Both the position numbers and the translations under genes were made by a program. From assembly GCA_003990765.1 (NCBI GenBank), contig RBNJ01000058.1, forward strand, positions 1-45,815: a stretch of 45,815 nt of DNA, in the 5' to 3' direction. Positions 1-45,815 of the stretch are shown here, piece by piece. A model generated the notes under the pieces. The model was not told where the DNA came from, ran no database searches, and saw nothing but the letters and a program-made list of their open reading frames with translations. Source of the DNA: Jimgerdemannia flammicorona (lineage: Eukaryota). Positions within the stretch are counted from its first letter, which is position 1; every line of letters begins with the position of its first letter.

Positions 1-38
1 AAAAAAAAAAAAAAAAAAGTTTATGCTAAATAACGCAC

Positions 39-1066
39 ATTTTCCGGAACCAAAAAATCATCCACATCCCCGTTCGCCCTATTCTCCAAATAGCCCCTCA
101 AGTCCTCTACCACCAACCCCACCATCTCGTCCTCGTTCCTCACAAGTTGTCCGCGGGAGTCCGTAAACTCTCGGTTCAGATGCTCAGAGAAAGGAACGTA
201 GCTAAGAATGGTCCTTGTTGGTGGAAGCGCGAAGCAGAGAGGATTGCGTTTCGCCTAAAAGTGGTGGTAGTAGGGTTGGGTTTGGCGGTGGGGAAGAATG
301 TAAGCGGATTGAATAACAAAGAAGGGCAGGTAAAGACGTACGAGGAGATAGTATCGTAATCGTGAATTTGGGATCCCAAGTTGTAGTGGGGTGAGGAGGA
401 ACTCTTGGAAGGTGTAGTCAGAGGTGGTGAGCGCTTCGACGAGAAGGTTTCGGGTGTCTGAGTCCTAGTAAACCACATTCACACTTGATAAGACGAAACA
501 TAATGCAATTCAGTTTGGCAGGCGAGGTAAAATCTCACCTCAAATCCCTTTACATTTTCCACTAAGATATAACTTGGCGGATGCTCCATTTTGGGCAACA
601 TATCCATCAGATACAGAAAGCTCTTGGCACGGGTATCCTTGGACCCGTTCTTTAGCCCAGTACGGGTGTAAGGTTGGCACGGTGGTGACATGGTCCATAT
701 GTCCGCACGGAGTTTGTCGTAGAAACTGAGGGACAAGGCCTCAATATTGCGCTGCGGAACAGAGAGAGACGATAAATCTATATAAAGAATCAAGGGTGAA
801 TTCGATATCAGAGTTTGAAGCAGAGAACAAAGGTACCTGAGCGACCACGCCCTTTCCAAAATTATGAGTGTAGATCTCGTTCGCGGTGGTGTTGATGTCG
901 AAGGCCTTCAGAACATGTGCGTCCCAGTTTGCAAGGCGAGCGGCATAATGCTGGTGAAAAAGGCAACATATTGTAAGAGCGGGTTATTTAAGTAGAAACT
1001 TTTTTGGAAATTTCATACCATGCCACCTATGCCCGAATAGAATTCAAGGATCTTTTGCGTCGGCAT
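39..1066 (-). CDS. DNMT2: DNMT2/TRDMT1 (Pmt1-like) tRNA cytosine-5 methyltransferase, 5' part; exons 1066-1019, 950-837, 751-539, 464-342, 254-39; continues beyond window start
   Basis: Manual splicing at GT..AG introns gives one open frame: MPTQKILEFYSGIGGM (motif I) / HYAARLANWDAHVLKAFDIN (motif II) / RNIE..IWTMSPPCQPYTR (motif IV)..ILVENVKGFE (motif VI) / ..QEFLLTPLQLGIPNSRLRYYLL (motif VIII) / AKRNP..LRGYLEN..DDFLVPEN. PPCQPYTR and GIPNSRLRYY are DNMT2-typical. All exon lengths are multiples of 3. Confidence 0.93.
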
Positions 1067-1313
1067 GTTGTGAATGGTGTCTCAAGGGCGAACGCACCTC
1101 CAAGTCACGGGATTACTAGCCGCAAATTTTACTTTTAAGATTGTTTTTCTATAATATACAATTCCATTTTTCAAATTGAATGTTAGGATGTTGAGTTTTA
1201 GTTATTTAAAGTTGATCAATTTTTATATATGCAGAGGAAATTAAAAAATGGGAAAAGTATCACTCTATACTGTGTCTACGACAAATCCCGAATATTCATC
1301 CCAAATCAATGAC

Positions 1314-1494
1314 ACTAAGCTTGCTGGATTCGCCTGATTAAGGGCTTTTCGGCAATACAGGTTTCGTTGAATGTGGACAGTATTCGTGGAGAAAATTGAC
1401 AAAACGTCCACGGGTCGTAGTTCAGGTCTACCCGAATACTGTCCACATTCAACGAAACCTGTGTTGCCAAAAAGCCGAATCCAGCAAGCTTAGT
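1314..1494. repeat. Near-perfect inverted repeat (arms 1314-1386 and 1433-1494), MITE-like/hairpin
   Basis: ACTAAGCTTGCTGGATTCG..GGCTTTTCGGCAATACAGGTTTCGTTGAATGTGGACAGTATTCG matches the reverse complement of 1433-1494 apart from an ~11-nt insertion and a few mismatches. Confidence 0.85.
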
Positions 1495-1555
1495 TTTGTT
1501 GAATTTTCAGAGATCTATATCTAATCTATTTGGAGCACTACAGTGAGATATATAT

Positions 1556-3104
1556 TGTAATGGTGACCTCAGAATGATGACATCAGCCTTTCCTTGCAAG
1601 CCACCAGATCAGAGCACAAGAAGATCATATGGCATGACTCATCTAGGCTATAAGATGAGCAATGATGACCAACTGTGAGTCATTGTAACCACAGTATAGA
1701 TATCTTGAAGAAGGATCAAGAAACCACAGTAGCAGTAACTCAATAAGACTCACCAATCCCAAAATAGCTTAAAGATTTATTATAAATGAAATACTTGCTG
1801 TTTGCCAAATTTCAAGGTCAAGAAACCACCAAGGTATCTCAGTCAAAGAAAGGATATTTTAAGACATCAGAAGAGTCATGAGGACCTATACAAGAAAGAC
1901 TTCTAGCCTTAACCTGGGTACTGGAGATCCTTATCACTTTATCCTCTACCACTGTAAAATGGAAACAAAGATCACTATTGCTATTGAATGCCTCCAAATA
2001 TGGCAGAAGTATGAAATAAAAAACCTTCTCTGCCAGAAGTTTCCACAGGCCAGCCCTCAAGAGTTATAAGATATCACTCTTATGAATATATGTAAAACAA
2101 GAACAGCTAAGAAGATTCATCAGATCTTCAGACATATATTATGGTTGATCTCTAACTTGAAGTATATTAGAGTATCAGACTTCAGAGATCTGTCAGCCCA
2201 CTGTATCAATATACTAAAAGCCAGAGTGGCTACAGAAGTCCAGTCCACTATCACTCTCAATAGTGATGAAGTAGAAAACTTCTGACATTCCATCCTCCAG
2301 AATAATTTAGATCAATTTCAGCAAAGATTGATCTCAGTATTCTAAGACTCAAGTATCTAGATTAGATCTCTCCAAGACCCCACATTTGTTCTCTATTTTA
2401 TGGAAGAGAACCTCATAGACTGGAGAGCCCCAGACTTTCTTGTTCCTACCACCAAATATGATGATGTCATCAGCAATGACATCATCCTACATGATATATA
2501 TAAAATATATAACCTATATAATGAGACAGATAAAATGTTCACAGATCTCATCTCCTTCAATAATGATGAGGATGAAGCCTCCATGGTTCTGAATATTCTG
2601 CTCTAAGTCTCTTAATTATACTGAATTATACCAGTATCCTTTTCTTATATAACAACTATTCCACTACTAGTATTCTGACCTTGTGTGATTTAGAATTATT
2701 CTAGTATCATTTTTCTGTATTACTAAAATTATATCAGCATTCTGAATCTGTGCAACCACCTGTGCTGACTCTGGAACTTGGCAGTTTTCTGTATTCCAGT
2801 ATTTTTATTTAGTTATTGGAATTTATATTTAGCTTTATATCTTAGCAACTATTGAATTATATTTTATATAAATACCCTTCTTATTTCCTCTGAAATAAAG
2901 TCAGTCAAGTTCACTTATATACAATCTCTTGCAAGCAATCTAAAGAGATAACAAGACAGTTTAAAGATAAGAAGTTTGAGGACTATAAGACCTTGGGAAG
3001 GTACTTCAATAAGAACTTGCTTATAACAAACTTGAGTTAGTCTAAAAGATATATCTTGAAGAGAATCTGATATATTTGAAGGACTCAGTGATAACTATGT
3101 GACA
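1556..3104 (+). repeat. 5' LTR family A (~1.55 kb, TG...CA)
   Basis: TGTAATGG...GTGACA; colinear with 8652-9517+15336-15908 and 40397-42004; TATAAATA at 2867 and AATAAA at 2894. Confidence 0.92.
1791..2606 (+). pseudogene. ORF inside the family A LTR (U3), ~272 codons, unknown product
   Basis: Track ORFs 1878, 2082 and 2400 share one frame. Several of the intervening stops are sense codons in other LTR copies (TGA/TGG, TAA/CAA, TAG/CAG). The start is ATA here but ATG at 8909 and 40657. Confidence 0.7.
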
Positions 3105-3130
3105 ACTTAGTACCCATTGGCTGGTGATTC
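3105..3130 (+). other. Primer binding site, family A (shared with family B consensus ACTTGGTGCCCATTGGCTGGTGATTC)
   Basis: Lies immediately after LTR-terminal CA and is conserved at 18720, 42005 and in minus-strand copies. The priming tRNA was not identified. Confidence 0.7.
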
Positions 3131-3230
3131 AAGATGAATCTCTCACTTTTAAGCTGAAAAATGAACAACTACCACAACAACTATTCTGACTACAAGAGTT
3201 ACCCCTGCAAGAATTCAAGATAAGATAGAA

Positions 3231-6200
3231 ATGCATCCCCCCACATTCTATGGATATACTACTAAAGAGTCAATCCTGATCTTTATTGAAAACTTTGAAC
3301 AATTTTCTGCTGTATGAGCTCTTAATATAAATATACAATTGACTCTTCTATCAGTCAGTCTCAGAGGACCTGCCAGAGACAAGTTCAATATAGCCACTAT
3401 TGCTAATTCTGGTACAGCCAAACTTGCCAATATAAAGGCCTTTTTCAGAACAATATACTATACTGAAGAGATCAAGCAAGCTCTCAAGGATTAACTCAAT
3501 ACTATCTACCAGGAACTCAGTGAAGATCCCAACTCATTCTATATCCAAATCTGCCACTAGATTGTCTTGGCTGACTATGATGATGCCCTCAAGGAACAAA
3601 TAGTAGATTTTACCTTCCTTAAAGGAGTTTACTCTAAAATTGCCCTAGCAATCCAGTCTACTCTAGCTGTACTGACTCTTGATCAGAAAGTGGTCTTTGT
3701 ACAGAGATATTAGACTACTAGACACTCTGCCAAATACTCAATAGAGAAAATAACTGGCATCAAGATGGAGCCATCAAAGCTAACCAGTATCATACCTACT
3801 ATAGTTGTAAACAGATAATTATTCCCACCTACTTCCAAGATAGCCAAAGCTGATTCAGTGGAGGAACTTGCCAAGCAGTTTGCCAAGATGACTGCACAAC
3901 TAAGTAATGCTATCAGAACCAGAGAACAAACCAATACAGTAGTCATCAAGGAGATTAGTGATACTGATGATGAAGAATACTATAAGAAGCTCAAATTTTA
4001 CCCTGCTACTGAAGGTACCAGAACCCAGTCCAAGCCTTATGATAAGAAGAGCAATAGCAAGCTAGTTGGAAGACCAAAGAAGACTCCAGCTATTACTATT
4101 CAAAGTAAGACCCAATCTAAGGAGATTGATCAAGATATGAAGTTAGATAGAGCTGCCTGCCAAATCATTGAAGACACTACTCTAGTCTCAGGAGAAAGTG
4201 AAAGCAAGAAGGAATAGAAGCTATACAAGACCAAGATCCACTAGTATGATATCTATAAGGATCTCAAGGAACAGAAGGTCAATGCTACTTTTGGATAGCT
4301 AGCCGAAGTTCCTGCCTTCAGATAGCAGTTAAGAGTAGGACTTGCAACTACTGCCAAAAATTAAGAGTATAAGATTGTAGAAGCTCACAATGTACAAGAA
4401 GATGATCAAGAAGACTCAGGCAAAGAATCTGAAGACTAGTGCAAAACATCAGCCTATACTCTATGTCAGATTGAAGATTGTATCTTTGATACCATCATTG
4501 ATACTGATACTGGAGGATACTTCATGAGTAAGAAGACAATTGACTGCCTAGGCTGAGACATTGAAGAGTCTACCAAGATGGTCTATATTATAGCAGATGG
4601 TACACAAGCTACCCTTCTTGACAAAATCTGAGAAGTCTCCATCAAGATAGGAGGAGCTACCATCCCAGTAAATGTGATTGTTATAAGTGCTACCAACTAT
4701 GATATCCTCATTGGTAACCAATGGCTTCATAAGGCCAAGGCCATCATTGACCTCAATTCTCAGAAGATGCAGATCAACTATAGAGAAAGAAAGATATGAG
4801 TCTCTTTCAATATCCACAAAGGAGTTTTATCAGATATGGAGGAAGGAGATGAAGAGGACACAGAAGTCTTCATACACTCAGTAAATAAGAACAAGAACAA
4901 GAACAAGACACCCAAGCTCACAGATGAGCAGTGGTACAACAAGATCATTAATGGCTATGCTTCTCAAGGAAGATGCCTCCATAGTACTAAAATATACTGC
5001 TCTGAACATCTGAATGACTACTGGTCCTATATCAGTGAAGTCAGAAAAATCTGCCAACAGAAGTATGAGCAAGAAATCACTGAAGCAAAAAGGAAAGCTG
5101 AAGAAGATGACCAGCCCCCAGAGCTGCAAGCTGACAGTAATGATGAGGAGGAATAAGAACTAGACATCACCCTCAAGGTTAAGAAGTTTCATCCCAAAAC
5201 CAAGATCCCAGAATACAAGACTAAAGGAGCCATATAAATGGATCTTGCTAGCATTCAAGATACTACCCTCAAACCACAGACCACTACCCTACTTGGTACC
5301 AGAATTGGAGTTAAGTTACTAGAGAACTATATCAGAATTATCAAGACCAGAAACAGTCTGGCCAAAAGTGAAATCTCAGTTAAAAGAGGAATAATTGACC
5401 CTGATTACACTGGTGAGATCTTCCTCATAGTTAGGAATCATAACTCCACTACTCCATTCAAAGTCAAAAAGTATGATAGGATTGGCCAGATGCTGATCCA
5501 TGAAATCAAGAAGCCCAAGATCACTGAAGCCATCAAACTCATCAAGACTAAGAGAGGAGAACAAGGCTTTGGATCTACTAGAAGAGGAGTCTATGCTGCT
5601 ATCAAGATTACTAAACTTGAGTACAAGAAAGACAAGGATCAGAACAAACACACATATATCATTGGAGAAAGCTTTTCTCTAGAAGAACAACTTCTCAAGA
5701 TCCTGTACTAGAACAAAGGAGTACTTGCTATAGACTTCAGGGATATTCACAATCAAGAACTCAAATACTACTATAAAGTTGATACTGGTGATATCAAGCC
5801 CATCTACTAGAAAGCTAGACCTATACCACCTGCCTATAGAGAATGGCTGTAAGCAGAACTCAAGGAAATGGAAGAAGCCAGAATCATCAAGCAAGCTATC
5901 AGTCTCTGAGCTTCACTTATTATCCTTACCCCAAAGAAAGGAAATAAGCCTAAAGAGTTTGTACCAAGACTCTGTATTGACTACAGAAAGCTCAATACAA
6001 TTACCAAGAAGAATAGGCAGTCCTTGCCAAATATTCAAGAAATTCTTACTACTCTTGGAAGTAAAGCCAAATACTATATCACCTTGGATCTGTTTTCAGG
6101 CTTCCATTAGATTGGTCTCACTCAAGATGCTAGTGAGAAATCAGCCTTCATCATATCTAATGCCACCTATATCTACCTGCAAATTCTATTTGGAATATAC

Positions 6201-8288
6201 AATACCCCAGCAAGTTTTCAGCAAATGATGAACAGAGTCTTCAGCAATGAGATTGGAAAATAGCTCTTTGTCTATATTGATAATATAATCATCTTCAGCA
6301 ATACTACATGGGAACATATCAACTACATACAGCTAGCCCTCAAGAAGCTCAAGGAGCATGGTCTCTACATCAAGCCCAAGAAGTATAAGTTTGTAGCTCA
6401 GGAAATCACCTACCTAGGACACCTCATCAACTAGACTGGAATCCACACAGACTCTATGAAGATTGAGACTATTGCAGTCTACCTGAGACCCAGAACAACC
6501 ACAGAAGTCCATGTCTTCCTTGGACTGGCCTCCTACTACAGAAAATTCATCAAAAAATACTCCAATATTGCAGCACCTATCTATGAGCTACTGAAGAAAG
6601 AGACTAAATTCAAATAGATCAAGAAATACCAAGAAATCTTCAATGAACTCAAGACTATGTTGACCTAAGCACCCATTCCTCAGAAGACCAGATTGGAACC
6701 TAGAGTTCATCCTACAGACAGATGCAAGTACTATAGAACTTGGAGCAGTCCTAGCTCAGAAGAAAGATGGACATAAATATGTCATCTCTTATATAAGCTG
6801 AGGTACCTGCAGAGTGGAACAGAACTACAAGTCATGTACTCAAATACTTGGCAGTAGTTTGAGCAGTAGACAAGTTCCACTACTACCTAGCTGAGAAATA
6901 CTTCACTATTCAAACAGACCATTCTGCTCTTGCTTGGCTATTCCACACTCTGAACTCCAAAGAAATATATACTAAATAGATCTATAGGCTATAAGAGTAT
7001 GACTGTACTGTCAAGCACCACTCAGAAAGAACTAATGCCAATGCTGATATACTCTCAAGGATACTCCAAACACCTCCATTAAGACTATTCAATATGAATA
7101 AGAAGTTATACTATTGATTAATCAACTATTTTAGGTAGCAGAAGATGCTCAACCACCTTGAACTCTGGACAATCACCATCATCAACCAGACTTGAAAACA
7201 GTTTAAACTAGACAACACTACACTCAGAAAAGGAGGAAAGCTTGTAATACTCAAATACAAGAAGTATCAAGTAATGATAGAAGTATATGAACAGAGATAC
7301 CTAGGAGGAACCAATATATACAATAAGGCAAGAAGAACTATGTGGTGGCCTAAGATAGAAGAAGATCTGTACCAATTTGTCAAAGAGTGTGATAAGTACC
7401 AAAAACAGAAATAAGATCAGTAAGACCAGATACTCAGGTCATCAAGAATTGAGTCTATCTCCTTCCACCACATTGTAATAGATATCATTAGGCTACTATC
7501 AGTAACACTATCAGGAAACTACTACATTATAGTTATTATAGACCTCTTTACTAAATAGATAGAAGCAGGAGCATTATAAGAAGCCAATGCTCTCTCTATA
7601 GCTGACTTCCTGTACTGAGAAATTATCTGCTACTACAAGACACTAAGGCAAATTACCACAGACCATGATACAGAATTTATCAATGGATTCTATGAGATAA
7701 TATATTAGAAATATAAGATTCAGTATATCAAGACCACTGCATACCACTCTCAAGAAAATAGATAGACAGAGAGAACCAACAAGACCCTCAAGAACATCCT
7801 GGTGAAGATCTCAGATATATGAGAATTGAGATAACTACCTCCCAACTGCCCTCTCTATCCTATGAGATATATGATCATAGAGCACACACTTTACTCCAAG
7901 AGAACTGCTTTTTGAAGAAGAAGATTCCAATGGAACCTTAGCTACAAATCTAGACCTAACTTAGAGATAGATTGACTCAGAAATCCAGAGACTACATCAA
8001 ATCAGGAAGAAGGCTGAATATTATATCATCAAGTCACAAGTACTGATGAGGAAGAATATAGAAAAGAATCACAAGACCCTAAAACCCATCCAAATTGGAG
8101 AAATGGTTCTACTGTATTGAAATATAGTAGAAGCCTCATAATTATAAAAATTGGAGCCTAAATGGGAAGGACCCTTCTATGAGCAAGATATTAAGAGAAC
8201 TATCTTCTGGCTTAGAAAAATCTCAGAGACCATACTGCCTACTATAGTATACAGGAATAGACTCAAGAAGTACCATAAACCTATATAA
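3231..8288 (+). pseudogene. gag-pol: Degenerate gag-pol of family A copy 1 (capsid, protease, Cys/His module, dUTPase, RT, RNase H, integrase)
   Basis: MHPPTFYGY capsid start; IIDT protease; GIIDPDYTGE and RGEQGFGST dUTPase; RLCIDYRKLN, LDLFSGFH and YIDN RT; FILQTDAS RNase H; QEN..ERTN and LEPKWEGP integrase; many transition-derived stops. Confidence 0.9.
5172..5583 (+). pseudogene. dut: dUTPase domain in family A pol
   Basis: ORF 5238-5711 carries RNSL (motif 2), GIIDPDYTGE (motif 3), IGQML (motif 4) and RGEQGFGST (motif 5). Confidence 0.9.
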
Positions 8289-8651
8289 GAGAAGTAAAAT
8301 ATGATGACTGCCTATAAGGTTCTAGTCCATGAATCATAACAGCATGTCCTGTAACCAGCAGACTATCTGTCTGGATCATTCTCTAAGAGATATAGCATCA
8401 GCAACTACTCATCCATGAGACTTTGAAGCCAGAGAAGTTTGAACCATCAACTGATTGGACAAGATCAGAATTAGGCTCTTGCTTTATATAAAGGGAGTGA
8501 CCCTTCACCATTACACCAAAATATATAGGGAAGATACTAGTCCATAAATACTACTTTTTAACCCCTTGCCGGAGGTTATGGGATCAGCAAATTTTTCAGG
8601 ACTGGACCAATGAATAAGGATATTCAAGAAGATCCTTATTCAGGAGGAAGA

Positions 8652-9517
8652 TATAACAGTAACCTCAGAATGATGACATCAGTACAAGAGACAGTCTTTC
8701 CTTGTAAGTCACTAGATTGAAGCATAAGAAGATTATATAACATGACTCACTCAGGCTATAAGATGAGCAATGATGACCAACTGTAAGTCATTGTGACCAC
8801 AGTATAGGCATCTTAAGGAATATAAAAGAAGAATCAAGGAACCACAGTAGCAGAAACTCAATAAGACCCACTAATTCCAAAATAGCTCAAAGACTTACTA
8901 TAAATGAAATGCCTGCTGCTCACCAAACCTCAAGGTCAAGGAATCATCAAGGTACTTTAGTCAAAGAAAGGATATTCTAAGACATCAGAAGAGCCATAAG
9001 GACTCATATAAGAAGGACTCCTAGCCTCAACCTGAGTACTGGGGATCCTTATCACTTTATCCTCTACTACTGTGAAATAGAAATAAGGATCACTATTACT
9101 ACCAAATATCTCCAAATATGACAGAAGTATAAAATAAGAAACTTTCTCTACCAGGAGTTTCCACAGACCAGCCCTCAAGAGTTACAAGATACCACTCCCA
9201 TGGATATATGTGAAACAAGGATAACTAAGAAGATTCATCAGATCTTCAGATATATATCATAGTTAATCCCCAACTTGGAGTATGTTAGAGTTTCAGACTT
9301 CAGAGATCTGTCAGCCTACCATATCAATATACTAAAAGCCAGGGTGGCTACAGAAGTCCAGTTCACTATTACTCTCAATAGTGATAAAGTAGAAGACTTC
9401 TGGCATCCCATTCTTCAGGACAACCTAGATCAATTCCTGCAAGAATTGATCTCAGTATTCTAAGGCCCAAGTATCTAGGTTAGACCTCTCTAAGACCCCA
9501 CATTTGTTTCCTATTTT
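8652..9517 (+). repeat. 3' LTR family A copy 1, left part
   Basis: Follows the PPT and is colinear with 1556-2399. Confidence 0.9.
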
Positions 9518-9548
9518 CAACACAACTTGGAGAAAAGATATTATAGAA

Positions 9549-11569
9549 ATGTCATCAAGCAAGAGTTCTGATGAGCATGCTGGGTCAGGTGAACCTGGGG
9601 CTTTTGGCTGGCAGAATGTCAGAAGGGGTTATGGCCTGGGGATGGGGGCCTTTGGTGGGTTGAAGGGTGGTGAGGGCTCTGGAGGTGGACCAGTGTCTGG
9701 TGGCAATAGGAGGAGGCCTGGCCTCCAAGTTTTGCAGATAAGGTGAAGGAGAGTGGGTGGCCAGCTAGATCTAGGGCTAGTGCTGCTGTGGAAAAGGGCA
9801 AGGCAAGCCTAGGGAGGGGGGGAGGTGCTCAGGTGGGGAATGTGAGTATAGGTGCTGGAGGTACTGTGGCTGGGAGTAGGACTGCTGATGGAAGTGTGAT
9901 GGACAATCAGGAAAAAAAAAGAGATGTGACAGTTGATGGAGGTGTGGGGCAGAGGTTCCTGATGCAGAAGAGAGATCTGGCTGATAGTGTAATAGGGCTG
10001 GCAGTAGCACTGTTACTCAGGAAATTGATCTTGGAGTTTGCAGTAATACTGTGCTTCTGAGGTTTAGTAGTGATAGTGAGGATGGTCTTGGGACTTGTCT
10101 AGAAGCAGGTAGCTGGGGCTGCCTTGGTAAAGTTCCTGAAGGGTCTGGAGGGGGTCAAGGTGGGCTTTGAGGAGGCAGGCCCTCTGGAAGAGGCTCTGAA
10201 GACTGGAGTGGTAATGGTCTCCATGATATACTGCCTGAGGTGGGACCCCAGGGTGGTGCAGCTGTTGGTGAAGGGGGTGCCTACAGTAATGAAGGAGGAG
10301 ACTAGGAGGAGGGTGGAGGAGGTGATGGTGGAGTATGGTGATGTGGTAGATATCAGTTTCCAGGTATGAGAGGGAACTACCATTAAGACTGGTGATGTAG
10401 ATGTGAGGATTAGACTGGTAGGAAGAGAGGCTATAGGGAAGATGAGTGACTGGCCCTCAGTATTGATGTGGGGGGCTTTTGTCTGTAAGGTGTCAAGGGT
10501 GAGAGGGAATGACAAGGAGGAAGAGGACTTATTGGAGGCTCTGGAGGAGTTGAGTAGTACTGTTGAGAGGAGAGCAAAGGCCTGGAAATTGTATGAGAAG
10601 CCGATGCATCTAGAGATTATTGATAGGAAGTGGATTCAAACTAATAAGGTGCAGTGGGAGTAGGCCCAGGGATGCATAAGACAGAGAGAGCTGTTGGTAA
10701 GTATGAGAGGAGGGGCTGTGAAGAAGGTGGATAGAGCTAAGGAGTCTGGGGGTATCAAAGCCAGTGTCTGGGCTAGTAAAGGAGGGGGGGAGGGGGAGAT
10801 GAATAAGGAAGAGACTGGAAAGGTGCTGAACAAGGACCCCTATGCAGATGGTATGTTTGAAGTCTGGGAGCAGGAGTTGGATACCATCCCCCCCCCCCTC
10901 TTATCAGGAGGGGCCCAGTGGTGAATTGAGAGGCAGTGGAAGATATACTGATACAGGGGGCCCTATGAGTACACTTTGGGGTCTCCAATGTGACAAAAGG
11001 GGGCCAGGTGGTGGCAGTTAGAGAGGATGAGCTGGTGGATGTCTCAGAGGAGAAATGGGATAAGGCTGCCAGTATAGGAGCTGATATGTACCACAATGTT
11101 GGATGCTGGGCAGTCAGGGACTCTGGGAGAGAAGGAGGTGGAGAATCTGCTGTGGATGAGCAAGGTGATGGATAACCTTATGGCTGAGGAGTTGGGAGAA
11201 GTGGACCTGCATATAATGCCTGAGGAGCATTGGACACAGATTCTGCATAGAGACAGAGTGGTGGAGGCGCTGAAGGTAGAGATTCTTGTAATCTTTATGG
11301 AGGAGAAGGGGTATGAGGTTGATAAGGTGAGAGAGGCAGAGCTGGCAGTTGTTGCTGGTGAGCAGGCTACCTACTATTGGGCAGAGCATCATGGTTTGCA
11401 GCTCTGGCAGGAGGCCTGTCTGGAGTATCATAAGGACTTTGAGGAGAGAGAAGATGGGGTGATGGTGGAACTTCTGGGAGGGTTGGAGGCACGGGAAGCT
11501 GGAGAGAAGGAACTTGCTGCTGAACATGACTTAGACTTGGCACAGGAGGAGTTAAATGCAGACTTGTAG
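9549..11569 (+). pseudogene. LINE ORF1 (fragmented; Gly-rich N-terminus, RRM-like middle, acidic helical C-terminus)
   Basis: Chain of plus-strand ORF fragments 9504-11569 upstream of ORF2. Domain assignment is by position and composition only. Confidence 0.6.
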
Positions 11570-11600
11570 AGGATGGGATTGATATATAACACTATTTCTT

Positions 11601-14600
11601 ATGAACAGTATAACCAACATTTTCTCTTTGAATGTGAATGGGTTAAGGGGATCTGGGTAGTGTAAGAACATTTTTACTTGGCTCAGGGGATTGAAGGCTG
11701 ATCTTTTTTTACTACAGGATGTATGGTGTGAGAATGAGGATAATTGAGTGGAGTAGACTAGGGAATGGGGTGGAGTTACTGTTTGGTTTGGCAAAGTAGC
11801 AATTCTGGTAAGGAAGGGTAGAGGAGACTTGGGGGGAATCAAGAGCTAGGGTAATCACTTGGTCTGGGGAGATTGGTATCAGCCAGGGTGGGAGTCAGTG
11901 AGGGTTGACTCTTGTTACTGCTCAGCAGTCAGGAGCGAGAGGACTGCATAGATTAAGGAGCTGCTGGAGGAGGGTATTCTCTTGGAGGAAGGGGTTGATG
12001 TTCTCAGTGGGGACTTTAATATGGTTCAGGATTAGCATCTAGATAGATCTGATGGAGAGAGAAATGCAGAGGAGAGAAGTGGCAGTCTAGATACATGAGA
12101 GGAGGTGAAGTATCTGAGCTCCTTAGGAGATATGGGCAGAATATAGTGGGGCAACACTAGGGTCTACACACATTGGGGGAATGGCTTGGGTACAAGGATT
12201 GACTGAATTCTGACAGCTGAGTGTTGGGGTGCAGATGTTTAGAAGACATTAGAGGTGAAATAGTGCCTGTGGTCTGATCACTGGAGACTATTAGGGCAGG
12301 GGTAGTTTGGGGGAAGTAGAGATGGACCTGGACATTGGTGCCTTAACTCCTCCCTACTGGCTGAGAAGGGGTTGTGGGACTTATGGGTGGAGAATATTCA
12401 GGCAAAGGTTTCTATCTAGAGGTAAGAGGGTTTGTCTGTGGGTGTCCATTGGATGAGATTGAAAGAGACTGTGAGGGCCTATTGGGGAGGAGCTGGTAGA
12501 GAAGCTGGGAGACAGAGGAGGAAGTGCACAAGGTGTGCTTCCAATAGGCTGAGGAGACTGCAGATAGATTGGGCAGATTTGCTTACTTCTGATGGGGTAG
12601 AGGATAGAGAGGGTGAAATTGGAAGTGATAGAACTGCAACAGGTGTTGAGAGTAAAGGAGGAGACTCATATATGAGGAATGGCTGCCAGGCTATAGTGGC
12701 AGGGGCTTGAGGAGAGTGAGCAGCCTACTAGGTACTTATCAAGACTCCTCAAAGCTAGGAGGGTGTGACATCAGTGGGATGGGGTCTTCGATGCAGAGGG
12801 GGATATGGTGTATGATATATAATAAATCTTAGGAGTTTTGAAGGAGAGATGGCAGAGTCTATGGAGTGAGGAAGAAGGGGGTGCAATTGAAGATACTCTA
12901 GAGGAGTGGGAGATGCCACAAGTAGCAGGACTGGGTGACTTGATCTTACCAGTACAAGGGGAGGAGATTCAGAGTGTCCTTGTAGCAACTAAGCTTGGGA
13001 TGGCCCTGGGGGAGGATGGGTTATCTTGGGACTTCTGGAAGAAGATAGTAAAGATCTCTGGAGTTTTGGGTGAGATGGCTGCTCTTTGTGACCATGTTCT
13101 TCTGAATGGTGAGTGGGTTGGAGAGCAGGACCTTGGGTTGGTGGCCTTATTGTACAAAGACAAAGAGAGGAGGGAAGACTGGAAGAATTGGAGACTGATC
13201 ATGCTTCTGGATATGGACAGGAAGATAGTGACTAAGGTGATTGTAGTGAGGCTGCAGAAAGTTACCCAACAGGTGCTGGGGGAGAAGCAGCAGGGCTTTG
13301 TTGGAGGCAGACTTATAAGGGATGGAACTGCATGGGTACATGGTATCATTGAAGGGGCCTGTGCTTGTGGACTGGATAGAAGGTTGGTTTTTTTGGACCA
13401 GGAGAAGGCCTATGACTGTGTACAGTAGGTTTGGCTGGGCAAGGTGTTGGATTGAATTAATGTTCCCTCATGATTTTGAGCTTCTATGTTGAATTTGTTA
13501 GAGAGCAGTCAGGTGGCACTAGTGTATAATAGTCACCAAGGGCTGGCATTCTCCTTGGGAAGAGAAGTTCCTCAGGGGGACCCTCTGTCCTCTATTCTCT
13601 ATGCCCTTTCATTAGAATCTTTGATAGATAGGATTCACTAGAAGGTGGCAGAGCTCTCTATATATGGTATAGTGTGGAAGATGGGGGTCTTTGCTGACAA
13701 TATGGTGGTTGGACTTGGGTCTGTGGTAGATGTTGAGGCACTTAAGGAGACAGTGGAATAGTATGAGACACACTCTGGGGTAAAGCTCAACTGACATAAG
13801 TGTGAGACAATAGTGCTAGAGAATAGGCTAGTGGATGGAGATGTCATTGGAACAATTGTCCCTACTAGTGAGATGGTGCGGTATCTGGGCATCTTCCTTT
13901 CTGTATATAGATCTGTCTTGTCATAAGTATGGTGGGAGAGCAGGGTGACCATTTGGGGGGAGGCTCTTAGAGGTTGGGGGGGGCCACTATATCTCTCTGG
14001 CAGGGTGGGTGTTGATTCTGAATGTCTACTGGTTCTCCAAGCTGTAGTATGTAGCCTATTACTTAGACTTCCCAGCTTGAGTGGTAAAGAGGCTAACAAA
14101 GGTGGCTAGAGATTGGATTTGGGCAGAGAGGAGGTCCCAGATCAGTTGGGATACTCTTGCAATACTGGTGGTTAGGGGAGGTCTTGGCCTTGTGGATTTC
14201 CCTAAGAGGTTATACTGCCTGTGAGCCTGGTGGTTGATGAGAGCTACTGAACTGCAGGGAGGGGGTTGGGTACCACTGCTGCAGAAGGTATGGGAGATGA
14301 GACCTCCCCTCAAGGGTCCTTGGGAGATCTGCTCTCTTTGGTAGGGCTGAATGGAATTCAATAGCTATAGTTTAAGGGCTTTTGGTGGGGGGTGATAGAT
14401 GGAGCACACCAAATTGGCCTATGCTGGTGAGGTAATGAGAGGGAGGTAATATGGGGTCCAGATATATGGTGATGGGATAGACTGCTCCTAGGGGATGCTT
14501 TGCTTGCTGAGTTTGATATTGGAGATAGAGTGGAGTGTCAGCAGGGTCTTGGCCAGAATCTTTGGCCAAGTGGCTGGCAGATGGCAGGGATCAGTGAGGA

Positions 14601-15146
14601 GTGGGACTGAGCAAGTATCTGATCATAGAGTGCTGAGGTATGGAGGTGGCTTCCTCCCAAGTTCTGAGTGGTATGGTGGAGGATTCTGCAGAGGAATGTT
14701 ATGCTGAACTTCCACACTAGACATCTGGTAGAAGGTGGACATTTCAATTGTGAGGAGTGTTATAATGTGGGGCAAGCTGGGGGATTTGTACAGATGCCAG
14801 AACATTGGCTGGGAGAGTATGAGGTTTTGAGGGACTTTTGGATAGAAGTAGAGAATAGACTGGGTGTAGAATAAAGACCAGCAGGTGTGGGAGGCTGTTG
14901 GGAGGATTTGAGATCTCAGCTAGTGGGTGGTGTAGGTGATAGTTGGCTCACTATAGGGTGGGTGTTAGTAGTGTAGGTGAGACTGGCTGGTCATTGGCTC
15001 TTTGTATTCAAGGAGGGGTCATAGATAGGGCTATAGAAGAAGGTATTATAGTGGGAGGAGTTGTTGGGAGATCTGCTGACTGGATGGTGGGTGGGTTGGG
15101 GTCCTCAGGGGGGGTGATATCATGGTCTGGTAAAAAGGATCTGTGA
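11601..15146 (+). pseudogene. LINE ORF2 (AP endonuclease + reverse transcriptase + C-terminal Cys-rich)
   Basis: MNSITNIFSLNVNGLR, FLLQD, GDFN, RID and SDH (APE); NWRLIMLLDMDRKI, QQGFVGGRLIRD, FLDQEKAYD, QGDPLS and FADN (RT); CEEC..PEH C-terminal motif. Confidence 0.9.
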
Positions 15147-15305
15147 ACAGAGTGGTAGGAGAGTAGAGATAGTATTAGACAAAGTGGCCTTTTGGCGAGT
15201 AGGGATAGGAGAGGAGAACCCCTCTAAAGGGATCAGATAGGGGGTGGGTTCAATGTATTTATCATATGAGATAGATGGGCAATAAAGAAAGGAAGTCTAA
15301 GTGAC

Positions 15306-15335
<30 letters not shown>

Positions 15336-15339
<4 letters not shown>

Positions 15340-15908
15340 AGACAGATGAAACATTCATGGACCTCATCTCCTTCAGTAATGATGAGGATGAAGCCCCCAT
15401 AGTTCTGAATATTCTACTCTAAGTCCCTTAGTTATACTGAATTATACTAGCATCCTTTTCCTGTATAACAGCTATTCTTCCACTAGTATTCTGACCTTAT
15501 ATAATTTAGAATTATTCTAGCACTATTTTTCTATATCACCAAAATTATACCAGCATCCTGAACCTATATAACCACCTGTGCTGACTCTGGAACTTAGCAG
15601 TTTTCTGTATTTCAGTATTTTTATTTGATTATTATAATTTATATTTAGCTTTATATCTTAGCAACTATTGAATTATATTTTATATAAATACTCTTCTTAT
15701 TTCCTCTAAAATAAAGTCAGTCAAGTTCACTTACACACAATCTCTTACAAGCAATCTAAAGAGATAATAAAACAGTTTAAAAATAAGAAGTTTGAGGACT
15801 ATAAGACTTGAGAAGATACTCCAATAAGAACTTACTTATAACAAACTTGAGTTAGTCTAAGAGATATATCTTGACATATTTGAAGGATTCAGTGACTACT
15901 ATATGATA
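15336..15908 (+). repeat. 3' LTR family A copy 1, right part
   Basis: Colinear with 2520-3104; ends ...TATGATA (from ...TGTGACA). Confidence 0.88.
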
Positions 15909-16235
15909 ATGTTTATAAAAAAAATTAATAAAAAAATTTGAAACTCTATAACTTTAGAAAAACCTAATATATTTTAAAAATTGTTTCATACTTTTATTTA
16001 AATTAAATATTAGAATATTAAGCTTTAGTGATTTAATATTGATTACTTTATATTATATATTGAATTGAATCAAATTTAACTTTAATTTAATTTAATTTAA
16101 ATTTTTATTAATGAGATATACTAATTTAGCAATAATTTTTTTTTTGAAATTTATATAAATATCTTTTTTTTAAGAATTGGCAATCCTTTGGTCTTCTTAG
16201 CAATTATATATATTCTATAGCTTATATATATATAT

Positions 16236-16810
16236 TATAATAGTTAATCTAAATTAGAAACAAAAAATATTTAATTATCTAAATATAATTTTCAAATTTA
16301 ATATAGTATATAGTTAGTAGTTATCTAATTTATATAATATAAAAAAATATTTTACTTATATAGAAAACTTATATAAAATAAGTCATATATATGTATAACT
16401 TAGCTACTATATAGTATAAATACTTTAGTTTTAGAATAAATAATTCTTAAATTAAAATAGTTTAAAAGTAAAGAGACAAAAGAACTAGTATATAAGCCTA
16501 TAGATAGATATATTTCAATTTTATTCATCTTTATATCTAAAGGACTCTGAGAAGTTAAAAAAGATTAAGTATTTAAGATAAAGAAATCTACTATATTTTT
16601 TTGATTATATGACTACTATGTTATAACTTAATATTTATTAGCTAATAATTTAAGATATATAAATCTCTTACTTTTAAGCTAAATAATAAATAACTGCTTT
16701 TATTTCACTCAGACTGATCTAAGATATCTAAATAAGATAAATATAAAATCACTAGTATTTTATAAATATATCTTTGATAAATTAATTATTACCTTTTTTG
16801 AAATTTTAAG
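16236..16810 (+). mobile_element. Fossil family B LTR (16236-16625) + PBS + gag start, extremely AT-converted
   Basis: Aligns with the family B LTR, PBS and gag leader, differing almost only by C>T/G>A. PBS ACTTAATATTTATTAGCTAATAATTT at 16626-16651. Confidence 0.8.
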
Positions 16811-17497
16811 TAATATTATAATAGTTCTAGTTTCTTTAAGAAAAAGTAACTAAATCTGAAAAATTCTAGTAGATCTAAAGTAGCTCAAAGAGATACTTAT
16901 AAATTTAAGTAGTCTTAAAGAATTTCTAAAGAAAAATAAGTTGAGCTTTATTGAGTAAAAAAAAAGAATATTTATAAATCTAAAAAAAAGATATAAAAGA
17001 ATCTTAAAAATAAATAAAAAATCTAAAAAAAAAAATTTCTCAGTAAAGATGACTAATAGAATTTTATAATATTATAAAGAGTTCTAAGTAATAGTTAAAA
17101 CTATAATAATGGTTTGTTATTTTTAATATATAATTATATTATAGCTTAAATATAAATTTTATTAAATTCAAATTTTAATTATTAATAATATAGTATTTAA
17201 ACTTTTGAATAATAATTTTATTTTATTTTATTTAGATAATTATACATAGATATTAATATAATTATTTTAAGTTATATTACTATTATTATAGTTTTGACCC
17301 TCACAAGTATCTAAATCTATTTGAATTTATAGTATACTATTAGATTAAGCTATAATTATCTTTACTATATATTGTTTTTAGATATTCTTTACTACTCTAT
17401 AGTGTTTTTGCTCTCAATTTTAAGCAATAAAAAGGTTTTTTATTAATATTTATAACTGTGATATAGTGAGATAGTAAAAGGGGTTTTTGCTTAATAT

Positions 17498-17986
17498 TAT
17501 AACATAGTAGATGTATAACTATATAAGTATATCAGATTTCTATATCTTGAAAACTTAATCTTCTTTGACTCTGCAGAGTCCTTGAGATGTAGAGATAAGT
17601 GAGTTTGAAGTATATCTACCCATAGACTTATTAGTTCCTTTACTTTTTCTTTACTTTGAACTATTTCAATCTGAGATTTATTTACTCTAGATACTAATAT
17701 ATTTAGATACTAGTATATTTATAAGTTTACTAGCTATAAGATGGCTAAGTTATAACTATATTTTCTATAAGTTATTTTTTATAAGTATAGATCCTCTATA
17801 TCTATAAAATCTCTATAATCATAAAGATTTTATATCTGTAGAATTTCTATATTTATAAAGTTTCTATATTTGTGAAAATATGGCTGCTCTTTATAAGACT
17901 ATACTATATTTGGGAATTAGGTTCAGATACTGTAATCAAATGTCTATTCTTCTGATTCATGTTCCTAATTCAGATCAACTATCATA
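17498..17986 (-). repeat. 3' LTR of family B copy 17498-30932
   Basis: Direct repeat of 30469-30932. Confidence 0.9.
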
Positions 17987-18261
17987 ATTTCCTCCTAAAT
18001 AGATGATTTATCCCTAAAACATTCTATTCACTTGAACTTCTAAGTCTCTACAAGCTGTATCTCCTTATACTGTATAATCTGTATCATCATATTCTTCTAA
18101 TAATATCTTCTGACTTATATAAAGTCTCCTGGAACTACTTTCTGAAAATGAGCTAGAGCTGGCTCATCCTTCTTAAATAACTTATATACTTATTTTACAA
18201 TAGTAATCTGAGTATAAGAGAGCTGGTACTCTCTGATCCAATCTTCTTTTCCCATCTCTAG

Positions 18262-18719
18262 TGTGATGGTACAGTCAAATTTGGAAGAAGAAAATAGGGA
18301 ATAGACACTTGATCGCACCCATTCCCAAAGTAGTATAGCCTTATAGTTAGCAGTCCTCGATTTTGACATTGTCTAAATTCTTAGACATTATCCAAATCGA
18401 ATACCCCAATTTAGTATAGCATTTAGATATTGTCCAAATGTTTCGATAAAGTCCAAATGACTCATTTATTACTTAGTCACCCTCTCATAGCTAGCAAACT
18501 TGTATAAATAACCCAGTATCTTCAAGTGAATAAACCTCAGATCAAAATAGTTCAAAGTAAAGAGATAGCAAAGAAACTAGTAAGCCTGTGGGTAGATATA
18601 CTTCAAACTCACCCACCCTCCCCTACAACTTCAAGAGACTCTGCGAGAGTCAGAACAGTCAAGTTTTCAAGATACAGAAATCTGACATACTTTCAAGAGT
18701 AAGCATCTGCTACATTACA
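18262..18719 (+). repeat. 5' LTR family B (458 bp)
   Basis: TGTGATGG..ATTACA; TATAAATA at 18503 and AATAAA at 18529; matches 24500-24957. Confidence 0.95.
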
Positions 18720-18839
18720 ACTTGGTGCCCATTGGCTGGTGATTCAAGACAAATCCCTCACTTTCAAGCTGAACAATGAACAACTACCACTATCCAAACA
18801 ACCATACAAACTGAGCCCCAATACCCAGACAAGATAGAT

Positions 18840-21800
18840 ATAAGACTGCCAGTATTCCATGGATATACCTCAGATAAATCAATCATCACCTTCATTGATG
18901 ATTTCGAGCAGTATACTGCTGTAAGGACTCTGACAGCAGCACAGCAAGTAGCCCTCATGCCCTTCAGTCTATGAGGCCCTGCTAGAGCAGCATTCACAGC
19001 TGCAACCCATGCAGGAAATGATGCAGATGCCATACTGACAGCACAGAAGACCTGGCTCCAAAATACATATTACACAGATGAGATCAAGCAAGCCCTAAAG
19101 GATTAGCTCAATACAATATGCCAAGGAATGAGTGAGGATCCAAACACATTCTATACCAGAATTCGATATCAGATAATCCTTGCAGATTATGCTGCTGCTA
19201 TCCGAGATCAAGTAGCTGAAACAACCTTCATAAAAGGAGTCCATCCAGAAATAGCCATGGCCATCCGCTCATCACCAGTGATTCTAGATCTGCCACAGAA
19301 GGTCACCTATGCTCAGCGATACTGGATAGCCAGACACCCATAAGACCATACAATGGAGAGAGTTACAGGAGTCAGAATTGAGGCACCCAAGGCAACCAGT
19401 GTGATCCCCACCACAATGATCAATTAAAACACACCTCAGCCAAAAGCTACAGAGCAGCAAAAGAACAGTGACCCTATAGAGGAACTCACCAAAAGGTTTG
19501 CTGAAATGACTGCCCACCTGGGAGATGTGGTAAAGGAAATCTGAGGAAGAGATCGCCACCCTGTTCAGAAGTTCGCCACCACCTCAGACAAGAAGAAAGG
19601 TACCTGCTACAGCTGCAGAGAAGAAGGCCACTACTCCTATGAATGTATGAGTGAAACTAAATGCAAGGCTCAACCAAGCAATGCCACACGAAACAAGGAG
19701 CAGGCCAATACAATCACCTTTGAAGAAATCAGAGAATCCGATGAAGAGAAATGGGAGGCCTATCCTGCTCAGACCACCAAGAAGGATGCTCGCAAAGAAC
19801 CCTACAAGAGACTGCCAGGAAGACCCAAGAAGAACCCAGTGGAAAAGCAGATGGAAACTGACACAGAAAGCCAAGCTGAAGAGATGGACCAAGATATCGA
19901 GCTGAAGCAAGCAGTTCAAGATATCATCCGAGGAACCACTCCAGCCAGTGAAGGAGAAAAAGAAAAGAAGCTTTGCAAGACCAAGACCTTCAAGTATGAT
20001 ATCTTCAAGGATCTCAGTCAATAAAAGGTCAATGCAACCTTTGGTCAGCTTGCAGAAATCCCAACATTCAGATAGCAAATGAGGTTTGGACTTGCCAAAA
20101 CAACCAAGGAACAAGGATGGAAGATAACTGAGGCCAATAATATTCAAGAGGACTCAGGAGAAGAAAGTGAGGACAATTGCAAAACCTCTGCTTACACAAC
20201 ATACCAAATCGAAGATAGAATCTTTGAAGCCATCATTGATACGGGAGCAGGAGGATGTCTCCTTAGTAAAAAGGCAGCAGACCACCTAGGTTGGGATGTA
20301 GAAGAAGCAACTAAGCTAGTATTCATCACAGCTGATGGCACAAGAGCTACACCTCTGGGAAAGATCTGAGATGTTCTCATCAAGATCGGAGGAGCAACAA
20401 TCCCAGTAGATGTAATCATAACCAATGCTACCAACTATGACATCCTCATCAGCAATCAATGGCTTCACAAAGCCAAGGCGGTAATCGATCTCAATGCTCA
20501 GAAGATGCAGATCACCTACTGGGGACAGAAGATACAAATTCCCATCAATGTCAACAAAGGAGTCCTGCCTGATATGGAGGAAGAAGAGAGTGAGCAAGAG
20601 GAAGCTTATATGGTGACTATTCCAAAGAAGAAGAAAGTCAGATGGATGAGTGAAGAAGAATGGTGCAAGAAGATCGCAGAAAGTTATGCCCCACAAGGAG
20701 TCTGTCCCCATGGAATCAAGATGTACTGTATGGAGCATGTCAATGATTGCTACCAGTGTACCATCAGAACCAAGAAGATCTACCAGGAAAGAAGGCAGAA
20801 AGCTCTCAAAAAACAGATCAGAGAAGAAGAGAAGGAGGAAGATGATGAACCACCAGCCCTCCTGAAGGACAGTGATGATGAAGAAGAAATCAAGGTCAAG
20901 ATTCGAAAGATCCACTCTGATGCAGTCTTGCCAGAATACAAGTCAGAAAATGCAGCCAGAATGGACATTGCTACAGTAGAAGAAACTGTACTGGAACCCC
21001 AGACAACCACCCTACTCACAACTGGACTGGAGATGACCATCCCAAAGAATCATGTCGGGATTCTCAAGACAAGAAGCAGCCTGGCTAGAAGTGAAATCAC
21101 AATTGAAGGAGGAGTCATTGATTCAAACTATACTGGAGAAATTCTACTCATTGCTAGGAACCACAATCCTACAATTCCATTCCCAGTCAAGAAGAAGGAC
21201 CAATTGGCACAGATGTTGATCTTCTCAATCATACAGCCAAGGATCATAGAAGTCAAGAATCTGGAGGAAATGAAAAGAGGAAAGAAAGGATTCAGATCCA
21301 CAGGAAGAGGAGTATTCGCCAGCACCAAGATCACCGTACTTGAGCATAAGAAGGAGGAAAACACAAGCAAGCACAGTTACACCATTGGAGATGAATTCCC
21401 ACTCAAGGAGGAACTCAAGAAAATACTTCACAAATTCAAGGATGTCCTTGTCACGGATTTCAAGGATATCAAGGGAAAGACCCCACACTACTATCATGAG
21501 GTAGATACCGGAGACACTGAACCAATTTATCAGAAGGCAAGACCTGTCCTGCCAGCCTACCGAGAATGGCTCAGAGAAGAAATCAAGCAGATGGAAGAAG
21601 CCGGCATCATCAAAGAAGTCAGTAGCCCCTGGTCTTTACCAGTTGTACTAGCTCTGAAAAAAGGAAGCAAACCTGGAGAATTTGCCCCAAGGCTCTGTGT
21701 CGACTACAGAAAGCTCAATGCAGTTACCAAGAAGAATCGCCAACCACTGCTGCTCATCAGTGACATCCTTATAATACTGGGAGATGAAGCAGAGTACTAC

Positions 21801-22826
21801 AGCATCTTGGACTTATACTCAGAATTTCATCAAATTGGACTCACAGAGATGGCAAGTGAAAATTCAGCCTTCATCACCCCAGATGGATCCTACATCTACC
21901 TATGAATGCCATTCGGAATGTGCAATGCACCAGCAAGCTTTCAGTGAATGATGAACAAAATCTTCCACCATGACATGGGAAGATGGATGATGGTCTATGT
22001 CGACAATATAATCATCTATAGCAAGACACCTGAGGAACATCTGCAGTACATACAGCAGATAATAGAGAGACTAAGACAATATGGCCTTTATATCAAACCC
22101 AAGAAGTGTAAGTTTGCAGAAATCAAGATCTCCTATCTTGGCCATATTATCAATCGAGATGGAACACACATAGACCCCCTCAAAATACAAGCAGTAGCAG
22201 CATACCCAAGGCCCACTACTGTCACAGAAGCCCAAGCCTTCATGGGACTTGCCTTCTACTATCGCAGATTCATTAGAGGATTCTCCAACATCACAGGTCC
22301 AATCTATGAACTCAACAAGAAGGATACCAAGTTCCAGTGAACTAGCAGACAACAAAAAGCATTTGACAAACTCAAGACCAGACTAACTCAGGCACCCATC
22401 CTCAGACAACCCAATTGGACCCAAGAATTTATCCTTCAGATGGATGCAAGTGCACAGAGACTAGAAGCAGTCCTAGCTCAAAAAGAAGACAAAAAAGAGT
22501 ATGTCATTGCATATCTTAGCCGTGGAACCCAAGGGGCTGAAAAAGAATACAAGTTCTACAAGTTGGAATGCCTTGCAGTCATCTGGGCTGTGGAAAAGTT
22601 CCACTACTATCTGGCCAGAAGACACTTCACCATCCAGATGGACCACTCAGCTCTCACCTGGCTACTGACAACTGGACAACCCAAGGGAATCTATGCCAGA
22701 TAGATAATGAAGTTACAAGCCTATAATGTAACCATCGTACACTGCCCTGGAAGAACAAATTCCAATGCAGATGCTCTCTCACGGATACCTCGAACTACCT
22801 TCAACCAACAAATCAATCATGAATAA
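18840..22826 (+). pseudogene. gag-pol: gag-pol frame: capsid, CCHC knuckle, protease, Cys/His module, dUTPase, RT, RNase H
   Basis: ORFs 19128, 19647, 20079, 20505, 21948 and 22440 share one frame. Motifs: CYSCREEGHYSYEC, AIIDTGAG, RLCVDYRKLN, YVDN, FILQMDAS, DHSAL, NADALSR. Confidence 0.93.
20895..21305 (+). pseudogene. dut: Trimeric dUTPase domain between protease and RT
   Basis: AARMD (motif 1), KTRSSL (motif 2), GGVIDSNYTGE (motif 3), LAQML (motif 4), RGKKGFRSTG (motif 5). Confidence 0.93.
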
Positions 22827-24011
22827 GGAGCTCTACTATGGAATTATCACATACCTGGGACAGCGAAAGATGCCCCAACATCTGGAAGAATGGACACAAA
22901 CAATTATCAACAGGACATGGAAATAATTCGAAACTGATGGAGAAATACTGAAGAAGGGAAAACTACTGGTTATACCAGAACACAAGAAGGAGCAAGCGAC
23001 GAAATCAGTATATGAACTTGGCCATCTAGGAGGAATGAATACATATGACAAGGCAAGAAGAACAATATGGTGGCCAGAGATGGAGGAAGATATCAGACAA
23101 TTTGTCAAGACATGCGACAAATGCCAGAAACAGAAACAAGACCAATGGAATCAAGCCCCAGGATCAGCACACATAGAACCAGTACCATTTGCCCATATAG
23201 CAATGGATGTAATCAGCCCTCTACCCTTGACCCTGACTGGTAACCGATACATCATTGTCATTGTAGACCTTTTACGAAGTGGATTGAAGCAGGACCCCTC
23301 AAGGAAGCCAATGCACAGTCAATTGCCGATTTCTTCCACAAGGAAATCATCTGCCGGTTCAAGACCCCAACACAAGTAACTACAGATAGAGGAACAGAAT
23401 TCGTGAACCAGCTCTTTGAGGTTCTCTACAAGAAGTACAAGATCCAGCACATTCGAACCACAGCCTATCACCCCCAAGAAAATGGACAAGTAGAAAGGAC
23501 TAACAAAATCCTCAAGAATGTTATCACCAAGATCTGTGATAACTACGAGAACTGGGATCACTATCTGCCAATAGCATTATCTGCTCTCCAGGATATCCAA
23601 TCACAAAGCACCCACTTTACCCCTTGAGAAATGCTGTTTGGAGAAGAATGTTCTCAAGGAATCCTATCATCCAATAGAGATGCTGTATGGAAACATATGG
23701 ACATGGAAATACAGAGACTATACTAAATCAGAAAGAAGGCTGAGGATTACATAACCAAGGTGCAGACACTACAATGGAGGAATGCAGAAAAGACCCACAA
23801 GCCCTTGGAGATTATCAAGATAGGAGACAAAGTTCTAGTGTATCAGAATATGATAGAAGCTTTATGGTCATGAAAACTGGAGCCCAAGTGGGAAGGACCT
23901 TACCTTGTACAAGATATAAAAGGGACCACCTTTTGGCTACGAAAACTCTCAGGCACAATAATCCCCACCACCATTTACCGAAACTGACTCAAGAAATATC
24001 ATGGCCAGTAA
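22819..24011 (+). pseudogene. Integrase ORF (HHCC, DDE, GPY/F; no chromodomain), starting in the +1 frame
   Basis: MNKELYYG..GHLGG..CDKC; IAMDVI, TDRGTEF, QENGQVERTN, LEPKWEGPY; one private frameshift near 23272. Confidence 0.9.
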
Positions 24012-24462
24012 CAAAAGTACTGTGATGGCACTCAAGATCACTAGTGCTGCCCAAAGAGCCATCGAAAGACAATGGCACACCACCGAGCCTCTGACCATAG
24101 AGGCATACTATGAGGATATTCAGAGTATTGTGTAGACTCATCTCTCTCAGATCTCACACTTTAGAGCCTATCAGTATCAGGCAGAATTCCAAGAATACTT
24201 CAAGCTTGGGCAGGTGCTCAATCAGGATCCAGAAAAGACCAAGAAGGACTGGATTGCCGAGTGTCAACTCTCTCACTCACAGATCACTATTGCCAAAAGG
24301 ATCCACAAGTTATTCCAAGAAGATGAACCAGCAATAGACTATCTGAGAGAAGTAACCCCCACTGACTTTGAGAAAGTGAAGAGACACTATTGGGAAACAG
24401 TCATACAGCAAATTGCACAGTACAAGACCATACAGACAGTTGAAGCCTGGGAGTTTGAATAG
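24001..24462 (+). pseudogene. Accessory ORF3, 153 aa, unknown function (one internal TAG)
   Basis: MASNKSTVMALKITS..EYFKLGQ..AKRIHKLF..KRHYWE..QIAQYK..VEAWEFE; an equal-length homologous ORF lies at 33581-33120. Confidence 0.82.
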
Positions 24463-24499
24463 ATGCCCCAGGGATGAGACCATCTATTCAGGAGGAAGT

Positions 24500-24957
24500 T
24501 GTAACAGTACAGCCAAATTTGGAAGAAGGAAATAGGGAATAGACACTTGATTGCACCCATTCCCAAAGTAGTATAGCCTTATAGTTAGTAGTCCTTGATT
24601 TCGACATTGTCTAAATTCTTAGACATTATCCAAATTGAACACTCCGATTTAGTATAGCATTTAGACATTGTCCAAATGTTTCGACAAAGTCCAAATGACT
24701 CATTTATTACTTAGCCACTCTCTCATAGCTAGCAAACTTGTATAAATAACCCAGTATCTTCGAGTGAATAAACCTCAGATCGAAATAGTTCAAAGCAAAG
24801 AGATAGCAAAGGAACTAGTAAGCCTGCAGGCAAATACACTTCGAACTCACCCACCCTCCTCTACAACTTCAAGAGACTCTGTGAGAGTCAGAACAGTTAA
24901 GTTTTCAAGATACAGAAATCCAACGTACTTTCAAGAGTAAGCATCCACTACATTACA
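24500..24957 (+). repeat. 3' LTR family B (458 bp)
   Basis: TGTAACAG..ATTACA followed by the CTAG TSD. Confidence 0.95.
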
Positions 24958-25183
24958 CTAGCTATAAATTAAGTAGCTGTTCTAACTTGAAGTATTCTTG
25001 AAGCTTAGTCCAATTTTGGTAGGTCTTAAAGTGTGAAATTCATAACAGTTATATCTGTACTATACTTTGGATACTATTGAAGGATTTCTCTATTATGGGT
25101 AGTTTGATAGTACACCATTGTCTTTCTATGACTCATTATATAGTACTAGTGATCTTAAGAACTGTGGCCATACTTTGTTGACT

Positions 25184-28100
25184 AGTAATGATACTTCTTA
25201 AGTTGATTTTGGTAAATGGTAGTAAGGATAATTGTACCTGAGAGTTTTTGTAACCAAAAGGTGATTCCTTTTATATCTTGAATAAAGTAAGATCCTTTCT
25301 ACTTAGACTCTAGTTTTTGTGACTATGAAGCTTCTATATATTCTAATATATTAGGACTTTGTCTCCTATCTTAACAATCTCCAAAGGCTTATGAGTCTTT
25401 TTTGTATTATTCTGCTATAGTGTCAATACTTTGGTTATATAATCCTCAACCTTCTTTCTGATTTGGTATAGTCTCCATATCTCTGTATCCATATATTTTT
25501 ATATAGTATCTCTATTAGATAATAAGATTTCTTGAGAACTTTTTTTTCCAAACAGCATCTCTTAAGAGGTAAAATGAGTACTTTGTGATTGAATATCCTG
25601 AAGAGTAGATAATGCTATTGGCAGATAGTAATTTCAGTTTTATAGTTATAATAGATCTTAGTGATGACATTCTTGAGAGTCTTGTTTGTTCTTTCTACTT
25701 GTCTATTTTCCTGAAAGTAATAGACTGTAGTTTAAATATGCTGGATCTTGTACTTCTTATAGAGAACCTTAAAGAACTAGTTCACAAATTCTATTCCTCT
25801 GTCTATAGTTACTTACAATGAGATCTTGAATTAGCAGATAATTTCTTTGTAGAAAAAATCAGTAATTGACTATATATTGGCTTTCTTGAGGGATCCTGTC
25901 TCTATCTATTTTGTAAAAAGGTCTATAATGATAATGATGTATCAGTTACTAGTCAAAGTCAAGGGTAGAGGGCCAATTATATCTATTGCAATGTGTGCAA
26001 AGAGTACTGATTCTATGTATACTAATCCTGGGGTCTGATTTCATTGATCTTATTTCTGTTTCTGGAATTTATTACAGGTTATGACAAATTGTCTGATATC
26101 TTCCTCCATTTTTGGCCACTACATTGTTTTTCTTGCTTTATTATATATATTTGTTCCTCCTAGATGACTAAGTTTATATACTGATTTCATTGTTTGCTCC
26201 TTCTTAATTTAGATATAACTAGTAGCTTTCCTTTCTTTAGTATTTCTATATCAGTCTCAAATTGTTTCCATATTCTATTGATAATCATTTGTATTCATTC
26301 TTCCAGATATTGGAGCATCTTTTACTGTCTCAGGTAGATAATAATTTTATAGTAGAGTTTCTTATTCATGGTTGATTTACTAGTTGAGAGTCCTTCAGAG
26401 TATCTATGAGAGGGCATCTATATTGATATTAGTTCTTCCAAGATAGTACATGATGGTTATGTCATAAGCTTGCAACTTTATAATCTATCTGATGTAGATT
26501 TCTTTGGGTTGTCTAGTGGTCAATAGTTAAATAAGAGTGGAGTAGTCTGTCTGGATAATAAAGTATCTTTCTGTGAGATAGTAGTATAACTTCTCTATAG
26601 CTCAGATAACTGCAAGACATTCTAACTTATAGGATTCATACTCTTTTTCAGCTTCTTGAGTTTCTTAGCTGAGATATATAATAATATATTCTACTTTGTC
26701 TTTCTTTTAAACCAGGATGACTTCTAGTTCTTGGATACTTATATCTGTCTGCAGGATGAATTCTTGAGTCCTATTGGGTCTTCTAAGAATGAGTGCTTGA
26801 GTCAGCCTGATCTTGAGCTTATCAAATGCTTTCTGTTATCTGCTGGTCTATTGAAACTTAATATCCTTTTTGTTGTATTTGTAGATTGGGCTTACAATAT
26901 TAGAGAATCCTTTGATAAACCTATAGTAATATAAGGCAAGTTCCATGAAGACTTGAGCTTCAGTGACAGTAGTGGGCCTTGGATCTGCTACTGCTTAAAT
27001 CTTAATTAGATCTATATATATTCTATCTTAGTTAATAATGTGACTAAGGTAGGAGATTTTGATTTCTATAAACTTGCACTTCTTGAGCTTGATGTAAAGA
27101 CCATGTCTTCTTAGCTTCTCCATCATCTGCTGGATATATTGCAGATATTCTTTGGCTGTCCTACTATAGATAATAATATCATTCACATAAACTATCATTC
27201 ATCTTCTCATATCATAGTGAAAGATTTTGTTTATCATTTGCTAAAAGCTTACTAGTATATTATATATTCCAAATAATATTCATAGATAGATATAGGTTCT
27301 GTCTGGAATAATGAAGGCTGATTTTTTTACTTACTGCTTTAGTAAAGTCAATTTAGTAGAATCCTGAGTATAAATCCAAGATACTATAGTACTGTACTTC
27401 ATCTCCCTAAGTTATAAAGATACCCCTGATAAGGGGCAGTAGTTGGCAATTCTTTTTTGTCATCAGGTTGAGTTTCCTGTAATCAGTACAGAGCCTTGAG
27501 ACAAATTTTTCTAATTTATTTCCTTTTTTTGAGACCAATACAACTGGTGAAACCCAAGGACTACTAGCTTCTTTGATGATACTAGCTTCTTCTATCTACT
27601 TGATTTCTTCTCTGAGCCATTTGCAATAAGCTGATAGAATTGACCTTGCTTTTTGATAGATTGGTTTAGTATCTTCTATATCTATATAATAATAGTAGTG
27701 TGGAATCTTTTTCTTGATATTCTTGAAGTTTGTAGCTAAGATATTCTTAAATTTATAGAATATCTTCTTGAGTTTCTTCTTGAGTGAGAATTTATTTCTG
27801 ATAGTGTAGCTATGCTTATTTGTAGTTTTCTCCTTCTTATGATCAAGTTCTATAATCTTAATACTAGTGAATACTTCTCTTCTAGTAGATCTGAATTTTT
27901 TTTTTTTTCTTTCTATTTCCTTCAACTTCTTGACTTTTATGATCTTTGACTGAAGAACTGGAAAGATCAATATCTATATTAATTAGTTCTTCTTGATTGA
28001 AAATGGGATTGTGAGATTATAGTTTCTAACAATAAGTAGTATTTCTCTAATATAGTCTGAATCAATAACTTCTCCTTCAATAGTAATCTCACTCTTGGCC

Positions 28101-30348
28101 AGGCTGCTTCTTGTCTTGAGAATCCTGACATAGTTCTTTGAAATAATCATTTTCAGATTAGTTGCAAGCAGAGTAGTTGTCTGAAACTCCAGTATAGTTT
28201 CTTCTACTGTGGTAATATCTATTTCAGCTATATTCTCTAACTTATATTCTGGTAGAACTATATTAGGGTGGATTTTCCAAATCTTAACCTTGATTTCTTC
28301 TTCATTATCACTATTCTCTAAGAGGGCTAGTGGTTCATCATCCTCTTCCTTCTTCTTTTCTTATCTTGCCTGTTTCTTGAGAGCCTTCTGTCTTCTTTTA
28401 TAGTAAATTTTCTTGATTCTACTAATACACTGATAGCAATCATCAATATGTTTCATATAGTATATCTTGATTCCATGAGAGCAGACTCCTTGTAGTATAT
28501 ATTCTTTTATAATCCTTTTGCACTATTCTTCTTCACTAATCCATCTGACTTTCTTCTTCTTTTTCTAAGTAGTCACTATATAGGCTTCTTCTTGCTCACT
28601 TTCTTCTTTCTTCATTTTGAATAGTTCTTCTTTGTTGATATTGATGGGAATTTACATCTTCTAACCTTGGTAGATGATCTGTATCTTCTGGGTATTGAGG
28701 TTGATTATTGCTCTGGCTTTATAAAGCCACTAGTTGCTGATGAGAATATTATAGTTGATAGCATTAGTTATGATTATATCTACTGAGATGATTGCTTCTC
28801 CAAACTTGATAGAAACATTCCAGATCTTTCCTAGAGATATGGCTCTTATGTCATCTGATGTAATAAATACCAATTTGATTACTTCTTCAACCTCCCAACC
28901 TAAGTGGTCTACTGCTTTCTTGCTAAGGAGACATCCTCCTACTCTAGTATCAATGATGGCCTCAAAGATTCTATCTTCAATTTGACAAGTTGTATAGACA
29001 GAGATCTTGTAATTGTCTTCACTTTTTTCTCCAGAGTCTACTTGAATATTATTGGCCTCAGTTATCTTCTAATCTTATTCCTTGGTTGTCTCAGTAAGTC
29101 TATATCTCATTTACTGTCTGAATGTGAGTATTTCTGCCAGCTGGCTAAAAGTTATATTAACCTTTTGTTGACTGAGGTCCTTAAAGATATTATACTTAAA
29201 AGTCTTGATTTTACAAAACTTCTTCTCCTTTTCTCCTTCACTAGCTAGGGTAGTTTCTAAAATGATATCTTGGACAGTCTGTTCCAGCTCTATATCTTGA
29301 TCTATTTCTTCACCTTGGCTTTCTATAGCAGTTTTCATCTATTTTTCCATAGAGTTCTTTTTGAGTCTTCCTAGTAATCTCTTATAGGATTGCTTACAGA
29401 CATTCTTATAGACAGTCTCAGTAAAGTAGGTTTCTCATTCTTCTTCATCTGATTCTCCAATCTTCTCAAAGGTAATGGTATTGGCCTGTTCCTTGTTTTG
29501 AGTAGTACATATACTTGGCTGGGCCTTGTATTTGATTTCACTTATATATTTATATAAGTAGTGGCCTTCTTCTCTACAGGTATAGCAGATATCTCTCTTC
29601 TTATCTAAGATAGTAGTAAACTTCTGAACTTGGGGATAGTCTCTTCCTCTAATTTTCTTTATCATATCTCTTTGATAAGTAGTTATTTCAGCAAACTTCT
29701 TAGCAAGTTCCTCTGAGTTACTATTTCTCTACTATTCAGTAGTTCTTGGCTGAGGTATGTTTTAATTAATCACTATGGTAGGGATCATGCTAGTTGTCTT
29801 AGATACTTTGATTCTGACTCTAGTGATTCTTTCTATTATATAGTCTTGTAAATGTCTAGCTATTCAGTATCACTGGGTATAGGTAATCTTTTATACTAGA
29901 TTCAGAACTACTGGTGATGAGTAGATGATCAGAGCTATCTCTGGGTAGACTTCTTTTATAAAGATTACTTCTGCTACTTAATTCTGGATAGCAGTAGTAT
30001 AATCTGCAAGAATTATCTGATATCAGATTCTGGTATAGGATGTGTTTGGATCCTTACTCATTCTTTGACATATTGTATTAAGCTAATCCTTCAGAGCTTA
30101 CTTGATCTTATCTATATAGTAGATGATTTAGAGCCAGGTCTTCTGTACTGCTAGCATGGCATTGTCATTATTTCTCACATAAGTTATACTATGAATACTG
30201 CTCTTGCTAGTCCTTAGAGACTAAAGGACATGAGAGCTATCTGCTATATTATTGTCAGAGTTCTTATAGCAGTATACTACTTGAAATTATCAATAAAGAT
30301 AATGATCAATTCATCTAAAGTATATCTGTAAAATACTGGTAATCTCAT
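25184..30348 (-). pseudogene. gag-pol: Heavily mutated gag-pol and integrase of family B copy 17498-30932
   Basis: Reverse complement is colinear with 18840-24011 (for example ORFs 27596-27970, 29111-29338 and 29435-29665). Confidence 0.88.
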
Positions 30349-30468
30349 ATCTATTTTATCTAAATGTCTTAATTCAATTTGTATAGTTGTTTAGATGGTA
30401 GCAGTTGTTTGTTATTCAGCTTGAAAGTGAGGAATTTGTCTTGAATTACTAGCTAATGGACACCAAGT

Positions 30469-30932
30469 TATAATATAGTAGATATATAACTGTGTAAGTA
30501 TATCAGATTTCTATATCTTGAAAACTTGATCTTCTTTAACTCTGCAGAGTCCTCAGGATATAGAGATGGGTGAGTTCAAAGTATATCTACCTGTAGACTT
30601 ACTAGTTTCTTTACTTTGAACTATTTCAATCTGAGGTTTATTTACTCTAGATACTGGGATATTTATATAAGTTTGCTAACTGTAAGATAGCTAAGTTATA
30701 ACTATATTTCTTATGAGTTATTTTCTACAAGTATAGATCCTCTATATCTCTCAAATCTCTATAATTATAAAGATTCTATATCTGTAGAATTTCTATATTT
30801 GTAAAGTTTCTATATTTGTGAAAATATGACTACTCTTTATAAGACTATACTATATTTGAGAATTGGGTTTAGGTACTATAATCAAATGTCTATTCTTCTG
30901 ATTTATATTCCTAACTCAGATCAACTGTTACA
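30469..30932 (-). repeat. 5' LTR of family B copy 17498-30932
   Basis: Preceded on the plus strand by the PBS complement; ends ..GTTACA followed by ATAT. Confidence 0.9.
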
Positions 30933-31696
30933 ATATATATCTTTAGACTAAAATATATATACCTTCAGACTAGAATATATATATATACCAAATCAAAGAC
31001 TAAATGAATACTGAATTATATATTAGTATCTTTAGTAATAAATTGCTTCAATTACTCAATTATTATAATTAATTATATAGATAATATATTTCAATATGAT
31101 ATTAACCCAAAATATGTTTAAAAAGATATATAAATGAGATTTACATATTATATAGCCTGTACAATATATTTTTTGATATATAAAATAAAGATTTAATTAA
31201 CTATTTAGACTAGATCAAATCAGTCAGCAATAGTTCAATTTATATGCAATAGTCCAATCTTTATACAAGAGGTCAATCTTTATACTTAATTGCAAATTTA
31301 TATTATATATATCTTAATATAGTAAGACAGCAAAAGTAGTTTTTTTTTACTTAATATATTATAAACAATATACTACTAAATTTTAGAGTTCTGGTCATCT
31401 AATTTTATTTCTTATATTATATATTGGAGTCTAAACTATTATTGTTTCATCAGAAAATATATTATATATGCTAGTCTAATATATAGATCTCATTTATATA
31501 TCATTTTAAATATATTTGGAGTTATTATTCTATTAGAATATATTTTATATAATTAAGTTTATAATAATAGATCATTTGAAGCAATTTATTATTAAAGATA
31601 CTAATATATATATAATTTGGTATTCATTCAGCCTTTGATTTGGCATATATATCCTAGTCTGAAGATATATATTCTAATCTAAAGATATATATCTAG

Positions 31697-32162
31697 TATA
31701 ACATAGTGGATACTTACTCTTGAAAGTACATCAGATTTCTATATCTTGAATACTTGATCTTCTCTGACTCCTCAGAGTCCTTGGGATATAGGGGTGGATG
31801 AGTTCGAAGTGTATCTGCCCATGGGCTTACTAGTTCCTTTGCTATCTCTTTACTTTTGAACTATTTTGATCTGAGGTTTATTCACTCTAAGATACTGGGT
31901 TATTTATACAAGTTTTGCTAACTATAAGGTAGCTAAGTAATGGCTCATTTTGTAAGTACTGAATCTTTTAACATCTGCTAAGATTTTGCTGATTACAAAG
32001 ATTCTAACATCTCCTAAATCTTTGCAAATGTTAAAGTTTTTGCACTTTGCAGAATATGACTGCTATTTATGAGGCTAAGCTATATTGGGAATCGGATTCA
32101 GATACTGCAATCAAATATCTAATTCCCCTGTTTCATGTTACTAATTTGGATCAGCCGTCATA
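31697..32162 (-). mobile_element. Solo LTR, family B
   Basis: Homologous to family B LTRs, with no internal domain, and flanked by CTAG on both sides (31693-31696 and 32163-32166). Confidence 0.9.
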
Positions 32163-33119
32163 CTAGCAAAAAAACCACTTTTGCTATCTCACTATATTAT
32201 AGTTATAAATATTAATAGAAAGATTTTTTTATTACTTGAAATTGAGAGCAAAACACTATAGAGTAGTAAAGAATATCTGAAACAATATTATAGTGAAGTT
32301 TGATAATTATAGCTTAACTCAATAGTATATTATAAATTTAAATAGATTTAGATACTAGTGAGGATCAAAATGATAATAATGATAATATAACTTAAAATAG
32401 TTATATTAACATCCATAATTATCTAAATAAAATAAAAAATTTAAATTTAATAGAATTTATATTTGAGTTATAATATAATTATATATTAAAAATAATAAAA
32501 CATTATTCCAGTTTTAGCTATTATTTATGACTAGTTAAGATAAGATACTTAGTGTTGAGAAAAGATAAAAATATTCTAGTAAAATCTTAATACTGTAACA
32601 TAGCAGACACTTATTCTTGAAAGTACATCGGATTTCTATATCTTGAGAACTTGACTGTTCTGACTCTTGCAGAGTTCTTTGAGTTGTAGGTGAGGGTGGG
32701 TGAGTTCGAAGTATATCTGCCCACAGACTTATCAGTTCCTTTGCTATCTCTTTGCTTTGAACTATTTCAATCTGAGGCTTTATTCACTCTAAGATACTAG
32801 GTTATTTATACAAGTTTGCTAGCTATGAGATGGCTAAGTTATAACTATATTTTCTATAAGTCATTTCTTTTACAAGTGTTAAATCCTTGACATCTATTAA
32901 ATCTTTAACAATCATTGAAGAGTTTAATATCTGTGAATAGTTTAACATTCATGAAAACTTTAATATTTGTGAAATGACTACTATCTGGGCTATACTATAT
33001 TTGGGAATCAGATTCAGGTACCATGATCAAATGTCTTATTCCCCTGATTTATGTTACTAATTTAGATCAACTGTCACAACTTCCTCTTGAATAGGTGATT
33101 CATCTCTGAAACATCCTAT

Positions 33120-33581
33120 TTACTCAAACTCCCATGCCTCTACAATTTGTATCTCCTTGTACTGTGCAATTTGTGTCATTATGTTCTCCCAATAATGTCT
33201 TTTGATATATCCAAAATCTCCTGGGACTACTCCTTAAAAGTGGGCTAAGGCTGATTCATCATCTTTGAACAACTTGTTAATTCATTTGGCAATTATGATC
33301 TGAGTATAGGAAAGCTGGCACTCTCTAATCTAGTCTTCTTTTCCCATCTCTGGCTGTGAATTCAGTAGTTGTCCCAGTTTGAAGTATTCCTGAAACTCAG
33401 TTCAGTTCTGGTAGATCTTGAAGTGTGAAATTTGTGACAGGTGTGTTTGGACTATGCTCTGGATACTGTCAAAGGATTCCTCTATAGTAGGTAGTTTAGT
33501 TGTACACCATTGTCTTTTTATGGCTCGCTGTGTGGCACTAGTGATCTTGAGAGCTAAGGCAGTACCCCTTTGGTTAGTCAT
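33120..33581 (-). pseudogene. Accessory ORF3 homologue (153 codons)
   Basis: MTNQRGTALALKITS..EYFKLGQLL..KRHYWE..QIAQYKEIQIVEAWEFE, with transition-derived stops. Confidence 0.8.
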
Positions 33582-36500
33582 GATACCTCTTGAGTCAGTT
33601 TTGGTGAATGGTAGTGGAGATGATTGTGCCTGAGAGTTTTCATAGCCAAAAGGTGGTCCCTTTTATATCTTATACAAGGTAAGGTCCTTCCCACTTAGGC
33701 TTCAGTTTTCATGACCATGAAGCTTCTACCATATTCTGATATACTAGGACTTTGTCTCCTATCTTGATAATCTCCAAGGGTTTGTGGGTCTTTTCTGCAT
33801 TCTTCTATTGTAGTATCTGTACCTTGGTTATGTAATCTTCAGTCTTCTTCCTAATTTGGTGTAGTCTCTGTATTTCTCCATCCACATGTTTCCATATAGT
33901 ATCTCTATTAGATAATAGGGTTTCTCAAGAACTTTCTTCTCCAAACAGCATCTCTCGAGGAGTAAAGTGGGTACTTTGTAATCTGATATCACAGAGAGCA
34001 GATAATACTATTAGCAGATAGTGATCCCAGTTTTCATAGTTATTACAGATCTTGGTGATAACATTCTTGAGGGTCTTGTTGGTCCTTTCTGCTTATCTGT
34101 TTTCTTGAAAGTAATAGGCTGTGGTCCAAATGTGCTAGATCTTGTACTTTTTATAGAGAACCTCAAAGAACTAGTTCATGAATTCTGTTCCTCTATTTGT
34201 AGTTACTTGCATTGGGGTCTTGAACCAGCAGATGATTTCTTTGTAGAAGAAATTGGCAATTGATGTGCATTAGCTTTCTTGAGAAGTCCTGCTTCTATCC
34301 ATTTTGTAAAAAGATCTATGATGACAATGATATATCAGTTGTGTCCATTCTTCCAGATGTTGGGGCATCTTTCGCTATTCCAGGTATATGATGATTCCAT
34401 AGTAAAGCTCCTTATTCATAATTGATTTATTGGTTGGAGGTATTTTGGAGTGTCTATAAGAGAGCATCTGTATTGGAATTTGTTCTTCCAGGGCAGTGCA
34501 CAATGGTTACATCATAGGCTTATAGCTTCATTATCCTTCTGGCATAGATTCCTTTGAGTTGTCCAGTTGTCAGTAACCAGATAAGAGCTGAGTGGTCTGT
34601 CTGGATAGTGAAGTGTCTTCTGGCCAGGTAGTAGTGGAACTCCAGATAACTGCGAGACATTTCAACTTGTAGGATTCATATTCTTTTTCAGCTCCTCGAG
34701 TTCCATGGCTAAGGTATACAATAATATACTCTTTTTTGTCTTCTTTTTGAGCTAGGACTACTCCTAGTCCCTGTGCACTTGCATCTGTCTGCAGAATGAA
34801 TTCTTGAGTCCAATTGGGTCATCTGAGGATGAGTGCCTGGGTCAGTCTGATCTTGAGTTCATCAAATGCTTTTTGTTGTCTGCTGGTCTACTGGAACTTG
34901 GTGTCCTTCTTATTGAGTTTGTAGATTAGACCTGCAATGTTGGAGAATCCTCTAATAAATCTGCAATAGTAGGAGGTAAGTCCTATGAAGGCTTGGGCTT
35001 CTGTAATAGTGGTGGGCCTTGGATATGCCACTACTGCTTATATCTTGAGGGAGTCCATGTGTGTTCCATCTCGATTGATAACATGGCCAAGGTAGGATCT
35101 TGATTTCTGCAAACTTGCACTTCTTGAGTTTGATGTAAAGGCCATATTGTCTTAGTCTCTCCATTATCTGCCATATATGCTACAGATATTCCTCAGGTGT
35201 CTTGCTGTAGATGATTACATCATCAACATAAACCATCATCCATCTTCCCATATCATAGTGGAAGATTTTGTTCATCATTCATTGGAAGCTTACTGGTGTA
35301 TTGCACATCCTGAATGGCATTTGCAGGTAGATATAGGTTCCATCTGGGGTGATGAAGGCTGACTTTTCACTTGCCATTTCTGTGAGTCCAATTTGGTGGA
35401 ATCCTGAGTATAAGTCCAAGGTGCTGTAGTACTGTACTTCATCTCCTAGTATTATAAAGATGTCGCTGATGAGGGGCAGTGGTTGGCAATCCTTCTTGGT
35501 AACTATATTGAGCTTTCTGTAGTCAACACAGAGTATTGGGGCGAATTCTCCAGACTTGCTTTCTTTTTTTGGAGCTAGTACAACTGGTGAAGACCAGGGG
35601 CTGCTGGCTTCTTTGATAATACCAGCTTCTTCCATCTGCTTGATTTCTTCTCTGAGCCATTCTTGGTAGGCTGGCAGGACAGGTCTTGCCTTCTGGTAAA
35701 TTGGTTCAGTGTCTCCAGTATCTACCTCATGATAGTAGTGTAGAGTCTTTTCTTTGATATTCTTGAAGTCTGTGGCAAGAACATCCTTGAATTCATAGAG
35801 TATTTTCTTGAGTTCCTCCTTGAGTGGGAATTCATTTCTGATGGTGTAGCTATGCTTGTTTGTGGTTTCCTCCTTCTTATGCTCCAGTTCAGTAATCTTG
35901 ATACTGGCAAATACTCCTCTTTCTGTAGATCCAAATCCTTTCTTTCCTCTTTTTGTTTCCTCCAAATTCTTGACCTCTATGATCCTTGGTTGTAGGATCA
36001 GAAAGATCAGCATCTGTACCAATCGGTCCTTCTTCTTGACTGGGAATGGAATTGTAGAATTGTGATTTCTGGCAATGAGCAGGATTTCTCCAGTATAGTC
36101 AGAATTGATGACTCCTCCTTCAATAGTAATTTTGCTTCTGGCCAGGCTGCTTCTTGTCTTGAAGATCCCAACATGATCCTTTGGGATAGTCATCTTCAGT
36201 CTAGTTATAAGTAGGGTAGTTGTCTGGGGTTCCAGTATGGCTTCTTCTACTGTGGCGATGTCCATTATAGCTGTATTTTCTGACTTATATTCTGGCAGAA
36301 CTGCATCAGGGTGAGTTCTTCGAATCTTGACCTTGATTTCTTCATTGTCACTGTCCTCTAGGAGGGCTGGTGGTTCATCATCTTCCTCTTTCTTCTCTTC
36401 TCTGACCTGTTTTTTGAGAGCTCTCTGTCTTCTTTCCTGGTGGATTTTTTTGATTCTGATGGTACACTGGTAGCAATCATTGACATACTCCATACAGTAT

Positions 36501-38371
36501 ATCTTGATCCTGTGAGGACAAACTCCTTGTAGTGCATAGCCTTCTGCAATCTTCTTGCACCATTCTTCTTCACTCATCCATCCTACTTTCTTCTTTGGAA
36601 TAGTTACCATATAAGCTTCCTCTTGCTTGCTCTCTTCTTCCTCTATATCAGGCAAGACTTCTTTGTTGACATTGATGGGAATTTGTATCTTCTGTCCCTG
36701 ATAGGTGATTTGCATCTTCTGAGCATTGAGGTTGATTACTGCCCTAGCTTTGTGAAGCCATTGATTGCTGATAAGGATGTCATAGTTGGTGGCATTGGTT
36801 ATGATTATATCTACTAGAATGGTTGCTCCTCCAATCTTGATGGGGATATCTTGAATCTTTCCCAGAGGGGCGGCTCTTGTGCCATCTGCTGTGACAAATA
36901 CCAACTTGGTTACTTCTTCAACCTCTCAACCTGCTGCCTTCTTGCTGAGAAGACATCCTCCTGCTTCAGTATCAATGATGGCTTCAAAGATTCTATTCTC
37001 GATCTGGCATATTGCATAGGCAGAGGTTTTGCAATTGTCTTCGCTTTCTTCTCCTGAGTTCTCTTAAACATTATTGGCCTCAGTTATCTTCCATCCTTGC
37101 TCCTTGATTGTTTCAACAAGTCCAAACCTCATTTGCTATCTGAATGTTGGGATTTCTGTGAGCTGATCAAAAGTTGTATTGACCTTTTATTGGCTAAGGT
37201 CCTTGAAGATATCATACTTGAAAGTCTTGGTCTTGCAAAGTTTCTTTTCTTTTTCTCCTTCACTGGCTAGAGTGGTTTCTCAGATAATATCTTGAACTGC
37301 TTGCTCCAGCTCCATATCTTGGTCCATCTCTTTGGCTTGGCTTTCTGTGGCAGTTTCCATCTGCTTTTCCACTGGGTTCTTCTTGGGTCTTCTTGGCAGT
37401 CTCTTGTAGGGTTCCTTGCAAACATCCTTCTTAGTGGTCTGGGCAGGATAGGCCTCCCATTCTTCTTCATCAGAATCTCCAATTTCTTTGAAGGTAATTG
37501 TATTGGCCTGCTCCTTGTTTCTAGTAGCATTACTTGGCTGAGCCTTGCACTTGGTTTTGCTCATGCATTTATAGGAGTAGTGGCCTTCTTCTCCACAGGT
37601 GTAGTAGGTACCTTTCTTCTTGTCTGAGATGACAACAAACTTCTGAACAGGGCAGTGGTCTCTTCTTCTGATCTCTTTTACCACATCTTCTAGGTGGGCA
37701 GTCATTTCTGTGAACCTCTTAGTAAGTTCCTTCAAAGGGTCGCTGTTCTTTTGCTCCTCTGTAGCTTTGGGCTGAGGTGTGTTTCAATTGATCATTATGG
37801 TAGAGATCACACTGGTTGTCTTAGGTGCTTCAATTCTGACTCCTGTGACTCTCTCCATTGTATGGTCTTGTGGGTGTCTGGCTATCCAGTATCACTGAGT
37901 ATAGGTGACCTTCTGTGGCATATCCAGAATCACTGGTAATGAGCAGATGGCCATAGCTATCTCTGGGTGGACTTCTTTCATAAAGGTTGCTTTGGCTACT
38001 TAGTCTCGGATAGCATCAGCATAATCTGTGAGGATTATCTGGTATTGGATTCTTGTGTTGAATATGTTTGGATCTTCACTCATTCCTTGGTATGTTGTGT
38101 TGAGCTAGTCCTTTAGAGCTTGCTTGATCTCATCTGTATAGTAGGTAGTTTGAAGCCAGGTCTTCTGTGCTATCAGTGTAGCATTGGCATCATTTCCCAC
38201 ATGGTTTGTAGCTGTGAATGCTACTCTTACAGGGCCTTGTAGGCTAAAGGGCATAAGGACTACTTGCTATGCTGCTGTCAGGGTCCTTACAGTGACATAC
38301 TACTTGAAATCATCAATGAAGGTGATGATTGATTCATCTGAGATATATCCACAGAATACTAGTGGTCTCAT
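33574..38371 (-). pseudogene. gag-pol: gag-pol (with dUTPase) and integrase of copy 32594-38976
   Basis: ORFs 35279-36904 and 37280-37735; RGKKGFGST, LCVDYRKLN, LDLYSGFHQI. Confidence 0.92.
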
Positions 38372-38976
38372 ATCCATCTTGTCTGGGTATTGGGACTCAG
38401 TTTGTATGGTTGTTCAGGTAGTAGCAGTTGTTTGTTGTTCAGCTTGAAAGTGAGGGATTTATCTTGAATCACCAGCTAATGGGCACTAAGTTATAATATA
38501 GTAGATACTTACTCTTGAAAGTATGTTGGATTTCTATATCTTGAGAACTTAACTGTTCTGACTCTTGCAGAGTCCTTTGAGTTGCAGGTGAGAGTGGATG
38601 AGTTCAAAGTGTATCTGCCCACAGGCTTACTAGTTCCTTTGCTATCTCTTTGTTTTGAACTATTTCGATCTGAGGCTTTATTCACTCTAAAATACTAGGT
38701 TATTTATACAAGTTTGCTAGCTATGAGATGGCTAAGTTATAACTATGTTTTCTATGAGTCATTTCTTTCATAAGTATTAAATCCTTAATATCTATTAAAT
38801 CTTTGACAATCATTGAAGAGTTTAATATCTATGAATAGTTTAACATTTATGAAAACTTTAATGTTTGTGAAATGACTGCTATCTGGGCTATACTATATTT
38901 GGGAATCAGATTCAGGTACTATGATCAAATGTCTTATTCTTCTGATTTATATTACTAATTCAGATCAACCATCACA

Positions 38977-40396
38977 ATACTAAGAGAGAATTTCTAAGTA
39001 TTTAGAAGATGCTATAATATTATAGAATATTCAGAAAAAGATAAGAAAAAACTAAAGAAAGATATAACAATATATTATAACTAAGATACATATGACTAAG
39101 AAATTATTATATCCCTCTCTCTTTAGGAATTAATATTCTTGTTAAATTTTTAAGACTATATAAGAATAATTATACTTAACTAAAATTTCTCAAACTTATT
39201 CAGATGCTACTGTAAAGAGTTGGCCAACTTTATATAAGATAAGAGCTAAAGACTTATATAATAGTTGGAGGTTTAAATCACTTAGGGGAAAATATTTATT
39301 ATCCTGAGTAAGCTTACTAGTAGTAACTATATCTATATAAAAATATATCAAGCTAGTAAGTAGAGATAGGAGTATATATTTTATCTATAAGATCTTATAT
39401 ATTCTTGAGATTTACTAGTAGTTTTCAGATAGTATTATATTAAAGTAGTCTATCTATTTAACTAGATATCCAGATCAGCAGTAGTGAATTCTTTTGTCTA
39501 AGATTTTTTCAATCTTATACTCAATATAGTCTTTAATAATTATAGAGACAGATGGCTTGAGAATTTAACTAGAGTAATATAGTAACTGATTTTAGATATT
39601 AAGATAAGATATATAAAAGACTAAATATACTTATATAGTTTCAGACAGCTTGAGATAGTAGAAGGATATAGAGACTTGTTCAGTTATTTTAAAGAGTTCA
39701 ATAAACTTAGATTGAAACTTATTTGATAAATAGTTGACTCAAGATTATATCTTAAGATTCTTAGTAGATAATATGATTTGATTACTAATAATATAGATAA
39801 TATTATAGTGTTTCTTGTTAGCATACTTTGCTTGATACTATTAAGTCTTCTAAAGATTCATAACAGCAATATTCAGTAGTTTATTTATCTTATCTATGAG
39901 GTTATTAATAGTAGAAACTTATATTTAACTGTTTTTCTAAAAAGAGACTAGACTTGTAGAGGTTTTGAAGTCTTGATCATAAAGTAGCTAAAAAGAAGAA
40001 AGATTAGTAGATAATTAGACTATATTGTTGAATGCAAATTCTATATAGATCAGATAGTAATCTTAATTATCTTACTTATAAGAAATATAATTTCTGAGTA
40101 TCTGTTCAATAGTTCTATTTATATACTCAGTTTATCTATCAGTTTGAAGATAAAAAATAGTAGATATAATAATTTGAGCTTTTAGAATCTTGAAAAGAAC
40201 TTACTAGAAGTGATTGATAAGCTTAGAATCTTAATTACTAACTTAGATTATAATAGCAGAAGATTAACTTAAAGAAGATTTTTGCAATCTCAGAGATAAT
40301 AGCATTAGTTATAGTAAGTTCAGTAATCATAGTCTTGGTTAGATAGTTAATAAATATAACTATATATTAATATCAGACTTAGTTTGAGATATATAG
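38977..40396. other. Highly AT-converted, unassigned relic sequence (probably an old transposon)
   Basis: No CpG seen, TA-rich, purine-skewed like decayed coding DNA; no recognisable motif. Confidence 0.35.
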
Positions 40397-43300
40397 TATA
40401 CTAGTGATCTCAGAATAGTGATATTATTATATAAAATAATCTTTTCTTATAAGCTATCAGATCAGAGCATAAGAAGATCATATAGTATGACTCATCTAGG
40501 CTATAAGATGAGTAATAATGAACAACTATGAGTCATGATGACTATAAGATAGACATCTCAAGAAATATAAAAAAAGAACCAAGAAACTACAGTAGTAGCA
40601 ACTCTAATAAGACTTACAAAAACCTGAAATAGTTTGAAAGACTCACTATAAAAAAAATGTCTGCTGCTTGCCAAACTATAAGGTTCAGGAACTCTCAAGG
40701 CTTCTCAGTTTAAGAAAGGATATTCTAAGACATTAGGAGAGCCATAAGGACTTATTCCAGAAGGATCTCTAGCCTCAACTTGGGTACTGATAACTCTTAT
40801 CACTTTACTCTCTACTACTATGAAATGGAGACAAGGATCACTACTACTACTAAATATATTTGGATGTAGTAAGAATATAAAATAGAAAATCTTCTCTACC
40901 AGGAATTCTCTCAGACCAGTCTCCAAGAGATATAAGATACCACTCTTATAGATGTATCTGTATTAAGAGTAGTCAAAAAGATCCATCAGATCTTCAGGTA
41001 TACATCTTAGTCAATCTCTAACTTAGAGTATACCAGAGTCTCAGACTTCAAGAAATTGTCAGTCTGTTATATAGATATACTAGAAGTCATGGTGACTACA
41101 GAAGCCTAATCTATTATTACTCTTAAAAGTGATGAGATAGAAGAGTTCTGGGATCCCATCCTCAAGAACAATCCAGATCAATTTCTACAAAGATTAATCT
41201 CAGTATTTCAAGGCTCCAGTATCCAGATCAGACCCCCTCAAGATCTCACCTTTGTTCTTTACTTTGTAGAAGAAAATATTATTGATTAGAGAGTCTCTGA
41301 TCTTCTTGCCACTGTTGTCAAATATGATAACATCATTATCAATAATATCATCCCACTAATCAATATATACAAAATGAATGAAATACTTGTAGAAATGCTT
41401 ACTGATCTTATTTTCTTTAAAGATATCTCATCTCTGACCTCTAGCCTAAATAATAGTAACAAAGATGAAGCCTCAAGAATTTTGAACATTCTACTCTGAT
41501 TTGCTTATATAACTATTTATTTGAATACTTGAATATTCTAGTACTCTGACTTTGTATAACTATTAAAAATTATTTCAGTATTCTGATCTTATACAATTAA
41601 TTATATAGATACTCAAATTTGTACTTACAATCTGAAGTTTTCTATATTCAAATATCTTATTTAGTTATTGAATTTTATATTTAGCTTTATATCTTAGCAA
41701 CTATTGAATTATATTTTATATAAATACTCCTCTCATTTCTTTTGAAATAAAGTCAGTATTAAAATACTCAAGCATTCAAGTACCCAACTACTCAAGAGCA
41801 TAAAAGTTCTAGTTCTCTACTCAATTCTACACAAGTAAATCCAAGAGATAACAGAACAGTTTAAAGATAAGAAGTTTGAGAACTATAAGACCTTAGAAAG
41901 GCACTCTAATAGAACTTACTTATAAGAAACTGATAGTTAATCTAAGAGATATACCTTGAAGAGAATCTGATATACTTAGAGAACTCAGTACCCATAATGT
42001 GACAACTTGGTACCTATTGGCTAGTAATACCATTAGGATCTCTTACTTTCAAGATTAATAATGAATAACTACTACAATAACTACCCTAACTACAAGAGTC
42101 ACTCTCTGTAAGAATTCAATAAAGAGTTAATTCTGACCTTTATTGAAGACTTTGAATAATTTGCTACCATATAAGCTCTCAATATTGAAGCACAATTGGC
42201 CCTCTTATCTGTCAGCCTCAGAGGATCTGTCAGAGACAAGTTCAATATAGTCATCATTGCCAACAATAGTGCGGCCAAACTCATCAACATGAAGAACTTC
42301 CTTAGAACTATATACTATTCAAGCAAGCTCTCAAAGATTAACTCAATACTATCTGCCAAGGACTCAATAAAGACCCCAACTCATTCTATATCCAAATCTA
42401 CCACCAGATTGTCTTAGCTAGCTATGATGATACCCTTAAGGAACAGATAGCTGATTCAATCTTTCTAAAAGGAGTCCACTATGAAATTACTCTAGAAATC
42501 TGGTCAACCTCAGCTGCTCTGACTCTTGATCAGAAAGTAGTCTTTGTATAGAGATATTGGACTGTCAGACCCCACTGAACACTTAATAGAAAGGATAACT
42601 AGTATCAAGATAGAGTCACTAAAGCCAATTAATATCATACCTACTATAGCCCTCAATAGACAACTATTCTCATCTACTCTAAAGATGACCAAAGCTGACT
42701 CAGTGGAGAAACTCATCCAGCAGTTTGCTAAAATAACTATACATCTTAATAATATTGTCAAAAAAGTACAAAGTGTCTACAGAAGACTAGTACAGAAGTT
42801 TGTAGCTACTATAGAGAAACATACCATTACATACTTCAAATGTAGAAAAGAAGGCCACTATGCAAAAAATTGCATTACTGAAACAAGATACAGAGCCCAA
42901 CTAAGTAATACTATCAGAACTAGAGAACAAATCAATATAGTAGTCATCAAGGAGATTGGTGATACTGATGATGAAGAATACTATAAGGAGTCTGAATTTT
43001 ACTCTATTATTGAAAATACCAGAACCTAGTCCAAGCCCTATAATAAGAAGGATAACAGTAAGCCAGTTAGAAGACCAAAAAGATCTCAACCATCACTATT
43101 TAAAGTAAGACCAAATCTGAGGAGATTGATCAAGATATGGAGTTAGATGAAGCTACTCACTAAATTATTAAAAACACTACTAAGTCTCAGAAGAAAGTGA
43201 AAGCAAGAAAGAACAGAAGCTATATAAGACCAAAGTTCATCAGTATGATATCTACAAGGATCTTAAAGAATAGAAGATCAATGCTACTTCTGGATAACTA

Positions 43301-45519
43301 GCAGAAGTCTCTGCCTTTAGATAGTAGTTGAGAGCAAGACTTACAACCACAGTCAAGAACCAAGAGTACAAGATTATAGAAGCTCACAATATACAAGAAG
43401 ATAAATAAGAAGACTCAGACAAAGAATCTGAAGATCAGTACAAGATCTCAGCCTATATCCAATATCATATTGAAGATTGTATCTTTAATACTATCATTGA
43501 TACTAGTGCTGAAGGATGTCTTATGAGTAAGAAGACAATTGACCATCTAGACTGAGATATTGAAGAATCTATCAAAATAGTCTATATCATTACAGATGAT
43601 ATATAAGCTACCTCCCTAGGCAAGATCTGAGAAGTCTCCATTAAGATTAGAGAAGCTACTATCTCAGTAAATATGATCATTATAAGTGTTACTAACTATG
43701 ATATCCTCATTAGTAACCAATAACTTCACAAGGCCAAAGCTGTCATTGACCTTAATATCTAGAAGATGCAGATCAACTATAGAGGAAGAAAGATATGAGT
43801 CTCTATCAATGTCCATAAAGAAGTACTATCAGACATAGAGAAAGGAGATGAAGAGAATACAGAAGTCTTCATATACTTGGTATATAAGAACAATAGCAAG
43901 ACAACTAAACTTACAGATGAGTAGTGGTATAATAAGATCATTGATAACTATGTTTCTCAAGGAAGATATCCCCATAGTACTAGGATATACTACTCTTAAC
44001 ATCTAAATACCTACTAGTTCTATATCAGTAAAGTTAGAAAAATCCATCAATAAAGATATGAGTAAGAAGCTGAAGCAAAAAAGAAAGCCAAAGAAAATGA
44101 CTAGCCCCCAGAGCTTCAAGCTGATAGTAATGATGAAGAGGAACAAGAACCAGACATCACTCTCAAAATTAAGAAGTTTTACCCCAAAGTCAAGATCCCA
44201 GAATATAAGACTAAAGGAGCTATAGAAATAGATCTTGCTAACATCCAAGATGCTATCCTCAAACTACAGACCACCACTCTACTTAGTATTGAAATTGGAG
44301 TCAAGTTACCAGAGAACTATATCAGAATTATCAAAACCAGGAGTAGTCTGACCAAGAGTAAAATCTCAGTTGAAGGAGGAATCATTAACTCTAATTATAC
44401 TGGTGATATCTTCCTTATTGTTAGGAATCACAACTCCACCACTCTATTTGAAGTCAAGAAGTATGACAGGATTGACCAGATACTGATCCATGAAGTTAAG
44501 AAGTTTAAGATCACTAAGACCATTAAACTCATCAAGACTAAGAGAGAAGAATAAAGCTTTGGATCTACTGAAAGAGGAGCCTATGCTGTCATCAAGATTA
44601 CTGAACTCAAGCATAAGAAAGATAAGGACCAGAATAAGCACATATATACTATTGGAGAAAACTTCCTTCTGGAAGAACAACTTCTTAAGATCCTATATTA
44701 GAATAAAGAAGTACTTACCACAGACTTCAGAGACATCCACAATCAAGAACCTAAGTATTACTATGAAGTTGATACCAGTGATATCAAGCCCATCTACCAG
44801 AAAGCCAGACCTATACCAACTATCTACAGAGAATAGCTGCAAGCAGAACTCAAGGAAATAGAAGAAGCTAGTATCATTAAGCAAGCTATTAGCCCCTGGA
44901 CTTTACTCATTGTCCTTGCCTCAAAGAAAGAAAGCAAGTCTGGAGAGTTCACCCCAAGACTCTATATTGATTACAGAAAGTTCAATATAATTATCAAGAA
45001 GAATAGGCAGCTTTTGCTAAATATTTAAGAAATCCTTACTACTCTTAAAAGTGAAGCCAAATACTACACCACCTTGGATCTGTTCTCAGGCTTCTATCAG
45101 ATTGGTCTCACTCAAGATATCAGTAAGAAATCAGCCTTCATCATACTTGATATCACTTATATCTACCTATGAATACTATTTGGAATATATAATCTCTCAG
45201 TAAGTTTTCAGCAAATGATGAATAGAGTTTTCAGCAATGAAATTGAAAAATGGCTCTTTATCTATATTGATGATATGATCATCTTCAGCAATACTACATA
45301 GGAATATATCAACTATATATAGCTAGCTCTCAAGAAGCTCAAGGAGCATGGCCTCTACATCAAGCCCAAGAAGTATAAATTTGTAGCTCAAGAAATCATC
45401 TATCTAGAATACATTATCAATCAGACTGGAATTCATATAGACCCTATGAAGATTGATACTATTGCAGCCTACCTAAGATCTAGAATAACTATAGAAGTCT
45501 ATGTCTTCCTTAGACTGGT

Positions 45520-45522
<3 letters not shown>
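40397..45522 (+). mobile_element. LTR retrotransposon family A copy 2 (5' LTR 40397-42004, gag, PR, dUTPase, RT), interrupted at 45522
   Basis: Colinear with 1556-~6532; PBS at 42005; retains the zinc knuckle YFKCRKEGHYAKNC. Confidence 0.92.
40657..41499 (+). pseudogene. LTR-internal ORF of family A copy 2 (281 codons)
   Basis: ATG TCT GCT GCT ... AAC ATT CTA CTC TGA; homologous to 1791-2606 with the frame preserved end to end. Confidence 0.68.
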
Positions 45523-45602
<80 letters not shown>

Positions 45603-45815
45603 TCACTTAGACTTTGCCATTTATTATCAGTCTATAGATATAGTTACAGTACCTTCTCCCACTACCCAATCTGTAAGAGGGTTACTTTTTAGGGTAACTG
45701 TTACATAGTTCTAGAAGGGTTTTCTGGAAGTTCTGGATATTCTGGAAGACTGTTTTCTTATGGTCAAGATCAATTTCATATGGAGTACATCCTCTACGCT
45801 TATTGATTTCAAGAT
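45523..45815 (-). mobile_element. 3' end of a poly(A)-tailed non-LTR element inserted in family A RT; continues beyond window
   Basis: Poly(T) at 45523-45598; minus-strand AATAAA and the same terminal AAGTCTAAGTGACT motif as the LINE at 15293. Confidence 0.8.

Follow-up and report, generated by a model that had tools for sequence, protein, structure and literature searches.

The retrotransposons at the locus

The window, i.e. the whole 45,815-nt stretch of Jimgerdemannia flammicorona contig RBNJ01000058.1 analysed here, harbors two elements of one LTR retrotransposon family, called family A below. Unless the minus strand is named, all features lie on the forward strand. Element 1 begins with a 5′ LTR copy (c1, 1556–3104) which was delimited by repeat families and alignments and which has TG...CA ends. 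Its start is placed at 1556, a correction from 1544, on the basis of the PPT junction in copy c2 and the loose ends of soil contigs, while its end is set by ATGTGACA at 3097. The internal region (3107–8286) is decayed and frameshifted. It comprises a leader/PBS, gag and a PR-dUTPase-RT-RNaseH-integrase region with the pol stop at 8284–8286, and Pfam matches on read-through translations occur in the order RVP_2, dUTPase, RVT_1, RT_RNaseH, Integrase_H2C2 and rve. Given its direct LTRs and its PR-(dUTPase)-RT-RNase H-integrase order, family A belongs to a dUTPase-bearing lineage of the Ty3/gypsy group (Metaviridae). The pol-to-PPT spacer (8287–8651), delimited from the sequence, ends with the PPT AGGAGGAAGA (8642–8651), which directly adjoins the 3′ LTR copy c2.

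Copy c2 was aligned in two parts, 8652–9517 and 15336–15908, the latter with a TATA box at 15681 and AATAAA at 15710. Between them lies a 5.8-kb non-LTR retroelement (9518–15335) with an APE endonuclease, an RT and a poly-A tail at about 15308–15335. Element 2 begins with a further 5′ LTR (c3, 40397–42004), recognized by alignment and followed by a second body. A PBS-like, TGG-containing sequence, TTGGTACC, follows both 5′ LTR copies, and the family-A PPT-LTR junction recurs in soil-metagenome contigs. Both 5′ LTR copies also have an odd 11-nt flank in common.

A decayed reading frame in three LTR copies

Each of the three LTR copies carries the same reading frame, which we refer to as the LTR gene. 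In c1 it spans 1791–2606 (271 codons and a TAA); the start position now reads ATA and five stops interrupt the frame at codons 25, 94, 166, 186 and 191, numbered from 1788. In c2 an ATG at 8909 is followed by 203 codons with six stops (8909–9517) until the retroelement breaks the LTR at 9517, where 120 nt of the gene are missing; its tail resumes at 15342–15422, with the last codons at 15342–15419 and the stop at 15420–15422. The c3 frame (40657–41499) starts with ATG at 40657 and consists of 280 codons and a stop, with eight internal stops and, compared with c1, in-frame indels of +33 nt and −6 nt. The three copies are co-linear over ~271 codons, and the preliminary description was right that the frame is preserved in all of them and opens with ATG in two. 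The gene starts ~235–260 nt from the LTR 5′ end and stops ~260 nt ahead of the TATA box. Since it lies wholly within the LTR, a full element has two copies of it.

The stops appear to be later damage. All of them are one transition away from a Gln or Trp codon, with codon 20 in c3 (TAA versus AAA) as the single exception. The preliminary description had noticed that several stops are sense codons in a sister copy; in fact 11 of the 12 stop positions read CAA, CAG, TGG or AAA in some sister copy. The twelfth is the TAA at codon 25, which is common to c1, c2 and c3. Related soil-metagenome contigs have a C at the corresponding position 1860 in 669 of 700 depth units, and the codon is Gln in intact homologues, so that no stop counts as fixed when sister copies are taken together with relatives and intact homologues. 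Furthermore, C>T/G>A changes alone account for 60 of the 84 amino-acid differences between c1 and the intact homologue P0004 and for 75 of the 107 between c3 and the intact homologue P0005. They also explain all stops, and the reverse control explains 3–8. Judging from these patterns, all three copies in the window were probably killed later by heavy C>T/G>A hypermutation. Since c3 is itself hypermutated, using it as outgroup to polarise the mutations gave no information.

Coding constraint on the frame

Only one stop is present in every copy in the frame of the gene, whereas the other frames have 6, 13, 5, 22 and 9 such stops. In c1 alone, the gene frame contains six stops (terminal stop included) and the other five frames 11–31. 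Indels between c1 and c3 respect the frame: the two within its 816 nt (6 and 33 nt) are both multiples of three, whereas of the 16 in the remaining 747 nt, 11 are not. Differences are unevenly distributed over the codon positions (68/59/98, with 270 sites for each position; chi-square p 0.004). The distribution is flat in sequence outside the frame (46/44/49), and also between the two LTRs of one element.

Selection was assessed with transversions only, comparing the decayed copies of the two independent element lineages in the window. This omega is 0.38 between c1 and c3 (15 synonymous to 30 non-synonymous changes, p 0.003) and 0.33 between c2 and c3, in both cases well below 1. As controls, shifted frames gave 0.70 and 1.56 and pol gave 0.24. 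The LTR pair of a single element has a transition omega of 1.20, matching neutral decay after insertion. The LTR gene thus appears to have been under purifying selection during the divergence of the element lineages. As omega between these two lineages is as low as that of pol, the gene was presumably maintained while the element transposed.

Intact homologues and related DNA

When the intact proteins P0004 and P0005 are compared with the c1 gene by tblastn, they match at E 1e-104 and 3e-100, co-linearly and without introns. Among 374 candidates, five intact homologues were retained at E 1e-96 to 1e-25, and an exhaustive profile search of 1,835,955,588 proteins yielded five representative clusters at E ≤ 0.001. 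The public intact homologues reach 342 aa and are all unnamed and without a Pfam family; with no Pfam family and only five representative clusters in 1.84 billion proteins, the protein family is new. Its distant intact ORFs are 28–47% identical to P0005 and keep both the motifs and the MP..R start. The contigs which bear the homologues are short ENA or JGI sequences of 720–2375 nt, which is about the size of the LTR. Among 2424 candidates, no fused or longer form of the protein was found.

Related DNA occurs in soil. From two soil-metagenome DNA runs (word shares 0.08 and 0.04), 1046 and 140 contigs aligned to the LTR at 80% or more. The letters in which they differ from the LTR are mostly T>C and A>G, including position 1860 (TAA to CAA) and position 2285 (TGA to TGG). 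Soil-contig depth is low over 2445–2760. Pattern searches for related loci gave 243 matches in metagenome contigs, 23 in genome contigs and 104 in viral contigs, none of which was confirmed, and an exact 33-nt LTR pattern had no match in metagenome contigs.

Features of the predicted protein

The LTR-gene protein has no membrane segment, a negative hydropathy and a pI of ~4.5, and is predicted to be soluble and not Env-like. Charge is distributed unequally along the chain: the first 60 residues comprise 13 K/R and 5 D/E, the last 61 residues 18 D/E and 4 K/R. A helical N-terminal half, with a basic N-terminus in close relatives, precedes a conserved middle part (WNPILQDNPDQ[FW]LQ ... F[QE]GPPI ... 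PQDP..PY[FM]) and an acidic tail which is predicted to be disordered and bears two to three copies of a [DV]L[IN]xF motif. The distant P0013 and P0014 do not keep the arginine-rich N-terminus seen in close relatives, and this weakens a Rev/Tat-like RNA-binding reading.

Standard family and structure searches gave little. Neither the window copies nor the intact homologues matched a Pfam family, ATG5_HBR staying below the cut-off at E 0.09–0.1, and a PDB sequence search returned only E > 1. AlphaFold2 models reached a mean pLDDT of 35.7 with four sequences and 42.0 with ten. A Foldseek search of PDB with the second of these models gave no match at E ≤ 0.001, a result which carries no meaning because the model is too poor. 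The ESM Atlas search returned only unnamed or unrelated clusters.

By analogy, our best guess, though less likely than not, is that the protein is a trans-acting regulator or adaptor. Its helical domain would bind a component of the element and the motifs of the acidic tail would recruit a host factor. Like retroviral accessory proteins, it would boost transcription of the element or export of its RNA, or counter silencing.

A remote homologue in family B

A second family in the window, family B, carries a small third reading frame. This ORF3 (24001–24462; 153 codons and a stop, one internal stop) begins just ahead of the pol stop in a different frame and ends 37 nt before the 3′ LTR. The family-B PPT is located at 24490–24498 and the 3′ LTR, 458 bp in length, begins at 24500, leaving ORF3 outside. 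Another copy of ORF3 with four internal stops lies on the minus strand (33120–33581). Ten intact homologues were recognized among 51 candidates, in a family which includes P0016–P0025, and the transversion omega is 0.15.

Families A and B are of the same PR-dUTPase-RT-RH-INT lineage and have the same PPT sequence and LTR-start sequence. Past the first bases, no similarity was detected between their LTRs (E at least 0.59). When the LTR gene and family-B ORF3 were compared by hhalign (A5 versus A6), the probability was 86.6 (E 4.5e-6, 113 columns), which falls short of 95, both profiles being shallow (Neff ~2 and 1.6). None of 100 column shuffles reached 43.5 (best 22.5), and a reversed alignment gave 22.1. 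Earlier hhalign comparisons with shallower alignments had probabilities of 14.2 and then 74.0. In addition, hmmsearch gave weak reciprocal matches at the right places.

The two genes differ in position and extent. The LTR gene is located downstream of the PPT in family A, whereas ORF3 lies between pol and the PPT in family B. Both share the helical domain, but family-B ORF3 lacks the middle and acidic-tail parts; the LTR gene is ~120 codons longer, at the C-terminal end. The family-A pol-PPT spacer (8287–8651) contains no ORF3 remnant that hmmsearch with both ORF3 profiles could recognize (E > 0.9). By its remote homology to family-B ORF3, the LTR gene is probably a lineage-specific third (‘ORF3’) accessory gene.

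Taken together, intact relatives elsewhere and a related small post-pol gene in sister elements point to an unusual gene placement and not to a chance frame. From the sequence data, we put at about 80% the probability that this frame is what decay has left of a real retrotransposon gene of ~271 codons, wholly inside the LTR and remotely homologous to family-B ORF3.

Signals in the LTR and route of expression

Downstream of the gene, the segment 2804–2899 consists of a conserved block at 2804–2863, the TATA box TATATAAATAC at 2865 and AATAAA at 2894. The frame is thus located upstream of TATA and AATAAA, as had been described beforehand. From their positions, TATATAAATAC and AATAAA are presumed to be the promoter and the poly-A signal of the genomic RNA, in which case the LTR upstream of both would be U3. 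What stands of the interpretation in the preliminary description, an accessory gene in U3, is an accessory protein gene wholly inside the LTR and upstream of TATA and poly-A signal; the U3 label itself derives from the positions of these two motifs. Of the outcomes which the preliminary description named as refuting (fixed stops, indels random with respect to frame, dN/dS near 1), none was obtained, with natural intact homologues taking the place of a de-mutated consensus.

Being upstream of TATA and AATAAA, the LTR gene would be carried by the genomic RNA in its 3′ U3 but not at its 5′ end. Translation would use a sub-genomic message which ends at the LTR poly-A signal and which would either be leader-spliced or begin at an LTR-internal promoter near 1604–1663. 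Here, ~130–190 nt upstream of the gene start, a non-coding block (1604–1663) is conserved between c1 and c3, with no transversions and no gap columns in 60 nt. It contains ATGACTCAT, with TGACTCA at 1635, and CTATAAGA, and is a candidate promoter, enhancer or splice-acceptor region.

Alternative explanations

Several other readings of the frame were weighed. It is barely conceivable that there never was a gene and that this stretch of an A-rich, hypermutated repeat is open by chance: although all three copies are broken by 5–8 stops and one stop is common to all, fixed stops are scarce in this frame only, indels are in frame, the third codon position shows an excess of differences, omega is 0.33–0.38 versus 0.70 and 1.56 in shifted frames, and intact homologues extend down to 28% identity. 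This reading was rejected on the stop, indel, codon-position, omega and homologue tests. The 1.55-kb repeat might instead not be a true LTR at all but a recombinant or tandem array, with the gene really internal. Element 1 indeed lacks a clean target-site duplication (ATAT versus ATGT at best) and the 5′ copies have their 11-nt flank in common; but TG...CA ends, a PPT directly before the 3′ copy, the same PPT/LTR-start sequence in family B, PBS-like sequence after both 5′ copies and the PPT-LTR junction in soil contigs render this explanation highly improbable. Ty3/gypsy third ORFs are usually proposed to be envelope-like or structural, and the family-B homologue does sit at the classical env position after pol. 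However, an envelope-like protein, or another structural one of virion or movement type, is quite improbable for a product which lacks a hydrophobic segment, has negative hydropathy, a low pI and an acidic, predicted-disordered tail, and matches no envelope or fusion family. Finally, LTR retrotransposons do capture cellular sequences, and the frame could be a transduced host gene fragment, a passenger in the LTR with no role for the element. The absence of a recognisable retroelement domain in the protein would fit such an origin, which we nevertheless regard as improbable: the only five clusters in 1.84 billion representatives include no longer or annotated cellular protein, the post-pol ORF3 of the sister family B is the only remote relative that could be detected, and omega between element lineages is as low as that of pol.

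A further alternative concerns expression and leaves the reality of the gene undisputed. In a self-contained LTR cassette, the block at 1604–1663 would be the gene's own promoter and the LTR AATAAA its terminator, and both LTRs as well as solo LTRs, rather than only a spliced 3′-LTR message, would yield the protein. The block is free of transversions and gaps between c1 and c3 while neighbouring sequence varies. TGACTCA, which we take to be an AP-1/Gcn4-like site, is kept in all three copies (1635, 8743 and 40488). The TATA-like CTATAAGA is followed by ~110 nt without ATG, and all three copies are free of ATG from ~1670 up to the start region. The LTR-like size of the homologue contigs (720–2375 nt) would also agree with this model, though they could be DNA or RNA. 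On the other hand, the block might just as well enhance the main promoter, serve in integrase binding or packaging, or form a splice acceptor region (a polypyrimidine run and AG at ~1585–1600), and transcription from an upstream promoter in the 5′ LTR would cross the main promoter. On balance, we consider the self-contained cassette possible but rather unlikely.

Comparison with known systems

To our knowledge, only a few vertebrate retroviruses are known to have genes wholly within an LTR. The sag gene of MMTV (‘LTR ORF’) is a gene of ~300 codons in the U3 of an LTR of more than 1.2 kb, in sense orientation and upstream of the promoter. Both LTRs carry it, and it can be read only from the 3′ portion of transcripts or from other promoters; its product is a type II membrane glycoprotein, a superantigen of a vertebrate retrovirus. 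Similarly, the LTR gene of family A is a complete ORF in a long LTR, upstream of the LTR TATA in what would by position be U3. Unlike Sag, its protein lacks a membrane segment, and Pfam and PDB searches detected no sequence similarity; unlike MMTV, family A is a Ty3/gypsy retrotransposon without env.

The foamy-virus tas/bet and lentiviral nef genes are accessory or regulatory genes located 3′ of the structural genes and running into the U3 of the 3′ LTR. The activation domain of Tas is C-terminal and acidic, and Nef recruits host adaptors through short acidic or dileucine motifs. The acidic tail of the LTR-gene protein with its repeated [DV]L[IN]xF motifs resembles both, and any likeness in activity would be by analogy. 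In contrast to tas/bet and nef, which only overlap the LTR, the LTR gene lies wholly inside it, and no homology to them was found.

Third genes are common in LTR retrotransposons and mostly unexplained. Full-text literature searches returned no case of a Ty3/gypsy gene wholly inside the LTR. For a non-Env regulatory third gene, the best precedent is CERV, from the Ty3/gypsy element Cer1 of C. elegans. In the available excerpts of its description, CERV is post-pol, lineage-restricted and without outside homologues, is expressed from a spliced message, is needed for genomic RNA export, and encodes 517 aa with a Cys finger and a leucine zipper (PMC10309623). Bdelloid rotifer LTR retrotransposons with their ORF3s, and plant Athila/Tat and fungal Boty (brtn) elements with extra ORFs, are PR-dUTPase-RT-RH-INT or fungal gypsy elements whose family-specific extra ORFs are, in the sections available, of diverse or unknown function (PMC5408684, PMC2864245, bioRxiv 10.1101/2021.04.13.439636). 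According to the excerpted rotifer paper, the ORF3s there are usually expressed via spliced messages. As far as these excerpts describe them, such ORFs follow pol ahead of the LTR or occupy other parts of the body, whereas the LTR gene is inside the LTR, and their GDSL, DEDDy, TM and coiled-coil features were not found in the LTR-gene protein.

Extending these comparisons, a regulator gene may have shifted from its post-pol place into U3, as in complex retroviruses, with every LTR, solo LTRs included, acting as a promoter-gene-terminator cassette which serves the family in trans; this full scenario we regard as unlikely. Independent expression of the LTR copy would turn solo LTRs into protein-coding units, and such coding, if true, would change both repeat annotation and the view of how the family is regulated. 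Sister families with homologous third genes, inside the LTR in one and outside it in the other, offer a natural comparison for the co-evolution of LTR borders and accessory genes.

Retroelements in the window

That the LTR of family A holds an accessory gene, the core of the preliminary description, is well supported: stops, indels, codon position, omega and intact relatives all bear it out. The window is AT-rich eukaryotic DNA and consists of a nest of retroelements. Self-comparison and Pfam searches on read-through translations distinguish two related Ty3/gypsy families, A and B, which share the domain order PR-dUTPase-RT-RNaseH-integrase. LTR retrotransposons with a dUTPase between PR and RT are described from fungi, bdelloid rotifers and planarians in passages of PMC2864245, PMC5408684 and PMC6431247.

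Element 1 of family A comprises a 5′ LTR (1556-3104, by self-comparison), a body (3105-8651) and a 3′ LTR in two parts (8652-9517 and 15336-15908), split by the insertion of a 5.8-kb retroelement that has a poly-A tail and encodes APE endonuclease and RT domains. In element 2 the 5′ LTR occupies 40397-42004 and the body reaches the window end. The three copies of family B have LTRs of only ~458-484 bp, with pairs at 18262-18719 and 24500-24957 and at 32596-33079 and 38494-38977. Only two soil-metagenome DNA runs (X1 and X2) share words with the family A LTR. The LTR start, previously placed at 1544, is corrected to 1556: the polypurine tract (PPT) directly precedes the equivalent base in the 3′ copy and in the soil contigs. 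The same 11-mer, TGAGATATATA, stands before both independent family A 5′ LTRs (1544-1555 and 40385-40396); its outer flanks are unrelated, and the PPT takes its place at the 3′ LTR. This may reflect a target-site preference.

A constrained reading frame within the LTR

The frame translates co-linearly in all three family A LTR copies, as originally described. The copy in the 5′ LTR of element 1 (c1, 1791-2606) is interrupted by five internal stops and has ATA in place of a start codon. Its counterpart in the 3′ LTR (c2) begins with ATG at 8909, contains six stops and has lost 120 nt at the insertion, resuming at 15342, while the copy of element 2 (c3, 40657-41499) has an ATG at 40657 and eight stops. 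The two ATG starts are thus as first reported, and the remark that several stops are sense codons in a sister copy extends to 11 of 12 stop positions, mostly CAA, CAG or TGG. The single stop common to all copies, TAA at codon 25, corresponds to Gln in all intact homologues covering that codon. Its position 1860 reads C in the related contigs of the soil runs (669 of 700 depth units in X1, 135.5 of 137.5 in X2). The frame lies upstream of the LTR signals, a TATA box at 2865 and AATAAA at 2894, both located as first described.

The frame is more than chance, and four independent tests agree on this. This frame has a single stop that is present in all copies; the five remaining frames have 6, 13, 5, 22 and 9, and over the 500 nt downstream each of the six frames has 7-14. 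Between c1 and c3, the 816-nt frame contains two indels (6 and 33 nt) against 16 in the 747 nt outside; both inside are multiples of three, as are 5 of the 16 outside, the other 11 being out of phase. By codon position, the differences within the frame split 68/59/98 (270 sites each; chi-square p 0.004), against an even distribution outside it (46/44/49). No such bias is seen either between the paired LTRs of element 1, whose divergence is possible only after insertion.

Since the copies are hypermutated (174 transitions and 6 transversions between c1 and c2), omega was computed from transversions only. It is 0.38 for c1-c3 (15 synonymous and 30 non-synonymous changes, expected synonymous fraction 0.158, p 0.003) and 0.33 for c2-c3, hence not near 1. 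Two shifted-frame controls give 0.70 and 1.56, and the positive control, PR-dUTPase-RT of the same two elements, gives 0.24. Transitions give an omega of 0.64 for the frame and 0.69 for pol, against 1.20 between the two LTRs of one element. Constraint on the frame was therefore similar to that on pol during the active life of the lineages, and the later decay was neutral.

Intact relatives

With the X-masked translation of c1 as query, a word-indexed search returns five homologous proteins among 374 candidates (E 1e-96 to 1e-25), and a profile search of all 1,835,955,588 representatives returns five clusters at E <= 0.001. Including cluster members, the homologues are uninterrupted ORFs of 138-342 aa on ENA and JGI/IMG contigs of 720-4848 nt, labelled at best "hypothetical protein"; ten enter our alignment. 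These natural proteins serve as the reference for an open frame, in place of a de-mutated consensus. Relative to the close intact homologues P0004 and P0005, C>T/G>A changes alone can yield 60 of 84 to 75 of 107 amino-acid differences of the window copies, as well as every stop; the reverse-direction control accounts for only 3-8 differences.

The distant homologues P0012, P0015, P0013 and P0014 are 47-28% identical to P0005. The start is conserved in the complete ones (MP..R in P0012 and P0013), and the motifs SLNL..D..H, W.EYEI, AKKIHQVFRHAP, WNPILQDNPDQ[FW]LQ, F[QE]GPPI..P.DP..PY[FM] and I.WR.P are kept. No longer, fused form occurs among 2424 candidates, and the protein searches found no cellular, annotated relative. 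The C-terminal residues ~115-161 of one homologue, P0008, cannot be aligned to the other members; they match the window LTR on its opposite strand, and a short contig of chimeric or inverted origin is the probable source.

Features of the protein

The protein is without a hydrophobic segment and has negative hydropathy and a pI of ~4.5, with 13 K/R within the first 60 residues and 18 D/E within the last 61. Among close relatives, conservation lies at 0.76-0.89 in the first 220 columns of the alignment, falls to ~0.56 over the linker and recovers in two tail motifs, DLISFED and [IV]LNFLL, which distant homologues carry in two or three copies (DLINFS, DLITFS, VLNFT). AlphaFold2 places helices in the N-terminal half at low confidence (pLDDT 35.7 and 42.0). 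Searches of Pfam, PDB, Foldseek (with this low-confidence model) and Atlas gave no usable match.

These features fit a regulator or adaptor that is soluble and presents, in its acidic tail, short linear motifs for a host partner. They do not fit an envelope protein, given the acidic tail and the lack of a hydrophobic segment. An arginine-rich RNA-binding protein is a weak reading because the basic N-terminus is not conserved in distant members.

A homologue outside the LTR in family B

With intact LTR-gene proteins as queries, tblastn gives repeated weak matches at 24187-24456. They fall within a 153-codon ORF of family B (ORF3) that starts at 24001 and ends 37 nt before the 3′ LTR. A second copy lies on the minus strand at 33581-33120 and a third, truncated and more decayed, near 25189, also on the minus strand. 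ORF3 is a real gene, because ten intact homologues occur among 51 candidates and the transversion omega between two window copies is 0.15. Its ATG overlaps the last pol codons in another frame (24001-24020), just before the pol stop, which suggests reinitiation or a spliced message.

In profile-profile comparisons of ORF3 with the family A type, the probability climbed with profile depth, from 14.2 with 4 versus 2 sequences to 74.0 and then 86.6 (E 4.5e-6, 113 columns) with 10 versus 10. Against the score of 43.5, the best of 100 column-shuffled controls attained 22.5 and a reversed alignment 22.1, and weak reciprocal hmmsearch matches fall at corresponding places. By these similarities, ORF3 is assigned as a homologue of the LTR gene located outside the LTR. 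Both families have in common the PPT and first LTR bases, TTCAGGAGGAAG followed by T[GA]TAACAGTA; the gene stands before this landmark in family B and after it in family A. The 365-nt pol-PPT spacer of family A holds no ORF3 remnant, and the LTRs of the two families are unalignable apart from their first bases. Either a move of the gene into the LTR or one out of it would fit these two families.

Possible expression

We infer both the function of the LTR gene and its mode of expression. Should transcription of the genomic RNA depend on the TATA box at 2865 and terminate through AATAAA at 2894, the gene would lie in U3 and be carried only at the 3′ end of that RNA. Its message could arise by splicing, as a sub-genomic RNA, or from a promoter internal to the LTR. 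Between c1 and c3, two non-coding blocks are sharply conserved, 1604-1663 and 2804-2863. The latter is directly upstream of the main TATA; the former has 0 transversions and 0 gaps, lies ~130-190 nt before the start codon and carries TGACTCA and a TATA-like CTATAAGA. In all three copies, the ~110 nt preceding the start region are free of ATG. Block 1604-1663 and the ATG-free stretch are compatible with a second promoter, without proving one.

Comparison with known systems

The LTR ORF of MMTV (sag) is the closest match in layout, and foamy-virus tas/bet and lentiviral nef are the closest in layout and protein style combined. In openly available full texts, no description of a gene wholly inside a Ty3/gypsy LTR was found, and the sole match for an LTR containing an ORF is an MMTV review. 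The closest system in biology is CERV of the Ty3/gypsy element Cer1, according to PMC10309623 a lineage-restricted protein encoded after pol and required for export of the genomic RNA. Rotifer, plant and fungal LTR elements frequently carry additional ORFs; the passages of PMC5408684, PMC2864245 and bioRxiv 10.1101/2021.04.13.439636 that describe them place these in the element body.

Base composition and neighbouring sequences

CpG is nearly absent from the repeats at 1556-15335 and 18262-24957, with observed/expected ratios of 0.00 and 0.01 for the LTR and body of family A, 0.03 for the LINE and 0.21 for family B; TpA is not in excess (0.72-0.96). This looks like methylation-linked or CpG-directed hypermutation, not classical CpA-type RIP. 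The non-LTR retroelement (9518-15335) has a GC skew of +0.39 to +0.50 over 5 kb, its sense strand being rich in G and poor in C; this points to strand-specific deamination or an unusual starting composition. Blocks of very high AT content (GC 0.16-0.29) at 16000-18260, 30900-32600 and 38980-40380 repeat one another in both orientations and are a further repeat family flanking the family B elements.

A host gene with introns, encoding a Dnmt2-like C5 cytosine methyltransferase, occupies 1-1100 on the minus strand (Pfam DNA_methylase, E 8e-9). Its motifs EFYSGIGGM, PPCQPYTR and ENVKGFE are spread over two frames, which implies short introns, and its CpG ratio is 0.94, in contrast to the repeats. 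Between this gene and the LTR, a long, near-perfect inverted repeat (1317-1497) with arms of ~75 nt and a short loop looks MITE-like or hairpin-like.

Follow-up and report, generated by a model that had tools for sequence, protein, structure and literature searches.

In Pezizomycotina, RID-dependent RIP kills repeats through C:G>T:A changes and drives their GC content low (PMC7296669, PMC12543289), and the RIP clusters of Neurospora are 91.9% single-strand (PMC7296669). Neurospora DIM-2 can also mediate RIP alone, with spreading into adjoining single-copy DNA and an even stronger preference for CpA (bioRxiv 10.1101/115501). In Zymoseptoria tritici, more than 98% of new C>T mutations fall at CpA while CpG is spared, in a process that is mitotic and Dim2-dependent; the methylation of transposable elements (TEs) by Zymoseptoria Dim2 reaches 43-61% at CG, 10-22% at CA, 3-8% at CC and less than 0.01% at CT (PMC8016269). 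TE decay with a CpG signature is described from Basidiomycota and Tuber melanosporum, with methylation followed by deamination as the proposed cause; in Tuber, which has both Dim2 and RID, CpG is followed by CpA (PMC4352252). Within Mucoromycota, Phycomyces blakesleeanus has DIM2, and DNMT1 too, and carries 5mC on its TEs in CG and CHH contexts (PMC11258239).

DIM-2-like genes were also reported from Endogonales and Glomeromycota, in an account that gives RID from Pezizomycotina only (PMC9963178). As to mutation, Badet and Croll (2025) reported RIP-like signatures only in Ascomycota among 1,239 genomes (PMC12543289). Their screen compared repeats with non-coding DNA on scaffolds over 50 kb, and in it Jimgerdemannia flammicorona is scored 'no_rip', with 23 k-mers enriched in non-coding DNA and 0 in repeats, as are other Mucoromycota in the available part of the table. 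The available excerpts of a review (PMC13297926) and of PMC4352252 and PMC7928374 give no mutation spectrum for Endogonales, and a literature search that was light on subscription papers found no published description there of the decay pattern presented here. The original prediction, which spoke of a little-described genome defence, is thus supported for the pattern in Endogonales as far as this search reached; DIM-2-like genes had already been reported from this group in PMC9963178.

The window, that is, the whole stretch of DNA that was analysed, comprises 45,815 nucleotides of one J. flammicorona contig. Alignment and translated comparison show a fragment of a DNMT2 gene and, beyond it, transposons nested over 44 kb. 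This host gene for a tRNA methylase served to place the organism: an exon of it matches a protein of Jimgerdemannia flammicorona at 100% identity, with Endogone next at 93% and Bifiguratus at 87%. Placement by DNMT2, as had been suggested, therefore yields a host outside Dikarya, in the Endogonales of Mucoromycota. The 5' part of the gene lies on the minus strand at 1-1066 with its CpG intact, and the 3' part is found on contig C2181. Positions 1-1543 hold 68 CpG (44 per kb, with CC+GG at 110 per kb), and the border of this region is sharp, with the final CpG at 1476 and the first LTR starting 68 bases away at 1544. Together with C2181:1-1000, the region makes up an island of roughly 2.5 kb in which CpG is intact, flanked on either side by transposons free of CpG. 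On gene-rich contigs, observed/expected CpG is near 1 in genes and spacers alike.

The transposon block begins with a dUTPase-bearing Ty3/Gypsy element on the plus strand, element A (1544-15909, boundaries approximate), which has LTRs of about 1.5 kb and retains 2 CpG in 1544-9517. Its 3' LTR is interrupted by a later plus-strand insertion (9518-15337) that bears an RT, ends in a poly(A) run and is probably LINE-like. This insertion is G-rich with a strong skew, and despite a GC content of 0.49 it holds just 7 CpG in 9518-15306. Compared by halves, the LTRs of element A show 114 transitions with 3 transversions and 59 transitions with 15 transversions. A second, truncated copy of element A was aligned at 40321-45522 (plus strand); an inverted fragment of the 3' end of the RT-bearing insertion follows at 45523-45815 and includes a run of 76 T where the window ends. 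Between the two copies lie the minus-strand Ty3/Gypsy elements E2 (17498-30932, LTRs at about 17498-17988 and 30468-30932) and E3 (32594-38976, with an internal deletion), each with a 4-bp target duplication, and a minus-strand solo LTR akin to theirs by alignment (31697-32166). Nested in E2, again with a 4-bp target duplication, is the plus-strand Ty3/Gypsy element E1 (18262-24957, LTRs at 18262-18719 and 24500-24957), in which zinc knuckle, protease, dUTPase, RT, RNase H and integrase domains are recognizable in broken reading frames. A primer-binding-site-like motif follows its first LTR at 18720-18745. The most decayed feature is a plus-strand fossil of the E1 lineage at 16401-16816, consisting of an LTR end, the corresponding motif (16626-16651) and a leader. 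An inverted pair (17065-17490 and 32167-32593, 77% identical over about 420 bases) encloses E2 and the solo LTR and may be what is left of the terminal repeats of a DNA transposon; inside 30933-31696 there is a further inverted pair. In both Gypsy families of the window, a dUTPase sits between protease and reverse transcriptase (20370-21905, 35279-36925 and 5238-5711). The element's enzyme was considered as a counter-defence; a dUTPase, however, clears dUTP and leaves bases already deaminated in DNA as they are.

The fossil motif had been singled out because 11 of its 26 positions differ from the E1 motif, all by C>T or G>A and in non-CpG contexts as well. The recount agrees, with seven G>A and four C>T. 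All 11 changes are non-CpG, because the 26-mer lacks CpG in 40 of the 40 young copies examined. Only three G/C positions survive in the fossil 26-mer; two are in CpT and the third became a minus-strand CpT once its neighbour had changed. The homology of the fossil to the E1 lineage is real, judged by an alignment score of 373.5 between the E1 LTR end, motif and leader and 16401-16816, compared with 35±4 for shuffles. From E1 to the fossil, 574 aligned columns hold 121 C>T/G>A changes, 20 reverse transitions and 73 transversions, and C>T has occurred at 61 of 87 CpA, 23 of 45 CpC and 31 of 85 CpT sites.

Severity was further said to follow the order of nesting. Composition does grade from E1 (65 CpG or 9.7 per kb, GC 0.429, CC+GG 98 per kb) through the right part of E2 (no CpG, GC 0.316, CC+GG 44 per kb, within a range of 31-44 per kb for E2 overall) to the fossil (no CpG, GC 0.178, CC+GG 7 per kb), and E1 does lie within E2. 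The third step is one of divergence instead, and the fossil ranks as the oldest by divergence, not by nesting. No continuation of the fossil was found on either side of E2 by alignment within the window, which leaves a nesting of E2 in the fossil unsupported, and several matches of 57-62% among AT-rich blocks were at shuffle level where retested. E3 has 19 CpG (3.0 per kb) and CC+GG at 82 per kb.

Divergence between the LTRs of single elements consists almost entirely of transitions: 35 transitions and no transversions in E1 (458 columns), 39 and none in E3 (484 columns), and 45 and three in E2 (459 columns). Seven young elements with both LTRs (3101 columns) gave 104 transitions in columns that were ever CpG, 66 outside CpG and six transversions. 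To these we added a family alignment of 47 rows, made up of E1, 39 loci fetched from the best matches to its LTR (40 scored of 4327 candidates) and seven second LTRs; of its 6238 columns, 510 were masked as ever-CpG. Outside the masked columns, C>T frequencies are 0.053 at CpA, 0.043 at CpC and 0.012 at CpT, compared with 0.004 for T>C and 0.0005-0.0009 for each transversion class, so that CpA and CpC exceed C>A about 50- to 65-fold; as throughout, copies were picked by similarity to a single element, with 40 scored out of 4327 candidates and 40 out of 2585, and are not a random sample. Young copies have lost 57-64% of their ancestral CpG. The preference is set by the 3' neighbour, with CpG at the top, and the 5' neighbour carries little weight. 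At non-CpG sites, CCG (0.018) and CAG (0.043) lie below CCT (0.057), CAC (0.082) and CAT (0.069), which hints at a preference for CHH over CHG like that of Phycomyces methylation, although CAA (0.043) does not fit. LTR pairs, the E1 family and composition agree that C:G>T:A transitions are concentrated in repeats and affect both strands, and decay is genome-wide within the repeats sampled. The context-resolved comparison of LTR pairs, proposed at the outset, thus supports directional, repeat-confined C>T/G>A change beyond CpG. The expected sequence of CpG first and then CpA and other contexts needs one amendment: CpG is followed by CpA and CpC, but CpT is nearly spared.

Genes that were duplicated into new surroundings provide a view of the process with a known starting point, the parent standing in for the ancestral state. 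A histone search of the genome gave 29 matches, and the 24 loci compared are copies of host histone genes, mostly without introns. From these we assembled seven retrocopies of three histone parent genes, all shorter than 1 kb and unlinked to their parents. Six of the seven have a poly(A) and five have target-duplication-like repeats, and their flanks are mostly CpG-poor. Across 5348 columns, the change from parent to copy amounts to 290 C>T/G>A, 12 reverse transitions and 13 transversions. C>T has affected 187 of 578 CpG sites (0.32), 57 of 731 CpA (0.078), 40 of 684 CpC (0.058) and 6 of 664 CpT (0.009), with T>C at 12 of 2691 sites. CpA and CpC are 7- to 9-fold above CpT (p = 6e-11 and 2e-7, respectively), which itself shows no difference from T>C (p = 0.15). 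Two extra pairs of parent and copy, kept outside the totals, agree with this one-sidedness (28:2:0 and 28:3:2). Changes on the parent side are few, with only about three reverse sites common to several copies, and parents and copies remain 89-99% identical. In Pseudocercospora, selection was given as the reason why a histone parent stayed intact while RIP killed its copies (PMC6710886); purifying selection can thus preserve such a parent even where RIP operates. In all, at least nine retrocopy-like histone copies were seen, on contigs C28274, C549, C10146, C13283, C14943, C1376, C2694, C7845 and C699 (loci L194, L196, L209, L207, L208, L201, L203, L210 and L204), and most of them carry a poly(A) and repeats that resemble target duplications; they suggest busy LINE-driven retroposition of host mRNA.

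A control family was provided by the short, palindromic MITE-like repeat at 1303-1505, whose CpGs are kept. In 18 pairs with CpG retained by both members, pairs that are non-independent and were selected for this property, the transition/transversion ratio is 1.47; C>T stands at 0.074 for CpA, 0.046 for CpC and 0.044 for CpT at 0.036 transversions per site, a slight context effect outside CpG. This repeat has dozens of relatives, which often keep CpG even beside a CpG-free flank, and short hairpin repeats may partly escape the decay. A metagenome scan for an orthologous locus between isolates gave 66 loci, of which the best segment was 60% identical and none was usable.

The arrangement of the changes on the two strands was examined with 1470 non-CpG events. 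Of 1288 neighbouring pairs with a spacing of 4-200 bases, a fraction of 0.537 has both changes on one strand. In simulations, independent events gave 0.535±0.014, bursts of two per kb 0.578 and bursts of three per kb 0.618±0.018, and the test therefore has power for bursts of at least three per kb. Clustering was sought in the E1 family and the spacing matches a site-preserving null, while the strand balance across 31 copies is binomial (chi2 20.5). For the retrocopies, same-strand neighbours number 152 of 283 where 139±8.5 are expected, a small and non-significant excess. Many weak rounds of RIP, with one or two changes each, would mimic such strand independence.

The load of mutation rises with the transversion clock. 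Sixteen young loci, at 0.0045 pairwise transversions, have a GC content of about 0.45 and about 13 CpG per kb. In 28 of 29 E2-like loci, at 0.020 pairwise transversions, GC has fallen to 0.31-0.39 and CpG to less than 1 per kb; in this older cohort CC+GG is roughly halved and CT+AG raised, that is, more CpA and CpC have been lost and CpT has been gained. Among young copies, which were selected by similarity, load is overdispersed (chi2 154, 46 df) and does not track the transversion rate (rho 0.08). The scaling with age fits an action during mitotic growth.

Searches of the genome for its own methylases returned three genes of the DNMT1 superfamily (C3657, C8187 and C11271), each with the catalytic Pro-Cys and with what we take to be, from the motif patterns, a DIM-2-like motif I. 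The best PDB matches of C3657 and C8187 are 9BAP/9BAQ/9BAZ, which are structures of Neurospora DIM-2 (PMC11315935). A tree of 34 proteins, picked from about 290 fetched and rooted at the midpoint with C11271 left out, groups the proteins that match C3657 and C8187 with Dim-2-named proteins, in a clade supported at 99/99. This clade stands apart from CMT, from DNMT2 and from an insect protein presumed from its motif to be DNMT1-type. C3657 and C8187 proteins sit on long branches, at 1.4-1.5 changes per column, and the best matches of C11271 are the Mucorales members of the DIM-2 clade. All three are thus predicted DIM-2-like enzymes with a catalytic motif. The genome has two DNMT2 genes, one shared by the window contig (C58) and C2181 and the other on C1744, which had come up as one more methylase hit and proved to be the second DNMT2. 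RID, DNMT1 and DNMT5 have no match among the hits, all of which are DIM-2-like or DNMT2, in searches of a fragmented assembly that used no RID or DNMT5 query and missed one DIM-2 paralog when run exon by exon. A Clr4/SUV39-like Pre-SET region is present. A search for the OTT_1508 deaminase family gave no match, with its control silent as well, and one for the uracil-DNA glycosylase family gave a single match on a short contig.

The best explanation, at a probability of roughly 0.6, is gradual DIM-2-linked mutagenesis of transposon heterochromatin through presumed 5mC. It starts from observations on the spectrum of the changes, their confinement, one-sidedness, strand independence and increase with age, and from the enzyme genes found. 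Transposon blocks would be heterochromatin, perhaps with H3K9 methylation as the guide, and DIM-2-type methyltransferases would act mainly on CpG, to a lesser degree on CpA and CpC and barely on CpT. The changes occur singly, on the two strands independently and continually over time; the chemistry behind this pattern would be the conversion of 5mC to T by a spontaneous or enzyme-assisted deamination that is probably poorly repaired. CpG is seen to be lost first, then CpA and CpC, and CpT last, with an end state of about 16-18% GC. Any insert in a transposon block, be it a transposon or a gene copy, would decay in this way, and genes outside would be spared.

Set against the known systems, the mutation order CpG > CpA > CpC >> CpT is the same as the order of Dim2 methylation in Zymoseptoria. 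The match is to methylation there and not to the mutation spectrum, which lies almost wholly at CpA; here CpG goes first and CpC mutates almost as readily as CpA. Both fungi have a DIM-2 gene and TE-restricted C>T, but J. flammicorona belongs to another phylum and has three DIM-2-like paralogs and no RID match. Its decay would combine a Zymoseptoria-like mutator with a RIP-like end product and yet fails one defining feature of each, since CpG is not spared as in Zymoseptoria and one-strand bursts as in RIP are absent. With Basidiomycota and Tuber it shares CpG as the main target and a proposed role of methylation and deamination; the strong involvement of CpA and CpC with the sparing of CpT is different, and those genomes belong to Dikarya, that of Tuber with RID. 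Phycomyces shares the phylum and DIM2, though methylation rather than mutation was reported from it, and its DNMT1 has no separate match here.

The main rival remains the DIM-2-dependent RIP of Neurospora, which we consider rather improbable. Premeiotic pairing of repeats would here bring about heterochromatin and C>T mutation that spread to neighbouring single-copy DNA, at few changes per sexual cycle. Such spreading would explain both the mutated retrocopies in transposon blocks and their spared parents, the DIM-2-like and Clr4-like genes are at hand, and the divergence of the LTRs is transition-only. The likeness would extend to the link with heterochromatin, since the Neurospora pathway needs DIM-5/H3K9 methylation and HP1, and to the mutation of single-copy DNA among repeats. 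However, the Neurospora process is homology-triggered with an even stronger CpA preference, while CpG leads in J. flammicorona; clusters and strand coordination are absent where bursts of at least three per kb would show; and the border at the DNMT2 region is sharp.

Far less likely is a cytidine deaminase of the APOBEC type that edits retroelement cDNA or silent chromatin with no methylation involved. Such an enzyme would account for a spectrum of C>T only that depends on the neighbouring base. Against it, the preference lies at the 3' neighbour with CpG at the top, the 5' neighbour being minor, and clusters are lacking. The two LTRs of one insertion also differ, and on both strands; the changes therefore post-date integration, and editing during reverse transcription was rejected.

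Classical RID-dependent RIP, a premeiotic process that hits CpA above all and mutates both members of a duplicated pair, is less credible still. Repeat-confined C:G>T:A on both strands, with CpA as the commonest non-CpG target, is what it would leave behind, but CpA is not the main target here, and the same-strand frequency is that of independent events. The parents of the retrocopies are spared, with the caveats of selection on the parent and of short, unlinked duplicates, and at least 40 copies of one LTR are still 93-95% identical. The likeness to RIP that the original prediction had seen thus does not extend to mechanism, given the absence of strand coordination and clustering, the sparing of the gene partner and the lack of a RID match in a search of limited sensitivity. 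Equally hard to credit is ordinary CpG decay with neutral AT-biased mutation, which accounts for the lead of CpG, the ancestral CpG lost from young copies and the 104 of 170 LTR-to-LTR transitions in ever-CpG columns, but is at odds with the LTR pairs (66 of 170 transitions outside CpG and six transversions), with the E1 family and the retrocopies (CpA and CpC far above CpT and C>A) and with the CpG-keeping MITE copies, whose low ratio comes without a strong context effect. DNA damage and assembly error were rejected as well, as genes keep CpG beside CpG-free blocks and the effect grades with element age.

This decay is real and lies outside the lineages in which such mutation is accepted, and on the best reading it is DIM-2-linked repeat mutagenesis rather than RIP proper. 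A spectrum based on alignment reveals strong, repeat-confined hypermutation that a k-mer contrast can miss, because the latter uses scaffolds over 50 kb and compares repeats with non-coding DNA, which in this genome is probably largely old repeats. The result also bears on the question of whether RIP arose from an ancestral mutator that consisted of DIM-2 alone. More tentatively, and as a possibility we regard as doubtful, Endogonales may have a RID-free, DIM-2-based mutational genome defence, with an enlarged complement of three DIM-2-like enzymes that actively drive C>T in the heterochromatin of transposons. In that case, repeat mutagenesis linked to DIM-2 would predate the split of Dikarya, RID-type RIP would be a later add-on, and kingdom-wide screens would have missed it. 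For work on J. flammicorona, dating by LTR divergence is inflated in this genome, since 170 of the 176 LTR-to-LTR differences in the seven young elements are transitions. New gene copies that land among the transposons are destroyed. In this early-diverging, root-symbiotic fungus, outside the groups known for RIP, cytosines are lost among dead transposons while the genes stay intact.

Follow-up and report, generated by a model that had tools for sequence, protein, structure and literature searches.

In canonical Ty3/gypsy elements, integrase (IN) is the C-terminal part of Pol and is freed by the protease. The textbook account of retroviruses and LTR retrotransposons has integrase entering the particle within Gag-Pol; frameshifting, readthrough or degradation at the gag/pol boundary determines the dosage of the enzymes. 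Elsewhere, the CP/RdRp pair of victoriviruses is translated by stop/restart at AUGA, and fungal ribosomes perform coupled reinitiation at UAAUG or AUGA after a long ORF. Fungal gypsy elements that carry a dUTPase include PosPlaTy3-5 of Postia, elements of Phanerochaete and Tmt1 of Tuber; the excerpted text of PMC2864245 gives most of them one fused ORF or two (gag and pol), and a separate IN ORF is unmentioned there. Full-text searches, outside subscription journals and the supplementary structure tables of PMC2864245, turned up no account of gypsy elements in which IN forms an ORF by itself.

The window (the whole stretch of 45,815 nucleotides analysed) holds three copies of a Ty3/gypsy family B (B1 to B3) and copy 1 of a family A (A1). 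The features were as follows.

7053..7101, + strand: A1 junction, with the same ATGAATAA as B1; ATG at 7094-7096
18262..24957, + strand: B1, full-length Ty3/gypsy element inserted in B2; LTRs at about 18262-18719 and at 24507-24957
18891..22826, + strand: B1 gag(CCHC)-PR-dUTPase-RT-RNase H, a single frame, from alignment of the L004 gag-pol protein and Pfam
22819..22826, + strand: B1 junction ATGAATAA; IN ATG at 22819-22821, pol TAA at 22824-22826, IN in the +1 frame
22819..24002, + strand: B1 IN (N-terminal region, H2C2 zinc finger, rve core and C-terminal part), from alignment of the L004 IN and Pfam
24958..30935, - strand: B2, main part; its 3' end lies at 17490-18257, beyond the B1 insertion
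26362..26369, - strand: B2 junction; ATG at 26369-26367, TAA at 26364-26362
32596..38977, - strand: B3, full length; LTRs at 32596-33079 and 38494-38977, 91.9% identical
34412..34419, - strand: B3 junction; ATG at 34419-34417, TAA at 34414-34412

B1 showed the Ty3/gypsy hallmarks of direct TG...CA LTRs and a target-site duplication. The LTRs begin and end TGTGA...TTACA and were 92.9% identical by self-BLAST (18269-18719 versus 24507-24957), and reading of the flanks identified a 4-bp duplication, CTAG, at 18258-18261 and 24958-24961. These ends and this duplication mark B1 as a true transposition event that came after B2 and landed in it; the junction was therefore carried by a lineage that was still moving. 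The order gag(CCHC)-PR-RT-RNase H-IN was found by Pfam in B1 and in two related metagenome loci, L004 and L030. The Ty3/gypsy norm of an IN translated within the Pol polyprotein did not hold in B1-B3 or in 18 related loci, where IN lies in another frame or behind stops. This norm is a trait of the usual gene organisation, and phylogenetic membership is unaffected by its loss.

The copies in the window are dead, riddled with transitions and carrying stops and indels. Transitions accounted for 78-87% of the differences among copies, B2 having the most C>T/G>A changes, and the CpA bias was mild (54% against a background of 45%); this pattern weakly supports RIP as the process behind their decay. 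The three in-frame stops of the upstream B1 frame (21903-5, 22338-40 and 22701-3) are private to B1. Other copies, as represented by the contigs of four public sequencing runs, have C, G and G at 21903, 22340 and 22702, which gives sense at each site (21903 T>C; 22340 A>G, 116.7/116.7 depth in X1; 22702 A>G, 100.8/100.8). Residues 1-160 of the L004 IN aligned to B1 22819-23268 and residues 162-410 to 23271-24002, revealing one further 1-nt frameshift near 23269 as well as stops; part of the public-run contigs have an inserted T behind 23269. The B3 IN has an internal deletion of 344 bp.

The gag-PR-dUTPase-RT-RNase H frame terminates [C/T]AT GAA TAA in all three family B copies, and IN opens at an overlapping ATG in the +1 frame (22819, 26369 and 34419). 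On the + strand of B1, the RNase H frame reads ...ATC AAT CAT GAA TAA, with its stop at 22824-22826, and the IN frame reads ATG AAT AAG GAG CTC TAC TAT from 22819-22821. Three-frame translation gave the same picture in three of three copies: an RNase H tail ending ...ADALSRIPRTTFNQQINHE*, then IN as MNKELYY..., shifted one base forward. By Pfam, the upstream frame has RVP, dUTPase, RVT_1 and RNase H; Integrase_H2C2 and rve fall in the downstream frames. The motif YATGAATAAG was matched at 22818 (+), 26361-26370 (-), 34411-34420 (-) and 7093 (+), i.e., four times against 0.65 expected, although the copies are homologous and the count is hence no independent test. No junction indel was seen among the listed, best-supported alignment rows of contigs from the four public runs (DNA, or of unstated kind); these rows had no substitutions over 22739-23036 and no indels over 22458-23093, and one contig covers 22640-22883 without a gap. 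The first-pass annotation had described IN as a separate ORF whose ATG overlaps the RT-RNase H stop in these three copies, and direct reading bore out its coordinates, its frames and the overlap itself.

That annotation had also observed that the same Met is in frame in A1, with a linker 1 nt shorter. Both observations held: the A1 RNase H motif and IN lie in one continuous frame, ADILSRILQTPPLRLFNMNKKLYY, and alignment shows the linker to be 1 nt shorter than in B. The third frame of A1 contains an RNase H-like tail, TPNTSIKTIQYE*, that stops at the junction TAA. P0271, an intact IN of family A type, shows the +1 split found in B, and the missing nucleotide is peculiar to A1. A1 cannot then stand for the canonical state; set against P0271, it is in frame through a 1-nt deletion only, and A1, not B, is the altered copy. 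As the intact relative of A1 is split, ATGAATAA predates the divergence of A and B.

A survey of 80 related metagenome loci found IN set apart from pol in 18; a difference of frame separates the two in 16 of them, and only stop codons do so in L002 and L006. IN lies in the +1 frame, in the -1 frame or past a spacer, and its ORF is open for 417-486 aa in ten loci (L001, L004, L006, L008, L011, L012, L016, L022, L030 and L044). L004, for example, has a CCHC-PR-dUTPase-RT-RH ORF of 1577 aa, then ATGA and an H2C2+rve ORF of 418 aa. Forty more distant loci from the same search were classed as fused, i.e., canonical. None of the best 37 of the 120 listed RT-RNase H homologues had an integrase domain, and ten of these 37 were at least 1000 aa long; the 12 homologous proteins examined (ranks 1-57) end 1-30 aa past ADALSR or in an extension that lacks IN.

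The split loci fall almost entirely within one region of the RT-RNase H tree, which includes family B. The tree represented A1 by its longest single-frame RT segment and excluded rows with a match below 370 aa (including L005, L044 and L048). B1 and A1 grouped together (SH-aLRT 100), nested within a group of split rows (87/96/99). The split or fused state required four changes over 71 rows, and 0/500 shuffles were equally clustered. The fused rows L028, L033 and L036 were placed among split rows, and fusions therefore arise and may be viable. Four further loci (L031, L063, L064 and L079) were considered as split and rejected, being treated as broken fused elements; three of them sit inside fused clades adjoining fused near-copies. 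L079, labelled broken, was likewise placed among split rows and may be truly split.

The start of IN is conserved as M-[N/D/E]-x-x-[L/I/V]-Y.... Met fills the aligned start column in 17 of 19 split rows and in 2 of 41 fused rows, and 84 of 88 stand-alone IN proteins (390-500 aa) begin at the conserved Met motif. When 1.84 billion representatives were searched, all 23 matches that covered the first six residues of the query were at most 423 aa long, and 17 of them start there at their own residue 1-6; among the listed matches longer than 500 aa, none aligned before query residue 18. Pairs of IN ORFs gave dN of 0.23-0.45 and dN/dS of at most 0.17, with dS saturated. We are strongly inclined to read the split as ancestral, widespread and kept by selection, with IN beginning at its own AUG. 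The first-pass annotation had held that most or the youngest copies being in frame would point to an inherited lesion; the relatives gave the opposite result, intact ones being split, and such a lesion is all but refuted. Families A and B probably belong to a two-gene Ty3/gypsy lineage, probably fungal, with one long gag-PR-(dUTPase)-RT-RNase H ORF and a separate integrase cistron. The conserved AUG of this cistron sits at, or just past, the stop of the first ORF, and the dead copies of the window preserve the ancestral junction, AUGAAUAA.

The stop lies within -5 to +8 nt of the AUG in 8 of the 18 junctions (ATGA in three, TAATG, TGAnnATG, ATGnnTAA in two and ATGn5TAA); the family B offset is 5 nt. 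ATGA occurs in L004, L025 and L037 and TAATG in L008, the two arrangements being spread across four lineages. Where the stop is 3' of the AUG, it is always at most 8 nt away (null probability 0.207 per case, null median 29 nt). The other ten junctions are spaced, by 43-166 nt in nine and by 730 nt, with 12 ATGs, in one. Spacers are rich in A and C and poor in G and T, and contained 3 ATGs in 709 nt, where the density of the loci predicts 12.5 and shuffles give 7.7 (P=0.037); upstream ATGs lie inside the spacer in L006 and L048. Position -3 is A or G in 12 of 16. L006 and L030 have a common spacer motif that could form a hairpin 5' of the AUG. Folding of 16 100-nt windows flanking eight junctions, by a method that leaves pseudoknots aside, detected no shared RNA structure (z -2.2 to +1.9).

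This adjacency of stop and start (ATGA, TAATG, ATGnnTAA), together with the ATG-poor spacers, favours reinitiation, and termination-coupled reinitiation at the IN AUG on the full-length RNA may well be what makes integrase, a proposition that we hold to be evenly balanced. Ribosomes would complete the long ORF and terminate at the UAA 5 nt past the AUG; incompletely recycled, these post-termination ribosomes would reinitiate at the IN AUG and yield a small amount of free integrase. The control point for enzyme dosage would then be at RH/IN and not at gag/pol. In spaced elements, the post-termination 40S would scan ahead through the AUG-poor, A-rich 43-166 nt to the next AUG. In known reinitiation after a long ORF, no more than about 20 nt separate the stop from the start, as in UAAUG and AUGA, and the TURBS type is efficient within ~30 nt only (excerpted text of PMC10275272). 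Proximity within ~20 nt, a hallmark of termination-reinitiation, was found at family B and is lacking in the ten spaced loci; the spacers of these 10 of 18 also exceed the TURBS-type range, which speaks against reinitiation, as do the upstream ATGs of L006 and L048. The minimal overlaps could equally reflect selection against dual coding, and a free IN needs a route to the particle or the cDNA.

The strongest alternative, which we regard as a genuine but minority possibility, is that IN, as a separate cistron, is read from a dedicated messenger, either spliced or a subgenomic RNA made from an internal promoter, or is reached by internal ribosome entry; the upstream stop would then be irrelevant. 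Errantivirus env is made from a spliced RNA. Such a messenger would accommodate the nine spacers of 43-166 nt and the one of 730 nt, and equally the free relation of frames (+1, -1 or the same frame with stops), the fused variants inside the split group and the Met retained by A1. The A/C-rich, G-poor spacers resemble unstructured leaders, and the motif and possible hairpin common to L006 and L030 would also fit. However, it leaves unexplained why a pol stop 3' of the AUG lies at most 8 nt away in every such case, and why the ATGA/TAATG geometry recurs in four lineages. Furthermore, no splice-site-like pattern was evident by eye in the T-poor spacers.

Programmed +1 frameshifting of the Ty1/Ty3 kind, which the first-pass annotation had entertained, would use the 22732-22826 overlap to produce a Gag-Pol-IN fusion, the ATG being incidental. 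The family B IN frame is indeed open for 87 nt 5' of the ATG, and in Ty3 a +1 frameshift leads from gag into pol (excerpted text of PMC5911963). However, the sister locus L004, as well as L025 and L037, would require -1, the overlap is almost nil in L008 and L022, and ten loci are spaced, the L006 spacer having further in-frame stops. A single recoding rule therefore fails. The IN frame opens just 3-33 nt 5' of the Met in seven loci (L004, L005, L006, L008, L016, L030 and L044), no shared slippery heptamer was seen, and the IN-start Met is conserved in split elements only. Variable frames combined with a conserved AUG thus disfavour programmed frameshifting, which we consider very improbable. 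LTR elements that are not autonomous can still be moved in trans, and the decay of every copy in the window and the in-frame reading of A1 would suit a defective master whose 1-nt insertion the B copies inherited with a functionless junction, but we give this hardly any credence, given a deep clade of intact relatives in which the split, the Met and the signal of purifying selection all occur, the same +1 split in intact P0271 beside an A1 that is 1 nt short, and the junction free of indels in the listed rows from the four runs.

The lineage departs from the textbook organisation in having integrase as its own cistron, without a gag/pol recoding site, in many intact environmental copies, among them relatives from soil. 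This raises the questions of how a free integrase is translated beyond an ORF of roughly 5 kb and how it reaches the cDNA, and of why the split is tolerated, has been kept for so long and has several times been reversed by 1-nt indels. If reinitiation is the mechanism, the RH/IN stop-start would govern integrase dosage, and the enzyme would need to reach the particle or the cDNA in trans. No earlier LTR retrotransposon would then have been shown to rely on stop-restart translation, or to deliver its integrase other than within Gag-Pol. The composite account, in which an old, large lineage of fungal type dropped both gag/pol recoding and the Pol-IN polyprotein and obtains free integrase from genomic RNA by termination-coupled reinitiation, is offered tentatively, its prospects being a little below even. 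Software that annotates TEs or predicts genes would class split elements as frameshifted or defective, and stand-alone IN proteins bear names such as 'transposase InsO/IS30'; autonomous members of the split lineage are therefore probably under-counted.

Compared with known systems, the elements resemble Ty3 and Tf1, i.e., canonical Metaviridae, in their TG..CA LTRs, short target-site duplication, CCHC Gag, PR-RT-RH-IN and H2C2 + rve integrase, and families A, B and L004 share with PosPlaTy3-5, the Phanerochaete elements and Tmt1 a dUTPase between PR and RT. Unlike canonical Ty3/gypsy elements, the present lineage gives IN both an ORF and an AUG to itself, and its gag-to-RH region is one uninterrupted ORF without a gag/pol recoding site. 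Calicivirus VP1/VP2 and influenza B M1/BM2 are translated by termination-reinitiation with TURBS (excerpted text of PMC10275272). The likeness here is an out-of-frame stop and start whose nucleotides overlap or almost do so (AUGA, UAAUG), with the downstream product expected at a low, fixed ratio; however, half of the present relatives have spacers beyond the tolerance of those systems, and a common fold was not found at the eight junctions.

Among RNA viruses, ORF A/B of the hypovirus CHV1 is translated by stop/restart at UAAUG (excerpted text of PMC2699510). L008 has the corresponding TAATG, and L004, L025 and L037 have the ATGA of victoriviruses, whereas the window has AUGnnUAA, in which 5 nt lead from the A of the AUG to the stop. 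The caulimoviruses, reverse-transcribing relatives of Ty3/gypsy, likewise translate closely spaced ORFs by reinitiation, on a polycistronic pregenomic RNA and dependent on TAV (excerpted text of PMC10275272). They need this virus-encoded transactivator and lack an integrase, whereas no TAV-like gene was seen here. The non-LTR retrotransposon SART1 couples ORF1 to ORF2 at UAAUG and needs a downstream structure (Kojima et al. 2005, as reviewed in the excerpted text of PMC10275272). The structure that SART1 requires was not seen in the folding of the eight junctions here, and SART1 belongs to the non-LTR class, its downstream ORF being a whole RT/endonuclease and not an integrase split from Pol; the two have in common a retrotransposon stop/start overlap that yields, or in the present lineage would yield, a downstream enzyme from a bicistronic RNA.

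The first-pass annotation had described an overlapping ATG/stop junction that opens a +1 integrase (IN) reading frame in all three copies (B1, B2 and B3) of family B, a family of decayed Ty3/gypsy elements in the window, as is family A. This was borne out in every detail by the sequence, three-frame translations, Pfam and alignment of the related metagenome locus L004. The RNase H (RH) frame of B1 reads ...AAT CAT GAA TAA (stop, 22824-22826), and IN opens one base forward as ATG AAT AAG GAG... (ATG at 22819). The identical ten letters are present at the homologous site of B2 and B3 (minus strand) and in A1. Three-frame translation of all B copies gives an RH tail of ...ADALSRIPRTTFNQQINHE and stop, and a +1 frame reading MNKELYYGIITYL... 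at the junction. By Pfam, the frame before the junction holds RVP, dUTPase, RVT_1 and two RNase H models, and the part beyond it Integrase_H2C2 and rve. A single frame of B1 takes the whole alignment of the L004 gag-pol protein (1577 aa), beginning near 18891 and reaching the junction. The L004 integrase matched the +1 frame, its residue 1 falling at 22819, and a further 1-nt shift occurs near 23269. Gag and pol through RNase H form one uninterrupted ORF (window 18891-22826, L004:2-4732, and L030:2-4438 in a second related locus), in which gag runs on into protease (PR) without frameshift or stop, and the sole coding break is at RH/IN.

Self-comparison and alignment showed the window to comprise nested, decayed LTR retrotransposons, family B with three copies.

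18262-24957, plus strand: B1, LTRs 92.9% identical (self-comparison)
24958-30935, minus strand: B2, 3' end resuming at 17490-18257 (self-comparison, alignment)
32596-38977, minus strand: B3, with a 344-bp deletion in the integrase
about 3894-8276, plus strand: A1, family A
A2, family A, cut by the window end

The B1 termini are TG...CA, with a 4-bp duplication (CTAG) on each side (18258-18261 and 24958-24961). B1 sits inside B2 in the opposite orientation, the remainder of B2 (3' LTR and about 270 bp) lying at 17490-18257; B1 is thus a real, later integration event. Families A and B share about 67% nucleotide identity by self-comparison. Differences between aligned window copies are 78-87% transitions. 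The CpA preference is mild (54% versus 45% background), so the decay is termed RIP-like in appearance and RIP is not insisted on. In the region 10000-15000 (41-50% G+C), GC skew is very strong (+0.32 to +0.49), and a third RT-bearing element is present (RVT_1 in ORF 12826-13428). Very AT-rich DNA (G+C of 18% in the 16-18 kb part) occupies 16000-18000 and 30900-32600, together with tandem repeats rich in A and several family B solo-LTR-like pieces (e.g., 31697-32160).

Eighty metagenome loci were retrieved by RT-RH alignment and classed by tblastn with the window RT-RH and IN pieces, then with IN ORFs from the loci. IN was apart from pol (split) in 18 loci and in one frame with pol (fused) in 40; four were broken copies (L031, L063, L064 and L079), three of which adjoin fused near-relatives, and the rest were too short to class. 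Both flanking ORFs were intact in the split loci, as in L004 (1577 aa, CCHC-PR-dUTPase-RT-RH; 418 aa, H2C2 and rve) and L030 (1479 and 418 aa). Seventeen loci were read base by base and, with family B, gave 18 junctions; L034, a truncated near-copy of L025, was omitted.

ATGA: L004, L025, L037
TAATG: L008
TGAnnATG: L022
ATGnnTAA: L001, family B
ATGn5TAA: L012
Spacers of 43-166 nt: L002, L005, L006, L011, L014, L030, L044, L046, L048
Spacer of 730 nt: L016

The spacers before the IN AUG in L006:3290-3335, L030:4455-4495 and partly L016:7360-7400 have TAGGTGAAAGC..AAGTGT..GCAA.G.GAC.AACAGCC in common. A small hairpin with an AGTG loop may be common to L030 (GCGAA/TTCGC) and L006 (GC.ATA/TATGC), with changes on both sides, in what are few sequences. 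One split subclade carries a 100-590-aa extension past RNase H (L006:2420-3271, L030:3497-4438, L016:4945-6702, and the proteins P0026, P0036, P0044 and P0057). Pfam gave no hit in the extension, which in P0026 and P0057 has abundant Cys/His motifs and acidic runs.

IN regions of split and fused rows were aligned beginning at the RH end. At the position of the B1 Met, 17 of the 19 split rows have Met; the remaining two are a fragment that is truncated and an element whose N-terminus is shortened. Among fused rows, 2 of 41 have Met there, A1 being one. When the first 149 IN residues of B1 were queried against 1.84 billion representatives, 23 matches spanned the first six residues. All were at most 423 aa, the alignment beginning at the protein's own residue 1-6 in 17 and at residue 18-44 in six, and no protein above 500 aa among the matches listed aligned before query residue 18. 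A query with the intact relative P0271 returned at least 88 integrases that stand alone and measure 390-500 aa (median 423). Of the 88 listed, 84 open with M[NDEK]xx[LIVMTFYE]xxx[LIVMYF] as their first residues; P0350, among these 84, looks truncated by eye. The N-termini of P0271 and P0131 are 18-19 aa longer. The NADAL motif holds an out-of-frame ATG, which a gene caller picks where the +1 frame is open so far. Judged from these alignments, the conserved AUG is the predicted start codon of IN. In the source annotations, P0276, P0283, P0310, P0322 and other stand-alone integrases of the lineage carry the names 'transposase InsO family' or 'IS30 family transposase', which places them among bacterial IS proteins.

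At adjacent-type junctions such as that of family B, IN would be reached by termination-coupled reinitiation, a route to which we give roughly even chances. Stop and AUG lie within -5 to +8 nt in 8 of 18 junctions, including the classical AUGA and UAAUG. A stop following the AUG is always within 8 nt (offsets 1, 1, 1, 5 and 8, and 5 in family B); for an alternative-frame stop in the same IN ORFs, the null probability of lying within 8 nt is 0.207 and the median distance 29 nt. The spacers are A/C-rich and contain 3 ATGs in 709 nt, where locus density predicts 12.5 and shuffles give 7.7 (P = 0.037), and A or G is at -3 of the IN AUG in 12 of 16 loci. These features were counted for reinitiation, as were known systems: excerpts of PMC10275272 give long-ORF reinitiation as established in caliciviruses and influenza B (stop and start within about 20 nt) and as reported for the SART1 retrotransposon and for CaMV with its transactivator, and an excerpt of PMC2699510 reports it at UAAUG in a fungal hypovirus. 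Folding of 100-nt windows on both sides of 8 junctions gave no common RNA structure, which was counted against reinitiation. A separate IN messenger or internal entry (IRES) is a possible but doubtful alternative. Counted for it, or against reinitiation, were the 43-166 nt spacers, beyond TURBS tolerance as excerpted from PMC10275272, the 730 nt spacer with 12 ATGs, the upstream ATGs in the L006 and L048 spacers, and the fused variants that arise inside the split group. Programmed +1 frameshifting, also proposed in the first-pass annotation, is very improbable, since the nearest relatives show opposite shifts, almost no overlap, or spacers (that of L006 with further in-frame stops), and the start codon is conserved.

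Contigs from three soil-metagenome runs and one coded-organism run (1145, 207, 103 and 41) were placed on 20300-24200 at 80% identity or more. At the three in-frame RT-RH stops of B1 they carry sense letters: T>C at 21903, A>G at 22340 (116.7 of 116.7 depth in run X1) and A>G at 22702 (100.8 of 100.8 in X1). Among the rows listed for the four runs there were no substitutions at 22739-23036 and no indels at 22458-23093, and one contig spanned 22640-22883 with 0 gaps. Among the best 120 RT-RH homologues listed (closest 48-49% identical), the first 37 lacked an integrase domain, 10 of them being at least 1000 aa. Of the 14 examined, twelve (ranks 1-57) were IN-less, ending 1-30 aa past the ADALSR motif or bearing an integrase-free extension. 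IN ORF pairs gave dN of 0.23-0.45, dS saturated or about 2.7, and dN/dS at most 0.17. A lesion inherited by three dead copies is the hardest reading to credit, ruled against by these contigs, the protein homologues, the split relatives with intact ORFs on both sides, and selection; the check in related species that had been proposed came out the same way. We are highly confident that a separate IN cistron under selection is real. What the dead copies preserve at their junction is the boundary between the two genes of a gypsy lineage that is bicistronic and widespread, a larger finding than was first supposed.

A1 was correctly described as in frame with a linker 1 nt shorter; as the normal state it did not hold, the comparison with P0271 showing the reverse. 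With P0271, an intact integrase of 433 aa, A1 aligns gap-free at 76% identity; the N-terminus of P0271 is MLTHSQGHPETSPPRLFNMNKELYY. Its first residues match the B1 +1 reading over the ADALSR codons (MLSH-GY...) and the A1 third frame (MLIYSQGY); from ETSPP onward it matches the A1 RH/IN frame (QTPPLRLFN). The Ser-to-Asn stretch measures 42 nt (14 codons) in P0271 and 41 nt in A1. The remaining A1 frame retains an RH-like tail, TPNTSIKTIQYE, which resembles the IPRTTFNQQINHE of B and ends at the same TAA. Together these indicate that A1 is altered from the split state by deletion of 1 nt some 35-40 nt before the ATG, and that the ATGAATAA junction predates the A/B divergence. A family-A-like contig end in run X3 was collinear with A1 over its last 30 nt only, stopping short of the deletion.

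An unrooted RT-RH tree of 71 rows was built by quick IQ-TREE with SH-aLRT support, omitting loci with an RT-RH match below 370 aa (including split L005, L044 and L048). B1 and A1 are sisters (100), joined in turn by L004 (87), L022 (96) and L037 (99), all split. Split rows are confined to one region. Split versus fused takes four changes on the tree, and none of 500 label shuffles reached this degree of clustering. The fused exceptions there are A1, L028 and L033 with L036; L079, scored broken, also falls in it. On this tree, the simplest reading would be one origin of the split and a few secondary fusions.

In the full-text literature, with subscription journals largely outside coverage, we found no description of a gypsy lineage in which integrase has an ORF of its own or in which translation is by stop-restart. 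A dUTPase lies between protease and RT in families A and B and in L004:

20922-21305: B1
5238-5711: A1
35279-36925: B3
ORF1 residues 931-1058: L004

This arrangement resembles that already known, from an excerpt of PMC2864245, in fungal gypsy elements of Postia, Phanerochaete and Tuber (Tmt1). Families A and B and their split relatives are Ty3/gypsy elements, as judged by LTRs, target site duplication, domain order and RT phylogeny. They depart from the canonical organisation in that gag through RNase H is one ORF without a gag/pol recoding site, and in that integrase is a separate cistron; the two departures are linked.

Follow-up and report, generated by a model that had tools for sequence, protein, structure and literature searches.

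A putative accessory gene between integrase and the polypurine tract of a decayed Ty3/gypsy element in Jimgerdemannia flammicorona

Element copies and ORF3 in the window

The window, that is, the whole stretch of 45,815 nt that was analyzed (Jimgerdemannia flammicorona, contig RBNJ01000058.1), harbors two copies (A and B) of a Ty3/gypsy element and three copies (A, B and C) of a further open reading frame, ORF3, downstream of integrase (IN).

18262–24957, plus strand: copy A, Ty3/gypsy element; LTRs at 18262–18719 and 24500–24957, 92.9% alike
32596–38977, minus strand: copy B, the same element; LTRs at 32596–33079 and 38494–38977, 91.9% alike
22819–22826, plus strand: RH/IN overlap of copy A, ATGAATAA, holding the ATG at which IN starts and the TAA that ends pol
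24000–24011, plus strand: IN/ORF3 overlap of copy A, CAT GGC CAG TAA in the IN frame
24001–24462, plus strand: ORF3 of copy A, 153 codons plus a TAG stop; pseudogene
33120–33581, minus strand: ORF3 of copy B, 462 nt with four in-frame stops
24958–25189, minus strand: N-terminal part of ORF3 copy C, with ATT replacing ATG and five in-frame stops
18028–18257, minus strand: C-terminal part of ORF3 copy C, with four in-frame stops and the true stop

Copy A displays the structural features of Ty3/gypsy elements (Metaviridae), namely LTRs, a target duplication, a PBS and a polypurine tract (PPT). Its LTRs run from TGT to ACA, the 4-bp duplication CTAG flanks it at 18258–18261 and 24958–24961, a PBS-like TGGTGCCCATTGGCTGG lies 3' of the 5' LTR, and the PPT, AGGAGGAAG, occupies 24490–24498. 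The gag-pol-IN region of this copy is disrupted by stops and frameshifts; copy B retains a 478-codon open piece (35279–36715) that covers the dUTPase and the start of RT.

ORF3 remains here only as three decayed copies, all of them pseudogenes. No ORF3 in the window is open, the in-frame stops numbering one in copy A, four in copy B and nine in copy C, and these stops stem from the C-to-T decay by which gag, pol and IN were disrupted as well. The initial annotation had described a conserved ORF3 of 462 nt. The length, stop included, is borne out in copies A and B, and the blocks EYFKLGQ, KRHYWE, QIAQYK and VEAWEFE are found in both, but the stops in A, B and C had been overlooked. Copy A is broken by an in-frame TAG at 24133–24135, where 8 of 11 other sequences have Gln, and shares 77% identity with the intact 153-residue relative P0003. 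The third copy had been described as split by a nested insertion, and that insertion proves to be copy A with its CTAG duplication: the N-terminal part of copy C stops at the CTAG target site, the C-terminal part resumes directly on the other side of copy A, and deletion of copy A together with one CTAG duplicate (25189–24958 joined to 18257–18028) yields 462 nt. This reassembled frame has lost its ATG (ATT) and carries nine in-frame stops in total.

Relatives of ORF3 and the element L001

A near-complete metagenome element, L001, has the order gag-PR-dUTPase-RT-RH, IN, ORF3. Its gag (CCHC), PR, dUTPase, RT and RNase H form a single ORF of 1258 codons, in which Pfam places zf-CCHC at 183–199, an aspartyl protease at 395–484, dUTPase at 625–752, RVT_1 at 869–1034 and RT_RNaseH at 1097–1225. 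Integrase_H2C2 (Pfam, 7.4e-20) falls in the next ORF, so that the domains follow the Ty3/gypsy order PR-RT-RNase H-IN. The IN ORF is shifted to the +1 frame and opens with an ATG 5 nt ahead of the pol stop. A further +1 step leads from IN to ORF3, whose ATG falls within the last IN codons, and a polypurine run, AGGAGGAAG, follows ORF3 just before the 3' LTR begins. The tricistronic arrangement proposed earlier (gag-pol / IN / ORF3) is present in L001 at the level of ORF layout only.

No chromodomain family was matched at E <= 1 (Pfam) by the C-terminal piece of L001 IN or by ORF3 (P0001, P0003 and P0016), and that IN piece gave only weak MLVIN_C and SH3_Tf2-1 matches at the same threshold. Its predicted domain content makes this a chromodomain-less, dUTPase-bearing Ty3/gypsy LTR retrotransposon. 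The nearest RT cluster in the ESM Atlas is basidiomycete on the strength of only four records.

Relatives of ORF3 itself comprise 8 of 10 candidates at E <= 0.01. Three of them (P0003, P0012 and P0016) are intact at 153 residues and align without any indel, and the 153-codon length is constant, again without indels, among sequences 59–77% identical. A second (beta) subfamily of 152–169 residues (11 of 38 candidates at E <= 0.01) forms clusters, the largest with 11 members, on contigs that reach 7980 nt; it is homologous to the first (hhalign 97%, E 1.2e-10), its start Met is aligned with that of the first at only ~20% identity, and an acidic-tryptophan C-terminal tail is common to both. The family is tiny. 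Only five matches at E <= 0.001 were obtained among 1.84 billion representatives, one of them probably spurious, so the ORF3 family may occur in a single host lineage only. The same 1.84 billion representatives contained no host-like homologue. A pattern scan of viral contigs matched 48 stretches, none of which was confirmed. Fragments 85–99% alike occur in the DNA contigs of all four sequencing runs analyzed, and two of the pieces listed cross the IN/ORF3 junction, with no joint visible; being DNA, they are mute on expression. Among the runs listed as carrying the element there was no RNA run.

Stop–start overlaps and the expression of ORF3

The ORF3 ATG of copy A (24001–24003; A at -3, G at +4) lies inside the sequence ...TAT CAT GGC CAG TAA that ends the IN frame (stop at 24009–24011); relative to IN, ORF3 is in the +1 frame. 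The IN frame of copy B ends ...TAT CAT GAC TAA, with CAT GAC TAA at 33582–33574 on the minus strand. The placement of the ORF3 ATG inside a CAT codon of IN, as first described, is borne out in both copies; in B and A the last base of the IN stop falls 8 to 11 nt beyond the A of the ORF3 AUG. At the RH/IN boundary of copy A the corresponding sequence is CAT GAA TAA (ATG 22819–22821, TAA 22824–22826), with IN in the +1 frame of RT-RH, and ATGAATAAG is invariant there in all five copies aligned, the more distant family D among them. The claim that the same CAT-G..TAA overlap joins both junctions therefore holds at RH/IN (5 of 5 copies) but not throughout at IN/ORF3: in L001 the IN frame extends 14 codons (44 nt) beyond the ORF3 ATG, so that the IN stop falls 2, 3 or 14 codons after this ATG, depending on the copy. 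Upstream, a stop closes the ORF3 frame 15 codons ahead of its ATG in L001 and A (two of three copies), and no ATG occurs within the 120 nt preceding the ORF3 start in two of three copies. No conserved RNA structure was detected around either junction (RNAalifold on four copies, few and decayed), the values for 201 nt being -12.8 and -18.2 kcal/mol, with hardly any covariation. A TURBS-like UGGGA upstream of ORF3 was given no weight, as it is part of the conserved PKWEGP codons of IN.

Lying between IN and the PPT, ORF3 would be read from its own AUG in the +1 frame within the last IN codons, and its product would be a separate, low-abundance protein. Ribosomes that finish IN might reinitiate a few nucleotides back, or a spliced subgenomic RNA might place the ORF3 AUG first. 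The database ORF3 proteins are gene-caller output, and the claims on expression made here rest on sequence. That ORF3 is a separately initiated cistron is probable; that reinitiation is its route of expression is a serious candidate, somewhat short of likely.

Reinitiation after long ORFs relies on a stop and a start codon that are out of frame with each other and either overlap or are separated by no more than about 30 nt, and SART1 (UAAUG) is cited as a precedent among retrotransposons (PMC10275272, in part). Out-of-frame stop/AUG pairs that overlap or are at most ~30 nt apart occur at RH/IN in five of five copies and at IN/ORF3 in two of the three copies with an ATG. In this respect the junctions resemble calicivirus and influenza B TURBS, the polycistronic RNA of CaMV and SART1 UAAUG, where stop and AUG likewise overlap out of frame or are a few nucleotides apart (PMC10275272, in part). 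The counterparts here are AUGAAUAA at RH/IN and, in A and B, an AUG 6–9 nt before the IN stop; the invariance of AUGAAUAA suggests a reinitiation route at the RH/IN boundary. Unlike the TURBS systems, the four copies show no TURBS-like or downstream structure, and L001 has the 44-nt overlap. Its IN stop, 44 nt past the ORF3 AUG, argues against reinitiation, being beyond the viral fall-off at ~30 nt (PMC10275272, in part). A literature search at title and abstract level did not find termination–reinitiation in an LTR retrotransposon, which is not proof of absence.

Alternatively, ORF3 could be translated from a spliced subgenomic mRNA, as are retroviral env and accessory genes and Cer1 CERV, with the overlap at the IN stop reflecting compact packing that plays no part in translation. 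This is a less probable account, although several observations fit it. In LTR retrotransposons, ORF3s are typically translated from spliced mRNAs (PMC5408684, in part) and Cer1 CERV is encoded by a spliced mRNA (PMC10309623, in part); the position of the IN stop is not conserved; and a CAG|G lies ~58 nt upstream in three of five copies (L001, A and B; CAG|T in C, CAG|A in D), and in L001 and A no ATG intervenes before that of ORF3. However, this candidate acceptor is inside conserved IN coding sequence, which makes its conservation uninformative, and the invariant stop–start overlap at RH/IN (5 of 5) makes a separate spliced RNA for IN unlikely.

A third possibility, and an improbable one, is that +1 frameshifting adds ORF3 to IN as a C-terminal extension, a targeting module at the place of a chromodomain, IN being joined to RT-RH likewise at GAA-UAA. 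Both junctions do step to the +1 frame beside a stop codon, ORF3 sits where a chromodomain would be and none is present, and with gag-pol in a single ORF some device must set the level of IN. By contrast, the ORF3 frame has a stop 15 codons upstream of the ATG in two of three copies; the variable position of the IN stop (2, 3 or 14 codons past the ATG) means that the shift site is not fixed; shifting at the L001 IN stop would skip 14 conserved ORF3 residues; and the Met is aligned across two subfamilies that are ~20% identical. No fused form occurred among 8000 candidates (proteins of 290–2000 residues), which is weak evidence.

Selection on ORF3

Differences between copies fall in excess at third codon positions. 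Counts at the first, second and third positions are 38/29/87 for A versus B (87 of 154 substitutions at third positions), 34/32/88 for A versus L001 and 32/12/64 for B versus L001, an excess in all three pairs (chi-square p 3e-9 to 6e-9; about 6e-9 for A versus B). The pN/pS of ORF3 (0.17–0.26) is on par with that of gag (0.23–0.32), PR-dUTPase (0.17–0.29), RT-RH (0.21–0.29) and the IN C-terminus (0.16–0.40) of the same copies, and dN/dS in the other two frames of ORF3 is 0.9–2.2. The intact ORF3 of L001 is free of stops in its own frame; the other two plus-strand frames contain 8 and 9, the three antisense frames 5, 8 and 15. When its sequence was shuffled 20000 times, 153 stop-free codons arose only once. 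A comparison of dN/dS among copies had been named at the outset as the check for neutrality, and evolution proves not to be neutral. The proposal of an accessory ORF3 under selection is upheld by the third-position excess, by pN/pS of 0.17–0.26 and by three indel-free intact relatives, and ORF3 is almost certainly a real, selected gene.

That the ORF3 frame is fortuitous or a relic and does nothing for the element (an untranslated pre-PPT spacer or a captured host gene fragment) might be argued from the lack of any Pfam, PDB or fold match, the stops in every window copy and the absence of a recognizable ORF3 between IN and the PPT in family D, but is already contradicted by the strong third-position bias with pN/pS equal to that of pol, by 153 codons kept without an indel at 59–77% identity, by the existence of two homologous subfamilies, by the want of a host-like homologue among 1.84 billion representatives, by stops that match the C-to-T decay of gag, pol and IN, and by the closure of every frame on the opposite strand, which leaves no overlapping gene there.

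The predicted ORF3 protein

The ORF3 product is predicted to be a soluble, all-helical protein of 153 residues. It is hydrophilic (GRAVY about -0.6, pI 4.8–8.8), and in all four intact relatives the highest 19-residue Kyte-Doolittle mean is 0.19–0.71, with no hydrophobic span. The hydropathy of these relatives agrees with the earlier statement that neither a signal peptide nor a transmembrane segment is present, and sets ORF3 apart from env-type ORF3s of the errantivirus or Athila-like kind. The conserved motifs are EFQ, a core of R-x-[IVT]-[HYN]-x-L-F-[RK]-[DE]-...-A-L-x-H-[LI]-[KR]-G-[IV], and the acidic-Trp tail, VEAWEFE in the first subfamily and ELDEWD[LV] in the second.

No Pfam family matched ORF3 (P0001, P0003 and P0016) at E <= 1, which is in keeping with the view that it is not a known IN C-terminal domain; 16 members of the beta subfamily gave only noise in Pfam (for example, TBK1_ULD at 0.018). 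Profiles of both subfamilies returned only chance rows from the PDB (E 0.08 to 2), the ESM Atlas yielded only unnamed, unrelated clusters, and ORF3 showed no similarity to the gag-pol of the element itself. AlphaFold2 models reached a pLDDT of 50 from 10 sequences, rising to 64 when 18 were used. Foldseek found no match at E <= 0.001 in PDB or BFVD, and a wide VIA-align search peaked at Z 5.7 and scored 8 of 48161 chains at 5 or above, which is below the meaningful level for helical models; its rows for a sigma-F region (model residues 57–104) and FliG (60–113) are within noise for such models. Because the pLDDT is 64 at best, 'no known fold' is not firm. ORF3 would be an accessory gene specific to this lineage of elements, without a known fold.

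Residues 85–105 may be read as HTH-like in look; no HTH family in Pfam matched ORF3. A ParB-like HTH was also considered, but no tool backed it.

A divergent patch and a frame in a long LTR

23985–24700, plus strand: patch of divergence between copies A and B that takes in ORF3, the PPT and the initial ~200 nt of U3
9074–9457, plus strand: decayed frame of ~128 codons in the long LTR of the D/E family, a possible remote relative of ORF3
1956–2342 and 40822–41208: further copies of the D/E LTR frame

Within the patch, identity between A and B is 40–80% per 40-nt window (mostly 50–75%), as against 87–97% just upstream and mostly 80–95% in the remaining LTR. The patch can be read as a recombinant cassette with its 5' edge at the IN/ORF3 junction, and this pattern of divergence would be evidence of an accessory gene inherited as a recombining module.

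Family D has no recognizable ORF3 between IN and the PPT. The frame in the D/E LTR was matched at iE 0.0028 to 0.31 (hmmsearch, six-frame window) and at 56–57% probability by hhalign (E 1e-4), and MAFFT puts it in the ORF3 register; the beta profile gave a probability of only 2.8%. Its codon-position bias is weak (D3–E5 28/24/43, p 0.04; D5–E5 33/29/39, p 0.47). Given this weak bias and the 2.8% with the beta profile, the frame remains a lead only, possibly a remote ORF3 relative.

Discussion

The account that we favor, by a modest preponderance, is that ORF3 is an accessory gene with a separate product and a regulatory or adaptor role. Retroviruses keep env and accessory genes in the same place, between IN and the PPT, and retroviral accessory and envelope genes arose from the extra genes of LTR retrotransposons. 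We know of very few non-env extra genes with a known role. The ORF3 product would be neither an envelope, nor a capsid, nor an enzyme; it might be a regulatory or adaptor protein whose acidic-Trp tail binds a partner from the host or the element. This particular role, read from composition and a terminal motif, is doubtful.

Fungal Gypsy elements have been described with an additional ORF of unknown function and with dUTPase domains (Novikova et al. 2010, PMC2864245, in part). The present element is alike in its extra ORF of this kind and shares with PosPlaTy3-5 of Postia placenta a dUTPase between PR and RT (PMC2864245, in part). By contrast, those elements are chromodomain-bearing chromoviruses whereas no chromodomain was detected in this one, a comparison by description only (PMC2864245, in part). 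The non-env ORF3s of bdelloid rotifers likewise lie downstream of pol, in dUTPase lineages, as an exchangeable module (PMC5408684, in part), but they are GDSL esterases, DEDDy exonucleases, transmembrane or coiled-coil proteins, unlike the small, soluble, helical and matchless product predicted here (PMC5408684, in part). Compared by description, CERV of C. elegans Cer1 is, like ORF3, a novel non-env protein of an LTR retrotransposon beside gag and pol (PMC10309623, in part). CERV is regulatory, made from a spliced mRNA and engaged in nuclear export of genomic RNA (PMC10309623, in part); for ORF3, splicing or such a function would be conjectural.

ORF3 offers a clean orphan protein family that is under selection and of which intact natural sequences are available for expression. 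IN and ORF3 each start at an AUG that overlaps the preceding stop, which makes polycistronic translation testable in a eukaryotic LTR element; if reinitiation is true, Gag-Pol : IN : accessory ratios would be set without frameshifting or splicing. Such a polycistronic reinitiation strategy is known from caulimoviruses and caliciviruses; to our knowledge, it has not been reported for an LTR retrotransposon. If none of this holds, the locus contains one more lineage-specific ORF3 of unknown function among dead transposons.

A wider reading, offered as speculation and with little expectation that all its parts will hold together, is that ORF3 founds an unnamed accessory family of at least two deep subfamilies, carried as a cassette swapped exactly at the IN/ORF3 junction (A versus B); that the D/E copy moved across the PPT into U3 of a 1.55-kb LTR; that two successive reinitiations, from pol to IN and from IN to ORF3, would take place on one RNA; and that the tail would serve as a transactivator or host-factor adaptor. 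HIV nef and MMTV sag are accessory genes that lie in or over U3 of the 3' LTR. ORF3 also lies between pol and the 3' LTR, with no sequence relation to either, and its tentative D/E relative (hhalign 56–57%) lies wholly inside the 1.55-kb LTR.

Organization of the window

Repeat mapping resolved the 45.8-kb window into a nested pile of dead eukaryotic retroelements, with gag, pol and integrase (IN) of every copy broken by stops and frameshifts.

Retroelements in the window
18262–24957, plus strand: copy A; LTRs of 458 nt, 92.9% alike; target duplication CTAG
32596–38977, minus strand: copy B; LTRs of 484 nt, 91.9% alike
~30600 down to 24958, resuming at 18257, minus strand: copy C, halved by the insertion of A
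~1556–15910: copy D, more distant family, 1.55-kb LTRs
~40385 to window end: copy E, same distant family as D, 1.55-kb LTRs
1556–3110; 8652–9517 + 15336–15910; 40385–~41950: LTRs of the D/E family, ~1.55 kb, three times the length of those of A, B and C
9518–15335, plus strand: decayed LINE-like non-LTR element with a poly(A) tail, inserted into copy D's 3′ LTR

The LINE-like element carries RT motifs at 12826–13428 and a poly(A) run at ~15309–15337, and GC skew is unusually high (0.43–0.49) across its region (9518–15335). Copies C and B have short tandem repeats of 34–36 nt within or close to their LTRs (17795–17869, 30741–30825 and 32904–32973), and copy B is without ~240–300 nt of integrase region present in A, C and the metagenome relative L001 (opposite ~22860–23160 of A). 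A run of 76 T (45523–45598) is found close to the window end, and G+C is only 18% in 16001–18000.

ORF3 copies, relatives and selection

The initial annotation had placed the ORF3 ATG of copy A at 24001, within ...CAT GGC CAG TAA of the IN frame, with a counterpart junction (...CAT GAC TAA) in copy B, and both were confirmed; ORF3 is 462 nt long in A and B, and all four peptide blocks named there (EYFKLGQ, KRHYWE, QIAQYK and VEAWEFE) occur in both. The third copy, C, is indeed split by A: minus A and one CTAG, it aligns base for base with B, again over 462 nt. Missing from that account was that no ORF3 in the window is open: copy A has an in-frame TAG at codon 45 (24133–24135), copy B has four in-frame stops, and copy C has nine as well as a start changed from ATG to ATT.

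In a protein search, eight of ten candidates proved to be relatives at E ≤ 0.01, with 59–77% identity. Among these and their cluster members, P0003, P0012 and P0016 are intact and exactly 153 residues long, and an alignment of 12 ORF3 sequences contains no indels. P0016 is encoded on L001, a 6,479-nt metagenome contig holding a nearly complete element: gag (with a CCHC knuckle), protease, dUTPase, RT and RNase H share one 1258-codon ORF, followed in the +1 frame by IN (H2C2 zinc domain, 7e-20) and then by an intact ORF3. The polypurine run AGGAGGAAG lies at ~6282–6290, directly before the 3′ LTR start; beside the 5′ LTR of the contig the same run is clearly readable as the polypurine tract (PPT). 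L001 is not free of defects, its gag leader region containing one stop and IN a frameshift. Its positions 1–77 hold the end of a further ORF3 followed by a PPT and LTR, reflecting either a tandem element or an assembly wrapped round a multi-copy repeat. Gag and pol are read continuously as a single ORF with no frameshift, and the dUTPase between protease and RT matches PF00692 (8.7e-24 and 2.9e-28; window 35279–36715, minus strand, and L001 ORF 843–4619, residues 625–752).

The ORF3 frame of L001 is free of stops; the two remaining plus-strand frames contain 8 and 9, and those of the opposite strand 5, 8 and 15. Shuffling left the frame stop-free in only 1 of 20,000 cases. Differences at codon positions 1/2/3 number 38/29/87 between A and B, 34/32/88 between A and L001, and 32/12/64 between B and L001, a third-position excess with chi-square p of 3e-9 to 6e-9; ratios in the two alternative frames are 0.9–2.2. 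Region by region, pN/pS of ORF3 (0.17–0.26) is indistinguishable from that of gag (0.23–0.32), PR–dUTPase (0.17–0.29), RT–RH (0.21–0.29) and the IN C-terminus (0.16–0.40). Both the third-position excess and a pN/pS like that of gag and pol contradict neutral evolution, bearing out the selected accessory protein of the initial annotation. Comparison of these sequences indicates that ORF3 is a real, selected accessory gene, of which the window holds only pseudogene copies.

Properties of the ORF3 protein

Pfam contains no family for ORF3, a PDB sequence search gave no match, and no similarity to the gag–pol of its own element was detected; with fold searches equally empty, the known IN C-terminal domain considered initially was not recovered. 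The C-terminal piece of IN itself shows no chromodomain and only weak SH3-type matches in Pfam. Longer fused forms of ORF3 were absent from 8,000 candidates. An AlphaFold2 model is all-helical, with eight helices (best pLDDT only 64), and neither Foldseek against PDB and BFVD nor VIA-align over 48,161 chains (best Z 5.7) gave anything above noise. The protein is hydrophilic with no hydrophobic span, in line with the membrane segment reported absent at the outset; its pI is 5.7–8.8 in three members tested of the subfamily found in the window (alpha) and 4.8 in P0020, a member of a second, distant subfamily (beta). We read it as neither envelope nor capsid nor enzyme. The sequences and model point to a small, soluble, helical protein whose acidic-aromatic C-terminal peptide is strictly conserved. 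Such properties would suit a regulator or adaptor with a docking partner in the host or in the element itself, a role we regard as a long shot.

A wider family and a possible remote relative

Only five of 1.84 billion representative proteins matched the ORF3 profile at E ≤ 0.001. P0019 (455 aa, repetitive) was regarded as a spurious profile match; P0020, of 165 aa, is genuinely, if distantly, related (hhalign 95.9%, E 5e-9). With P0020 as query, 11 of 38 candidates, of 152–169 aa, were found at E ≤ 0.01. In this beta subfamily clusters have as many as 11 members and contigs reach 7,980 nt; it is homologous to alpha (hhalign 97%, E 1.2e-10). When the two subfamilies are aligned together, the initiator Met, an EFQ motif, R100, L104 and F105 are in register, and the C-terminus of each is an acidic-tryptophan tail (VEAWEFE in alpha, ELDEWD[LV] in beta).

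Applied to the six-frame window, the ORF3 profile also gave weak matches, with iE of 0.0028, 0.014 and 0.31, all at the same homologous position within the D/E LTRs:

1956–2342; 9074–9457; 40822–41208: decayed frame of ~128 codons in the D/E LTRs

This frame scores 56–57% (E 1e-4) in hhalign against the alpha or alpha + beta profile and 2.8% against beta alone; MAFFT aligns it in the same register as ORF3, and its codon-position bias is marginal. No recognizable ORF3 was found in the stretch of D that separates IN from the PPT (8290–8640). The LTR frame may be a remote relative of ORF3 and, if the relationship is real, the gene sits inside U3 in that lineage.

ORF3 as a probable recombining cassette

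Copies A and B are 84–93% identical over gag, pol and IN and 80–95% over most of the LTR. At ~23985–24700 identity is 40–80% per 40-nt window, mostly 50–75%, in a patch that takes in ORF3, the PPT and ~200 nt at the start of U3 (23985–24700 against 32860–33600). Within it B is still 74–82% like C and L001; the closest sequence to the copy A ORF3 is P0003, at 77%. Between A and B, pS is 0.86 at ORF3 against 0.19–0.35 elsewhere. The simplest reading of this mosaic would be that sublineages recombined, one of the breakpoints falling at the IN/ORF3 junction, and that two deep ORF3 alleles, each of 153 codons, were maintained.

Junctions and expression

At the RH/IN junction the pol stop and IN start overlap as ATGAATAA, and ATGAATAAG is invariant in all five aligned copies, including D (~70% identity). 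The CATG of the IN/ORF3 junction is shared by L001, A and B and absent from D; in C the start reads ATT. Of the CAT-G..TAA overlap initially described as shared, the AUG proved conserved but the position of the TAA did not: IN stops 14 codons beyond the His codon in L001, where the overlap is 44 nt, but only 3 beyond it in A and 2 in B. The AUG context comprises A at −3 and, in two of three copies, G at +4; the preceding 120 nt are free of other ATGs in two of three copies.

The conserved AUG, the Met common to beta, and a stop 15 codons ahead of the AUG in the ORF3 frame of L001 and A argue that ORF3 is probably a separately initiated cistron. Because this AUG lies ~5 kb into the element, the RNA would need a special route, namely reinitiation or splicing. 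Ribosomes terminating on IN might reinitiate at the ORF3 AUG, and RH/IN could work by the same logic, an explanation we favor only tentatively; it fits the rule given in PMC10275272 that reinitiating stop–start pairs are out of frame and overlapping or within ~30 nt, and SART1 is cited there as a retrotransposon precedent. Slightly less likely is translation from a spliced subgenomic RNA, spliced messages being described as usual for retroelement ORF3s (PMC5408684) and CERV of Cer1 being made from spliced RNA (PMC10309623). An extension of IN by +1 frameshifting is improbable, the same three features that suggest separate initiation standing against it. No conserved RNA structure was found flanking either junction, and the DNA contigs of the sequencing runs compared with this region showed no joints.

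Genes of this kind are known, since PMC2864245 records dUTPase domains, as well as additional ORFs with no assigned function, in fungal Gypsy elements, and PMC5408684 diverse non-env ORF3s in rotifer elements. New are the ORF3 protein family itself, unnamed and of no known fold, the layout of gag–pol, IN and ORF3 joined by stop–start overlaps, and the cassette-like inheritance of ORF3. Among the titles and abstract openings listed by literature searches, none described stop–start coupling in an LTR retrotransposon.

Decay of the window copies

Given a coding-type substitution pattern and intact relatives, the stops in the window represent post-insertion decay. Private changes of copy C are C>T or G>A in 217 of 267 cases, 127 of these 217 at CpA, and those of copy B in 44 of 65, with 26 at CpA; decay of C, and also of B, bears a RIP-like signature. 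Fragments 85–99% alike to 23300–24980 were present in all four sequencing runs examined (three soil-metagenome runs from one study and one labelled 'organism A'). Relative to the window, T>C and A>G are their commonest single changes, but C>T and G>A are nearly as frequent, so that decay of this window copy by C>T/G>A change is only weakly supported.
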